From the IMG/VR virus record IMGVR_UViG_3300021354_000516, positions 1 to 56,645 of that record: 56,645 bases of DNA. One strand, 5' to 3'. The stretch is from a virus (lineage: Duplodnaviria > Caudoviricetes). The notes beneath the pieces are model-generated. The model had not been told where the DNA came from and did not search any database. It saw nothing but the letters and a program-made list of their open reading frames with translations. The position numbers were made by a program, and so were the translations under genes. Below, in pieces: positions 1 through 56,645 of the stretch (its first letter is position 1; the number at the start of each line of letters is the position of its first letter).

Positions 1-2
1 GT

Positions 3-695
3 GCTATGATCGTGAGCGGTCCCCCAGGCGTTGGCAAATCATTTGGCGTTGAAGAAGTCTTGAGCAAAGACGATGTGTTTAATAAACTTAGCGATCGCAA
101 ACCTAAATACGAAGTGGTTAAAGGCGCTATGTCTGCACTTGGCCTTTATAAGAAATTATACGAATTTAGTGATGAGAAGAATGTTGTTGTGTTTGACGAT
201 TGCGATAGCGTATTGATGGACGATGTTTCTCTTAATATACTTAAAGGTGCACTCGATAGCTCTAAACGAAGATTTATTGCTTGGAACACTGACTCACGCT
301 TACTCCGCAACGAAGACATTCCTAATCGCTTTGAATTTAAAGGATCAGCAATCTTTATTACTAATATAAAGTTTGAACACGTTAAGTCAAAACGACTAAG
401 AGATCACTTAGATGCTCTGGAATCTAGATGTCACTATATCGATTTACAAATGGATACAGAACGCGAGAAACTTTTACGTATTAAACAAATTATTAACGAT
501 GGCATGCTTAACACTTACGATTTTGATGAACCTGATCTTGTTAGAGACGAAATTATTAACTATATCGATACTAACAAATCAAAACTTAGAGAACTTTCTC
601 TCCGTATGGTACTGAAGATCGCAGACCTTCGTAAATCATTTCCAAACACTTGGGAATCAATGGCACGTACTACCTGCATGAGAAGGGGGGCTTGA
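3..695 (+). CDS. AAA+ ATPase, 5' end probably outside the window
   Basis: Walker A GPPGVGKS, Walker B VVVFDDCD, sensor-like IFITN and ALESR; frame is open to the window edge. Confidence 0.8.
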   Translation, partial: AMIVSGPPGVGKSFGVEEVLSKDDVFNKLSDRKPKYEVVKGAMSALGLYKKLYEFSDEKNVVVFDDCDSVLMDDVSLNILKGALDSSKRRFIAWNTDSRLLRNEDIPNRFEFKGSAIFITNIKFEHVKSKRLRDHLDALESRCHYIDLQMDTEREKLLRIKQIINDGMLNTYDFDEPDLVRDEIINYIDTNKSKLRELSLRMVLKIADLRKSFPNTWESMARTTCMRRGA

Positions 696-877
696 TGGAG
701 TCAATCCCAATGTGCTTGGGACAGGTGATTATTAACTCACTTTGTCTCGGCTTTGTGATAGGCGCTAATCTTGACAATTTCGAGCCTGGTCCTCCTTTGG
801 TCTCGTGGATCATTTACTTCTTTAACTCTTTGGCTATTACTATTAATGTTTGGTGCTTGATAAGGTTTACTCAATGA
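695..877 (+). CDS. small hydrophobic (two-TM) hypothetical protein
   Basis: ATG at 695 overlaps the ATPase TGA (TGATG) after a G-rich SD-like run; two hydrophobic segments. Confidence 0.5.
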   Translation: MESIPMCLGQVIINSLCLGFVIGANLDNFEPGPPLVSWIIYFFNSLAITINVWCLIRFTQ

Positions 878-1152
878 CTATCGATATTACTTATTACTTG
901 ATTGGCACAGTCTCGGCGGCTCTCGTGCTTGGCGGGGCAATTATTATGGATGTGACTCAGCAATATCAGATCCATAAACTGAGAATTGGCTTTGCTATCT
1001 TTTTGGCTGTGTTTGCTTTACTGGCTAACTTGACCCTTATCTCTGGCGAGGTCTGGACCGCTAACCAAGACCTTAAGGATAAGATCGATCTGGAGATACT
1101 TTGTGGTTCAGACGAAGAAGTTATTGAAGACGGCGACAATATTCCTTATTGA
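874..1152 (+). CDS. small two-TM membrane protein with acidic tail
   Basis: ATGA overlap with the previous ORF; two hydrophobic helices. Confidence 0.55.
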   Translation: MTIDITYYLIGTVSAALVLGGAIIMDVTQQYQIHKLRIGFAIFLAVFALLANLTLISGEVWTANQDLKDKIDLEILCGSDEEVIEDGDNIPY

Positions 1153-1373
1153 CCTCTGAGGGGCATTCATACCCCCCTGGGGGTGCTTTTTGAGTTGTTG
1201 ACTTGTCCGCGCAATTTTGGCTTGCAAAAAGTTTTCTCAAAAAAAAAAAAATTGCTCAAAACCTGCCCCCCATTAGATTAGAATCACCAGGGGTAAGGTT
1301 CTCCAGGTCCTTTTTTTATTGCGCGGCAATTTTTTTAGGAAAGTAAAGTCTTTTCTTGTAGTTAAATAAGGTT

Positions 1374-1553
1374 ATGTTTACGATAAGGATATCTTGTTTA
1401 TATGAGTATGAGTGTATGTTATGGTTAGAGCATAACCATAATTCTCTCAACAAGGATTATAGAATAGTTCGGAATCAGCGATATATAGAATTTATATTTT
1501 CCCATCAAGACGTTTATGATCAATTTTCTAAACATTTCAAAACTCTTCACTAG
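1374..1553 (+). CDS. 59-aa hypothetical protein (below ORF-track cutoff)
   Basis: MFTIRISCLYEYECMLW...KTLH*; TAAATA at 1363-1368 lies exactly 5 nt before the ATG. Confidence 0.55.
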   Translation: MFTIRISCLYEYECMLWLEHNHNSLNKDYRIVRNQRYIEFIFSHQDVYDQFSKHFKTLH

Positions 1554-1624
1554 AATAGATTCACAGTTTTAAAAATTTTGCGCGGCCAATTTTTTAAAGT
1601 GTAAATACCATTTCTCAGCTTGTG

Positions 1625-1852
1625 TTATTCTTTTCGAAGCTTCCAATCTGTGTCTGATTTCCAGCTTAAACAGAATAGTTCGTAAGCTCGATCTGAAGGA
1701 AGGAACACTTTCAAGAAGCCAAGATAGAAATAAGTTTTATCCATTTTCACCTCAATATCATGTTGATGTCCCCAATGTTTCAACTCGTTGTAAAGTTTTT
1801 CAGCGGTGTTAGTTATGTTAATAGTAAGTGGAAGATTAAAGTGTAAATGCAT
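1625..1852 (-). CDS. hypothetical protein
   Basis: 75-76 aa ORF with phage-like composition. Confidence 0.55.
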   Translation of the reverse strand: MHLHFNLPLTINITNTAEKLYNELKHWGHQHDIEVKMDKTYFYLGFLKVFLPSDRAYELFCLSWKSDTDWKLRKE

Positions 1853-1914
1853 CAAAGAATTAAGTTAGTATATAATAGAAAATAAAAATTTTGCTACGCT
1901 TCGCGCTCTGCGCT

Positions 1915-2373
1915 CTAGTATAGTTGTCCTGGTTTAAGTACCTGAATAATAGTCTCAAGTTTAGTCTGATTAATCTTCGAGCCGAGAGTAGTACGTACGC
2001 CGTGATGCAAGGGTTTTGGCCAAAAGTTATAATTCACCCAAGCATATCCATTATGTTCGTTGTTAAGATGTGGAATAAATTCGTTATCCACAATCAGTAC
2101 AAAAGTGTGATAATAAAAAGCCTCGTCATTTGAAGCATACCGTTCGATAGGAATAATTTTCTGGATCTGAGGAGTATCGCCAAGTTCTTCAAAAATTTCT
2201 CTATGAAGTGTATCCAGTGTTGAATTATCTTGGGGTTCTTGTTTACCGCCAGCAAAGCCCCAAGTTCCAGCAGTTCTACCTTGAGCTCTAAGTAGGAAAA
2301 GGAAGCGTTGTGTATTCCGTGCAAGGAAAATTGCGCCAGCGCAATGTATATCGTTTAAAGGACCAATCGCCAT
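1915..2373 (-). CDS. Nudix hydrolase
   Basis: Nudix box GGKQEPQDNSTLDTLHREIFEELG. Confidence 0.9.
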   Translation of the reverse strand: MAIGPLNDIHCAGAIFLARNTQRFLFLLRAQGRTAGTWGFAGGKQEPQDNSTLDTLHREIFEELGDTPQIQKIIPIERYASNDEAFYYHTFVLIVDNEFIPHLNNEHNGYAWVNYNFWPKPLHHGVRTTLGSKINQTKLETIIQVLKPGQLY

Positions 2374-4088
2374 TTTCCCGCGGTATAAACGCCTTCAAAA
2401 GATTTCATCCAAGCATACCCGTCCCAAACATATTGAACGCCAGTTCTAGTATTAGTAATATAAGTTGGTCCTTGATTTTGTTTTGCATCAAGTATCACAT
2501 TCCATTTAGTACCGTCCCATTGTATCAAATCGTTAGCATAAGCTGCAAAGTCTGAGTTATCTTGATTCTTCCAAGCATCAGGTCCATCGTAATCAATATT
2601 TTGAGTATAACTTCCGATATTAATATCTTCAAGAATCAGTAAACGATAATCAGTAGCTGGCCATGCTAAAGTTCCATTTTGATAAGGTCGTGGGTTATAA
2701 TTTGTAGGATCAACAATTGCATCCACAGTACCGCGAGTATAAACATTAGTAAGATCGATAATATCTGTATTATGTGGAAGTGTATCTTGATCGTCAAAAC
2801 TAATATGCATAGTTGCGTCATCGAGTGGATCAAGAGTAATATTTCCAACAATTTCGTTACCGTCAGGTTTTTGAAGTCTAATCGTAGAAAGTCCAGCAAC
2901 AAATTTTCCTGGATAGAGATCTAAAATACTAAGCCAGTTAACATCAGGCCCAAGTTTTGTAGGAGCAATATTTGAATCTGATTGTTGATTTTCAATAAAG
3001 ACATTTGCGCCATCAGGAATATCATAATCAAGTGGATTAGAGATATGAGCAGTCAAATTTGTTAAATTGCCAGAAAAGCTTTCGATAGTATAAGAGTGGC
3101 CTCCAATATTAATCTTTGTGCCAGCACTTGGAATTTCTTTAAGTCCGGTCAAGCTAATTTCTAAATTTCCTTTTAAATTAGTAACAGGAGTATCGTTAAC
3201 AATAATTTGTTTAGCAATGCCTTTAACACTTGATCCAGCTTGTTGAATATTTGAAGATGAAACCTTCTCGCCTTCACGTAATAATTTTGCAGTATTGTTT
3301 AAAACCAAAACCCCATAATTTCCAATTGTTTCGTAACCAACACTAATGCTCACACGACCTGTAAAGTAGTCAACATTTTCACTATCTGAATAGGCTCCAC
3401 TTTCGACAGTACCAGTTGGGTCAACAAACATGCTAGTGATAATATTTGTAATAATACCAAGTTTTTTCACTTTAGCAGGAGTAGTTAGCCAAATAGGGCT
3501 TTGAAAGTTAAGTGTAGCAATATCAATATCTTGTTCCAATCCTTGTGGAATGCTACGACTAGAGTATACAAGATTAGTAAGTTCTAGTAAACTCAAACTA
3601 GTCCAATCGATAAAGTTATTATTAGTTTGAATTTCCATACTAGGATTAAACAATACAAGTAGTTGTTCAAGTAATTGTAATTTTTGATCTGTGTTAGTAG
3701 TCCAAATATCAGCTGTAAATTGTAAATTAAACGGAGTTGGCATCAACCGTTCAACAGTATAGTTTGCACCTTGCGTGTTTAGATATTCATTTCCAGCTTC
3801 GTCAAAAGCACGTTCACGGATATTCACTTTACTAACAAAAGTAGGGTCTTGAAGTCTATCACGAGCAAATTCTAGTCCTTTGATATAGCAAGCAATAAAA
3901 GGAGCACTTTGTACAATATTCTCGCTATTTTTAGTCATAATCTGAGCAACTTGACGATTCATATCACCATAACGGACTGGTATTTGTACAAGTTTACCTT
4001 TAGCATCTTTATAGCTAAAGTTGCTCATCAGTCTCATAAATTGAGTTAGATATCGTTTTATCTGTCCATCATAAAAATGTTCACTCAT
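2355..4088 (-). CDS. tail sheath stabilizer/terminator (T4 gp15-like) with C-terminal extension
   Basis: N-terminal HFYDGQIKRYL..QIPVRYG and PTPFNLQFTADIW motifs resemble gp15; located in the neck gene cluster. Confidence 0.7.
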   Translation of the reverse strand: MSEHFYDGQIKRYLTQFMRLMSNFSYKDAKGKLVQIPVRYGDMNRQVAQIMTKNSENIVQSAPFIACYIKGLEFARDRLQDPTFVSKVNIRERAFDEAGNEYLNTQGANYTVERLMPTPFNLQFTADIWTTNTDQKLQLLEQLLVLFNPSMEIQTNNNFIDWTSLSLLELTNLVYSSRSIPQGLEQDIDIATLNFQSPIWLTTPAKVKKLGIITNIITSMFVDPTGTVESGAYSDSENVDYFTGRVSISVGYETIGNYGVLVLNNTAKLLREGEKVSSSNIQQAGSSVKGIAKQIIVNDTPVTNLKGNLEISLTGLKEIPSAGTKINIGGHSYTIESFSGNLTNLTAHISNPLDYDIPDGANVFIENQQSDSNIAPTKLGPDVNWLSILDLYPGKFVAGLSTIRLQKPDGNEIVGNITLDPLDDATMHISFDDQDTLPHNTDIIDLTNVYTRGTVDAIVDPTNYNPRPYQNGTLAWPATDYRLLILEDINIGSYTQNIDYDGPDAWKNQDNSDFAAYANDLIQWDGTKWNVILDAKQNQGPTYITNTRTGVQYVWDGYAWMKSFEGVYTAGKWRLVL

Positions 4089-5314
4089 TAATTATCTGCC
4101 TTAGGTTTAAGTACCTGCGATAATGCCTGACGTTCTTGAACAACCTGTCCAGCAATAGTTGCAGTATTATTGTTATTAATAAAGCTTGTTCGTTGAGTTT
4201 GTCTCATTCTAATTTGTTCTTGAGGAGTATTTTGATTATTTGTCATATTAGGATCATAACTATTTGTCATAGTCATTCTCACATTATCTTCAAACTTCAT
4301 CCAATTATGTCCGTTAAAACGAAACAACCGATTTGGAAAATAGTCTGTACGTAAATGGAATTGACCTTCAACTAATCCAGTACTTGGAAAGCTTATACCA
4401 AAAGTATAAGGAGCGCCATTAGGTGGTTGACCGTCGCCGACCATATATCCAACATAGTAGTTATGATTAGGACTTTTCAGTGTTAAACTTGCATCAATCA
4501 AATCACTGCTTGCATCACTAACACCTGTAATATCTTGACTTGCATCTTGTAAATCTAACAAACCATCAGTATGAGTGTTAGTGGGTAAAACATAAAGTTG
4601 TTTAGTATCATATCCAGCTCGTGGAGCATCTAATTCTGCTTGTGCAATAATAGCATTATTAGTTTGGATACTCAAGTTGTAAGTACTAATAATATCTTGT
4701 AAAGAACTACCATTTCCTGCTCCTGAATCAGCACCAAGTATCTCTGAAAATTCTTGACTATCTACCATCGGAACACATTTAACACGTAATAAGTGTGGAT
4801 ACCAAGTTTGACTAAAGCCGCTGCTTGCACGAGTAACATCTTGAACAACATAAAACCGTTTAAGTGCAACCATAGCATCGTCTAGTGCATATTCATCTTT
4901 CAAGTGCGGAAGTTCAATTACATCACCTGACATTATTTTTCGTCCGATAGTTCCGACACAGTTTCGTAAATGAAAGTGCATAAAGATATTATCGTTATTA
5001 AGAAAGATACCAAATTGACTAAGATTAAAGTCCAAGTCCTGCATTTGATAAATTCCTCTCATCACAAAGATATCCGGATCGTAATGTCGATCACGATTTT
5101 CCATTAAAATAATATCTTGGATTCCTAGTTCACCTATAGAACTAGTTTGATTTGGAACACCGGGAGTAGAAGTTCCGTCTTCTGGATTAACTGGTCCCAT
5201 ATATTTGTGAACATAGATATCTACACCGCCAACTTGAAATTGTTCTTCAATAACGCGGTCAAGGAATCTAAAATCGTTGCCCTTCTCTGGGCGGTACATT
5301 GATAGTCTTGGCAT
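4088..5314 (-). CDS. neck protein (T4 gp14-like)
   Basis: LSQFGIFL and GDVIELPH motifs; adjacent to gp13- and gp15-like genes. Confidence 0.65.
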   Translation of the reverse strand: MPRLSMYRPEKGNDFRFLDRVIEEQFQVGGVDIYVHKYMGPVNPEDGTSTPGVPNQTSSIGELGIQDIILMENRDRHYDPDIFVMRGIYQMQDLDFNLSQFGIFLNNDNIFMHFHLRNCVGTIGRKIMSGDVIELPHLKDEYALDDAMVALKRFYVVQDVTRASSGFSQTWYPHLLRVKCVPMVDSQEFSEILGADSGAGNGSSLQDIISTYNLSIQTNNAIIAQAELDAPRAGYDTKQLYVLPTNTHTDGLLDLQDASQDITGVSDASSDLIDASLTLKSPNHNYYVGYMVGDGQPPNGAPYTFGISFPSTGLVEGQFHLRTDYFPNRLFRFNGHNWMKFEDNVRMTMTNSYDPNMTNNQNTPQEQIRMRQTQRTSFINNNNTATIAGQVVQERQALSQVLKPKADN

Positions 5315-5319
5315 GTGTA

Positions 5320-5336
5320 TATTTATTGTATAAATA
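5320..5336. promoter_or_regulatory. back-to-back late promoters (TATTTA-N5-TAAATA)
   Basis: TAAATA on each strand, each 5 nt from an ATG (5314 minus, 5342 plus); T4 late consensus is TATAAATA. Confidence 0.75.
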
Positions 5337-5341
5337 ATATC

Positions 5342-6100
5342 ATGAGCACAATTGAATCAACCAGACAACCAGTAATTGAATATATCCGAGTAATGCTCGG
5401 AGATGGACTAATTGATGTTGAATTAGATCCGATACATTATAATACCTCAATAGACAGAGCATTTGCAAAGTATCGTCAAAAGAGTGCAAACTCTGTTGAA
5501 GAAAGTTTTGCATTTTTAACATTAGAACAAGATGTCAACGAATATACATTAAGTCAAGAAGTAATTGAAGTAAGACAAGTATTTCGAAGAAGTGTTGGAT
5601 CTAGAACAGGTGGTGGAGATACCGGAAGTTTATTTGAACCGTTTAACTTAGCGTATTCAAATACTTATTTGTTAAGTTCAAGTCAAATGGGCGGATTAGC
5701 AACTTATTATGCCTTTGCATCTTATCAAAAGATGGTAGGTAAAATGTTTGGAAGTGAAATCAATTTCACATGGAATCCAAGCACAAGAAAGATGACAATC
5801 ATGCAACGTCCACGTGGTGAAGAATCTGTATTGTTATGGTTATATAACACCAAACCTGAGTTTACTTTATTAAATGATCCTTATGCTGGTATATGGATCA
5901 AAGATTATGCATTAGCACAATCAAAAGTTATCTTAGGTGAAGCACGTGAAAAGTTTGGTCAAATTGCCAGTCCGCAAGGTGGTACAAGTTTAAATGGTAC
6001 TGCACTCAAAGCAGAAGGAATCGCTGCAATTGAAAAATTAGAATTAGAACTTGCAAATTATGCAACCGGCGAGAAGCCGATGTGGTTCGTTTGCGGCTAA
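5342..6100 (+). CDS. neck protein (T4 gp13-like); start refined to ATG 5342
   Basis: LGDGLIDVELD, WIKDYALA and GGTSLNG motifs typical of gp13. Confidence 0.8.
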   Translation: MSTIESTRQPVIEYIRVMLGDGLIDVELDPIHYNTSIDRAFAKYRQKSANSVEESFAFLTLEQDVNEYTLSQEVIEVRQVFRRSVGSRTGGGDTGSLFEPFNLAYSNTYLLSSSQMGGLATYYAFASYQKMVGKMFGSEINFTWNPSTRKMTIMQRPRGEESVLLWLYNTKPEFTLLNDPYAGIWIKDYALAQSKVILGEAREKFGQIASPQGGTSLNGTALKAEGIAAIEKLELELANYATGEKPMWFVCG

Positions 6101-6107
6101 AAACTTC

Positions 6108-6136
6108 TTGACTTCTTAAGAAATTTCAATTAAACT
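6108..6136 (+). promoter_or_regulatory. sigma70-type promoter for the dNMP kinase
   Basis: TTGACT-17nt-TAAACT followed by SD AGGAG. Confidence 0.6.
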
Positions 6137-6158
6137 ATAATATCAATTAGGAGATATT

Positions 6159-6782
6159 ATGATTATAGGTTTTATAGGGTTAATAGGTTCAGGCAAAGAC
6201 ACCGCCGCCGATTACCTTGTTAATTTTCACGAGTTCCGCAAAGAATCATTTGCCGGAACACTCAAAGATGCAACTGCCGCAGTATTTGGATGGGATCGAA
6301 CGTTATTAGAAGGTCGGACCAAACAATCAAGAGATTGGCGAGAAAAAGTTGATATGTGGTGGTCAGAAAGATTAGGAATGCCGAATTTAACTCCTCGATG
6401 GATACTTCAATATTGGGGAACAGAGGTATGTCGTTTAGGATTTCATGACGATATATGGATTGCTAGTTTAGAAAATAAAATGCGTCAAACCAATGATAAC
6501 ATTGTTATAAGTGATGTACGTTTTCCAAATGAAATTAAAGCAATTCATAACGTTGGCGGAATAGTTGTTCGAGTAACCCGAGGAGAAGATCCTTATTGGT
6601 TTAATGATGCTATTAAAATGAATAGCGGAGACGAACAAGCTAAACAACGAATTCAAGAACAAGGAATTCATTCTAGTGAAACATCGTGGATCGGATCAAA
6701 AGTTGATCATGTTATTTCAAATAACGGTACAGTTGATGCATTATATCAGCAAATACAAGAGTTAATTAAAAGTCCGGAATAA
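6159..6782 (+). CDS. deoxynucleoside monophosphate kinase (T4 gp1-like)
   Basis: GLIGSGKDT P-loop, PRWILQYWGTE, ISDVRFPNE. Confidence 0.92.
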   Translation: MIIGFIGLIGSGKDTAADYLVNFHEFRKESFAGTLKDATAAVFGWDRTLLEGRTKQSRDWREKVDMWWSERLGMPNLTPRWILQYWGTEVCRLGFHDDIWIASLENKMRQTNDNIVISDVRFPNEIKAIHNVGGIVVRVTRGEDPYWFNDAIKMNSGDEQAKQRIQEQGIHSSETSWIGSKVDHVISNNGTVDALYQQIQELIKSPE

Positions 6783-7101
6783 GATCTCCCCTACGCCATG
6801 GTAGTTTAAGTTTATGCAGTATGCGTTGACAGTTTGCGCATACTGTTTTCAAATTAGTATATTGACAATTTTTAGGATTCCCGTCAGCATAGTATACTGA
6901 AAACTGTTCTTGATGTTGTCCAACAAATCCGCAGTGATCACATTTCATCTTCTTCCTATAACCTGCTTTATACCAAAGAGGTTTTCCAGGATGCCTTCCT
7001 TTAGCACAATGATCACATTTTGATCTATAAAATACCTTTCCTTCTTTGCGATAGTTGATCGCAACTGGTCTTTCTCCACACGTTTTACATAATGATCTCA
7101 T
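6766..7101 (-). CDS. Zn-binding HNH-like protein
   Basis: four CxxC pairs and NLKTVCANC. Confidence 0.7.
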   Translation of the reverse strand: MRSLCKTCGERPVAINYRKEGKVFYRSKCDHCAKGRHPGKPLWYKAGYRKKMKCDHCGFVGQHQEQFSVYYADGNPKNCQYTNLKTVCANCQRILHKLKLPWRRGDLIPDF

Positions 7102-7488
7102 GGTTTGCTCTTTCTTTTTATTTACTCGTTTATGTTTACTATATGTTCTCGGTTTTGCATTTTTTCTAGATTCTGAATTTTTAAGAAAAGGATGAGTTCC
7201 ATCTGCAACTCGTTTTTCTTGTGTTAATTTAGAAATTAATGATCTTTCTTCGGGAGTTATTTTTAAACGAAGGGCAATTAATTGACATGCACTCCAATCA
7301 CATTGAGCATAATGAATACTATAATGTTCTTGTAATGTTACTGCTTTTAAATTGTTAAAATCATTATTTTGATGATTTCAATCAATATGATGAATTTCGT
7401 ATGTTCTTCCGTCATTATCAATCGGAATTGGTCCGTTATGATATTCATAAATCTTTCGATAGTTTGTTGTTGTACAGTAAATACACAT
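7102..7488 (-). pseudogene. HNH homing endonuclease with in-frame TGA, continuous in frame with the 6766-7101 ORF
   Basis: Manual translation MCIYCTTTNYRKIYEYHNGPIPIDNDGRTYEIHHID*NHQNNDFNNLKAVTLQEHYSIH...; TGA at 7378-7380 replaces the Gly of HHIDGN. Confidence 0.8.
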
Positions 7489-7555
7489 GCTGATAGTTCC
7501 TTATAACTGTTAGAATCGATGGATATTCAAGTATCGCGATCGATACTTTTATTTA
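7489..7555 (-). promoter_or_regulatory. late promoter plus structured 5' leader (copy 1)
   Basis: TAAATA-AAAGT-ATCGATCGCGATACTTGAATATCCATCGATTCTAACAGTTATAAGGAACTATCAGC-ATG; homologous copy at 28293-28360. Confidence 0.7.
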
Positions 7556-7671
7556 TTCATAATTTAAAATCTACGCCCTTTTTCTCCCCTTTAAAATTTT
7601 TAAAATTCCAATGAAAATTTTTGATTAACACTAAATACTGCTGACAAAACCATAATTAGGAGATAAACTAA

Positions 7672-10600
7672 ATGGCTACACCACTTCAATCACCGGGCGT
7701 ACAAGTTTCAATAATAAATGAAAGCTTTTATACCCCAGCGGCACCAGGAACAGTTCCGCTAATTTTCGTTGCTTCGGCAAGTAATAAATTAAATCCTTCA
7801 GGAGCAACAGCCGTTGGCACAGCTCCAGTAAATGAAGGTAAAGTTTACCTAATAACAAGCCAAAGAGATCTTGTTGATACATTTGGCACACCATTGTTTT
7901 ACACTGATTCTTCAGGTAATCCGATACATGGTGGAGAATTAAACGAATATGGCTTACAAGCAGCTTATTCATTACTTGGTGTAAGTTCAGCAGCTTATGT
8001 TGTTCGTGCTCCAATTGATTTAGCTAGTTTAGTAGCAAAATCAAGTGCACCAGCAGGAGATCCAGCAGATGGTAGTTATTGGGTCAACACCGCTGACTCA
8101 TTATTTGGTATTTTTGAATGGAACAAGGTAAAAGGCACATTTACAAATAAAGTTCCACTTATAATAGATGATACTAATGCAAGTTTAAATTACAATAGCA
8201 ATGCACCTAAATCAAGTTTTGGTTTAGTTGGACAATACTGTATAGTGTTAAATCAACCAACTGTATCTGTTGATGATTCAGTAGTAACGGTATTCTATAA
8301 AAATTCAGATGCTAACTGGGTTGAAGTTGGTTCACATCATGACTCTTCTTTTACAACAAACAGTGCTAATTCAACTTTTATCAGTACAACTTGGTCAACC
8401 AGTCAACCTGCTGTAGTAGGAACCGGTACACCAAGTTCTGTTTCAATTAATAATAGTTCAACATTTACTATTAACGGAACAACTGTTGGAATTGCAAACA
8501 GTGATTCAGTTTCAGTAATTGCAGGAAAAATTAATGGTGCATTCCATACAACTGCAGGTGTTGGTGCAAAAGTAATAAAAGGTGCATTAGCATTATACTT
8601 AGATTCGTATAAAGCAAGTTCTTTTACACTTGCAGTATCAACTGATCTAGTAACTTCATTAGGAATTAGTTCAGGAACATATACTGCTCCTTCATTATTT
8701 GTTGGTCCACATACACAATATCCAGATTTTAGTTTAAAATCATCAGGTTCATTGTATTTAAAAACTACTTCACCAAATGAAGGTGCTAGTTGGATTGTTA
8801 AACAATGGTTAGCTACTTCAAATGCATTTAATACTGTAAAAGCTCCGATATATTCAAATGTAACAGCCGCAACTTATCAATTAGATAAAGTAGGTGGTGG
8901 AGCAAATATTCCAGTTGGAACAGTTTTTGTTGAAAGCAATTTTAACCATGGAGATAATTCTTCATCAACAAGTGTGATATTAGGAAATTTCAAAGTTCAA
9001 AGACGTGTTGCTGTAACTCCGACAACTATCACAGGTGCAGTTCATAATAACGCTGTAGCAATTTCAACTGCAACGTTGAAAATTGAAACAAGTTCTGCTG
9101 GTATTTCAGGTTATGTAAACACAGGAACTTTAACAATTCAAGGTTCATCAGATGGTTTAAATGCAGTTGTTAATGCAATTAACAATTCCGGAATTGAAAA
9201 TTTAGTTGCTACATTAAATGACGCTGGTACAGATTTGTATTCAGTTTCAATTAAACACACAGAAGGCGGAGAAATTCGTTTTACTGATAATGCAAATGTA
9301 TTAGGAACTGTTGGTTTTAGTAATTCAACATCTAATTTTTATTCATTAGATGCAGCGATTGAACCTTCAAAAGCAACACATCGTGCAAGTAATTGGAAAC
9401 CATTAACATTTACAGCATCTGATGTTGCACCAAGTACAACTCCTGCAAATGGACAATTATGGTATAGTTCGATTGTTGACCAAGTTGATATTATGGTACA
9501 CAACGGAAGTGATTGGAAAGGTTACCGAACTGTATATCCAGCTACAGATATCAATGGTCCAATAATAAGTGCTTCAGAACCAACAAAACAAAGTGACGGA
9601 ATAACAGATCTTGTAAATGGTGATATTTGGATAAGCACTGCTGATATTGAACGTTATGGTAAAGACATTTATGTTTATAATGGCTCTTCTTTAACATGGA
9701 TTCTTCAAGATACAACAGATCAAACTTCTCCAACCGGTTGGTTATTTGCAGATGCACGTTGGGCAACAAGTGGTCAAGCAACTTCTGCTAGTTCGATTAA
9801 AGATTTATTGTTATCTGACTATGTTGATCCAGATGCTCCAGATCAAGCTGAATATCCACGCGGTATGAGATTATGGAACTTACGTCGTTCAGGATTTAAT
9901 GTTAAACGTTTTGAAACAAATTATATTGATATTAATGCAAATGATGGTAAAAACTTACGTTATCAAAATGATCCGTTAAGTGATTATAATGTTAATCGTT
10001 GGGTTTCAGTAAGTCCTAATAATGCAGATGGTTCAGGAACATTTGGTCGCCATGCACAACGTTCATTTGTTGTTTCATCATTTAAATCAGTAATTGATAG
10101 TAACATATCAGCGCGTGATACTGATACATTAACATTTAATTTAATTGCAACACCTGGTTATCCAGAAGCAATTCAAAACATGGTATTGTTAAACGTTGAT
10201 CGTGGGTTAACTGCGTTTGTTATTGGTGATACTTCTTTCCGTTTAAAACCAACAGGTACTGATTTAGTAAATTATGGATTAAACAGAAACGGTGCTTTTG
10301 ATAACGGTGATGAAGGTCTTGTATCATATAATGAATACCTAGCTGCATTTTATCCAAGTGGTTACACTAATGACTTATCAGGAAATTACATTGTAGTTCC
10401 GCCAAGTCATATGATGTTACGTACTATTGCGTTAAGTGATCAAAAAAGTTATCCTTGGTTTGCACCAGCAGGTGTACGTCGAGGTGTAATTGACAATGCA
10501 ACATCAGTCGGTTATCTTGAAAATGGTGAATTTAAAGCAACTGCATTGCCAGAAAGTATTCGTAATGTAATGGCACAAAATGGTCATATTAATCCAATTG

Positions 10601-11001
10601 CAACAATTACAGGTGCTGGTATTATTAACTTTGGTCAATATACTCGTGCAAATGCAGCAAGTTCATTAGATCGAATCAACGTAGCACGTTTAGTAGCGCA
10701 TTTACGTCGTCAGTTAGATATTTTAGCTCGTCCGTTCTTATTTGAACCGAATGATAAAATTACACGTAATGAAATCAAAAATGCAGTACAAAAACTATTA
10801 CTTGAATTAGTTGGACAACGTGCATTGTATGATTTTATTGTAGTTTGTGACGAATCAAATAACACACCTGCAAGAATTGACCGCAGTGAATTATGGGTAG
10901 ATGTTGCTATTGAGCCAGTTAAGGCGGTAGAATTTATCTACATCCCAGTGCGCTTAGTTAACACTGGTGCTATTAAAGCTGGATCATTCACTCTAGCTTA
11001 A
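7672..11001 (+). CDS. gp18: contractile tail sheath protein
   Basis: SPGVQV start, PWFAPAG, RINVARL, FLFEPND, VVCDESNNTP; TAAATA and AGGAG upstream. Confidence 0.95.
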   Translation: MATPLQSPGVQVSIINESFYTPAAPGTVPLIFVASASNKLNPSGATAVGTAPVNEGKVYLITSQRDLVDTFGTPLFYTDSSGNPIHGGELNEYGLQAAYSLLGVSSAAYVVRAPIDLASLVAKSSAPAGDPADGSYWVNTADSLFGIFEWNKVKGTFTNKVPLIIDDTNASLNYNSNAPKSSFGLVGQYCIVLNQPTVSVDDSVVTVFYKNSDANWVEVGSHHDSSFTTNSANSTFISTTWSTSQPAVVGTGTPSSVSINNSSTFTINGTTVGIANSDSVSVIAGKINGAFHTTAGVGAKVIKGALALYLDSYKASSFTLAVSTDLVTSLGISSGTYTAPSLFVGPHTQYPDFSLKSSGSLYLKTTSPNEGASWIVKQWLATSNAFNTVKAPIYSNVTAATYQLDKVGGGANIPVGTVFVESNFNHGDNSSSTSVILGNFKVQRRVAVTPTTITGAVHNNAVAISTATLKIETSSAGISGYVNTGTLTIQGSSDGLNAVVNAINNSGIENLVATLNDAGTDLYSVSIKHTEGGEIRFTDNANVLGTVGFSNSTSNFYSLDAAIEPSKATHRASNWKPLTFTASDVAPSTTPANGQLWYSSIVDQVDIMVHNGSDWKGYRTVYPATDINGPIISASEPTKQSDGITDLVNGDIWISTADIERYGKDIYVYNGSSLTWILQDTTDQTSPTGWLFADARWATSGQATSASSIKDLLLSDYVDPDAPDQAEYPRGMRLWNLRRSGFNVKRFETNYIDINANDGKNLRYQNDPLSDYNVNRWVSVSPNNADGSGTFGRHAQRSFVVSSFKSVIDSNISARDTDTLTFNLIATPGYPEAIQNMVLLNVDRGLTAFVIGDTSFRLKPTGTDLVNYGLNRNGAFDNGDEGLVSYNEYLAAFYPSGYTNDLSGNYIVVPPSHMMLRTIALSDQKSYPWFAPAGVRRGVIDNATSVGYLENGEFKATALPESIRNVMAQNGHINPIATITGAGIINFGQYTRANAASSLDRINVARLVAHLRRQLDILARPFLFEPNDKITRNEIKNAVQKLLLELVGQRALYDFIVVCDESNNTPARIDRSELWVDVAIEPVKAVEFIYIPVRLVNTGAIKAGSFTLA

Positions 11002-11031
11002 TGAGAAAAATAAAGAACAAGGAGCATTATA

Positions 11032-11658
11032 ATGCCAGTAGCAAGTTTAAGTAAATTAACAGTTCCATTACCAGCCGGTCAGAGTGCATCTAACCAAGGC
11101 TTGTTAATGCCAAAATTGAAGTATCGCTTTAGGGTGACACTTCAAAACTTTGGTGTTACAAGTCCTACAACTGAGATCACAAAGCAGGTAATGAACGTAA
11201 CTCGTCCAGAAGTTTCATTTGAACAAATAACTTTAGATGTGTATAACAGCAAGATTAAACTTGCTGGAAAACATTCTTGGTCAGACTTAACATTAACTGT
11301 ACGTGATGATGTATCAGGTGCAGTCAGTAAATTAGTCGGTGAACAAGTTCAAAAACAATTTGACTTTTTTGAACAATCAAGTGCTGCATCAGGAATTGAT
11401 TATAAATTTACAACAGTGATTGAAATTTTAGATGGTGGTAACGGAGCATTTGAACCAAATGTATTAGAAGCATTTGAATGTGAAGGTTGCTATGTGAACA
11501 AAGTTACATATCAAGGTGGTGATTATACATCAAATGATCCATTAGATATTGCATTAACAATATCATTTGATAATGCGATTCAAACAAATGCTTCTGGCAA
11601 TCCAATCGGAATTGGCCAGAACGTTGGTCGTTCGATCCGTACATTAGCAACAGGCTAA
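11032..11658 (+). CDS. gp19: tail tube protein
   Basis: follows the sheath; KYRFRV, AGKHSW and tube-family size. Confidence 0.85.
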   Translation: MPVASLSKLTVPLPAGQSASNQGLLMPKLKYRFRVTLQNFGVTSPTTEITKQVMNVTRPEVSFEQITLDVYNSKIKLAGKHSWSDLTLTVRDDVSGAVSKLVGEQVQKQFDFFEQSSAASGIDYKFTTVIEILDGGNGAFEPNVLEAFECEGCYVNKVTYQGGDYTSNDPLDIALTISFDNAIQTNASGNPIGIGQNVGRSIRTLATG

Positions 11659-11678
11659 TTTACCTAAGTTTAACAACC

Positions 11679-11712
11679 AAAAAGACCCTGCCGACAAACA
11701 GGGTCTTTTTTT
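11679..11712 (+). terminator. intrinsic terminator
   Basis: AAAGACCCTG-ccgacaaa-CAGGGTCTTT plus T run. Confidence 0.85.
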
Positions 11713-11728
11713 ATGACTAAATAATGCT

Positions 11729-13393
11729 ATGCCATCAATCGGATCCTATCTTCAACCAGTATTAAACACTGGTATACAAATGAAAGACTTTGCTCACGCA
11801 AGTCGACTTTATGCTGACAACGTTTTTGCACTTGCGCCTAAAGCAGGTTGGTTATATTACGTTGTATTTGATATTGAACCTGACGCAATTACTGATCAAC
11901 AATGGGCAAACCAACAACGAGTTAGTGAAGTTGGAATGTTAGTTAAAAGTGCCGATCTTCCTAAATTTAGTGTTCAAACAGAAGTTGTTAATCAATATAA
12001 TAGAAAAACTGTTATACAAAAAGGTATTAATTATAACCCGTTAAACATTACAATGCATGATGATCAATCAAATGTTGTACATAATATGTGGCTAAATTAT
12101 TACAGATATTATTATGCAGATTCAACCTGGGGCGGAAATGGTCCGATCGGAACTGCAAGAGATAATACTCCAGGAGCATATCAAAATAACAAGTATCTTC
12201 CTTCAAATGATTTGTTTACTCCTACAAATTATGGATTAAATTCACAATTAACCGTAGCACCATTTTTTAGAAGTATAACAATTTACCAACTTAATAGAAA
12301 AATATTTACAAGTTTTAAATTAATAAATCCACTCATTGCTTCATGGGAGCATGATAAATTAGATCAAACTTCAGGTAATAGATTAGCAGAAAGTAGAATG
12401 AGTGTTGCGTATGAAGCAGTTTTTTATGGAACAGGAAAAGTTAAAAAAGATAATCCTACAGGATTTGCAATGTTTCATTATGATACAAGTCCAAGTCCGT
12501 TAAGTTTAGCAGGTGGCGGAAATAATAGTATTTTTGGACCAGGTGGTATTATTCCTGGAGCACTTGAGATTTTTGGAGATGTTAGTAATATTCTTAATCC
12601 AAATGAATCAACAAGTCCGTTAAGTCTATTAGGAACAGTACTTAAAGGTGCAAGTTTAGTTAAAAATATTAAAAGTGTTACAAAAGATAGTCTTCGTGCT
12701 GAAGGATACAAAATCATAAATGGAACTTTGAGAAATATTTCTCAAGGTGGTTTAAATGGGTTAGGAGTTAATCTTAATTTAAACAAAGGAAATAATTATG
12801 TAACTGCGGGACAATTTTTAGGAACACCAGTTGCTGTTGTTACTGCTGCTGCAATTGCTCAAGAATTTAGTCAAGGTGCTAACGGATTATTACCAACTTC
12901 TGCTAATCCAAAAGATATAAGCATAAGTGTTTCTCAAAATATCGCAAATGCACGTGCTGCTATTAATAATTCAGCGCCAACTCTTGCTTCATCTGATACA
13001 ACTCCGTCAGGAACTACACCATCTGCAGGAACATATTTTTCACTTCCGAAACCATTAACAAATACAGCTCCGTTTTCAGCAGCAAATATCAATCAATTTA
13101 GTTCAGTTAATGATGTAAATAGTGCTCTTCAAAATTTACAAACAAACTGGTCTTCTGATAATGATTATGTTTCGAGTCAAATTCCGAATTCAACTGATGT
13201 TTCTAATAGATTGAATAATGCAACAAATTATACAGAATATTCAGCAATTAAGACTGATGCAATAGCTGCATTAAATGCATCAACGGATTTACAAAATAGT
13301 GTTGATGCAAAGTATCAAGCAGAGTATGATCGTCTTAGTTCGTTACAAGCTGAACTAACAAACAATATATCAAAAAGAAATACATTAGCATAA
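11729..13393 (+). CDS. tail tube-like baseplate/tube initiator (gp54/gp19 family) with long C-terminal extension
   Basis: VKSADLPKF..NQYNRK..YNPLNITMHDD tube-family motif. Confidence 0.65.
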   Translation: MPSIGSYLQPVLNTGIQMKDFAHASRLYADNVFALAPKAGWLYYVVFDIEPDAITDQQWANQQRVSEVGMLVKSADLPKFSVQTEVVNQYNRKTVIQKGINYNPLNITMHDDQSNVVHNMWLNYYRYYYADSTWGGNGPIGTARDNTPGAYQNNKYLPSNDLFTPTNYGLNSQLTVAPFFRSITIYQLNRKIFTSFKLINPLIASWEHDKLDQTSGNRLAESRMSVAYEAVFYGTGKVKKDNPTGFAMFHYDTSPSPLSLAGGGNNSIFGPGGIIPGALEIFGDVSNILNPNESTSPLSLLGTVLKGASLVKNIKSVTKDSLRAEGYKIINGTLRNISQGGLNGLGVNLNLNKGNNYVTAGQFLGTPVAVVTAAAIAQEFSQGANGLLPTSANPKDISISVSQNIANARAAINNSAPTLASSDTTPSGTTPSAGTYFSLPKPLTNTAPFSAANINQFSSVNDVNSALQNLQTNWSSDNDYVSSQIPNSTDVSNRLNNATNYTEYSAIKTDAIAALNASTDLQNSVDAKYQAEYDRLSSLQAELTNNISKRNTLA

Positions 13394-13396
13394 CTT

Positions 13397-13777
13397 ATGA
13401 CAACATATTATAATAATCTTCCACAATCAACAAACTCAAAAAGCAGTGATAAAGGAACTTTACAGGTTTTTGATGCATATACTACTGCGCCATTAAATAT
13501 TGATTCTACAACATATGATGTTATGATCGGATATTTTAGTTCAAGAGGGTTCGGTGAAGATGCGTCACGTAGTATGGCTTATATTATTATCAAACAAGCA
13601 ACTCTTGATAATTATAATCCATTTGATTTAATCGAAACAATGAAAGGATTAACTGATGTTGAAATTAGTGGATTAATTACAGAAATTTTAAACTACAATA
13701 GATTTAAAACAAGTAGTTTAGGAACTGCAAGTCCTTTTTCACCGGTTGACGAAGTTGCAAGGAATATTATTGCATGA
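13397..13777 (+). CDS. hypothetical virion-module protein
   Basis: 126-aa ORF in operon context. Confidence 0.6.
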   Translation: MTTYYNNLPQSTNSKSSDKGTLQVFDAYTTAPLNIDSTTYDVMIGYFSSRGFGEDASRSMAYIIIKQATLDNYNPFDLIETMKGLTDVEISGLITEILNYNRFKTSSLGTASPFSPVDEVARNIIA

Positions 13778-14220
13778 GTTTAAAATTTGCTCAAGGAACT
13801 TATAAGTTAAAGAATCCAGAGAAATATATCGGGATAGGTGAACCAAGATATCGTAGTTCTTGGGAATTTGCAGTAATGAAAATGTTAGACGAAAATGCTG
13901 GTATTCAACAATGGGCAAGTGAATCAATTAAGATCCCTTATCGTGATCCATTAACCGGTAAACATACCGTATATGTTCCTGATTTCTTAGTAACATATAT
14001 CGATAGTAAACAACATAAACATGCAGAACTTTGGGAAGTAAAACCAAAAAGCCAAACAGTATTAGAATCTGTTGGAAAAAACAAATATAACCAAGCTCAC
14101 TATATTAAAAATCAAGCCAAGTGGCAAGTTGCAAGACAATGGGCTGCAAAACAAGGGCTTGCTTTTCGAATTATAACCGAAGAGGATATTTTTCATATGG
14201 GCGGCAATAAACGAAAATAA
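13774..14220 (+). CDS. head completion nuclease (T4 gp4-like, TnsA fold)
   Basis: NPEKYIG, YRSSWE, WASE, YVPDF, EVKP, FRIITE. Confidence 0.9.
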   Translation: MSLKFAQGTYKLKNPEKYIGIGEPRYRSSWEFAVMKMLDENAGIQQWASESIKIPYRDPLTGKHTVYVPDFLVTYIDSKQHKHAELWEVKPKSQTVLESVGKNKYNQAHYIKNQAKWQVARQWAAKQGLAFRIITEEDIFHMGGNKRK

Positions 14221-14224
14221 AATT

Positions 14225-14707
14225 ATGACTAAAAAATTAGAACAATTATTAGATTTACCGAGTGCTCAAGAGCCTGAAATTATTGCTCCTCCGCCTAAAA
14301 AAGAAAAAACTCAAGTTATTAATTTGCAGAATCAATTAGAAGAATTTGATAAAATTAGTGCCGCACTTCCTAAAGTTAAAGGATTAGGTGATATAAGTGA
14401 TGCAGAATTAGATCAACTTGCATTAAAAGCAGAATCAGCATTTGATAACTTAATGGATCTTGGCATGAATGTCGAAGCAAGATACGGAAGTCGTATGTTT
14501 GAAGTAGCCGGTAATATGCTTAAAACAGCAGTAGATGCTAAATCTGCAAAGATTGATAAAAAGTTAAAGATGGTTGAACTTCAACTGAAGAAGTTAGCTA
14601 TTGATAAAAAATCATCAAGTGTTGAGGAAGATCCTGTAGAAGGAAAAGGTTATATCATTACCGATCGTAACAGTCTTCTTGAAAAACTTAAAAATGTGAA
14701 TAAATAA
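14225..14707 (+). CDS. putative terminase small subunit
   Basis: helical 160-aa protein with LMDLG..RMFEVA motif upstream of terL. Confidence 0.5.
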   Translation: MTKKLEQLLDLPSAQEPEIIAPPPKKEKTQVINLQNQLEEFDKISAALPKVKGLGDISDAELDQLALKAESAFDNLMDLGMNVEARYGSRMFEVAGNMLKTAVDAKSAKIDKKLKMVELQLKKLAIDKKSSSVEEDPVEGKGYIITDRNSLLEKLKNVNK

Positions 14708-14723
14708 TACACAGGGAACTATT

Positions 14724-15302
14724 ATGAATAAAACTTTTAAAGATTATTACTTAACAGAAAGCAAAAAGACTTTTGATTTTAAAGTTAAAATTGCCGGAGA
14801 AATTACTAATGAGCAAGAGGATACTCTTAAAGAACTATTAGCAAAATATCAGGTTGTTGCTTTTAAAAAAGCAAGTAAAACTCCAGTACAGGCATTACCA
14901 CTTGATTTTCCACGTTTAACAAATACAGAAGTTAATATTTGGGAAGTAAGCTTAAATTATCCTGTTGCTAGTTGGGAATTACAGAATTATATAGGTAACG
15001 GTTTAAAAATTATCGAACAACAAATTGTTGTACGTAATCCACATGAACCATTAGAACAATATCAAGAACCAAGCGAACGTCGTGAAGGTGCGTTATTAAC
15101 TGATTCAGAATATAAAGAATCTCAAAATGTTGACAGTAAAGACTATTATGGCACTGAATATAATACCAGTCTTATAAAGACATTAAATGCTGAACTAAAA
15201 GCACAACATAAGGCTCGTGGTCAAGTTATTCCAAATGGTGATGACGGAAAGACCACCAATGAAATAGCACAAAATAACCAAAGCCCAGTAGGGTCAAAAT
15301 AA
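14724..15302 (+). CDS. hypothetical, possibly internal head protein
   Basis: N-terminus MNKTFKDYYLTES resembles the T4 capsid-targeting sequence. Confidence 0.55.
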   Translation: MNKTFKDYYLTESKKTFDFKVKIAGEITNEQEDTLKELLAKYQVVAFKKASKTPVQALPLDFPRLTNTEVNIWEVSLNYPVASWELQNYIGNGLKIIEQQIVVRNPHEPLEQYQEPSERREGALLTDSEYKESQNVDSKDYYGTEYNTSLIKTLNAELKAQHKARGQVIPNGDDGKTTNEIAQNNQSPVGSK

Positions 15303-15315
15303 GGAAAATATTATC

Positions 15316-16257
15316 ATGCAAATGGTTGACGTATTAAAAAGATTAGCTGAGTTAGATTCAACAAATCCTAACGTAGCAAAACCAACAATGCAAGCAGAAC
15401 AAAGTCTTGCTACTGTTTCAAACATTGAAAATAACCAAATTAATGAATGTGGTGCAATGATGGGCGGTATGGAACACCGTACTCCGGCAAGTTTTAGCAT
15501 CAATGCTTCAGCTGAAAGTGGTGATGAAGTTAGTTCAATGTTACGTGACATTATGAACTTAGCAGGTGTTAAACCAGCAAGTGACGAACCTGCATTTAGT
15601 GGCCATAATGAAATCGAACTAGGTAATCCAGGTGAAATTGAATTAGAACCAACAGCAGCACCGAGTACAGACGGTGAAGAAATGGGCGGTCTTATTAGTA
15701 TGATTGATAAGATGAATGGCCCAAGTGACGATGAATCAATATCAGATGAAGATCCATTATCAGGCGATAATGAATTTTCAGGCGATGACAATATCAGTGT
15801 TGCACAAGGTGATGTCGATAATGACGGTGATCACGATATTCACGATCATGAAGCTGAAAAAAGTCCAGTGGCAGATATGGCCGATGAAGTACGTGATATG
15901 GCAAGCGAACTTGCAGATGAAGGCCAAGATATTTCAGCAGGTTTTGATTCAGCTAGTACAACTCCAGATGAAAAAGTTGAACCACATCAATATGGCAATG
16001 ATCAAGTAACTCCAAAACCAGATGAACCAGTTAAAAAAGCAGGTGGCGGAAATCCATATACTGAATCAGTTAACGATGTTCAAGCACGTTTATTAAGAGA
16101 TTATCAAAAATTTGTTGCTGAAGGATATGATAGTCGAGATGCTTATGAGAAACATGATCCAAAACATCCTGACTTCAAAAAGAACTATGACAAATATAAA
16201 GCAAAAAAACCTGATGGAAAATTAGCCGATTTTATTGCTCATATGAAAAAGAAGTAA
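15316..16257 (+). CDS. acidic low-complexity protein, possible prohead core/internal protein
   Basis: very D/E-rich; SD AAGGA. Confidence 0.6.
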   Translation: MQMVDVLKRLAELDSTNPNVAKPTMQAEQSLATVSNIENNQINECGAMMGGMEHRTPASFSINASAESGDEVSSMLRDIMNLAGVKPASDEPAFSGHNEIELGNPGEIELEPTAAPSTDGEEMGGLISMIDKMNGPSDDESISDEDPLSGDNEFSGDDNISVAQGDVDNDGDHDIHDHEAEKSPVADMADEVRDMASELADEGQDISAGFDSASTTPDEKVEPHQYGNDQVTPKPDEPVKKAGGGNPYTESVNDVQARLLRDYQKFVAEGYDSRDAYEKHDPKHPDFKKNYDKYKAKKPDGKLADFIAHMKKK

Positions 16258-16274
16258 AAAATCCCCTTTCAATC

Positions 16275-16302
16275 AAATAGGCTCACCTGGGCCTATTTTT
16301 TT
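16275..16302 (+). terminator. intrinsic terminator
   Basis: AAATAGGCTCA-cc-TGGGCCTATTT plus T run, just before the terL promoter. Confidence 0.7.
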
Positions 16303-16316
16303 CATTAAATAAAAGT

Positions 16317-17930
16317 ATGGCAAAATCACTCGACGGCAACTTAATTAAAAGTGCCAACAAAAAACAAAAGTTTACAGAACAAGATCTACTTGACATCTCA
16401 TTATGTATAAACGATCCTCACTATTTCCTTAAGAATTTTTTCTTTATTCAACATCCTACTAAAGGTAAGATGAAATACGATGCATTTGAATATCAAAAAG
16501 AATTATTAGATAGTTATAACAATAATCGATTTAGTGTTAATATGCTAGGACGGCAGATGGGAAAAGCATTATCACTCGATACTCCTATTATAACACCAAC
16601 AGGATTTACCACAGTTGGTAATATTAAAGTAGGTGATACAATATTTGGTAGGAACGGAAAAACAACAAATGTAACATTTATTACTGAAATAATGAACGAT
16701 CGTCCGTGCTATGAAATAGAATTTACTCACGGTGATACCATTATTGCTGATGCAGAGCATTTATGGAACATCCAATTACCAAAAAAAGAAAGTGAAATCA
16801 CTATTACTACTTTAGAATTAATATCACACTTTAATAAATTAAAAGATACAACACAGAGTTTACATATTAAATCATCTGAATGTTTAGATTTTGATTTTAC
16901 ACCTGTTCCGATTGATCCGTATTATCTCGGACTATGGTTAGGTGATGGCAGTAGTAAAGATACTAGAATTACATGTTCTATTGATGATTATTCAGAATAT
17001 TTAAATTTCTTTAAAACAAATAATATTACCTTATCTCCTTTTAAACTTGATTCTCTTTCAACAAAAACCGGAACATTTTATGTTCCTGGTGGTGCAAGTA
17101 AATTAAAAGATTTAGGAGTATGGGGGAATAAGCATATTCCAGATCAATATATTTTTAATAGTAAAGAAGTTCGTTTAGAATTACTAAAAGGATTAATGGA
17201 TTCAGTTGGTACTTGTGAAAAATCAGGAGTTTCTAGATTTTATCAAAGTAATGAGACATTTATAGATCAAGTGAGATTATTATTATCAACCTTAGGAATT
17301 AAATCAACTAAAGGAGTGAATGAAACAACTCACAAAGATTGCTATACATTATGTTTTGCAGAAAAAACATTGGAGATCTTTAAATTACCAAGAAAATTAG
17401 AAAGACAACAATTGTTATTTGATCATCAACAGAATAAAAGATTTTATATTAAAGATATTAAATTGATAGATAGTGTACCAGTTCGATGTCTTCAGGTTGA
17501 TAATATAGATCATATGTTCTTATGCGGTACTACTTTAATACCAACCCATAATACAACCACAGCAGTTGGATATCTACTTTGGTATGCAATGTTTGTTCCT
17601 GATAGCACTATTTTAATCGCCGCACACAAATATACAGGTGCTAAAGAAATTATGCAAAGGTTACGCTATGCATACGAAACATGTCCTGATCATATTCGTT
17701 GCGGTGTAACAAGTTATAATAAAGAAAGTATAGAATTTGATAATGGTAGTCGTATTGTTGCACAAACAACTACAGAAACAACCGGTCGTGGTATGTCTTT
17801 ATCTTTACTTTATTGCTTAGATGGCGAAAGTACTACTGTTAAGGTTAGAAATAAACAAACATTGGTTGAGGAAGATATAACTCTTAAAGAATTATACACA
17901 AGATTGTATAATCCATTAATCATAATTTAA
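16317..17930 (+). CDS. terL: terminase large subunit, N-terminal fragment (contains a cis intein and ends in a split-intein N half)
   Basis: DPHYF, RQMGK|TT Walker A, IEFDNGSRI, GRGMSLSLLY then CLDGES...stop. Confidence 0.93.
   Translation: MAKSLDGNLIKSANKKQKFTEQDLLDISLCINDPHYFLKNFFFIQHPTKGKMKYDAFEYQKELLDSYNNNRFSVNMLGRQMGKALSLDTPIITPTGFTTVGNIKVGDTIFGRNGKTTNVTFITEIMNDRPCYEIEFTHGDTIIADAEHLWNIQLPKKESEITITTLELISHFNKLKDTTQSLHIKSSECLDFDFTPVPIDPYYLGLWLGDGSSKDTRITCSIDDYSEYLNFFKTNNITLSPFKLDSLSTKTGTFYVPGGASKLKDLGVWGNKHIPDQYIFNSKEVRLELLKGLMDSVGTCEKSGVSRFYQSNETFIDQVRLLLSTLGIKSTKGVNETTHKDCYTLCFAEKTLEIFKLPRKLERQQLLFDHQQNKRFYIKDIKLIDSVPVRCLQVDNIDHMFLCGTTLIPTHNTTTAVGYLLWYAMFVPDSTILIAAHKYTGAKEIMQRLRYAYETCPDHIRCGVTSYNKESIEFDNGSRIVAQTTTETTGRGMSLSLLYCLDGESTTVKVRNKQTLVEEDITLKELYTRLYNPLIII
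16566..17552 (+). mobile_element. 329-aa class-3 intein with LAGLIDADG domain in TerL Walker A
   Basis: Ala1 (ALSLDTPI), block B ADAEHLW, block F VRCLQV, block G PTHN|T; LGLWLGDG and LKGLMDSVG motifs. Confidence 0.9.
17814..17927 (+). mobile_element. split intein N-fragment (38 aa)
   Basis: CLDGESTTVKVRNKQTLVEEDITLKELYTRLYNPLIII then TAA; block A at the Walker B junction. Confidence 0.85.
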
Positions 17931-17948
17931 GTGACGAGTTTGCATTTG

Positions 17949-17956
17949 TATAAATA
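17949..17956 (+). promoter_or_regulatory. T4-type late promoter for the endonuclease and the C-terminal terL fragment
   Basis: perfect TATAAATA. Confidence 0.7.
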
Positions 17957-17987
17957 CATTTTTAAAATTAACCTTAAAAATTCAATT

Positions 17988-18923
17988 ATGCAAACTAAAC
18001 TTGAAAAATTTATAAAAAGAAATAGAAGACGTAATAAACATTTATACGATAATAATTTAACCGCCGGAGTTGATTATATTATATGTCCATTTAGCAACGA
18101 AAGGATGAGTATGATTAAATCATCGTATATTGAAAAAGTATTATTAATGACTGTTAATGATTACGATCGGTTATATCCTGGAGTTAGAGGGGTTTCTGAA
18201 AAACGTAAATCAAATATTAAGCAAGGGTTACATTCAATTGATCAGTCTTCAGGATTAACAAAATATCAAGTGTCTCAATTAAAGGCAAAAGAAGTTCTTC
18301 AAACAATAGGCAAAGATGGCCTATCTGGATATGCTCGTAAAGGACAAAAAACTAAACAAACTCACATGAATAATATTGACGAGTTTGGAAGAAATGGATA
18401 CACTCGCCAAGTTTATAATCGTCTAACAACAATATTACCAAACGGGTTAACTGTAGAAGAAAATGCACATCTAAAACAAAAAGAAACTTTACTAATTAAT
18501 AATATTTCCGGTACAGGTGGAGCAAGTAAGGTTTCTAAGAAAAAATTAAAACCAATATTAGAGTTTTTAGAAAAAAATAATATAGAATTTTATTTTGATA
18601 AATCCGAATATGGAATTAAAGATACCGATACAAATAATTATTATTTTTATGATTTAACCATACTAAAATACAATATTGCAATTGAATATCAATCAAGTGC
18701 ATGGCATTCAAATCCTATCTGGGATGAAATTAAATGGAATAGCTGGTGTCCACCACGTGGAAAGAAAAAAACAGCTTTAGAATCGTTAACTTACGATTAC
18801 AATAAAGCAAAATCATTATATAAATTTCGTAATATTGTTACGTATTATGTATGGGAAGACTCGGCAGAAAATGATGTTAAGGATATAATATGTTTGCTTC
18901 AAACACTGAATACGAAATATTAA
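17988..18923 (+). CDS. free-standing homing endonuclease, Vsr/DUF559-like PD-(D/E)xK; start refined to ATG 17988
   Basis: YFYDLTILKYNIAIEYQSSAWH and YVWE; basic N-terminal region; lies between the split-intein halves. Confidence 0.8.
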   Translation: MQTKLEKFIKRNRRRNKHLYDNNLTAGVDYIICPFSNERMSMIKSSYIEKVLLMTVNDYDRLYPGVRGVSEKRKSNIKQGLHSIDQSSGLTKYQVSQLKAKEVLQTIGKDGLSGYARKGQKTKQTHMNNIDEFGRNGYTRQVYNRLTTILPNGLTVEENAHLKQKETLLINNISGTGGASKVSKKKLKPILEFLEKNNIEFYFDKSEYGIKDTDTNNYYFYDLTILKYNIAIEYQSSAWHSNPIWDEIKWNSWCPPRGKKKTALESLTYDYNKAKSLYKFRNIVTYYVWEDSAENDVKDIICLLQTLNTKY

Positions 18924-19219
18924 CACCAAATGGTTGGTGTAATTTTAACGGAATTACAGAAGTAGCCGGTAAAATAACTCATTCAATAAAATTAAAAAAT
19001 GGTGAAATAGTATCTGCGACTGCTGGTCATTATTTTTTTATTAATGATAGAAAAATTAAATTACAAGATCTTTCTATTGGAGATTTTATTGATACAATTT
19101 CTGGACCTCAACAAATAATAGAAATTAAAGAAAATTTAAAAACAACAGTATATGATATTGTTGAAGTAGATAATGAAAAACATCAATTTATTGTAAACCA
19201 TTGTTTTATAACAAAAAAT
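18890..19219 (+). mobile_element. split intein C-fragment (110 aa)
   Basis: EILTPNGW, block B SATAGH, block F TVYDI, ends TKN|C. Confidence 0.88.
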
Positions 19220-20278
19220 TGCGATGAATTCGCATTTGTGCCACCTAATGTTGCAAGCGAGTTTTGGACTTCAATATCGCCTACATTAGCAACAGGTGGT
19301 AAAGCAATTATTACATCAACACCTAACTCAGATGAAGATCAATTTGCACAAATTTGGAGTGAAGCCAATAAACGATTTGATGAATTTGGTAACGAACAAG
19401 CAATAGGTCGAAACGGATTTGCACCTTATATGGCACTTTGGAGCCAACATCCAGACCGTGATAAAAAATGGAAGAACGAAGAAATAGCACGGGTAGGGGA
19501 AGAACGCTTCAGACGTGAACACAATTGTGAATTTTTAGTATTCGATGAAACACTTATTAATTCTATAAGTTTATCTGATTTAGAAGCATCAAATCCTATA
19601 ATGAATATGGGACAAGTTCGATGGTATCGAAAGATTGATCCAGATGCAACATATATTGTTAGTTTAGATCCGTGTTTAGGCACAGGTGGAGACTATGCAG
19701 GAATTGAAGTTTTAGAAATTCCAAGCTTTCATCAGGTTGCAGAATGGCATCATAACACAACCCCAATACAAGCACAAGTTCGTATTATGCGTGATATTTG
19801 TAAACATATTGAAGATGAATGTACAAGACAAGATAGATCGATAAGTTTATATTTTTCAGTCGAAAATAACACAGTCGGTGAAGCTGCGTTAGTTTCGATA
19901 AACGAATTAGGTGAAGAAACTTATCCAGGTATGTTTTTAAGTGAACCGATTAAAAAAGGTCATGTACGTAGATATCGTAAAGGATTTAATACCACACATA
20001 AATCTAAATTAGCAATTGCTGCTAAGTTAAAACAGTTAATTGAAAATAAAACTTTAAAGATTTACAGTAAACCACTAATTAGTCAACTTAAAGCATATGT
20101 TGCTAAAGGACTTAGTTTTGAAGCTAAAACCGGAGAGAATGATGACCTAGTAGCTAGCCTATTACTAAATATTCGTATGGTTATGATGCTACAAGATTGG
20201 GATCCAAGTGTATATGAAAAGATGCATGAACATGTAAGTGAAGAGTTGATTTTGCCAATGCCAATCTTCGTTGGATAA
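18890..20278 (+). CDS. terL: terminase large subunit, C-terminal fragment preceded by the split-intein C half
   Basis: after ...FITKN the sequence is CDEFAFV (Walker B), ITSTPN, RFRREHNCEF, SLDP, ENN, DDLV nuclease motifs. Confidence 0.93.
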   Translation: MFASNTEYEILTPNGWCNFNGITEVAGKITHSIKLKNGEIVSATAGHYFFINDRKIKLQDLSIGDFIDTISGPQQIIEIKENLKTTVYDIVEVDNEKHQFIVNHCFITKNCDEFAFVPPNVASEFWTSISPTLATGGKAIITSTPNSDEDQFAQIWSEANKRFDEFGNEQAIGRNGFAPYMALWSQHPDRDKKWKNEEIARVGEERFRREHNCEFLVFDETLINSISLSDLEASNPIMNMGQVRWYRKIDPDATYIVSLDPCLGTGGDYAGIEVLEIPSFHQVAEWHHNTTPIQAQVRIMRDICKHIEDECTRQDRSISLYFSVENNTVGEAALVSINELGEETYPGMFLSEPIKKGHVRRYRKGFNTTHKSKLAIAAKLKQLIENKTLKIYSKPLISQLKAYVAKGLSFEAKTGENDDLVASLLLNIRMVMMLQDWDPSVYEKMHEHVSEELILPMPIFVG

Positions 20279-20294
20279 AAGAATAAATATATAA

Positions 20295-22658
20295 ATGAAA
20301 CCAATAGACATTATCGCATTAGATTTATTTGAAAAAGTTCGCAGTCGTTTTACAAACCTTCAATTAGGTGATAAAGACGGGACTGTTACGGCTGAACCAT
20401 CAGCCGCTAGATTCTTTGATTTTGATTTTGCCGTTGAAGGAACAACGTTAGGGCGAGTTAGTATTAGCATTAACGATACCGGCAATTTAAAGATCTTTTA
20501 TAGTCAAGGTATTACAGAAAATGCCGACCCTATCACACAATCAATGTGGTATGATTTTTTAAAAGAAATGCGTTTTTTTGCAAAACGTAGATTATTAAGA
20601 TTTGATACACGAGATATTACAAAAGGTAATTTGGACAAAACAGATTTCCAATACCTAGCCCAAAATGGACCTAAGGATAACAACATGAACGAATCATCAC
20701 TAACAGGAAGTTCAAAAACTTCACATAGAAAATTAGAAAATACAGATTTAATTATTCGTCATTCTGAAGCAATTGATCCTACTAAACCAGGAGCACGTAG
20801 TCGTAAAATTAAAAATTTGTTTATTCAAAATCAAGAAGGTGAACGTTTTAAATTTCCATTTGTTTATCTTCCAGGTGCTCGTGCAATGCAACGTCATATT
20901 TCAAATGGTGGTTATCCACATGATGAAGCAGGTAAACACATTGTTAAAACTTGTGAAGAAATATTAAAATTAAGTGACTTTGGTCGTAAAGTTAAACATT
21001 CAACATTAAATGATAATGCACACGGTATTATCGAACGTGCTGGACAAAAATTAAAATCTTTACGTCATCATATGGAATGTATGGCGAAACAAAATTATTA
21101 CGAAGCATGGAAAGAAACATATGCACCAGATGATTCAAATTTAATCGAACTTGATGCTGCAACAATGGAAAGTTATAAAGATACTTTTACAGTTAATAAA
21201 TTTGATGAAGCACTTTCAGATATGTTTCCTTTATTGCATTCAATTATGCAAGAAGCAGGTGAAATTGATTTAGAAGCTATAGTAAGCGAAGGTATCGAAG
21301 AAGATCAAACAACCGAAGATATTGCTTCTGCACTTGAATTTGCTGCATTTGAATCATGGACTGATAGCGTAATGAATGAAGGTTTATCAGATGACGAATT
21401 AGCTGCACTTGAACAAATTGTTCAAGAACCATTACCAGTTGGTGCAAATGATGAAGCAGTACAAGCATTAGCAGGAGTTGGCATTCAAGATCCTGCATTA
21501 ATAAAAGCAATTCGTGCTACTGCGGCAATGCCAAATGGTGAAAATACAGATGCAAGAACAATAATCCAAACATATTTAGGTGCTGATGCAGGTAAAATAA
21601 GTTTCGGTGATTTAGATAACCAAGCACCACAAGCAGCTCCTGCACAACCTGCTCAGACTGCGGCACCAGCTGAAGAACCTGCAATGGCAGAAGCAATTAG
21701 TCCTTTTGCAAAAAATACACGTAAAGTTGCATCGTTTGATGGCGATCATGGCGCAACTGCTGAAGTTCGATTTGATCATGAAAATGGATACCAAGTTCAT
21801 TTTTATAAAAATGGTCAACATTTAGGTTCTAACAATATCGAGTATTTTAGAAATGATAAAAAAGAAGCCATTGAATTTGCAAAACAAGAAGTTGGTATAT
21901 CAGAAGATGTTTCTGAAGGTTCATATTATGGTCCAGAAGATTTCCAAGATTGGTTACATGATGCAACTCATCGTGTTGCACATGGTAAAGTTGGTGATTG
22001 GACTGAACTTGCTGCCGAATTAACAACCGATCTAGGGTTTGATGATAATAAAGCAGAACGTATTGCACAACGTATTTACGGACATGAAAAGTTAGCACCA
22101 AAAAGGGTCAACCCAATTGATTTAGAAAAAGATATCCCAAATGATCACGATGATGACGATGATTCTGCATTCTTAAATAAATTACGTAGACAAGCACGTT
22201 CAGGTTCAATTCCACAAGGATTAGATACAGGTGATGATGTTGATGAAGACGATATTCAACCTGATTCAAAAAACAAACTTATCGAAAAAGGTAGTCAAGC
22301 AAAAGAAATTGCTCAGATTATTTTAGGATTTTATGATCGTGATAAAGGAACCTGGACCAAAGGTGAACATGGCGTTGTTACCCATGTAAAACGACAATTC
22401 AGTGATGAAGACGGCCGAGGTGGCGAAAAAGAAGCTGCAATTGCTGCAAAACTAATTCAACACTTAAATGCAAAACACGATCGCGATGATGAAGGTCTTA
22501 TCGGTGGAGCAATTGGAGGAGTTCTCGGCGGAATGGTAGGCGGACCATTAGGTGCTATTGGTGGTTATTCTGCAGGAAGTAAAGCAGGAGATGATTTAAC
22601 AAGCGAAAACAAAGCATTTGAAGACATTTTAAGATTTGCAGGTCTAAAAAAGATTTAA
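20295..22658 (+). CDS. large acidic virion-associated hypothetical protein with C-terminal glycine zipper
   Basis: 787 aa; TAAATA-N5-ATG; GLIGGAIGGVLGGMVGGPLGAIGG. Confidence 0.7.
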   Translation: MKPIDIIALDLFEKVRSRFTNLQLGDKDGTVTAEPSAARFFDFDFAVEGTTLGRVSISINDTGNLKIFYSQGITENADPITQSMWYDFLKEMRFFAKRRLLRFDTRDITKGNLDKTDFQYLAQNGPKDNNMNESSLTGSSKTSHRKLENTDLIIRHSEAIDPTKPGARSRKIKNLFIQNQEGERFKFPFVYLPGARAMQRHISNGGYPHDEAGKHIVKTCEEILKLSDFGRKVKHSTLNDNAHGIIERAGQKLKSLRHHMECMAKQNYYEAWKETYAPDDSNLIELDAATMESYKDTFTVNKFDEALSDMFPLLHSIMQEAGEIDLEAIVSEGIEEDQTTEDIASALEFAAFESWTDSVMNEGLSDDELAALEQIVQEPLPVGANDEAVQALAGVGIQDPALIKAIRATAAMPNGENTDARTIIQTYLGADAGKISFGDLDNQAPQAAPAQPAQTAAPAEEPAMAEAISPFAKNTRKVASFDGDHGATAEVRFDHENGYQVHFYKNGQHLGSNNIEYFRNDKKEAIEFAKQEVGISEDVSEGSYYGPEDFQDWLHDATHRVAHGKVGDWTELAAELTTDLGFDDNKAERIAQRIYGHEKLAPKRVNPIDLEKDIPNDHDDDDDSAFLNKLRRQARSGSIPQGLDTGDDVDEDDIQPDSKNKLIEKGSQAKEIAQIILGFYDRDKGTWTKGEHGVVTHVKRQFSDEDGRGGEKEAAIAAKLIQHLNAKHDRDDEGLIGGAIGGVLGGMVGGPLGAIGGYSAGSKAGDDLTSENKAFEDILRFAGLKKI

Positions 22659-22677
22659 AAATAATCTCCAATAACAC

Positions 22678-22724
22678 TTGACAAGATAAATAAACTAGCA
22701 TACAATAGCACTGTATGCTAGTTT
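22678..22724 (+). promoter_or_regulatory. overlapping sigma70 and late promoters with a 13-bp inverted repeat upstream of the SSB gene
   Basis: TTGACA-17-TACAAT (22678-22706), TAAATA 22687-22692, AAACTAGCATACA/TGTATGCTAGTTT. Confidence 0.7.
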
Positions 22725-22798
22725 TTGTTTTTATGTAGTTGCATTAAAACAAAAGGCATGTAGTAAACTTAGGCACATAAAATTATAGGAGAATCATT

Positions 22799-23812
22799 AT
22801 GGCATCGTTAGCAGAAATAAGAGCAAAACTTCAAGCAACAAATCAACAAAACACCGGTGGTAGTACAGGCGGTGACAACGCAATTTTCGCACATTGGAAT
22901 GCCGCAGACGGAACAACTACAACAGTACGTTTCCTTCCTGATGGAGATCCATCTAATACTTTCTTTTGGATTGAACGAGCAATGATTAAATTGCCGTTTG
23001 CAGGTATTAAAGGTGAAACAAATTCAAAACCTACTACAGTACAAGTTCCTTGTATGGAAATGTGGGGAGAAACTTGTCCAATTTTAACAGAAGTACGTCC
23101 ATGGTTTAAAGATAAATCTTTAGAAGAAATGGGTCGCAAGTATTGGAAGAAACGTAGCTATTTGTTTCAAGGGTTTGTAACTGAAACTAAACTAGCAGAA
23201 GATAGATTACCAGAAAATCCAATTCGACGATTTATAATTAATGCTCAAATTTTTAATCCTGTTAAAAATGCATTAATGGATAACGAGATTGAAGAATTAC
23301 CAACTGATTATGTTCGTGGTTTAGATTTTAAAATCATTAAAACAACTAAAGGTGGTTATGCTGATTATACAACTTCATCATGGGCTCGTCGTGAACGTGC
23401 ATTAAGTGATTCGGAAAAAGCAGCAATTGATCAATATGGTTTATTTGATCTAAAATCATTTTTACCTAAAAAACCAACTGAAGTTGAAATTAAAGTTATC
23501 AAAGAAATGTTTGAAGCATCAGTTGATGGTGAAGCATTTGATATGGACCGTTGGGGTCAATATTTTAGACCAGCTGGTATGGCTGGACGTGATTCAGCAA
23601 CAAGTGTAACTTCGGCACCAACAACTGCTTCTGTAACTAAAGCACCTGCTATAGATGAAGATGATGTTGTTGATTTTGAACCAACTCAAGCTTCAACACC
23701 AGTTTCAGAAGCAGTTGCAGAAACAGCACCTGCATCAACAGAAGGCGCATCATCAAGTGCAAGAGCTCAAGATATCCTTGCGATGATTCGCAATCGTCAA
23801 CAAACTCAATAA
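22799..23812 (+). CDS. gp32: single-stranded DNA-binding protein
   Basis: VRFLP, CP motif, GLDFKIIKT..GYADY, acidic C-terminal region. Confidence 0.85.
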   Translation: MASLAEIRAKLQATNQQNTGGSTGGDNAIFAHWNAADGTTTTVRFLPDGDPSNTFFWIERAMIKLPFAGIKGETNSKPTTVQVPCMEMWGETCPILTEVRPWFKDKSLEEMGRKYWKKRSYLFQGFVTETKLAEDRLPENPIRRFIINAQIFNPVKNALMDNEIEELPTDYVRGLDFKIIKTTKGGYADYTTSSWARRERALSDSEKAAIDQYGLFDLKSFLPKKPTEVEIKVIKEMFEASVDGEAFDMDRWGQYFRPAGMAGRDSATSVTSAPTTASVTKAPAIDEDDVVDFEPTQASTPVSEAVAETAPASTEGASSSARAQDILAMIRNRQQTQ

Positions 23813-23822
23813 GGAGTAATTG

Positions 23823-24878
23823 ATGAGTAAAGCATTTGATATCTCAAAGTTTCGAAAAAGCATTACTAAATCAATTGATGGTTTAGGAATTGGCTTTAAC
23901 GATCCAACTGATTGGATTTCAACTGGCAATTATGCACTCAACTTTCTTATCTCAGGGGACTTCTTTAAAGGAGTTCCTTTAGGTAAAGTTACTGTGTTTG
24001 CTGGTGAATCTGGTGCAGGTAAATCATATATTTGTGCTGGTAACATTATTCGACATGCTCAAGAACAAGGCATTTATGTTGTCTTAATTGATTCAGAAAA
24101 TGCGTTAGATGAGCAATGGTTAAAAAATCTACATGTAGATACTTCAGAAGATAAACTTTTGAAATTAAACATGGCAATGATCGACGATGTTGCAAAAACA
24201 ATTTCTGAGTTTATGAAAGAATACAAATTAATGCCAACAGAAGACCGTCCAAAAGTATTGTTTGTAATAGACTCATTAGGTATGTTATTAACTCCAACCG
24301 ATGTTAATCAGTTTGAAGCAGGTGAAATGAAAGGTGATATGGGTCGTAAACCTAAAGCACTTACTTCACTGGTTCGTAACTGTGTTAATACATTTGGTAG
24401 TTATAATGTTGGATTAGTTGCTACTAATCACACATATGCAAGTCAAGACATGTTTGACCCTGATGATAAAATTAGTGGCGGACAAGGCTTTATCTATGCA
24501 TCAAGTATCGTTGTTGCAATGAAAAAACTTAAACTTAAAGAGGATGAGGATGGTAACAAAGTAAGTGATGTATTAGGTATACGTTCTGCTTGTAAAATAA
24601 TGAAAACTCGTTATGCAAAACCATTCGAATCAGTACAGGTTAAAATTCCATATTCAACAGGTATGGCACCAACATCCGGACTAGTTGATATGTTTGAGAA
24701 AATGGGTGTATTATCTAAAGTTGGCAATAAGTTAGCATATACAGATAAAGATACCGGTGAAATTATTGCTGAGTTTCGTAAAAATTGGTCTAAAGAAAAA
24801 CTTCATATTATTATGAAACAATGGGATGATGTTATTGTAAAACCAACAATTATTGAAGAAGGTGAAGAAGATCTATGA
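23823..24878 (+). CDS. uvsX: RecA-like recombinase
   Basis: ISTGNYALN, AGESGAGKS, IDSENALD, IDSLG, TNHTY, SGGQG. Confidence 0.95.
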   Translation: MSKAFDISKFRKSITKSIDGLGIGFNDPTDWISTGNYALNFLISGDFFKGVPLGKVTVFAGESGAGKSYICAGNIIRHAQEQGIYVVLIDSENALDEQWLKNLHVDTSEDKLLKLNMAMIDDVAKTISEFMKEYKLMPTEDRPKVLFVIDSLGMLLTPTDVNQFEAGEMKGDMGRKPKALTSLVRNCVNTFGSYNVGLVATNHTYASQDMFDPDDKISGGQGFIYASSIVVAMKKLKLKEDEDGNKVSDVLGIRSACKIMKTRYAKPFESVQVKIPYSTGMAPTSGLVDMFEKMGVLSKVGNKLAYTDKDTGEIIAEFRKNWSKEKLHIIMKQWDDVIVKPTIIEEGEEDL

Positions 24879-25117
24879 ATGAACATTTAATTATGACAGT
24901 TTGGGATTTGTTTCGTGATTATATCCCAGAAAAAAATAGAGAAATGGCAGCAACTCAATATGTAGATTTTTTATTAGGTAATGATATCGAAGCTGATACA
25001 CTTCATACATATACCGGATATGATCCACATATCGATGATGCAATTAAAGCAGTTCTTGAAGAAGAAGGGCTTGATGATGAAGAAGAAGATAGTTTCGACG
25101 AAGACGAGGACTATTAA
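24875..25117 (+). CDS. small acidic hypothetical protein
   Basis: 80 aa, coupled to uvsX and uvsY. Confidence 0.7.
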   Translation: MNEHLIMTVWDLFRDYIPEKNREMAATQYVDFLLGNDIEADTLHTYTGYDPHIDDAIKAVLEEEGLDDEEEDSFDEDEDY

Positions 25118-25572
25118 TGCGTTGGTACTCAAAAGTTAGCAGAGATATAAGTCTTCTTCCTGACTGCATTGAGTACTACTACGCTGAATTAACTGAAGCA
25201 AAGCAGGAGACCAAAGTCTATGGAAACTTAGAAAAGTCTTCTGCCGCTTTACCAGGCATTGTAGAACAACGATTTAATCAGTTACAAGAAATTGAAGGAA
25301 TACTTGAATATCTAAATATCGAATTACGTCGTGAACGATCAAAAGCATTTAAAAAATATCTCGAAAACTACCAACGTGCATTAAGCAGTCGTGATTGTGA
25401 AAAATATTCTGACGGTGATCCTGACGTTGTAGATCTTGAAAAAATTGTTAATGAATTTGCATTACTTCGCAATCAATGGTTAGGCATTATTAAAAGCCTT
25501 GATATTAAAGGATTTCAAATTAATAATATCATACGGTTAAGAATTGCAGGCATGGACGATGTTCAAATTTAA
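25117..25572 (+). CDS. uvsY: recombination mediator
   Basis: helical 151 aa ending IKGFQINNIIRLRIAG; located between uvsX and uvsW. Confidence 0.75.
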   Translation: MRWYSKVSRDISLLPDCIEYYYAELTEAKQETKVYGNLEKSSAALPGIVEQRFNQLQEIEGILEYLNIELRRERSKAFKKYLENYQRALSSRDCEKYSDGDPDVVDLEKIVNEFALLRNQWLGIIKSLDIKGFQINNIIRLRIAGMDDVQI

Positions 25573-25574
25573 TT

Positions 25575-26783
25575 ATGTATATTGAAGAACTAATACACTT
25601 TGCTGCAAACACCGCTTATAACTTTGCAAATCCTAGACCTTTATTAACTATTAATGATGCTGATTTAAAAATAATTACTAGTATAAGTATTCAGTTATCT
25701 ATGAACGATGAACAATTAACAGAAAAACAAAGTGAACTAGCACTTGTAATACTTAACAAAAATCGTAATGAATTAAGAAATCTAATCTCGTTAATTGATG
25801 AATTTTTAGATAATCCTAATTGGAAAAAACCATTTAGAGTTCTTCAAAAATATAAACGTATTTCAATTGAAGATAACTCTATCCTTCTTGAATTTCCGTA
25901 CGAAGCTGATTATATTGAAGCAATTAAAATGAGAAATTTTAATTCACATGAATTGCTGAGAGGAACATTTGTTGGTCGTGATACTAAACATTGGAGATTT
26001 CTTCTTACCGAAAAAAATATTGAATGGATTGGAAGTACATTTATTCCTCAACGATTTCAAGCAAGTGAAACCTTTTTAGAACTATATAATTCAGTAGTTG
26101 ATATTGTAGATGATATCGAAAATCAACTTCCTATAATTATTCAAGAAAATGATACATTTAAAATAATTAATGCTCATAAAAATGTTCCTCAATTAACTAC
26201 TACAGACTTAGTTGAAACTCTTTTTTTAGCAAGAGATTATGGTGTTACAGTTTGGGATAATCATATTGAAGAAAGAATTGATAACGAAGTCCATCCTGTT
26301 ACTAAGTTAATTTTATCAATTCATCCACGTAAACATCCTTGGGTAAGCAGTATTCATTATTCAATTGATTGTTTTAAAGATTTATTAATTTATGGTGGAC
26401 CAACATTAATTATTGTTCCAGGTAATATTGATAATCAAGTAGAAGATTGGGTTAATTTTGCTCTTAGTATAGGTATTACATCTAAACAAATGAGTGTTAT
26501 GTTTAGATTACCAAATGAATATTCAAAGTTTAATCAGTATGTTAAAACTGCAGAATTAAATAATATTGTTAATGAAAATACACGTATTGTTTTTGTTAGT
26601 TTAAAAATTTCTAAACCTTTGCTCAAATCAGGCATTAAATTTAAAACAGTAATCAATCTTGGGTATTATGATTCTATGCATTTTACCACAGGAACAATAG
26701 TTGACAATGCTCAAAATTTAGTGTATTATAGTATGAAAGAACCTACAAAAAAGAATTCAAAATGGCAACAGCAAGAATTGTAA
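25575..26783 (+). CDS. hypothetical protein
   Basis: 402-aa ORF; LTEKQ motif. Confidence 0.7.
   Translation: MYIEELIHFAANTAYNFANPRPLLTINDADLKIITSISIQLSMNDEQLTEKQSELALVILNKNRNELRNLISLIDEFLDNPNWKKPFRVLQKYKRISIEDNSILLEFPYEADYIEAIKMRNFNSHELLRGTFVGRDTKHWRFLLTEKNIEWIGSTFIPQRFQASETFLELYNSVVDIVDDIENQLPIIIQENDTFKIINAHKNVPQLTTTDLVETLFLARDYGVTVWDNHIEERIDNEVHPVTKLILSIHPRKHPWVSSIHYSIDCFKDLLIYGGPTLIIVPGNIDNQVEDWVNFALSIGITSKQMSVMFRLPNEYSKFNQYVKTAELNNIVNENTRIVFVSLKISKPLLKSGIKFKTVINLGYYDSMHFTTGTIVDNAQNLVYYSMKEPTKKNSKWQQQEL
26701..26729 (+). promoter_or_regulatory. sigma70-type promoter for uvsW
   Basis: TTGACA-17-TATTAT. Confidence 0.6.
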
Positions 26784-28219
26784 TTAAAGATGAAATTAAC
26801 GTAAAAATTGAAGGACTCGATCTTGATTCAAGAAAAGAATTAGTAAAAAAGTTCAAGTACTTTGATCAATCTGCACGATATAAACCTGCATTTAAACTCG
26901 GTCGATGGGATGGATGTACTGCATTTTTTGGTTTAGGCGGAACTACTTATGTTAGTTTATTAGATAGAGTTTTACCATTATTAGAGCAATGGGGTTATTA
27001 CATCGAAATTGAAGATTTACGTAATCCAATTTCATTAAACTTTGATAAAGTTGCAGAAGACTTTTGGGGAGATTTAACCTGGCCAGAAGGACATCGATTT
27101 GCTGGACATTTAATAAGATTACGTGAAGATCAAGTTGAAGTTGTTAATAAATTTTTAGAGAATCCGCAATGTATACAGGAGATTGCTACAGGATTTGGGA
27201 AGACAATCACAACAGCAACTTTATCAAAAATATGTGAAAAGTTTGGAAGAACTATAACAATTGTACCAAATAAAGATCTTGTTGTTCAAACTGAAGAAGA
27301 TTTTCTTAATTGTCAATTAGATGTCGGAGTTTACTTTGGTGATCGAAAAGAATTAGGAAAAACTCATACGATATGTACTTGGCAAAGTTTAAATATTTTA
27401 GATAAACGATCAAAAAATACAACAGATGACGAATTGTTAACACTTGCAGAATTACTTGAAAATGTACAATGTGTTATGGTTGACGAAGTGCATATGGCAA
27501 AGGCAGAGGTTCTAAAAAAACTATTAACACAGAATATGTCAAATACTCCAATCCGTTGGGGTCTAACCGGAACTGTACCTAAAGAAGATATTGATTTTGA
27601 AAATATTCGTGCAAGTTTAGGTGAAGTTGTACATCGTGTTAAAGCACATGAATTACAAGAAGCTGGTGTGTTAAGTACATGTCACGTTAATATCATTCAA
27701 ACACAAGAATGGAAAGAGTTTGGGTCTTATCCAGAAGAATTAAAATACCTTGTTACAGATTCTGATAGAATGGAATGGATTTCAAAGTTAGTAAAAAGTA
27801 TTTCAGAAACCGGAAATACACTTGTATTAGTAGATAGAATCGAATCAGGTGAATTTATTATTAACGAAATTCCTGATTCGGTATTCATTAGTGGTAAGAT
27901 AAAATCAAAAAAACGAAAAGAACAGTATCGAGAAGTAGCAACGAGTGATGATAAAATTATCGTTGCAACTTATGGTGTAGCGGCTGTAGGTATCAACATT
28001 CCGAGAATTTTTAATTTAATTCTTTTAGAACCAGGAAAAAGTTTTGTAAGGGTTATACAAAGTATCGGGCGTGGCATTAGAAAAGCTGAAGATAAAGATT
28101 TTGTAAACATTTATGATATTACAGCAAATACAAAGTACGCCAAACGGCATCTTTCTGAAAGAAAACGTTTCTATAAAGATGCAAAATATCCATTTACAGT
28201 CGAAAAGGTAAAGTACTAA
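26762..28219 (+). CDS. uvsW: SF2 DNA helicase
   Basis: ATGFGKT, DEVH, GLTGT, QSIGRGIR. Confidence 0.92.
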   Translation: MATARIVIKDEINVKIEGLDLDSRKELVKKFKYFDQSARYKPAFKLGRWDGCTAFFGLGGTTYVSLLDRVLPLLEQWGYYIEIEDLRNPISLNFDKVAEDFWGDLTWPEGHRFAGHLIRLREDQVEVVNKFLENPQCIQEIATGFGKTITTATLSKICEKFGRTITIVPNKDLVVQTEEDFLNCQLDVGVYFGDRKELGKTHTICTWQSLNILDKRSKNTTDDELLTLAELLENVQCVMVDEVHMAKAEVLKKLLTQNMSNTPIRWGLTGTVPKEDIDFENIRASLGEVVHRVKAHELQEAGVLSTCHVNIIQTQEWKEFGSYPEELKYLVTDSDRMEWISKLVKSISETGNTLVLVDRIESGEFIINEIPDSVFISGKIKSKKRKEQYREVATSDDKIIVATYGVAAVGINIPRIFNLILLEPGKSFVRVIQSIGRGIRKAEDKDFVNIYDITANTKYAKRHLSERKRFYKDAKYPFTVEKVKY

Positions 28220-28221
28220 TA

Positions 28222-28291
28222 ACAATTCTCTTGACTTTGCTCTAGAAATCATGTTATTATAAACACCAGTATACTTGTTTTGTAAATATAT
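28222..28291 (-). pseudogene. N-terminal remnant of an HNH-type homing endonuclease
   Basis: (I)YLQNKYTGVYNNMISRAKSRELL directly follows leader copy 2; ATA stands where ATG is expected. Confidence 0.5.
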
Positions 28292-28292
28292 A

Positions 28293-28360
28293 GCTGATAG
28301 TTCCTATACTCTGTTAGAGTTGATGAATATTACAAGTATCGCGATCGACAATTTTATTTA
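28293..28360 (-). promoter_or_regulatory. late promoter plus structured 5' leader (copy 2)
   Basis: TAAATA-AAATT-GTCGATCGCGATACTTGTAATATTCATCAACTCTAACAGAGTATAGGAACTATCAGC; homologous to 7489-7555. Confidence 0.7.
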
Positions 28361-28373
28361 TAAGGAGATTAAT

Positions 28374-28877
28374 ATTCAGATCCTAACTTTAGAAAACAAA
28401 ACTTTTTATTTAAATGAATTACCAGATGAAGTTGATGATGATTTACGATTTGCAGTATTAGATAATAGTGATAATCACAATCCTGATTATTTTTATTTGC
28501 CATTAATATTCTTAGAATCATTTACAGGTCCTGCCGCAGTATTAAAGATCGGTCAATGGGAAATAACCATGCCACTTGATTGGTGTGCAGTTGTAGGTGA
28601 TCCAACTGGTCCAGAAATGGAAGTTTTACCTTTGACAAGTTTAAATGATCGAGGATTTACAACATTTACATTTAATCCGTTAACATCATTTAGACCAGAA
28701 TTTTATGAAATTGATATTATCAATGTTTATCAAGATGTTAAATGGTATTTTCCAAAAATGAAACCTGGACAATTATTATGTACTCCGTTGCATGGAGGAG
28801 AAAAACCCGTATGTGCTTATTTTGTTAAAGAAGTAAGTCGTCAAAGTGAAATTGTTCAATATACAAAATGTTGGTAA
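28374..28877 (+). CDS. hypothetical phage protein; probable ATT start
   Basis: SD AAGGAG 6 nt before ATT-CAG-ATC-CTA; the upstream in-frame extension overlaps the leader element. Confidence 0.65.
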   Translation: MQILTLENKTFYLNELPDEVDDDLRFAVLDNSDNHNPDYFYLPLIFLESFTGPAAVLKIGQWEITMPLDWCAVVGDPTGPEMEVLPLTSLNDRGFTTFTFNPLTSFRPEFYEIDIINVYQDVKWYFPKMKPGQLLCTPLHGGEKPVCAYFVKEVSRQSEIVQYTKCW

Positions 28878-28886
28878 GGAAATTAG

Positions 28887-29342
28887 ATGGCACTTGATAT
28901 CAAAAGAGAACTTTCAAATGTTGACCTTAGAAACTATAATTTCTATGATAATTTAACTCCAGAAGAAAAGAAAGAATTTAGTCCTTATGTACTAATGCGA
29001 TATGTTGCCAATGTCGATGGTAATAGAGATTTACAAGAATGGTTTTTAGAAAGAACAAATGAATTTGTTAATAAAGATCATTGGTCATTAAGTAAGAATC
29101 ATAAAGCATTACTTTGGAAATTATTTGCAGGAGTAGGTATTGGATCAAAGATGTATCATCCATATCTTAAAGCCGGATCAAAAGAAAAAGCAGTTAAGAT
29201 TGAAAAGTTATTAGCTGAGTTATATCCAGCAATGAAAATGTCAGATATTAAATTACAAGCTAAATTAATGACAAAAGCAGATAAAACTGAGTTATTTGAT
29301 AGCATGGGTTTTGATAAAAAGAAACGTAAAGAGTACGAATAA
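28887..29342 (+). CDS. hypothetical protein, possibly clamp-loader small subunit (gp62)-like
   Basis: FSPYVLMRY motif; replication context. Confidence 0.45.
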   Translation: MALDIKRELSNVDLRNYNFYDNLTPEEKKEFSPYVLMRYVANVDGNRDLQEWFLERTNEFVNKDHWSLSKNHKALLWKLFAGVGIGSKMYHPYLKAGSKEKAVKIEKLLAELYPAMKMSDIKLQAKLMTKADKTELFDSMGFDKKKRKEYE

Positions 29343-30037
29343 TGTTCAAACTAGAGGAACAACCTTTTAATTGCGTACATTGTGGCAAATCTTTTATGAA
29401 AGAACGCACACTTATATCGCATCTCTGTGAACAAAAGCGTCGTGCCTTACAAAAAGATGAAAAACGAGTTCAATGTGGATTCTTTGCATTTAATAGATTT
29501 TTTCAACTTACTCAAAATGCAAAGAAACTAAAAACATATGAAGAATTTTGTAAAACATCTTATTATAATGCGTTTGTAAAATTTGGAAGTTTTGTTAATA
29601 ATGTTAATCCTTTGTATCCAGAAAAATTTATCGACTATGTAATCAAAAGTGGAGTTAAATTAGATCACTGGTGCAGAGATGAGTTATATGAAAAGTATCT
29701 TTATGATATACTTAAAGTAGAACCAGTTGAAAGTGCTGTTCAACGTACTATCACAACTATGATGGATTGGGGTGATTCAAGTGGAGCACAGTGGTATCAT
29801 TATTTTAACTTTGCAAATTTTAATCGTGTTGTTCATGATATACGAAATGGAAAAATTAGTGCATGGGTAATGTTAAATTGTAAATCTGGAAAAACAATGT
29901 TATCAAATTTTAATGATGATCAATTAGGTTTAGTTGATCCTGCATTAGATATTGCATATTGGGTTAAACATTTTAAAGACAAACCTGCAGACGTTATTTT
30001 AGTCAAAGAAATCTGCAAAGAGAGCGGAATTGAATAA
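29342..30037 (+). CDS. zinc-finger protein
   Basis: CVHCGKSFMKERTLISHLC. Confidence 0.65.
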   Translation: MFKLEEQPFNCVHCGKSFMKERTLISHLCEQKRRALQKDEKRVQCGFFAFNRFFQLTQNAKKLKTYEEFCKTSYYNAFVKFGSFVNNVNPLYPEKFIDYVIKSGVKLDHWCRDELYEKYLYDILKVEPVESAVQRTITTMMDWGDSSGAQWYHYFNFANFNRVVHDIRNGKISAWVMLNCKSGKTMLSNFNDDQLGLVDPALDIAYWVKHFKDKPADVILVKEICKESGIE

Positions 30038-30353
30038 ACAACTTGAAAAAATTTGTAAATTGTTTGATGCGGTTGTAGAACCAAGTCAACGAAGACTTAG
30101 ACGTATTACAGAGTTAAATTATAATAATTTGTATGAACCTAATGAATTAACTTCGTCAATTTCTAATATACCTGACGTTGAAATGATTGCAATTCATATT
30201 CCAAAAGATAGGTTGAACTTATTTATAGAAGCATTTGATGAACAATCTATAAAAGAAATTACATTGCGAACGTCTGTACCTGCAATTGAAAAAGCATATA
30301 GGCAATATAAAACCTTAATTTATATGTGCAAAAGCACTGTTGAAAAATATTAA
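30030..30353 (+). CDS. hypothetical protein
   Basis: 107 aa, coupled to its neighbours. Confidence 0.55.
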   Translation: MNKQLEKICKLFDAVVEPSQRRLRRITELNYNNLYEPNELTSSISNIPDVEMIAIHIPKDRLNLFIEAFDEQSIKEITLRTSVPAIEKAYRQYKTLIYMCKSTVEKY

Positions 30354-30354
30354 A

Positions 30355-31212
30355 ATGAATAAACGTGAAATTTCAGTTTTTGGTGGAACAGGATTTATAG
30401 GAAGTAGATTCTGCGAGCTGTACAAAAACAATATTGTTAAAATTCCAAGGAATGAATTTAATCCAAAAACAAATGAATTATTATATTTTATAAGTACGAT
30501 TGACAATTATAATATTCACACAAATTTACATACAGATATTGATACAAATCTAACAGTATTAATGAATGTATTAGAAAAAATTAATAAAGAAAACCCAGAT
30601 ATAGTTTTTAATTTTGTTAGTTCTTGGTTTGTTTATGGACAAAATAAAGAAATTCCTTTTTCTGAAGAAACAACGGTTTGCAATCCAACAGGATTTTATT
30701 CTATAACAAAGCATTGTGCTGAACAATTATTGGTATGTTTTTGTCAAACATTTAATATCAAATATAGAATTTTTAGATTAGCAAACGTGTTAGGAGTTGG
30801 AGATAATAAAATCTCCAAAAAGAAAAATGCATTACAGTTTTTAGTTAAAGAAATTGTTAACAATAACGAAATACATTTATATCACAATGGTGAAGTTTTA
30901 CGAGATTATATACATGTTGATGATGTATGCGAGGCAATTAAAACCTGTATTGATAATGCACCATACAACCAAATCATTAATATAGGAAGCGGAAGACCAA
31001 CGAGATTTAGAGATTTAATCGATGATGCAGTCAAGTTAACAGATTCGAAATCAAAAATTAAAAATATCGAACCTACTAGATTTCATAATATTGTACAAGT
31101 TAGACATTCTTATTTAAACACTGAAAAATTAAAAAGCTATGGATTCATAGCAAAGCGTGATATGAAATCTGTGATAATCGAACTAATCGATTTTTATAAA
31201 AAGGAAAAATGA
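30355..31212 (+). CDS. NAD-dependent epimerase/dehydratase (extended SDR)
   Basis: GGTGFIG, SSWFVYG, YSITK, RDYIHVDD, INIGSG. Confidence 0.92.
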   Translation: MNKREISVFGGTGFIGSRFCELYKNNIVKIPRNEFNPKTNELLYFISTIDNYNIHTNLHTDIDTNLTVLMNVLEKINKENPDIVFNFVSSWFVYGQNKEIPFSEETTVCNPTGFYSITKHCAEQLLVCFCQTFNIKYRIFRLANVLGVGDNKISKKKNALQFLVKEIVNNNEIHLYHNGEVLRDYIHVDDVCEAIKTCIDNAPYNQIINIGSGRPTRFRDLIDDAVKLTDSKSKIKNIEPTRFHNIVQVRHSYLNTEKLKSYGFIAKRDMKSVIIELIDFYKKEK

Positions 31213-31260
31213 AACAAGATATTTCAAATTTACAATTCAAAGTAATCAGGCCTTTTTAAA

Positions 31261-31827
31261 ATGCCGGATATTGATTTAGATTTTCCTGACAGAACAGCAA
31301 TACTTGATATTATCAAGCACGTTCCTGCAAGTATGTCGAAAGGTAAGAAACATAATACCGGAGTTTATTGCCATTCTATTCCTGTCAATCCGCTAACAGG
31401 TCTTGCTAGTATTGATTATAAACAAGCAGAAGAACGTGGATATTTTAAAATTGATTTTTTAAATGTTTCAGCGTATAAAGATGTAAAAGACGAACATCAT
31501 ATTAAAGATTTACTCGCGGTTGAACCACTGTGGGAATTGATGTATGAAAAAGATGTATGCGATCAATTGTTTCATATCAACGGTTATCATACATTATTAG
31601 CAGAACTAAAACCAAAAACTATTTTAGAACTTGCAATGGTTTTGGCATTAATTAGACCAGGAAAGAAATATCTGTTACCTGTTTGTAGAGAAAAAGGGTT
31701 CGAAGCAATCGAAGATGAGATATGGACAAGAACAGATGAATATTACTTTAAAAAATCACATGCGGTAGGATATTCACATTTAATAGTAATGCAACTAAAC
31801 CTTCTATGTGAACAACTTAATTTTTAA
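31261..31827 (+). CDS. miniature DNA polymerase III alpha (DnaE-like) catalytic core
   Basis: PDIDLDF, KHNTGVY, YFKIDFL, ALIRPG, YYFKKSHAVGY. Confidence 0.8.
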   Translation: MPDIDLDFPDRTAILDIIKHVPASMSKGKKHNTGVYCHSIPVNPLTGLASIDYKQAEERGYFKIDFLNVSAYKDVKDEHHIKDLLAVEPLWELMYEKDVCDQLFHINGYHTLLAELKPKTILELAMVLALIRPGKKYLLPVCREKGFEAIEDEIWTRTDEYYFKKSHAVGYSHLIVMQLNLLCEQLNF

Positions 31828-32206
31828 GATTTTTAAGATTTTTAACAAGTTGTATTGATTTACGTTTTAAACGTTTTTCAGCAATTTCACTTAAATTTAC
31901 AGTAGGACCAAATACAATATTAACATCTTTACTATTAAAGGTTTTAATCATAGGACGAAATTCAATCATATCCTGTTTTAGAAATATATTAATCGGAATC
32001 TTTCTATTAGATTCCCACCACCATATTTCTCCTAGTTCTAAAAAACGATGTTTATCTTCATCTGCTTTTAGAATGCTAAAATCGTATATGCTTGTTACCT
32101 GTAAATCATAATTAATAATGATGCCGACGTATTCTTCATCAACACATTTGATGCAGGTTATGAATGGAAAATTTTGTTGAAATTCTATAGTTTTTGTTGA
32201 TCTCAT
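31817..32206 (-). CDS. hypothetical phage protein
   Basis: 129 aa; WWWESNRKIPINIFL. Confidence 0.7.
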   Translation of the reverse strand: MRSTKTIEFQQNFPFITCIKCVDEEYVGIIINYDLQVTSIYDFSILKADEDKHRFLELGEIWWWESNRKIPINIFLKQDMIEFRPMIKTFNSKDVNIVFGPTVNLSEIAEKRLKRKSIQLVKNLKNLKN

Positions 32207-32224
32207 TTATCGATAAATATTAGT

Positions 32225-33124
32225 ATGAATCATTTACCAGTTTATTTATACTCCAACACACTTAATGTAATATTTGATGTGGATCAAAGCAAAGGAATCA
32301 ACAAAATCATGTATCAGCGCAAACTAAAAATTCAAAAAGGGTTTAAAGACTCAATACAGATACAGTTTAAAAACTCTGATCAGAAGCCAATTTGGTTATC
32401 AACAACAACTAATTATTGGTTTGATATGATTGATTCAAGTGGACGTCAACTTGTTTTAAGTAAACCATTAAGGTTAGTCGATGATAGCGTTACTACATCA
32501 ACAAAAGGTCTAGCACTTGCAAGTTTTGATCCAATTGATACAATAAATGTAACAGCCGCAAGTTATAAATTTATTGTTAAACAAGATAACGGTGATGGTA
32601 CATTTACACCAGCATACTCAAATACATATTACGGTATTACAGGTGAAGTTGAAGTTGTTGAAGACGGGTTTCCTCTAGGGTTTCCAATTCAAACGGTTGA
32701 TATGAAACGATTAGAAACTGCAAAAGAATATGATAGAAATCCAAATAATCTAGGTTATTTCTTTACAAGTGATTGGTTACGTCCGACTGTACGTCCTACA
32801 ACTGTTCAAACTACATCAACTGCAATTATTTCATTAGCAAGTTTTGCCGGTGAAGTGCGAGTAGAAGGAACACTTGACAATAATCCAAGTGGTCAAGGAC
32901 ATGCAAATGCACAAGTTTTTACTCTTACAAATTATATATCAGCTACACCTGCGCAAGGAACTATTCAATTAACCTGGAATGGTGATTTTACAGCAGTACG
33001 TTTTAGAATACAACCAGCACGTAACGGATTAGGAACAAATTATTATCCAACAGGTTTCCCAATTGGATCAAATACTAATAAATTTCCGTCCGGATTCATT
33101 GACCAAATACAATATATCAGTTAA
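32225..33124 (+). CDS. late, probably structural beta-rich protein
   Basis: TAAATA-N5-ATG; 299 aa. Confidence 0.65.
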   Translation: MNHLPVYLYSNTLNVIFDVDQSKGINKIMYQRKLKIQKGFKDSIQIQFKNSDQKPIWLSTTTNYWFDMIDSSGRQLVLSKPLRLVDDSVTTSTKGLALASFDPIDTINVTAASYKFIVKQDNGDGTFTPAYSNTYYGITGEVEVVEDGFPLGFPIQTVDMKRLETAKEYDRNPNNLGYFFTSDWLRPTVRPTTVQTTSTAIISLASFAGEVRVEGTLDNNPSGQGHANAQVFTLTNYISATPAQGTIQLTWNGDFTAVRFRIQPARNGLGTNYYPTGFPIGSNTNKFPSGFIDQIQYIS

Positions 33125-33127
33125 AAT
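33099..33127 (+). promoter_or_regulatory. sigma70-type promoter for primase-helicase
   Basis: TTGACC-17-TAAAAT. Confidence 0.55.
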
Positions 33128-33164
33128 AAAAGAAAAGATAATAACAACTGGCAAGTAACAAGAA

Positions 33165-34166
33165 TTGACAAACTTAATAACTAATACCGTCCTCTCCTAT
33201 TGGAAAATGGGCAGAAAAACAAAACAAACTCCGACTGGGTGGATCTCTGGTAATGCGGTCTGTTGTCATCACCGAGGGGAAGCAACAGATAAACGCAAGA
33301 GAGGCGGGATATTAGTCACAAATGACGGGTTTAATTATTCATGTTTTAACTGCAATTTTAAAGCAGGTTGGGTGCCTGGAAAGTTGTTTAGTAAAAATAC
33401 ACGTAACTTTTTATCTTGGATAGGAATCAATGATAATGAAATTCAAAAGTTATCACTTGAAGCACTTAAACAAAAAGAAGATCAACCAAAACCAACTAAA
33501 GAATTAAATCTTGAATTAGAAACAAAATCATTACCTAATAGTTGTAAAACATTTAATGAATGGATAACTGAAGGATGTGAAGATCCTAAATTTTTAGAAG
33601 TTATCGGGTATGTACTTGAAAGAGGTATGGAGTTAGACTGGTTTGAATGGATGTGGGCAGATGAAAATGGTTTTAGAGATCGTATAATCATTCCATTTTT
33701 CCAAGATGAAAGAATAGTAGGATGGACGGGCCGAAAAATTGTTGATGGGAAACCAAAATACTTAACTACTACGCAACCGGGATATGTATTCAATATTGAT
33801 AGACAAACTGATGACAGAACTGTTGTTATTGTTGTTGAAGGGCAATTTGATGCAATTGCAGTTGATGGTTGTGCAATAATGCACAACGATCCAAACGAAG
33901 TTCAAATAATGCGTATCAATGCATTAGCAAGAGAAGTTATTGTTGTACCAGATCGAGATAAACCTGGTGCAAAAATGATAAAAACCGCAATGGAACAAAA
34001 TTGGTCTGTTAGCCTTCCTGAATGGGGAGATGGTATAAAGGATGTTGCAGATGCTGTAAAGAAATATGGAAGGGTTTATACACTTTTTACTATTTTAAAA
34101 TACAGAGTTAATGGTCAAATAAAGCTTAACTTACTAAGGAAAAAATTAGAAAATGTCAAAGAATGA
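33165..34166 (+). CDS. gp61: DNA primase (T4 gp61/DnaG-like)
   Basis: Zn finger CC..CFNC, RIIIPF, TOPRIM VEGQFDA, PDRD, KDVAD. Confidence 0.9.
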   Translation: MTNLITNTVLSYWKMGRKTKQTPTGWISGNAVCCHHRGEATDKRKRGGILVTNDGFNYSCFNCNFKAGWVPGKLFSKNTRNFLSWIGINDNEIQKLSLEALKQKEDQPKPTKELNLELETKSLPNSCKTFNEWITEGCEDPKFLEVIGYVLERGMELDWFEWMWADENGFRDRIIIPFFQDERIVGWTGRKIVDGKPKYLTTTQPGYVFNIDRQTDDRTVVIVVEGQFDAIAVDGCAIMHNDPNEVQIMRINALAREVIVVPDRDKPGAKMIKTAMEQNWSVSLPEWGDGIKDVADAVKKYGRVYTLFTILKYRVNGQIKLNLLRKKLENVKE

Positions 34167-35595
34167 TATCCAATTACCGAATTATAGTTACGACATTCAA
34201 AAGCTTTATCTTGAAATGTTTATGAGTGATGCTGTAACATTTATAAGATGTCAAAACATATTTGATCCTGAGAATTTTGATAGAAAACTTCAAGAGGCTG
34301 CAACTTTCATTACTGATTATGTTAATGAATATAAAGTAATGCCAGAAGCAATTATTGTTAATGCAAGTTGTGATACCGAGTTAAATCCAGTTGCATTACC
34401 TGAAGAAAACTATTCTTGGTTAATGAATGAATTTGAACAATTTAGTCGACATAAAGGATTAGAAAGAGCTATTATTAAATCATCTGATCTCCTTGAACAA
34501 GGAAACTATGGACCAGTTGAAAAGTTAATCAAAGATGCAATTCAAATATCTTTAAACAAAGATATGGGTACAGATTATTTTGAAAATCCTAGAGGACGAC
34601 TTGAACTACTAAAGAATAGTAATGGACAAATTAGTACAGGTTGGCCAAGCGTTGATAAGAAATTATACGGTGGTTTTAATAGAGGTGAACTCAATATTTG
34701 GTGTGCGGCATCAGGTGGTGGTAAAAGTTTATTCTTAGCAAATTTAGGGTGTAACTGGGCATTGGCAGGATTAAATGTTTTATACTTAACATTTGAGTTA
34801 AGTGAGAATCTAGTTGCAATGCGTATGGATAGTATGTTAACTGATATTCCAACACGTGATATATTTCGTAATTTAGATGATGTCGAACTTAAAGTTAAAA
34901 TGATGGGAAAACAAGCAGGAAGTGTACAAATTAAGTATATGCCTTCGGGAAAAACTGCAAACGATTTACGAGCCTATTTGAAAGAATATCAGGTCAAAAA
35001 AGGCTTCAAACCAGACATTTTATTAATAGATTACCTCGATTTGATGATGCCGATGAGTATCAAGGTAAGTCCTAGTGATTTGTTTGTAAAGGATAAATAT
35101 GTTAGCGAGGAATTAAGAAATCTCGCAATGGAAACCCAAGCAATTGTTGTTACAGCAAGTCAGTTAAATCGATCAGCGGTTGAAGAAATCGAGTTTGATC
35201 ATAGTCATATTTCAGGTGGCTTATCAAAGATTCAAACTGCTGATAATGTAATAGGTATTTTTACAAGTCGTGCAATGAAAGAACGAGGACGTTATCAAAT
35301 ACAATTTATGAAAACACGGTCAAGTAGTGGTGTAGGACAAAAAGTTGATTTAGAATTTGATCTAGATAGTTTGCGTATTAAAGATTTAGGTGAAGATGAA
35401 GGATATAGCAGTGCTCCTAAACCGAGTATATATGAAGGATTAAAGAAAACTTCGACTGTTGTTGATCAAGGAACAGGTGAAATTATTAGAGGAAGTGATC
35501 CGACTGCAGGAATTAATGTGGGTAAAGTCAAAGGTGTTACACAAAGTAGTAAGATAAGAGAAATGCTTAGTAATTTAAACGCAGAAAAAGATTAA
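34153..35595 (+). CDS. gp41: replicative DnaB-like helicase
   Basis: ASGGGKS, TFELSE, IDYLDLM, TASQLNR, MKTR. Confidence 0.93.
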   Translation: MSKNDIQLPNYSYDIQKLYLEMFMSDAVTFIRCQNIFDPENFDRKLQEAATFITDYVNEYKVMPEAIIVNASCDTELNPVALPEENYSWLMNEFEQFSRHKGLERAIIKSSDLLEQGNYGPVEKLIKDAIQISLNKDMGTDYFENPRGRLELLKNSNGQISTGWPSVDKKLYGGFNRGELNIWCAASGGGKSLFLANLGCNWALAGLNVLYLTFELSENLVAMRMDSMLTDIPTRDIFRNLDDVELKVKMMGKQAGSVQIKYMPSGKTANDLRAYLKEYQVKKGFKPDILLIDYLDLMMPMSIKVSPSDLFVKDKYVSEELRNLAMETQAIVVTASQLNRSAVEEIEFDHSHISGGLSKIQTADNVIGIFTSRAMKERGRYQIQFMKTRSSSGVGQKVDLEFDLDSLRIKDLGEDEGYSSAPKPSIYEGLKKTSTVVDQGTGEIIRGSDPTAGINVGKVKGVTQSSKIREMLSNLNAEKD

Positions 35596-35596
35596 A

Positions 35597-37063
35597 ATGG
35601 ATGAACGTCAATATATTTTAAATTTATGGAACGAGTCTCCTAGAGTAGCAACTCATATTCTAAAGAGCAAAAATCCCAAATTATACTATCAAATTGATCA
35701 AATTGAAGGTAACTCTTTTTCAGAAAAAGCATGGAAATGGGTATATTCTAGAAATAATAGTTGTCTCGAATGCGGGTGTCCTACTAAATTTTTAGATTTT
35801 CGTCGAGGTTTTGCAATATATTGTAGTAGAAAATGTGTTGCAAATAATCAAACTATAAGTATTAAAAAAACAAAAACAAATCAAGAAAAATACGGAGTTG
35901 ACCATTTTTCAAAAACTGATCAGTATAAAGAACAGTTTAAAACAACTATTTTTGAAAAATATGGAGTTGAAAATCCCGGTCAAATATTAGAATTAAAACA
36001 GAAAAGAGCAAGGCAAAAACAATTAACATTCTTTAATAATATTATTGATAAAATTAAAGAATTTTCTATACCAAATTTTACATTTGACAATTATACAGAA
36101 GTTCGAGATTCACAATTATCTTGGACTTGTAAACTATGCAATGTTTCGTTTAATTCGAATATTTTTGGAAGATTACCAAAATGTACAACATGTTTTCCGA
36201 TTGGAAATTTTGGGGGTCAAAGCAGTATTGAAAAAGATATTTTAGAACATATTAGACAATTTTATAACGGGATTATTATTGAAAATTCAAGAGAAATTAT
36301 TTCTCCAAAAGAACTCGATTTATATTTTCCTAATGAAAAATTTGCAATTGAAATAAATGGAGTTTATTGGCACAGCGATAAACATCTAAGCAACACATAT
36401 CATTATGAAAAATTTAAATTATGCAACGATTCTCAGATAACTTTGTTAATGATAACCGATGAAGAATGGACTCGTAATAAAGAATTAATATTATCAATGA
36501 TAAAACATAGATTAGGTATTAGTAAAAATAAAATTTTTGGAAGAAAATGCAAATTAAAGGAAATTAATAATAAACTTGCACATCAATTTTTAGAAAAATA
36601 CCATATTAACGGATATTGCAAATCATCAGGACATTTAGGTTTATATTTTAATGAGCAATTAGTTTCAGTTTTTTCATATTCAACAAAAAATAGATTTAAA
36701 AAAGAAAATAACGAAATTGAAATTATTCGATTAGCGTTTTCTTCCTCAGTAATTGGCGGATTAGGAAAATTTATTTCGTTTATCAAACAATCATACCCGG
36801 GAAAAAAAATTATAACTTTTGCTGATTTAAGATATGGTGAAGGGAAAGTCTATGAAAAAAATAATTTTAAATTTATAAAAACAACCCCACCAGGATATTG
36901 GTATTTCTTAAATGGTCAAATGTATCATAGATTGTCGTGGCAAAAGAAAAACCTTGTTTCATTAGGTTATTCCAAAGATAAAACTGAAAAAGAAATAATG
37001 AATGAGTTAGGTGCCATAAGAATTTACGATTGTGGACATAATTATTTTGAATTAGGTGATTAA
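35597..37063 (+). CDS. Hef-like homing endonuclease (Vsr-like nuclease plus C-terminal domain)
   Basis: KYGVDH/KYGVENP repeats, ELDLYFP..AIEINGVYWHS, TFADLRYG, RIYDCG. Confidence 0.8.
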   Translation: MDERQYILNLWNESPRVATHILKSKNPKLYYQIDQIEGNSFSEKAWKWVYSRNNSCLECGCPTKFLDFRRGFAIYCSRKCVANNQTISIKKTKTNQEKYGVDHFSKTDQYKEQFKTTIFEKYGVENPGQILELKQKRARQKQLTFFNNIIDKIKEFSIPNFTFDNYTEVRDSQLSWTCKLCNVSFNSNIFGRLPKCTTCFPIGNFGGQSSIEKDILEHIRQFYNGIIIENSREIISPKELDLYFPNEKFAIEINGVYWHSDKHLSNTYHYEKFKLCNDSQITLLMITDEEWTRNKELILSMIKHRLGISKNKIFGRKCKLKEINNKLAHQFLEKYHINGYCKSSGHLGLYFNEQLVSVFSYSTKNRFKKENNEIEIIRLAFSSSVIGGLGKFISFIKQSYPGKKIITFADLRYGEGKVYEKNNFKFIKTTPPGYWYFLNGQMYHRLSWQKKNLVSLGYSKDKTEKEIMNELGAIRIYDCGHNYFELGD

Positions 37064-37620
37064 AATAATGTTGAAATTTTTTGACTAACGCATTCGTTTA
37101 TCGCCCGTTGCCACTGTTCATCTCCGCTTCCGGATAAACAAAGTTCTAAAGTTGCATCAGTTGTAAGCCATTGATGGTCTAGTGTCCAAGGAGAAATTCC
37201 ACTTTGTTCTCCATCTAATTGGCCTGCTGACCAAACTGCTAAACCTACGCCAGCTCTATACATTAATGGCCCGTTACCTTGACTAATTGCAGCTAATACA
37301 CCAATATCTCCAGTAATGCCTATATCCTTGGTTATTTTTAATGTATTTTTACTAAACCAATCTAAGGTATGAATTACTTGAACTCTAGTTGATTCAACAG
37401 GTCCTCCGATATAAGTTTCTTCATTTTCATAGTATTCGATACCTGCAGCTTTCATTATTGCCCGCATATCAATTGATTTTGCCGGACGATTAACAATCAC
37501 GCCCCATGCTCCGCTATAATCGTGTTGTGCTACAATTACACATGACTTTGAAAAAGGTCCTTTTTGAATAATCGGTTGTGCAACTAAAAGTTTTCCTGTT
37601 AAATATTCGTTTGTACTCAT
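37060..37620 (-). CDS. yqgE: YqgE/AlgH (DUF179) family protein
   Basis: LTGKLLVAQP, GAWGVIVNRP, YIGGPV, WSAGQLDGE. Confidence 0.88.
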   Translation of the reverse strand: MSTNEYLTGKLLVAQPIIQKGPFSKSCVIVAQHDYSGAWGVIVNRPAKSIDMRAIMKAAGIEYYENEETYIGGPVESTRVQVIHTLDWFSKNTLKITKDIGITGDIGVLAAISQGNGPLMYRAGVGLAVWSAGQLDGEQSGISPWTLDHQWLTTDATLELCLSGSGDEQWQRAINECVSQKISTLF

Positions 37621-37625
37621 CATAT

Positions 37626-37642
37626 TATTTAACATATAAATA
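37626..37642. promoter_or_regulatory. back-to-back late promoters
   Basis: TATTTA-acata-TAAATA between the yqgE and nucleotidyltransferase genes. Confidence 0.7.
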
Positions 37643-37649
37643 ACATACT

Positions 37650-38342
37650 ATGAATCATTTTGAACAACCATCACCAATACATCAAACTCTTAATCCTGTT
37701 TTATGGAAAAATAATCATCTTAAAAAACAAGTAGAAATCGCACTTCTTAAAATTGCAAAAGCATATTGGGAATTTTTAGGAATAGATACAAAAATTAATG
37801 ATATTATTGTTTCAGGAAGTCAAGCAAACTTTAACTACAGCAAATATAGTGATATTGATTTACACCTTATTGTAGATTATAATACTGTACAATGTGATCT
37901 TGCTGTAGATGAACTGTTTAAAACAAAAAGAGATTTATGGCGAGAAGAGCATGATATTGATATTTACGGTATTCCTGTTGAAGTTTATGTAGAAGACTTA
38001 AATAAGCCAGCCATAAGTTCTACCTATAGTATTCTTAAAGAAAAGTGGCTCAAACCGCCTCAAAAGATTGAAAAAACGCCTAATTTTGAACGAATTGAGC
38101 GTCTTTGTAAAGCTTGGATGATTTTGATTACAACACGCCTTGCAACACAAGAATTAGACCAAATAGAACAGGTTAAAACGATGTTATGGACTTATCGTAA
38201 ACAAGGTCTTGCTATTGAAGGTGAAATGGGTGTTCCGAATCTTGTGTTTAAAACATTAAGAAACAGCGGTGTGACTGAAATGCTTTTAAAAGCAGTCAGT
38301 ACACTCCGTGATCGTAATTTAAGTTTAGAAGATTTTAGCTAG
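37650..38342 (+). CDS. Pol-beta superfamily nucleotidyltransferase
   Basis: GSQANFNYSKYSDIDLH and PVEVYVE. Confidence 0.8.
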   Translation: MNHFEQPSPIHQTLNPVLWKNNHLKKQVEIALLKIAKAYWEFLGIDTKINDIIVSGSQANFNYSKYSDIDLHLIVDYNTVQCDLAVDELFKTKRDLWREEHDIDIYGIPVEVYVEDLNKPAISSTYSILKEKWLKPPQKIEKTPNFERIERLCKAWMILITTRLATQELDQIEQVKTMLWTYRKQGLAIEGEMGVPNLVFKTLRNSGVTEMLLKAVSTLRDRNLSLEDFS

Positions 38343-38890
38343 ATTCTTTTTAAAATTGCCAAACCATTACAGTTTTCATATATATTTGCTATTTCCCAAT
38401 TTTGATCTTTTTCAATAAATTCTAAAACAGCAGCTTGTAACCCTTGAGGATTGCTAACGATATTTGATTCATTTTGTAAACCAAATGTCGTTGTATCATG
38501 CAAGATAATATAGTTGTTTACTTTATGAGAATGTTGGAATAATTCCTGTTTTAATTGAGGATATGTATGCAATGTATCGATAAACAAAACATCAGTTTGT
38601 TCAATTTCAAACCCAGGTTCAATTGTATTTTGAAGTAAAAACTTAAGATCGATATTATATTCTTTCGCAAGGGTTTCTGCTTCTTTAAAATATGGTGAAT
38701 AGTTAATATCAATACATACAAGTGTTGTTGGTTTTGCTGCTAAAAATGCCCAAGTTGAAACAACACTCCTAACCCCCATTTCTGTAATATGATTATTTCC
38801 TACAGAATATCCAAATAACGTAAACAAATGTTCTCGAATATCACTAGGAGTTTCTGCTAATTTAATTAATTTTTTATGTATATTATTCAT
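38339..38890 (-). CDS. class I SAM methyltransferase (Methyltransf_24-like)
   Basis: EMGVRSVVST, FIDTLHTY, ILHDT, NCNGL. Confidence 0.8.
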   Translation of the reverse strand: MNNIHKKLIKLAETPSDIREHLFTLFGYSVGNNHITEMGVRSVVSTWAFLAAKPTTLVCIDINYSPYFKEAETLAKEYNIDLKFLLQNTIEPGFEIEQTDVLFIDTLHTYPQLKQELFQHSHKVNNYIILHDTTTFGLQNESNIVSNPQGLQAAVLEFIEKDQNWEIANIYENCNGLAILKRI

Positions 38891-39608
38891 TATTGTACAT
38901 CTTAAAAGGAATTGAAACTATGTTTATATTTCCAAAATAATATTTAGAATTTATCATAATCGACGTTATTATTCTTTCAGAAAGATACGCAACCAATCGT
39001 CGTTGAAAATAATCAAGTTCTCCAATTTTTTCTACACTTTGAAAAAATATAGGAAATAAAATGTCAAATAATAGTTCACATACTTTGTTGTATAGTATTT
39101 TATGACAAAAAAACGCATTACACCCACTAAAAAAATTTACGTTGTTTAAACTTTCAAATATTTCTCGTTTAAGAGGAAATGTTGGGTCTTGAAATAAATT
39201 ATTTAAAATTTCAATCCCTAACGTTCCATGACATTCAATATATTGTGTCATTGCACTACAATTAAAATAGGTCATAGGTTCAGAGATGTAAATTGTTTTA
39301 TCATTAAAATCTAATGTATTCATTATAGATTCATCCCAAAATCTTCTATAATGAGTTGTTCCAACAAATTCTTCTTTTGCGTTTTTCCAAATCCAATATG
39401 TTGCAGTTAAATCACCAAATGCGTAATTTAAATAAGAAATATTTTTTCCTTCATCATCAAATAACAATCCTTGTTTTCTTAATTCATTGCGCTTACTTGG
39501 AGATAGATTAAATGAGCTTGCCATTATATTTTTTTGATTATATTGTTCATGCCTTGGAAAATTTTCTTCAAAACAGATACAATACATTGTTAGGTCTTTA
39601 CTATTCAT
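38883..39608 (-). CDS. DUF4422-like glycosyltransferase
   Basis: YWIWKN, VGTTHYRR, YLSER. Confidence 0.7.
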   Translation of the reverse strand: MNSKDLTMYCICFEENFPRHEQYNQKNIMASSFNLSPSKRNELRKQGLLFDDEGKNISYLNYAFGDLTATYWIWKNAKEEFVGTTHYRRFWDESIMNTLDFNDKTIYISEPMTYFNCSAMTQYIECHGTLGIEILNNLFQDPTFPLKREIFESLNNVNFFSGCNAFFCHKILYNKVCELLFDILFPIFFQSVEKIGELDYFQRRLVAYLSERIITSIMINSKYYFGNINIVSIPFKMYNNE

Positions 39609-40339
39609 TATATTTTAAAATTTGAATATTCATAAAATAAATTCCTTGCTCTCGGAAGATATGTATTATATTTTTCAAACAACTCTTCTCTATTATAAAA
39701 ATGATGAGTTGCCATTCCCATTTCTTTAATAAATTCCGGAATTGTATTTTGAATTTGAAGTTTTCTTTTGATAAATTCTTCATTAAATGGCGATAAATTA
39801 TACCATAAAATTTTAAAATCATCAGCATTTGAATCTTTAAAATGTCTTCCAACATTATAATGATAACATTTTGCGTTATGAAGTAACCTGCAGCCTCTAA
39901 TTAAAGGATCATCATTATATGAAATCCCAAAAGTTTTTTGTTCAATTAGCGGTTTATCTTTTGTTGGAAGAATATGCGGTTCAACATCAACCATAGCATC
40001 TGATCCAATTTGTATAAAATATTTGTTATCCTGTGGAACAGAATCTAAAGAAGAAAAATTTCCAACTAAAAATTCTGTTACACATAAACAAATTTTCCAA
40101 CCTTCATGTCTACTTTCTGCTTTCATTACTTCATAATCTGTAAGAAATATATCAAAGTAATCTAAATTCATATTGATAATTTCCCAAGTTGGACAAAGGT
40201 CTCTTACTAAATCTAACGTACCATCAGTAGATCCAAAATCAATAATAACACCATGATCAAAGTGTTCTCTATGATGTTTTAACCACCAATACATTAAATA
40301 TTCTTCATTATAAACATGTGTTATTACAGTTTTTTTCAT
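39608..40339 (-). CDS. GT2-like glycosyltransferase
   Basis: HVYNEEYLM..W..HH..FDHG.IIDFGSTDGT. Confidence 0.75.
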   Translation of the reverse strand: MKKTVITHVYNEEYLMYWWLKHHREHFDHGVIIDFGSTDGTLDLVRDLCPTWEIINMNLDYFDIFLTDYEVMKAESRHEGWKICLCVTEFLVGNFSSLDSVPQDNKYFIQIGSDAMVDVEPHILPTKDKPLIEQKTFGISYNDDPLIRGCRLLHNAKCYHYNVGRHFKDSNADDFKILWYNLSPFNEEFIKRKLQIQNTIPEFIKEMGMATHHFYNREELFEKYNTYLPRARNLFYEYSNFKI

Positions 40340-40341
40340 TA

Positions 40342-40986
40342 TCAACCTTGTTTAAATGAAATATTACCAGCTATAGATATTCTATAATCATCAGATGTAT
40401 AAAATGGATAAACTGCATGATTCAACTCTGCAGGAAAGAAAATTAAACTTCCTTCTTTATCTTTATCAATCATTATTGGATGATTATTTAAATCCCCTAA
40501 TGAATTTAAATAAGAAAAAGAAAAACAAGAAGTTGCTTTTGCATTAGAATTTTTAACTTGATCTAACTTCATTTCATCTTCTAAATTATAAGGAATATTA
40601 ATCCAACATGCAAAACTAAAAATACCAAAATGATTATGAATCGGATTAAACTCATATTTCTTTTGAAAATTAACCCATAACCTATCTAATTCAAACTTTA
40701 TATCAACATAATCATTTTTGCTTTTTATTGTTCGTATTACTTTTTTTCCGTAATTCCAATGGTTGGTATATTCCCAAGCTAATGATATCATAAACTGTTC
40801 AACTAAACTTCTTGATTTTACTAAATGAAATTGTTTTGCAATATTTCCAGCTAGTACATCATTTGCAGGAGATGCTAAAAAATTAGATCTTTGTATTTCT
40901 TCAATCTCTTGTTTAACAACTAATAAAATTTCAGGTGGTAGTGATGTTGAAATATACCCAACATTTGGAAATTCGTTGAAGTTCAT
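40342..40986 (-). CDS. 2OG-Fe(II) oxygenase
   Basis: WVNFQKKYEFNPIHNH, FFPAELNHAVYPF, RISIAGN. Confidence 0.85.
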   Translation of the reverse strand: MNFNEFPNVGYISTSLPPEILLVVKQEIEEIQRSNFLASPANDVLAGNIAKQFHLVKSRSLVEQFMISLAWEYTNHWNYGKKVIRTIKSKNDYVDIKFELDRLWVNFQKKYEFNPIHNHFGIFSFACWINIPYNLEDEMKLDQVKNSNAKATSCFSFSYLNSLGDLNNHPIMIDKDKEGSLIFFPAELNHAVYPFYTSDDYRISIAGNISFKQG

Positions 40987-42320
40987 ATTGTTCCTACAAA
41001 ATGATTTAATTTTAACAAAGGTTCATCCCATGTTCTAGGTCGTTCCTGTCTAAATAATGTTACATTATCACCGTACCAAGGACTTTGTTCTAAAGAATGT
41101 GACCATGTATAATACGCAGATATAGGAATAAGAATAACTGTCTTTTTACCCATTGCTGCTGAAGCATGTGCAATAGAAGTACATGATGTTATTACAAGAT
41201 CTAAATGATTAATAATTGACAATGTATCTTCAAATGATTTCATATGATCGTGTAATGGAATAATTCCTGGAAAATCGGCAAGTTCTTCTAATCCAACATC
41301 ACGTTGTAAACTATAAAAATCAGCATCGATATGTTTAACTGATTCATATATATCTTTTAATGGTACAGATCGATGAAGGTCATTGTCGTATTCAGGATTA
41401 CCTTGCCATCTTATTCCGATCTTTATTTTTTCCGATTTTATCCAATTATATTTTTCATTATATATTTCTGATGATTTTAAATATGGACCATGCCATAAAT
41501 CAGAATACTCTAAATCTAATAATGTTGGCAAATTCATAGGATATGTCCAAAGAATATCAGGTTCAGTAGGAATAAATCGTTTATGCGTTATTGCGTTAAA
41601 TCCATTTCTATTAAAAATTTCAGCAATATCTTTTCGATCAGTTAACCATATTGGATTCATTCCTAAATTCGTTAGATGTTTCATAAATCTAACATTAATT
41701 ATTTCGTCACCGATTCCTGCTTCTGCAAGTAAAATTATTGTCTTTCCTGGTTGAATACCACCTTCCCAATATTTAAAAGATAACTTTTCTTTTTGCCAAT
41801 AATTTAATTTTTTGCCTTCATTTAAGAATAACTTTAATCCTTTTTGAAATTCATCTCTATACATAAAGTATGTTCCAAGATTAAATTTTATCTTAGTTTC
41901 CATCTCTTGTGATAAATTTTTAGTATTTAATAAAACATTATTTAAAATTGCCTCAGCTTCATCTCTACGAGTTAATAGATATAATGAATATGCTTTTTCT
42001 AATTGTATGTCGATATCACCCGGCATCGACTGCTCTGCTTGCTTAATATACTTTAATGCTAATTCTGGTTGATTTGCATGGTTATAAACATTAATTAAAT
42101 TTGTTCTTGCAACCCAAATTTTTTCATTTTCAAAAGCAGTAATTAATGCATTTTTAGAACAAGTTATTGCTCGATCATAATTTTTTTGTTTGAAAAAGCA
42201 TTTTGCAAGATCGTCATATTCATTAAATCTCCATGCATGTTTTTCTAAAGTATTAAGTAATGAAATTGCTTGTGATTTTTCGCCATGAGCAATTAGATAA
42301 TTAACAAGGTCTTCAAGCAT
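40983..42320 (-). CDS. TPR-domain plus GT9-like glycosyltransferase
   Basis: N-terminal TPR helices, EAGIGDEI..RF, IGIRWQG, LDLVITSCTSIAH. Confidence 0.8.
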   Translation of the reverse strand: MLEDLVNYLIAHGEKSQAISLLNTLEKHAWRFNEYDDLAKCFFKQKNYDRAITCSKNALITAFENEKIWVARTNLINVYNHANQPELALKYIKQAEQSMPGDIDIQLEKAYSLYLLTRRDEAEAILNNVLLNTKNLSQEMETKIKFNLGTYFMYRDEFQKGLKLFLNEGKKLNYWQKEKLSFKYWEGGIQPGKTIILLAEAGIGDEIINVRFMKHLTNLGMNPIWLTDRKDIAEIFNRNGFNAITHKRFIPTEPDILWTYPMNLPTLLDLEYSDLWHGPYLKSSEIYNEKYNWIKSEKIKIGIRWQGNPEYDNDLHRSVPLKDIYESVKHIDADFYSLQRDVGLEELADFPGIIPLHDHMKSFEDTLSIINHLDLVITSCTSIAHASAAMGKKTVILIPISAYYTWSHSLEQSPWYGDNVTLFRQERPRTWDEPLLKLNHFVGTI

Positions 42321-42861
42321 CTTTCATCACCATTAATTTAAGATGAGTTTCACCGTATACATTATTAAAATTGCGTGATACTTCATGTTGTTCTTCGACC
42401 GTCATTTTTGTAAAACGAGGTTTCCAAAAATCATCAACAATAAAGTCATATTCAATAATTTCAAAATCAACATTTAACGGTAACCCAAATCCACTCGAAC
42501 TATTCCATTGATCAATATGCCATTTATTATATTTTTTACTAAACAATCTCATATTATCAACCGTTATAAATCTAACGTGTGACGGATCTCCATACCAAAT
42601 CTCACTTCTATGATGTGGAACTTGAATATCAATTATTGCAGTATCTACACAAACTCTATAAATTTCTTGCATTAATTGAAAAAATCCAGGACCAATATGC
42701 TCAAGAATATGATATGCTTTTACTTCATCAACCGAATTATCTTCAAATGGTAAACGATCTTCTCCAAGTTTAACCAAAAAATCTGGATTTGTTAATGGAT
42801 CTGCATCCAAATTTAAAAATCCATCGTACCTTTTAAAACCGCCACCTATATTAATTTTCAT
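42313..42861 (-). CDS. class I SAM methyltransferase
   Basis: INIGGG, LPFEDNSVDEV, HILEH, DPSH. Confidence 0.85.
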   Translation of the reverse strand: MKINIGGGFKRYDGFLNLDADPLTNPDFLVKLGEDRLPFEDNSVDEVKAYHILEHIGPGFFQLMQEIYRVCVDTAIIDIQVPHHRSEIWYGDPSHVRFITVDNMRLFSKKYNKWHIDQWNSSSGFGLPLNVDFEIIEYDFIVDDFWKPRFTKMTVEEQHEVSRNFNNVYGETHLKLMVMKDA

Positions 42862-42978
42862 GTATTTCCTTTTAATTAAATTTTATTCTATTATTTACGT
42901 TTATGATATGTTGTTCTAGTGTGTTATTGATTTAGTTTGGTACCGTTATATTCCTATCGAAATCATTTATTTTCATAA

Positions 42979-43356
42979 TTAAAATTTAGTAACATTTTTA
43001 TCTTTTACTAAAATATAATATGTATTATTTTCTTTAACCCAATTTTCAATAAAATTAAAAACTTTATCTGAAATAGAAATACCTAATTCAATAACTTTTA
43101 AAAATTGTTTTTTTTGATTATCATATTCAACAGATATTAATACGTTGCTTTCTGTTGGTTTCATCCAATCTGGAAATAAACCTTGAGACCAAGCACATTG
43201 GTAATAAGAACAAGTTTTTGGACGAGTTGTATAAATTAAACATGTTTTTTCACATAAAAATATACATGGTTTTTTATTTCCAAATAAATTTCCATAAGCA
43301 ATCGAAGTTAACCATCCTTCACAACAAATTGTACAAGTTCCGCAATCTTTGAACAT
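42979..43356 (-). CDS. Cys-cluster protein (YkgJ/FliB-like CxxCxxCC)
   Basis: CGTCTICC, C.IY..RP..C..YQC. Confidence 0.7.
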   Translation of the reverse strand: MFKDCGTCTICCEGWLTSIAYGNLFGNKKPCIFLCEKTCLIYTTRPKTCSYYQCAWSQGLFPDWMKPTESNVLISVEYDNQKKQFLKVIELGISISDKVFNFIENWVKENNTYYILVKDKNVTKF

Positions 43357-43357
43357 A

Positions 43358-46192
43358 TTATCTAGTTATTTTTTTATAAGATATTATATCTAAAAACAAT
43401 TGAAATTCAGAATCAGATGATGCAATTAATTCGATTGTTTTTCCAAGTTCGTTTTCAAATTGTCTCTTTTCTAATGTTCCAAATGGTAAGTTAATCACTT
43501 CATTTATATATAATGTTTGATATAAACTTTGAATAAAATTAAAACTATTTTTTAATAACCAACTATCCTCTGTCGGAATTATTTTGTTGAACCATAAATC
43601 AAATATTTCTTCAAGCTTCGATAAATCTCCACGATTTTGACAAATTGAACACAATAATCCCATATAGTAATATTGCGCCATTGTAAAATTTGGTCTTTGT
43701 TTATAGTTTTTTACTATTAGATCAAAATATCGATCTTCAATTTTTTCATTTCGAACCGGTCTGTTAATTGTTCCATAATGAGCAATAAATGATATATGTT
43801 GAAACAAACATTTACTTATCCACCCTTCATCTTTTGTAGGGTATTCATGAACAACTCCGGTAAAATAAATTCCGTTATTTTTAAATAATCTATCATGATA
43901 TGGTGAGTCATATTCGTTTGTATCACCATATACAATACAATGTTTTTGATGAACTAATATACTATTATAATAATCCGAAATAATAAACTGAACTAATTGT
44001 GTTTTATGAATCAATTCTTCATCTGCATCCATCCAGAGAATATAGTCCCCAGAACACTTACTTAAACTATAATTTCTAGCAGCAGAAAAGTTACCTAGAC
44101 CATCGTCTTCTTCCCATGTATAATCATATATTTTATCAGTATATTTTTTTGCAATACGTTTAGTATCATCTGTGCTTCCGGTATCAACAATAACAATTTC
44201 ATCTACAATATCATAAAAAGACTTAATACATCTATCAAGATTATTTTCTTCATTTTTTACAATCATACTAGCAGATATCTTTTTATAAGGTCGAGTTTTA
44301 ATAAACTTATCTTGATAATTTGGTTTATAAAATGACGGGATATTATCTGGTTCAACTGAAAAATAATAAACCCAATGAGTTAGAAGTTCACCTTTTCTTC
44401 CAATACTATTAGTATTTGAATTAACAATTTTTAAATTTGTTTCTTTAAATATTTCACGTATATCATTTAATTCAAAATGATGCATGTGTTCAATTTTAGG
44501 TTTATTTTTTTCAATATTATCCCACGGGCCTGCTGGAGTTGTAAAAACAAATGTTGTTTTCTGTTTTACTATTAACATTAATTGATTTAAAAATCCAACT
44601 GTATCTTCGATGTGTTCTAAAATTTCACCTATAATTACAAAATTTGTATCAATATTATAATTCGTAAGATTTAAAATATCATCGTTAATTAGTTTAATTT
44701 GGTCATATTTTGATTTTAAATTTTTTTCTAAAACTTGTAATGCTGGTGAACATTTTTCGTATGCATAATATTTTTCAATATAAAAATAAAAGCGTTCTAA
44801 AACATAAAATGCTAATTCTCCATCGTGTGACCCGATATCTAAAATTTTTAAATTATAATTTAAATCAGTGATATTTTTTTTAAGTATTTCTATAACAGTT
44901 GTTAATCTATCTGTTAAATTATAACTAGATTGCATTCTTTCGACATATGTATCTTCAATATTATTATCTTTAAGAGATTTTTCAACAAGTTCGATGTATT
45001 TTTGTTCACCTGTTAACTCTTTTACAGCAACTAAATCAGACATATAGATTAATTGATCTAATATTGCTTGTTTATTGTTGTTACTTCTTTCTAAAAACAT
45101 CGAGTTTATTTTCTCATCCCAACTTTTTGCAATATTACTCCAAGAATATGACTGTATTAACTCTTTAGCTTTTAATACTTCTTGATCATATGTTTCATTT
45201 GTATATTTGTTAAGAATTTCTAAAAATTCATTGTCATATTCATTATCACCTACCAAATAATATAAATCTTCATTCCATTCATTATTAAAATTACGATTTG
45301 AAACTTTAGTATCACTTTTAATAGTTTCAGATAATGCAAATCCGTCAGAACTTACAACTAAACATCCAGATGCTTGTGCTTCAATTGCATTAATACAAGA
45401 AATCTCTGGAAAATTACAAGTATATATCATATAAGCAGATTGACTTAGTAACTTATAATATTCATTTTTTGTTAAACTTCCATGATCTATAAGATTAGTC
45501 GAGTTACTTATTAATTTTTTACTTTGTTCATAATATGATGTAAGATATTCACTTTCATTTTTTACTAACGGATTATCATATCCACATAAATGTAATATTG
45601 CAGATGGATTTGTTTCTAAAATTTTTGGCCAAATATCAGTTAGAAGTTTAACTAACCCTCTTTCAGGTCTAGAAGAATAAATGTAATTATTTTTCTTGTC
45701 TGTAAAAGGAATAATCGGTTGAATTAATGTTTCATCAAACCCATTTGTTGTATTCCAAAAAATGTCATCTTCTATATTAAAATGTTTTTTAAAAAGAAAT
45801 TTTTGAAAATTTGATAAACAAAAAATCGAATCAACTTTTGATAATGAAAGTTCTGGATTTTGAATTGAAATATCATGTATCCAAAGAATAATAAGTTTTG
45901 AATCAATCGGTTTAGCTAAAAAATGTGTAAATCTTGAAATGATGCAAACATCAAATTGTGATTTTTCATCTTGCATAAAGGTATGACAATGTCGATAATC
46001 AACATTGTCATAAATGCCAGGTTTATCACATTCACAATAAACAGTAACATCATTACCTAAAATTGCCAATTCTTTAGCCATATATATAAGTGCAGATTCC
46101 GAACCGCCTATCGCTGTGTAATTTAAAGAGTTTCCATTAAAGTTCAATCCGCTAGTAACTAATGCAATAGTTTTTTTCATATTTTTACTCAT
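43358..46192 (-). CDS. tri-domain GT4 glycosyltransferase / SAM methyltransferase / GT2 glycosyltransferase
   Basis: GGSE..YSSRPERGL..EISCINAIEAQ (GT-B); ILDIGSHDG..EILEH (MTase); MIVKNEE..DTGSTD..MDADE (GT-A). Confidence 0.85.
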   Translation of the reverse strand: MSKNMKKTIALVTSGLNFNGNSLNYTAIGGSESALIYMAKELAILGNDVTVYCECDKPGIYDNVDYRHCHTFMQDEKSQFDVCIISRFTHFLAKPIDSKLIILWIHDISIQNPELSLSKVDSIFCLSNFQKFLFKKHFNIEDDIFWNTTNGFDETLIQPIIPFTDKKNNYIYSSRPERGLVKLLTDIWPKILETNPSAILHLCGYDNPLVKNESEYLTSYYEQSKKLISNSTNLIDHGSLTKNEYYKLLSQSAYMIYTCNFPEISCINAIEAQASGCLVVSSDGFALSETIKSDTKVSNRNFNNEWNEDLYYLVGDNEYDNEFLEILNKYTNETYDQEVLKAKELIQSYSWSNIAKSWDEKINSMFLERSNNNKQAILDQLIYMSDLVAVKELTGEQKYIELVEKSLKDNNIEDTYVERMQSSYNLTDRLTTVIEILKKNITDLNYNLKILDIGSHDGELAFYVLERFYFYIEKYYAYEKCSPALQVLEKNLKSKYDQIKLINDDILNLTNYNIDTNFVIIGEILEHIEDTVGFLNQLMLIVKQKTTFVFTTPAGPWDNIEKNKPKIEHMHHFELNDIREIFKETNLKIVNSNTNSIGRKGELLTHWVYYFSVEPDNIPSFYKPNYQDKFIKTRPYKKISASMIVKNEENNLDRCIKSFYDIVDEIVIVDTGSTDDTKRIAKKYTDKIYDYTWEEDDGLGNFSAARNYSLSKCSGDYILWMDADEELIHKTQLVQFIISDYYNSILVHQKHCIVYGDTNEYDSPYHDRLFKNNGIYFTGVVHEYPTKDEGWISKCLFQHISFIAHYGTINRPVRNEKIEDRYFDLIVKNYKQRPNFTMAQYYYMGLLCSICQNRGDLSKLEEIFDLWFNKIIPTEDSWLLKNSFNFIQSLYQTLYINEVINLPFGTLEKRQFENELGKTIELIASSDSEFQLFLDIISYKKITR

Positions 46193-46892
46193 TTTTAAAA
46201 TTAAAATTAAAAGATTTATCAACAATACGAGGAAATATTTTATTATATTCTTCTGTTTCTTTATTAAAATTTACTTCAAGATTTTTGCCAGAATCTCCAA
46301 CTACTGAAGAAGTTATTGCTCCAGCATGATAATGAAATAAATCGTCGATCATATAATTTTGAAGACCTCTATAATGACATTGATCAAACATAAAATTATC
46401 TCCATACGCTAGCAATATATTAGGCGGAATATCAATCCAATTATCTTTATGCATAAAAAATAAAACACCATAACCCCAAATAGATTGTCCAGTAAATGGA
46501 GTAAATTCTATTTTACCTTTTTTAACCTGGACTAACCCATTTTCTACTTTTTGCTCAGATAAACATACACATCCCATTTCTTTAGTTAAGAACGTAGAAA
46601 TTTTATATAATAATTTTATATCAAATATGCAATCATCACTTAAAAAACACAAAAGCTCAGAGTTACTGTCAAGTGCACCGCAGTTCCATGCAGGGTTACA
46701 ATAAATGTTTTTACCAAAACTTACTATTTTTACTTTCGGATGTTTTAATACTTCTAAATCAGGTTTATTAGCTGTATCATTGTCAATAATAAAAAATTCA
46801 GATACAACATCAACTTTTAAAATATTTTCAACTAAATCCCAAAAAGGTTGATATTTCCACATTGTAGGTACTATTACTCGTATCATCTCCAA
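46185..46892 (-). CDS. GT2-like glycosyltransferase
   Basis: VIVPTMW, IIDN, NPAWN.G, LSDD. Confidence 0.7.
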   Translation of the reverse strand: MEMIRVIVPTMWKYQPFWDLVENILKVDVVSEFFIIDNDTANKPDLEVLKHPKVKIVSFGKNIYCNPAWNCGALDSNSELLCFLSDDCIFDIKLLYKISTFLTKEMGCVCLSEQKVENGLVQVKKGKIEFTPFTGQSIWGYGVLFFMHKDNWIDIPPNILLAYGDNFMFDQCHYRGLQNYMIDDLFHYHAGAITSSVVGDSGKNLEVNFNKETEEYNKIFPRIVDKSFNFNFKNE

Positions 46893-47659
46893 ACCTCTAA
46901 GTTACTAAATTTATTAATAATATCAGGTGGTAAAATTGACATTCGTTCTATCCATTCGACTTTTTTTCTTGTTGAATGTAATCCTTTAATATTGAGATCT
47001 TTATCAAACTCATCATAAGATGCTTCAACATTATCAAAATCATGTTGATAATAAGGTTGATCAATAAAGTTATAAATTGCTTTTAACATTCCGTTTGGAT
47101 TTTTACAAAGTTGTTCATATTCAACAATCATTATCATATCAGTTTCAGCTGACGTTATTGCTTGCTTTAATCCAAGGTAAGCAAATCCAATTGTTGAATC
47201 TTCTCTCATTAAGTAATCACTCCTTAAATAAACATTCGAAGAATACTCATCAGGAATCATTAAATTTTTATCATATATATTTTTTCTATAAAGGTTTTCA
47301 AATGAATCAAGAATCCAATGCAAATCTCGTACACATAAGATAAGTTTCGTATCTGGATATAAGTCTTTTAAAATCGGAGTGAGTAATGTCCATCCTCTAT
47401 TTGTATCAAAAAATACTTCTTTATTCGGATCATCATAATAATTGTTAAAAATTCCGTGTATTATTTTTTTACGTTTGTCACTTGGACATTGATATCGATA
47501 TCCAGACATTGCTGAAGATTGCTCAATTATCGATCTTATAAATCTAGCAAGAGGTCCTGATATCGAAGCTTGAAATTTTGGATTTTGATTTAAAATTGTA
47601 GAAAGTAACGTTGTTCCAGATCTTGGTAAACCTGAAATAAAATAAAATTGCTTTTTCAT
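46883..47659 (-). CDS. PAPS-dependent sulfotransferase
   Basis: 5'-PSB loop SGLPRSGTTLL, VRD...ILDS, VEYEQL. Confidence 0.9.
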   Translation of the reverse strand: MKKQFYFISGLPRSGTTLLSTILNQNPKFQASISGPLARFIRSIIEQSSAMSGYRYQCPSDKRKKIIHGIFNNYYDDPNKEVFFDTNRGWTLLTPILKDLYPDTKLILCVRDLHWILDSFENLYRKNIYDKNLMIPDEYSSNVYLRSDYLMREDSTIGFAYLGLKQAITSAETDMIMIVEYEQLCKNPNGMLKAIYNFIDQPYYQHDFDNVEASYDEFDKDLNIKGLHSTRKKVEWIERMSILPPDIINKFSNLEVWR

Positions 47660-47720
47660 AAATAGTTCTCATGTTAATTTTATTTTATTTATATACATAC
47701 ATAATTGTATGTAAATTTAT

Positions 47721-50700
47721 TTAATCATTTTCAATAATAGCCGATGTATGATGACGACCTCCTGATAATTGTTTCCAATTTGTTCCACGTACTACGGTTT
47801 GAACTGGTGAACTTTTATCGGTTGTTGAATTATCACCCAGTTGTCCATATGCATTATATCCCCAAATCCATAAAGTTCCGTCAGTTTTTATTCCTGCTGT
47901 TTGATAACTGCCACCGCAAGCTTGTTTCCAATTATTTCCTTGCGCTACGGTTTGAACTGGTAAACTTCTATTAGTTGTTGTATTATCACCAAGTTCTCCA
48001 TCGCCATTATAACCGCAGGTCCATAAAGTGCCGTCAGTTTTTACTGCTGCTAATGATCTACGTCCGCAACTTACTTGTTTCCAGTTATTTGAACTCGCCA
48101 ATGTTTGAATTGGAGAACTTTTATAGGTTGCAGTATTATCACCTAGTTCTCCACTATTATTAAACCCCCAAGTCCATAAAGTGCCATCAGTTTTTATTGC
48201 CGAAGTGTGCTGATATCCACCCGCAACTTGTTGCCAATCTGTTCCAAGTGCGATAGTTTGAACTGGTGAACTTCTACTAGTTCGTGTATTATCGCCAAGT
48301 TTTCCATAAGTATTATTACCCCAAGTCCATAAAGTGCCATCAGTTTTAATTGCTGCGGTAAATAATTGACCACACGCAACTTGTTTCCAATTAGTACCAC
48401 CTGCAATTGTTTGAACTGGTTGACTTCTACTAGTTGTTGTACTATCGCCAAGTTTTCCATTTGAATTCAATCCCCAAGTCCATAAAGTTCCATCAGTTTT
48501 TATTGCTGATGTAAAATTATAACCCATAGAAACCTGTTGCCAGTTATTTGAACTCGCTAATGTTTGAATTGGAGAACTTTTTGAAGTTGCTGTGTTATCG
48601 CCAAGTTGTCCGCTTGAATTCAATCCCCAAGTCCATAAAGTTCCATCGTTTTTTATTGCCGAGGTAAAGTTTTGTCCACACGCAACTTGTTGCCAATTAG
48701 TTCCAAATGCAATAGTTTGAACTGGAAAACTTCTCGCAGGTACTGTACTATTATTACTACTATCGCCAAGTTGTCCCCAAACATTATCACCCCAAGTCCA
48801 TAAAGTTCCATCTTTTGTTATTGCAGAGGTAAAATTTCCACCACACGCAACTTGATTCCAATTAGTACCACCTACTATAGTCTGAATTGGTATACTTCGA
48901 TCAGTCTGTGTGCTGTCACCAAGTTGTCCAAGATTATTTCTCCCCCAAGTCCATAAAGTGCCATCTGCTTGAACTGCTACCGTATGAATACTTCCTGCAG
49001 AAACTTGTTTCCAATTTGTTCCTAGTGCTATAGTTTGAACTGGTGAACTTCTACTTGCCTGTGTACTATCGCCAAGTTGCCCAGTTCCATTAAAACCCCA
49101 GGTCCATAAAGTTCCATCTGTTTTAGTTGCTGCGGTAAAAGATTGACCACACGCAACTTGTTGCCAAGTAGTACCACCTGTAATTGTTTGAACTGGTGAA
49201 CTTCTACTAGTTTGTGTACTATCGCCAAGTTGCCCAAATGGATTTGACCCCCAAGTCCATAAAGTGCCATCAGTTTTAATTGCTGCGGTAAATAATTGAC
49301 CACACGCAACTTGTTTCCAATCTGTTCCAGGTGCGATAGTTTGAACTGGTTGACTTCTACTAGTTTGTGTACTATCGCCAAGTTGTCCACTAGCATTATT
49401 ACCCCAAGTCCATAAAGTTCCGTCAGTTTTTATTGCCGCGATGTGACTAACCCCAGCCGATACTTGTTTCCAATTTGTTCCAAGTGCTATAGTTTGAACT
49501 GGTTGATATTTTACAGTAATAGTACCATCGCCAAGTTGCCCAGTTCCATTATTTCCCCAAGTCCATAAAGTTCCATCAGTTTTAATTGCAGCAGTAAATG
49601 CTATACCACACGCAACTTGTTTCCAGTCATATGTACCGGTTAAAGTTTGAACTGGTGAACTTTTATCAGATGATGTGTTATCGCCAAGTTGTCCATTTAC
49701 ATTATTTCCCCAAGTCCATAAAGTGCCATCAGTTTTTACTGCTCCAGTATGGTTTGAATCAGGTAAAGAAGGAGAAGATTGTCCGCATGAAACTTGTTTC
49801 CAATTATTTCCGAGAGCAATAGTTTGAACTGGTGAACTTCTATTAGTTGTGGTAGAATCACCAAGCTCACCACTAAAATTATGTCCCCAAGTCCATAGTG
49901 TTCCATCTTTTTTTATTGCCGTAGTACTTCTATTTCCACCTGATACTTGTTGCCAAGTATTACCACCTGCAATTGTTTGAACAGGTGAACTTCTCGCCGA
50001 TACAGTACTACTATTACTACTATCGCCAAGTTGTCCAGAAGTATTGTCTCCCCAAGTCCATAAAGTACCATCATTTTTTATTGCAACAGTACCATCGACA
50101 CTACTCGAAACTTGATTCCAATTAGTACCACCTGCAATTGTTTGATTTGGTATACTTTGATCAGTCTGTGTATTATCACCGAGTTGTCCTTTTGTATTTG
50201 ACCCCCAAGACCATAAAGTTCCATCAGTTTTTATTGCTGCGGTAGAATAGGTAGAAACAGTAACTTGTTTCCATATATTTGAACTTGCTAAAATTTGAAA
50301 TGGAGAACTTCTAAGAGTTGAAGAATTATCACCTAGTTGTCCATACGCATTATCACCCCAAGTCCATAAAGTGCCATCAGTTTTTATTGCTGCTGAAAAA
50401 ATTTCTCCACATGACACTTGTTTCCAATCTGTTCCAAATGCGATAGTTTGAACTGGAGAACTTCTACCAGTAACGGTTGTACTATCACCAAGTTGTCCAT
50501 TTACATTATTTCCCCAAGTCCATAAAGTGCCATCAGTTTTTATTGCAGCAGAATGCCATCTTCCGCCTGTAACCAGTTTCCAATTTGTTCCACGTACTAC
50601 GGTTTGAACTGGTGAACTTTTATTGGTTGTTGAATTATCACCTAGTGCTCCATAAGTATTTTCTCCCCAAATCCATAAAGTTCCGTCAGTTTTTATTCCT

Positions 50701-51086
50701 GCTGTTTGAAACCAACCACCTCCTACAGTTTTCCAATTATTTCCTTGCGCTACGGTTTGAACCGGTGAACTTCTACCAGTAACGGTTGTATTATCACCAA
50801 GTTCTCCATACAAATTATATCCGCAGGACCATAAAGTTCCATCAGTTTTTATTGATGTAGTATGATAATACCCACACGAAACTTGTTTCCAATTACTTCC
50901 TTGCGCTACGGTTTGAACCGGTGAACTTCTACCAGTAACGGTTGTATTATCGCCGAGTTGTCCTAAATGATTTCGTCCCCAACTCCATAAATTTCCTTGA
51001 GTAAAAAATTCCCTTGGAACTAAAAAATTTCCAATATCTTCATTTTGGCTATCTGAATTATTAACAAGAAATCCTGTATTTTCCAT
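47721..51086 (-). CDS. RCC1-repeat protein, 21 repeats
   Basis: 21 copies of ~53-aa KTDGTLWTWGxNxxGQLGD...SSPVQT...WKQV. Confidence 0.92.
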   Translation of the reverse strand: MENTGFLVNNSDSQNEDIGNFLVPREFFTQGNLWSWGRNHLGQLGDNTTVTGRSSPVQTVAQGSNWKQVSCGYYHTTSIKTDGTLWSCGYNLYGELGDNTTVTGRSSPVQTVAQGNNWKTVGGGWFQTAGIKTDGTLWIWGENTYGALGDNSTTNKSSPVQTVVRGTNWKLVTGGRWHSAAIKTDGTLWTWGNNVNGQLGDSTTVTGRSSPVQTIAFGTDWKQVSCGEIFSAAIKTDGTLWTWGDNAYGQLGDNSSTLRSSPFQILASSNIWKQVTVSTYSTAAIKTDGTLWSWGSNTKGQLGDNTQTDQSIPNQTIAGGTNWNQVSSSVDGTVAIKNDGTLWTWGDNTSGQLGDSSNSSTVSARSSPVQTIAGGNTWQQVSGGNRSTTAIKKDGTLWTWGHNFSGELGDSTTTNRSSPVQTIALGNNWKQVSCGQSSPSLPDSNHTGAVKTDGTLWTWGNNVNGQLGDNTSSDKSSPVQTLTGTYDWKQVACGIAFTAAIKTDGTLWTWGNNGTGQLGDGTITVKYQPVQTIALGTNWKQVSAGVSHIAAIKTDGTLWTWGNNASGQLGDSTQTSRSQPVQTIAPGTDWKQVACGQLFTAAIKTDGTLWTWGSNPFGQLGDSTQTSRSSPVQTITGGTTWQQVACGQSFTAATKTDGTLWTWGFNGTGQLGDSTQASRSSPVQTIALGTNWKQVSAGSIHTVAVQADGTLWTWGRNNLGQLGDSTQTDRSIPIQTIVGGTNWNQVACGGNFTSAITKDGTLWTWGDNVWGQLGDSSNNSTVPARSFPVQTIAFGTNWQQVACGQNFTSAIKNDGTLWTWGLNSSGQLGDNTATSKSSPIQTLASSNNWQQVSMGYNFTSAIKTDGTLWTWGLNSNGKLGDSTTTSRSQPVQTIAGGTNWKQVACGQLFTAAIKTDGTLWTWGNNTYGKLGDNTRTSRSSPVQTIALGTDWQQVAGGYQHTSAIKTDGTLWTWGFNNSGELGDNTATYKSSPIQTLASSNNWKQVSCGRRSLAAVKTDGTLWTCGYNGDGELGDNTTTNRSLPVQTVAQGNNWKQACGGSYQTAGIKTDGTLWIWGYNAYGQLGDNSTTDKSSPVQTVVRGTNWKQLSGGRHHTSAIIEND

Positions 51087-51159
51087 TTTTTTTCCTTTTA
51101 TTCTGTGTATTTAAATTAATAATTACAAATAAATTTAATTTTTAATATTGCTATAATAA

Positions 51160-53499
51160 TTAAAAATCGTTAAATTCTTCAATTGCCAACATATGACTTG
51201 TTCCGCAGTTAACAAATTTCCATGTTGTTCCTTGCCCTGGAAGATAAATTGGTTGAATTGGTACATAAGTTGTTGAATCTTTAAATGTAACGCCTAATTG
51301 ATAATTTGCATTATCACCCCAAGTCCATAAAGTTCCATCAGTTTTAATTGCCGAGGTAAAATTATTTCCACATGAAACTTGTTTCCAATTAGTGCCAAAT
51401 GCTATAGTTTGAATTGGTGAACTTTTATCAGCCTGTGTGCTGTTACCGAGTTGTCCATTTCCATTAAAACCCCAAGTCCATAAAGTTCCATCAGTTTTTA
51501 TTGCCGAACAATGTTTATCACCACATTCTATAGTTTTCCAATTTTTTCCGAGAGCAATAGTTTGAACTGGTAAACTTTTAAAAGTTTGTGTATCATTGCC
51601 AAGTTGTCCTTTATCATTAAAACCCCAGGTCCATAAAGTTCCATCAGTTTTTAGTGCCATTGAAAAATTTCCTCCACTAGCAATATCTTTCCAATTATTT
51701 GTACTCGAAAGAACTTGAATCGGTGATAGTTTAGTAGGAGTTTGTGAATTATCGCCAAGTTGTCCACTAGCATTATTACCCCAAGACCATAAAGTTCCAT
51801 CAGTTTTTAGTGCCATTGAAGAAGATCCGCCGGCAGCAATTTGAACTTTATCCCAATTTGTTCCACGTGCTATAGTTTGAACTGGTGAACTTTTTGCAGT
51901 ATTAGTATTATCACCAAGTTGTCCACTATTATTAAACCCCCAAGTCCATAAAGTGCCATCTGCTTGAACTGCTACCGTATGAATACTTCCTGCAGAAACT
52001 TGTTTCCAATTTGTTCCTAGTGCTATAGTTTGAACTGGTGAACTTCTACTACCTCGTGTACTATCACCGAGTTGTCCATTATTATTTAACCCCCAGGTCC
52101 ATAAAGTTCCATCTGTTTTTATTGCAGCAACATGATAACCATTAATACCATTACCTAACGGCACCGAAACTTGTTGCCAAGTAGTACCACCTGCAATTGT
52201 TTGAACAGGTGAACTTCTCGCCGATACAGTACTACTATTACTACTATCGCCAAGTTGTCCATTATTATTTAACCCCCAAGTCCACAAAGTTCCATCTTTT
52301 TTAACTGATGAAGTAAAAAATTTACCAGCAGAAACTTGTCGCCAAGTTGTTCCAAGTGCGATAGTTTGAACTGGTGAACTTCTACTAGTTGTTGTACTAT
52401 CACCGAGTTGTCCAGCAGAATTTCTCCCCCAAGTCCATAAAGTGCCATCAGTTTTTATTGCAGCAGTGTGCTGATATCCACATGAAACTTGTTGCCAAGT
52501 AGTACCACCTGTAATTGTTTGAATTGGTGAACTTCTACTACCTCGTGTACTATCACCGAGTTGTCCAGCAGAATTTCTCCCCCAAGTCCATAAAGTTCCA
52601 TCAGTTTTTATTGCTGATGTTTGATCATAACCACATGAAACTTGTTGCCAATTTGTTCCAAGTGCGATAGTTTGAACTGGTTGATTTCTATTAGTTATGG
52701 TAAAATCGCCAAGTTGCCCAAATGAATTTGACCCCCAAGTCCATAAAGTTCCGTCAGTTTTTATTCCAGCAGCATTACTAACGGAAATACTAACTTGTTT
52801 CCAATTAGAATCTCCTCCAAGTGTTTGAACTGGTGAACTTTTTGGAGTTATTGTATTATCACCAAGTTGTCCATTTGTATTATCACCCCAAACCCATAAT
52901 GTTCCGTCGGTTTTTATTGCTGAGTTAAAAGTTGACCCACTAACAACCTTTTTCCAATTAGTGCCAAATGTGATAGTTTGAATTGGTGAACTTCTGTTGT
53001 TTCGTGTATTATCGCCAAGTTGTCCAGAAGTATTTGACCCCCAGGTCCATAAAGTTCCGTCAGTTTTTACTGCTGAAGTTTGATCAGTCCCGCACGAAAC
53101 CTGGTTCCAATTTGTTCCAAGTGCTGTAGTTTGAACTGGTTGACTTCTACTAGTTCGTGAATTATCGCCAAGTTGTCCAGAAGTATTAAACCCCCAAGAC
53201 CATAAAGTTCCATCTGTTTTAATTGCTAAAGAGTGAGAACTTCCAGCACCCCCTTGTTTCCAATTTATTCCAAATTCAGTTGTTTGAGTTAATATCCAAA
53301 CATCAGGCCCATTTGAATTATTACCGATCTGCCCGTTAAGATTTTTCCCCCAAAGAAATAATCCAGCAGATCTATTTAAATCGTTAAGAAAAGGATAAAC
53401 ATCTATTAAATAACTTTTAGTAACGTATTTTGTGCCTAAATCAACATTTCCTTCGCCACCTTCAACTAAGTTACTTATAAATTGATTACTTGAAGACAT
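51160..53499 (-). CDS. RCC1-repeat protein, 14 repeats
   Basis: 14 LWxWG repeats counted. Confidence 0.92.
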   Translation of the reverse strand: MSSSNQFISNLVEGGEGNVDLGTKYVTKSYLIDVYPFLNDLNRSAGLFLWGKNLNGQIGNNSNGPDVWILTQTTEFGINWKQGGAGSSHSLAIKTDGTLWSWGFNTSGQLGDNSRTSRSQPVQTTALGTNWNQVSCGTDQTSAVKTDGTLWTWGSNTSGQLGDNTRNNRSSPIQTITFGTNWKKVVSGSTFNSAIKTDGTLWVWGDNTNGQLGDNTITPKSSPVQTLGGDSNWKQVSISVSNAAGIKTDGTLWTWGSNSFGQLGDFTITNRNQPVQTIALGTNWQQVSCGYDQTSAIKTDGTLWTWGRNSAGQLGDSTRGSRSSPIQTITGGTTWQQVSCGYQHTAAIKTDGTLWTWGRNSAGQLGDSTTTSRSSPVQTIALGTTWRQVSAGKFFTSSVKKDGTLWTWGLNNNGQLGDSSNSSTVSARSSPVQTIAGGTTWQQVSVPLGNGINGYHVAAIKTDGTLWTWGLNNNGQLGDSTRGSRSSPVQTIALGTNWKQVSAGSIHTVAVQADGTLWTWGFNNSGQLGDNTNTAKSSPVQTIARGTNWDKVQIAAGGSSSMALKTDGTLWSWGNNASGQLGDNSQTPTKLSPIQVLSSTNNWKDIASGGNFSMALKTDGTLWTWGFNDKGQLGNDTQTFKSLPVQTIALGKNWKTIECGDKHCSAIKTDGTLWTWGFNGNGQLGNSTQADKSSPIQTIAFGTNWKQVSCGNNFTSAIKTDGTLWTWGDNANYQLGVTFKDSTTYVPIQPIYLPGQGTTWKFVNCGTSHMLAIEEFNDF

Positions 53500-53510
53500 A
53501 TTTATTTCCT

Positions 53511-54188
53511 TTAATTAACAATATTTGGTTCCCAATTTGGATTATCTGACAATACATTTATCAAATCTAACTCTGTTAATAAACTACAATTATCAATTTC
53601 TTGTTGTTTTTGATGCTCCCAATCAAACACTGATTGTACATGATTAGCGACTGAATTAACAATATTACCTAAATCAGCATTACTTAATGTTAAAAAATTA
53701 TTTCCAAATTTCCAATTTATGTTATCTTTACTAAGTTGATATGCTTGTAAATATAAACTTCTATCTTCTCTATTTGTTAATGCAATAACTGATTGATTTT
53801 GAATTGTAATATTAACTCCTATGTTTTCATATTTATATCGATTAGTTGCAATAATTAATTTTAATTCAGCTTTAACTGTAGAAATCGGTTTATTTTGAAC
53901 ATTAAAATACATTTCAGCATAAGTGTCATAAAAATTATAATAAGGTCCAATTAACTGCTGAATTTTTGTATTAAAAATTGTAGCAGTAATTCCAATATCA
54001 ATAACAGGTACAATTCTAACAATTTCATTTACGATAATTACCTCATTTGTATTATTTGAAATCGGAACTTGAAAATCTATTTCTAAATCGTCTGAGATAA
54101 TTGATTGAAAACGTCTAGGTTTCCAATCAATTGGTCCTAAATGAACAAAAAATTCGCCATTATGTGTTTTTTCTATTAGTATATACAT
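53511..54188 (-). CDS. DUF4376-like tail-fibre-associated protein
   Basis: RYKYE..G, WKF, HVQSVFDWE. Confidence 0.6.
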   Translation of the reverse strand: MYILIEKTHNGEFFVHLGPIDWKPRRFQSIISDDLEIDFQVPISNNTNEVIIVNEIVRIVPVIDIGITATIFNTKIQQLIGPYYNFYDTYAEMYFNVQNKPISTVKAELKLIIATNRYKYENIGVNITIQNQSVIALTNREDRSLYLQAYQLSKDNINWKFGNNFLTLSNADLGNIVNSVANHVQSVFDWEHQKQQEIDNCSLLTELDLINVLSDNPNWEPNIVN

Positions 54189-56644
54189 TATAATATCTGT
54201 CCTATGTCTGAGAATTGAATTGCGGTTGGATTAAGGTTTCCGCTCGAAACTTGTTTCCAATTATTGCCGCCTACTATAGTCTGAATTGGTGAACTTCTAT
54301 GGGTTGTTGTACTATCACCTAGTGCTCCAGAAGTATTTTCTCCCCAAGTCCATAAAGTACCATCAGTTTTTATTGCTAGCATTTGATTAGTACCGATTTC
54401 GACTTGTTTCCAATTTGTTCCGAGAGCAAGTGTTTGTCTCGGTGCATTTGTAGAAACTTGTGTACCATTGCCAAGTTGGCCTTTATCATTTAATCCCCAA
54501 GTCCATAAAGTGCCATCAGTTTTTATTGCTGCGGTATTGCTTGATCCACTTGCAACGTATTTCCAGGTGTTACTACTTACAAGAAGAGGTTGCATCGGAA
54601 TTAAAATATTATCAGTAGACGGACTATTAAAAAATTGTGAATAAAGTTTAGAAATGTCTCCCCAGGCCCAAAGAGTACCATCAGTTTTTATTGCTACGGT
54701 AGCTTGATTGTTAGTTGATATAACTTGTTTCCAATCTGTTCCGAGAGTAATAGTTTGAACCGGAGAATTTTTATTAGTTGTTGTACTATCGCCAAGTTGT
54801 CCTTTTGCATTATATCCCCAAAGCCACAAAGTTCCATCCATTTTTATTGCTGCTGATCCGCTAACCTCTTTCCAATTTGTTCCGGTTGCGATAGTTTGCA
54901 CTGGAGAACTTCTATCAGTTGTGGTAGAATCGCCAAGATATCCAACTGTACCATTGAACCCCCAAGTCCATAAAGTACCATCATATTTTATTGCAGAGGT
55001 ATTTAAATTAAAACAAGCTACTTGTTTCCAATTTGTTCCGGTTGTGATAGTTTGCACTGGAGAACTTCTATCAGTTGTGGTAGAATCGCCAAGTTGCCCA
55101 TATGAATTATTTCCCCAAGTCCATAAAGTGCCGTCAGTTTTTATTGCTGCAGAATTATTGCTAGAAATGTCAACTTGTTGCCAAGTAGTACCACCTGCAA
55201 TTGTTTGAACTGGAGAACTTCTATAAGTTAGTGTGCCGTCACCAAGTTTTCCAAATGAATTATCACCCCATGCCCATAATGTTCCATCGGTTTTTATTGC
55301 AAGCACGTGATTACCACTACCATCGCTTCCTGAAACCTGTTGCCAAGTAGTACCACCTACAATTGTTTGAACTGGAGAACTTTTACTAACTCGTGTATTA
55401 TCACCGAGTTGCCCATAAGTATTATCCCCCCAACTCCATAAAGTTCCATCAGTTTTTATTGCAAATGTGGAAGACACTCCGCAAGAAACCTGAAGCCAAT
55501 TTGTTCCAAGTGCAATTGTTTGGGTCATTAACCCTATAGGTTCTGTTAAACTATTACCAAGTTGTCCACTAGCATTTCTCCCCCAAGTCCATAAAGTACC
55601 ATTAGATTTTATTCCAGCATAATGACTATCGCCTTGTGAAATTTGTTTCCAATTATAACTACCTTCAACAACTGGTTGTATTGGTGTTTTTCTTAATGTT
55701 TTTGTACCATCACCGAGTTGTCCGTTTGAATTATCACCCCACATCCATAACGTTCCGTCAGTTTTTATTGCCGCAGTGCTTGTTCTTGCAGAAACCTGTT
55801 TCCAATTAGTTCCAGTTACAATAGTTTGAACCGGAGAACTTCTATTTGTCTGTGTACTATCACCGAGTTGTCCTTTATTATTATATCCACAAAGCCACAA
55901 AGTTCCATCTGTTTTTATTGCAGTTGTATGAGAGTCGCCACTAGAAACTTGTTGCCAAGTAGTACCACCTGCAATTGTTTGAACTGGTGAACTTTTATTT
56001 GCCTGTGTACTATCGCCAAGTTGTCCATAAGTATTATCCCCCCAAGTCCATAAAGTTCCGTCAGTTTTTATTGCCGCTGACTGAGAATATCCTAAAGCAA
56101 CTTTTTTCCAATTTGTTCCAGTTACAATAGTTTGAACCGGAGAACTTCTATTTGTCTGTGTACTATCACCGAGTTGTCCTTTATTATTATATCCCCAAGT
56201 CCATAAAGTGCCATCAGTTTTTATTGCCGCTGTTTGAAATCCGTTACTTGATACTTGTTTCCAACTAGTACCACCTGCAATTGTTTGAACTGGTTGACTT
56301 CTACTAGTTGTTGTACTATCGCCAATTTGTCCATTATCATTTCTCCCCCAAGACCATAATCCACCTTTTATATATTGATCAATTAGTTCAAATGTTGTTA
56401 TAAAATAATCATCAAAATTTCCAGTTGCAATAGAATTAAATCCAGATTTTAGAGATTGATCAACATCATTAGGAAGATAAATTCCATTAACTATCGGCGG
56501 TACTGGTTCATCTATTGAGAGTGGAGGAGGTGGAGGTAAAGGTGGAGGTGGAGGTGGAGGTGTTATTGTAGACAGAGGAGTATAAACAATAATAATGATA
56601 CCTTGACCACCAGTTGCTCCTTGTCCGGCTCCACCATCGTAAAG
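54188..56644 (-). CDS. Gly-rich domain, polyproline linker and 14 RCC1 repeats; 5' end outside the window
   Basis: frame of the 570-aa ORF is open to the window edge: ...GAGQGATGGQGIIIIVYTPLSTITPPPPPPPLPPPPP...IKGGLWSWG. Confidence 0.88.
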   Translation of the reverse strand, partial: LYDGGAGQGATGGQGIIIIVYTPLSTITPPPPPPPLPPPPPLSIDEPVPPIVNGIYLPNDVDQSLKSGFNSIATGNFDDYFITTFELIDQYIKGGLWSWGRNDNGQIGDSTTTSRSQPVQTIAGGTSWKQVSSNGFQTAAIKTDGTLWTWGYNNKGQLGDSTQTNRSSPVQTIVTGTNWKKVALGYSQSAAIKTDGTLWTWGDNTYGQLGDSTQANKSSPVQTIAGGTTWQQVSSGDSHTTAIKTDGTLWLCGYNNKGQLGDSTQTNRSSPVQTIVTGTNWKQVSARTSTAAIKTDGTLWMWGDNSNGQLGDGTKTLRKTPIQPVVEGSYNWKQISQGDSHYAGIKSNGTLWTWGRNASGQLGNSLTEPIGLMTQTIALGTNWLQVSCGVSSTFAIKTDGTLWSWGDNTYGQLGDNTRVSKSSPVQTIVGGTTWQQVSGSDGSGNHVLAIKTDGTLWAWGDNSFGKLGDGTLTYRSSPVQTIAGGTTWQQVDISSNNSAAIKTDGTLWTWGNNSYGQLGDSTTTDRSSPVQTITTGTNWKQVACFNLNTSAIKYDGTLWTWGFNGTVGYLGDSTTTDRSSPVQTIATGTNWKEVSGSAAIKMDGTLWLWGYNAKGQLGDSTTTNKNSPVQTITLGTDWKQVISTNNQATVAIKTDGTLWAWGDISKLYSQFFNSPSTDNILIPMQPLLVSSNTWKYVASGSSNTAAIKTDGTLWTWGLNDKGQLGNGTQVSTNAPRQTLALGTNWKQVEIGTNQMLAIKTDGTLWTWGENTSGALGDSTTTHRSSPIQTIVGGNNWKQVSSGNLNPTAIQFSDIGQIL

Positions 56645-56645
56645 T

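Follow-up and report, generated by a model that had tools for sequence, protein, structure and literature searches.

The analysed stretch of DNA (56,645 nt, positions 1 to 56,645 of IMG/VR record IMGVR_UViG_3300021354_000516, hereafter the window) had a GC content of 33% and is part of a record with a CheckV completeness of 15%. Genes for a tail sheath, a helicase, a dNMP kinase and virion proteins were encoded in it. The closest cultured sheath proteins (approximately 47% identity) were those of the giant phages Phosso, Atu_ph07 and PA5oct, and related contigs of up to 317 kb at 89% estimated completeness indicated phages of about 350 kb. The element described here is hosted by a lineage of uncultured giant myophages. 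A 151-aa ORF (28887-29342) was considered as a candidate gp55-like late sigma factor and was rejected, as PHROGs and Pfam gave it no support.

Two copies of the element, first described on the minus strand at 7489-7555 (copy 1) and 28293-28360 (copy 2), were each followed by a homing endonuclease gene (HEG) (Table 1). The ORF after copy 1 was of an I-TevIII-like HNH type, and its DNA showed 71.6% identity to I-TevIII-annotated genes of T4-like phages. It was interrupted by a single in-frame TGA (7378-7380) at a position where a 66% identical homologue, the ORF of locus L010, has a Gly, and it did not have a stop of its own ahead of a Zn-ribbon ORF (6766-7101). The gene after copy 2 was a Mob-like HNH remnant of a class with approximately 33% identity to annotated HNH homing endonucleases of T4-like phages. 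Its start codon had changed from ATG to ATA (28289-28291), and its homology to the intact genes at loci L079 and L111 broke off at the 3' terminus of the adjacent helicase gene. With a TGA in one and an ATA start in the other, the first-pass annotation was right to call these two unrelated, dead HNH genes. It had also taken the better preservation of the two leaders than of the two ORFs as a sign of selection, which did not hold. That gap exists because the two ORFs belong to different HEG classes, and the remnant after copy 2 was as similar to L079 and L111 as the element itself. Other long ORFs of the window were open under table 11, which speaks against TGA as a sense codon.

Table 1. Features of the two copies of the element and of the adjoining genes (positions in the window)
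Feature	Position	Strand	Basis or remark
I-TevIII-like HNH homing endonuclease ORF, after copy 1	7102..7488	-	phrog_12324, E 4.1e-28
TAAATA box, promoter-like, for putative antisense RNA of copy 1	7478..7483	+	Within codons 2-4 of the opposite-strand HNH ORF
Predicted 5' end (7489, sixth nt past the box) and first hairpin (P3')	7489..7513	+	Minimum free energy fold of the + strand reproduces the hairpin
P3' stem of copy 1	7490-7498 with 7505-7513	+	Loop CCUUAU contains an anti-Shine-Dalgarno
Second, bulged hairpin of copy 1 (P1', single G-C pair, P2')	7515..7544	+	Covariation
Detail of second hairpin, copy 1	5' arm 7515-7526, loop 7527-7530, 3' arm 7531-7544	+	Unpaired G at 7536 and 7538
U-rich tail (ACUUUUAUUUAUU), presumed end of antisense RNA, copy 1	7545..7557	+	Putative terminator role
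TAAATA box, promoter-like, for HEG mRNA of copy 1	7550..7555	-	Predicted start 7544, the first base of P1
Mob-like HNH homing endonuclease remnant, after copy 2	28215..28292	-	About 25 codons; aligned to the intact L079 and L111 genes
TAAATA box for putative antisense RNA of copy 2	28283..28288	+	Sequence, covariance-model match
Copy 2 of the putative antisense RNA	28293..28362	+	P3' 28294-28300 with 28311-28317; second hairpin 28319-28349; U-rich tail 28350-28362
TAAATA box, HEG strand of copy 2	28355..28360	-	Sequence

Alignment of copy 2 with copy 1 showed 85% identity across 80 nt (E 3.4e-18). A 16-mer common to both copies occurred twice in the window against 0.16 occurrences expected, and the 3' block pattern occurred twice against 0.01 expected, a count that none of 100 shuffles reached. 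The covariance model scored 91.6 bits for copy 1 and 74.3 bits for copy 2, with the next match in the window at 19.7 bits. The sequence identity and the chance tests thus confirmed two copies of about 65 nt. In both copies, a minus-strand TAAATA was present 5 nt ahead of the first helix and the element terminated in ...GGAACTATCAGC adjoining the start-codon position, again as first described.

Scanning of IMG/VR with the 3' block pattern produced at least 119 loci and the 5' block pattern produced 11 more. Among the matches listed, 130 of 131 were genuine and one (L076) was spurious. Overall, the family comprised at least 158 instances, at least 130 found by pattern and 28 by covariance model. 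A start codon was found within 0-8 nt after 124 of the 130 genuine matches listed, with an ORF of at least 87 aa or one running off the contig, while the other six were followed by ORFs of 6-16 aa. The matches listed included 107 different ORFs of 100 aa or more, of which 78 matched phrog_314 ('homing endonuclease'), 38 phrog_655 and 11 phrog_12324; Pfam searches of the same listed ORFs showed NUMOD3 in 36, HNH in 16, HNH_3 in six, GIY-YIG in three and SegE_GIY-YIG in two. Several GIY-YIG types, a Mob-like HNH type and an I-TevIII-like HNH type were recognized from the N-termini of the ORFs, and one module, often with identical helix arms, preceded at least three unrelated HEG classes. Covariance model R1 was run on 44 whole records, out of 51 whole records in all that included cultured giant phages, and produced 75 matches distributed over all 44, with 1-10 in each. 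All 28 matches found without a pattern faced the start of an HEG-like ORF, and a 155-kb contig carried 10 copies of the element with approximately eight differing first hairpins. As had been supposed from the two copies, this is a portable element that accompanies homing endonucleases of phages, here of unrelated families, and every instance examined was at the 5' end of an HEG.

In cultured phages the element was not recovered. The covariance model showed no match in PA5oct, Atu_ph07, Phosso and SCTP-2, and in RaK2, GAP32 and CBB only matches of 19-21 bits within non-HEG genes. A blastn search of both copies and a consensus-like member against 50,697 phage records left the element unmatched. 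Of 40 pattern matches in bacterial and archaeal genomes, 38 were rejected by the covariance model, and the two that passed were short contigs in MAG bins and so gave no clue to a host. No Rfam 15 family matched at gathering thresholds in the whole window, and at E up to 10 there were two chance matches in 6.2 kb around both copies, none of them on the element, so that the proposed search for an already described family came back empty. No published description of the element was found in the literature searched, which excluded supplements and most subscription journals and thus leaves its absence from print unproven.

The conserved fold was determined from an alignment of 106 distinct instances, from which L076 was dropped, two instances cut by contig ends were skipped and identical rows were merged. 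Both sides had changed at 11 of the 12 pairs of the long hairpin. Unguided RNAalifold produced the same two hairpins with compensatory changes at 11 of 16 pairs, and the base pairs drawn in the first-pass annotation were right, including the change of the outermost pair of the outer stem from A-U in copy 1 to G-C in copy 2. Read on the strand antisense to the HEG, 97.5% of the paired cells could pair against 84.2% in shuffles, none of 500 shuffles reached the observed value, and sliding of the partners gave at most 49.3%. As the sequences are related, the cell counts are not independent events and no probability was attached to them. The first hairpin showed 97.9% pairing in the family on the antisense strand. 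Because the search pattern had fixed its sequence in the main set, model R1 was built to obtain a pattern-free set, in which 28 matches (26 distinct) showed changes on both sides at seven of the nine first-hairpin pairs and 99% pairing, with the caveat that this alignment was fitted to the model. The element is therefore well supported as a structured RNA family with real covariation, and it is absent from Rfam.

The strand that carries the structure was indicated by the pairs that are not Watson-Crick, since an A·C on the HEG strand is a G·U on the antisense strand. In P1, the HEG strand had 52 A·C cells, one G·U and one other, and the junction pair had six A·C and no G·U. The hairpin enclosing the Shine-Dalgarno (SD) sequence showed 210 A·C and one G·U on the HEG strand, although this count, unlike those of P1 and the junction, is tied to the search pattern. 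On the mRNA strand, two positions of the SD hairpin were A·C mismatches, one in all 106 sequences and the other in 101 of them. Overall pairing on the HEG strand was 83.6% compared to the 97.5% on the antisense strand. The minimum free energy was lower for the antisense strand in all sequences of both sets (106 of 106 and 27 of 27), with means of -18.9 against -10.6 kcal/mol in the set of 106 and -18.6 against -12.4 kcal/mol in the set of 27. For copy 1, the + strand folded at -16.4 kcal/mol (z -2.69) into the consensus structure, while the minus strand folded at -9.9 kcal/mol (z -1.22) into a structure other than the consensus. The putative antisense RNA of copy 2 is partly decayed. Its fold of -10.1 kcal/mol (z -0.35) was not better than shuffles, and its covariance-model alignment had mismatches at the top of P3' and at the base of P2'. 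Over the family, these data place the selected structure on the + strand of the window, antisense to the HEG. As a strand test, the G·U asymmetry was able to reverse an otherwise reasonable reading of the element as a leader.

On the antisense strand, the order of features was TAAATA, a 5-nt spacer, a G, the first hairpin, 1-2 linking bases, the GC-rich hairpin and ACUUUUAUUUA. The loop of the first hairpin contained CCUU or CUCC, an anti-Shine-Dalgarno, and the GC-rich hairpin had a conserved bulged G and an unpaired G. The inner box, situated in the first codons of the HEG, was TAAATA in 115 of 134 sequences (90 of 106 and 25 of 28), TAAGTA in 16 and lost or otherwise altered in three, and was 5-7 nt from the first paired base in 104 of 106. 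Its frame within the HEG was frame 2 in 76 ORFs, frame 0 in 27 and frame 1 in 14, and it was absent in two. A set of 51 ORFs was chosen solely by their M-x-I-Y protein start; among these, the third base of codon 2 was T in 51 of 51, spread over eight different codons (background 34%), and Ile was encoded by ATT in 50 of 51 (background 51%). The constraint on the inner box is at the nucleotide level. The outer box, on the HEG strand, was TAAATA at the aligned position in 87 of 106 sequences with further copies shifted and approximately eight of 106 without a box, and the spacer between the outer box and P1 was 5 nt in 104 of 106.

TAAATA was also enriched ahead of the structural genes of the window, and it was present at -90 to -15 of 11 of the 50 long ORFs (expected 4.5%). 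The arrangement TAAATA-N5-ATG without a Shine-Dalgarno occurred nine times in the window, where 3.0 occurrences would be expected, and most of the nine were at long-ORF starts. These positions suggest that transcripts begin at the sixth base past the box. By this rule, the first base of P1 would be the start of the HEG mRNA, and the antisense RNA would begin where the first hairpin has its foot. No sigma-70-like site was found on the element in either copy. According to the accessible text of PMC5259590, the similar motif ATAAATA was suggested to be the late promoter in CBB and GAP32, giant phages of approximately 350 kb, and was likened to that of T4. From their sequence and position, we infer that the TAAATA boxes of the element are promoters.

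The first-pass annotation offered the element as a cis-regulatory leader or a small RNA, and the leader was the first of these to be weighed. It would act on the HEG mRNA as a 5' leader controlling translation, in the manner of the ribosome-binding site (RBS) hairpins of T4 I-TevI, segB and mobE. If the outer TAAATA is a promoter, the element is indeed the 5' UTR of the HEG, and the long hairpin forms on the mRNA strand too, at -7.6 kcal/mol. The accessible part of PMC2988022 describes T4 HEGs as using late promoters together with RBS hairpins, and specifically I-TevI, I-TevII, I-TevIII, segB and Aeh1 mobE as having an mRNA hairpin that sequesters the RBS, with a late promoter within the hairpin. 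As far as that text goes, the likeness to the element is in the problem of keeping an HEG low or late, in a late-type box directly upstream (a motif match) and in structure around the Shine-Dalgarno. However, the imperfect hairpin said to enclose the SD had hardly any stability in the mRNA, where its mean over the family was -1.46 kcal/mol compared to -7.3 kcal/mol on the antisense strand, and the SD was unpaired on the mRNA strand with a probability of 0.60. The fixed A·C mismatches in this hairpin and the excess of A·C over G·U in P1 also count against a leader, as does the location of the selected structure opposite the mRNA strand. In addition, as the outer box is upstream of the first helix, all helices are past the predicted start, unlike in T4 late transcripts, and a promoter-dependent switch of the T4 kind is not expected. 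The possibility that read-through transcripts form a long-range helix from the upstream TAAATA and the TATTTA box was also rejected, as the variable pair of this helix showed 13 A·C and no double changes and the inner box was kept where the upstream box was lost. The mRNA-leader reading is not supported by the strand asymmetry and the folding energies, and we regard it as very unlikely, while the small RNA is the favoured reading.

The end of the putative small RNA was placed at the U-tract. The number of T within 12 nt past the stem had a family mean of 7.0 and a minimum of 4. As a terminator this would be atypical, since the stem contains a bulge and an unpaired base and the U-run starts only after a gap of 2 nt, and a simple terminator scan called the consensus hairpin in neither copy. 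A hairpin of copy 1 (GUAUCG/CGAUAC) was flagged by the scan with its U-rich tail and was set aside as copy-specific and not family-wide. At copy 2 and its relatives, the Shine-Dalgarno of the next gene is directly after the U-tract and has no box of its own, so that read-through is expected there and termination would be incomplete.

The main rival is a composite promoter and terminator cassette without any regulatory RNA. The hairpin and U-tract would end transcription that has run across an inverted HEG on the neighbours' strand, the TAAATA boxes would join the HEG and its neighbours to the late programme, and the module would mainly be a recombination point for swapping of HEGs, like the PeSLs of T4-like phages. 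The upstream neighbour was opposite in strand to the HEG at 76 of 103 loci with a neighbour within 400 nt and the downstream neighbour at 66 of 84 (rough ORF heuristic, redundant loci). As the HEGs are mostly inverted, in most cases the strand with the structure is also that of the neighbours, the one on which a terminator would be effective. The presence of the same module, even with the same P1 arms, before GIY-YIG, Mob-like HNH and I-TevIII-like HNH genes fits shuffling. PeSLs, in the accessible parts of their descriptions, are composite promoter-terminator motifs between otherwise unrelated genes (PMC4122927, PMC2839356) that mediate modular shuffling (PMC4122927). Like them, the element is small, conserved and repeated in the genome, and it may mark joints between otherwise unrelated genes; unlike them, its boxes are late-type and facing and it has an additional covarying RBS hairpin, whereas PeSLs have early promoters and no tie to HEGs. 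A terminator has no need of a first hairpin, yet this hairpin is kept and covaries, and neither the upstream box at a fixed distance nor the conserved bulged Gs would be required. The whole unit including the box was equally intact at the 27 of 103 loci (e.g. L034) where the upstream neighbour runs with the HEG and the antisense strand is not the neighbours' strand. Moreover, the stop signal would be at the far end of the HEG, past the point where antisense transcription has already crossed it. We consider this cassette rather unlikely.

The reading we favour, with somewhat better than even confidence, is a cis-antisense RNA of approximately 65-70 nt that limits HEG expression from opposite the 5' UTR of free-standing HEGs. 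A late-type TAAATA promoter in the first codons of the HEG would fire away from the gene. The RNA would begin at the foot of the 9-bp hairpin that carries the anti-Shine-Dalgarno in its loop, run on through the bulged GC-rich hairpin and end in the U-tract, a stretch complementary to the region of the TAAATA promoter that would serve the HEG itself. The two facing promoters, approximately 55-60 bp apart, would produce the HEG mRNA from one and the small RNA from the other, and at this distance the small RNA would be complementary, almost exactly, to the HEG leader from the leader's first base to just short of the start codon. With the sixth-base start, the predicted RNA would cover the whole leader including the SD and in most members end 1-4 nt ahead of the start codon. 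The stable GU-rich fold would belong to the small RNA while the mRNA leader stays open, and the small RNA may pair with it through loop-loop contact at the ribosome-binding site, lowering translation or stability of the nuclease mRNA. Convergent transcription could add interference. The two predicted promoters belong to a single class, so nothing points to a switch in timing. A look-up of RNA runs covering 6700-8700 gave none, and in three RNA runs of the same sample, no reads were placed on 7300-7800. The transcription, the ends and the repressive function of this antisense RNA are what we infer from its sequence and predicted fold.

By its sequence, the element has several features of cis-antisense regulators, with a promoter motif on the opposite strand, predicted complementarity to the ribosome-binding region and stable, conserved stem-loops. 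In the insertion sequence IS10/Tn10, RNA-OUT is a small, stable antisense RNA against the 5' end and ribosome-binding region of the transposase mRNA RNA-IN, with the promoters facing. The element may be analogous, in that a mobile unit would restrain its own DNA-cutting or DNA-moving enzyme by an antisense RNA from a facing promoter. The element differs in being in a phage, in having a homing endonuclease in place of a transposase, two hairpins and T4-late-like promoters, and it has no sequence or Rfam relation to RNA-OUT.

Antisense RNAs of comparable size are described in phages. In the accessible part of PMC12197685, P22 sar is an RNA of 68/69 nt that pairs with the ant mRNA and inhibits its synthesis, and lambda OOP is a cis-acting RNA of 77 nt. 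The proposed RNA would resemble both as a short phage-encoded antisense RNA that pairs with its target mRNA. However, sar and OOP regulate lysogeny genes of temperate phages and are present in a single copy, while the element is multi-copy (up to 10 per 155 kb), portable and attached to selfish nuclease genes. CfrI of cyanophage S-PM2 is a detected antisense RNA of approximately 225 nt opposite an HEG in a T4-like phage (PMC2984593, PMC12197685, as far as their accessible text describes it). It links the HEG to psbA, and no two-hairpin module common to many HEG families is described in those parts of the sources; the element was compared with CfrI by description only.

The antisense strand was also considered from the side of the neighbouring genes. 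The promoter and hairpins could be the leader of the next phage gene on that strand, with the HEG supplying a replacement promoter to the gene that it displaced. The next antisense-strand gene starts shortly past the element at 76 of 103 loci, and the position of the Shine-Dalgarno at the copy 2 site, right after the U-tract, is what such a leader would have; T4 HEGs with embedded promoters for their neighbours are reported in the accessible part of PMC2988022. At the other 27 loci, however, a convergent gene is found instead, and a hairpin and U-tract between promoter and gene would hinder expression. The distance to the next gene varied, with some genes overlapping the element and others hundreds of nt away, and the sheath gene that follows copy 1 has a separate TAAATA, located downstream of the element and 40 nt ahead of the ATG of this gene. 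Because of these varying distances and the sheath gene's own box, this explanation is considered most improbable.

Among the selfish genes of large phages, homing endonucleases are to our knowledge the most common, and we know of restraint on phage HEGs for only a few T4 genes, by mRNA hairpins and autorepression. If the antisense reading is true, the compact module would be a new way of keeping HEGs harmless, common to unrelated GIY-YIG and HNH genes over hundreds of contigs of uncultured giant phages. It would also be an RNA family new to Rfam and a regulatory cassette that moves independently of the gene it controls, and its members would be ready-made natural sense/antisense pairs.

A further idea, to which we give little credence, is that each HEG has a matched antisense 'governor' RNA, that these modules have diverged into orthogonal pairs, and that solo copies remaining after the loss of their nuclease gene, such as copy 2, still act in trans as a form of immunity, either to re-invasion or to the same HEG brought in by a co-infecting phage. 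If true, this would be RNA-based control of homing, comparable to the multicopy inhibition of transposons.

The covariance model search of the whole record G043, a contig of 155 kb, showed 10 copies of the element on this single contig, each followed by a homing endonuclease gene (HEG), with about eight different first-hairpin sequences among them. In a subgroup of loci (L025, L037, L047, L054, L105 and L109), the upstream TAAATA on the HEG strand was replaced by GTCAAC or GTCAAG and an A-run, while the inner box, both hairpins and the U-rich tail were retained. Judged from this sequence pattern, the putative HEG-side promoter is more dispensable than the rest of the element. The element was also present in two short contigs binned in bacterial MAGs (L223 and L229), labelled Erysipelotrichaceae and Bacteroides, which are probably phage DNA within the bins rather than a host signal. 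In the window, the model gave a weak match at 46079-46179 (minus strand; 19.7 bits, E 0.038) that was confined to the second hairpin and T-rich tail; a common terminator with a comparable shape may account for it.

The HNH ORF following copy 1 had a single defect, one TGA at 7378-7380 (minus strand) at a conserved Gly position. Past the TGA the frame had no stop and continued into the resident Zn-ribbon ORF, the whole region spanning 6766-7488 (minus strand). The TGA could be a recent inactivation, a sequencing error or a site of read-through. For the conserved phrog_11279 gene located 3' of copy 2, comparison of the window with its relatives (L033, L042, L079, L111, L006, L038, L083, L100 and L072) showed no ATG, GTG or TTG 3' of the AAGGAG. 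An ATT was found 3-6 nt past the GGAG in nine of ten phages, so that ATT may serve as the start codon.

TAAATA-N5-ATG occurred nine times in the window against 3.0 expected, and without a Shine-Dalgarno it formed the start of long ORFs, two of which were immediately preceded by a hairpin and T-run. The pattern suggests that this phage has late mRNAs of the leaderless type. Finally, direct repeats encoded RCC1 repeats within very large ORFs, and one ORF of 1121 aa (47724-51086, minus strand) had 20 RCC1 repeats in Pfam.

Positions of features in the window and in the two MAG contigs
Feature	Position	Strand	Remark
phrog_11279 gene	about 28363-28877	+	conserved, 3' of copy 2
153-nt direct repeats, dozens	47675-56400	-	encode RCC1 repeats
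TAAATA-N5-ATG	5312-5325	-	long-ORF start
TAAATA-N5-ATG	5331-5344	+	long-ORF start
TAAATA-N5-ATG	11718-11731	+	long-ORF start
TAAATA-N5-ATG	16306-16319	+	long-ORF start
TAAATA-N5-ATG	20284-20297	+	long-ORF start
TAAATA-N5-ATG	32214-32227	+	long-ORF start
Element, L223	815-899		3.5-kb contig in bacterial MAG
Element, L229	1903-1986		3.0-kb contig in bacterial MAG
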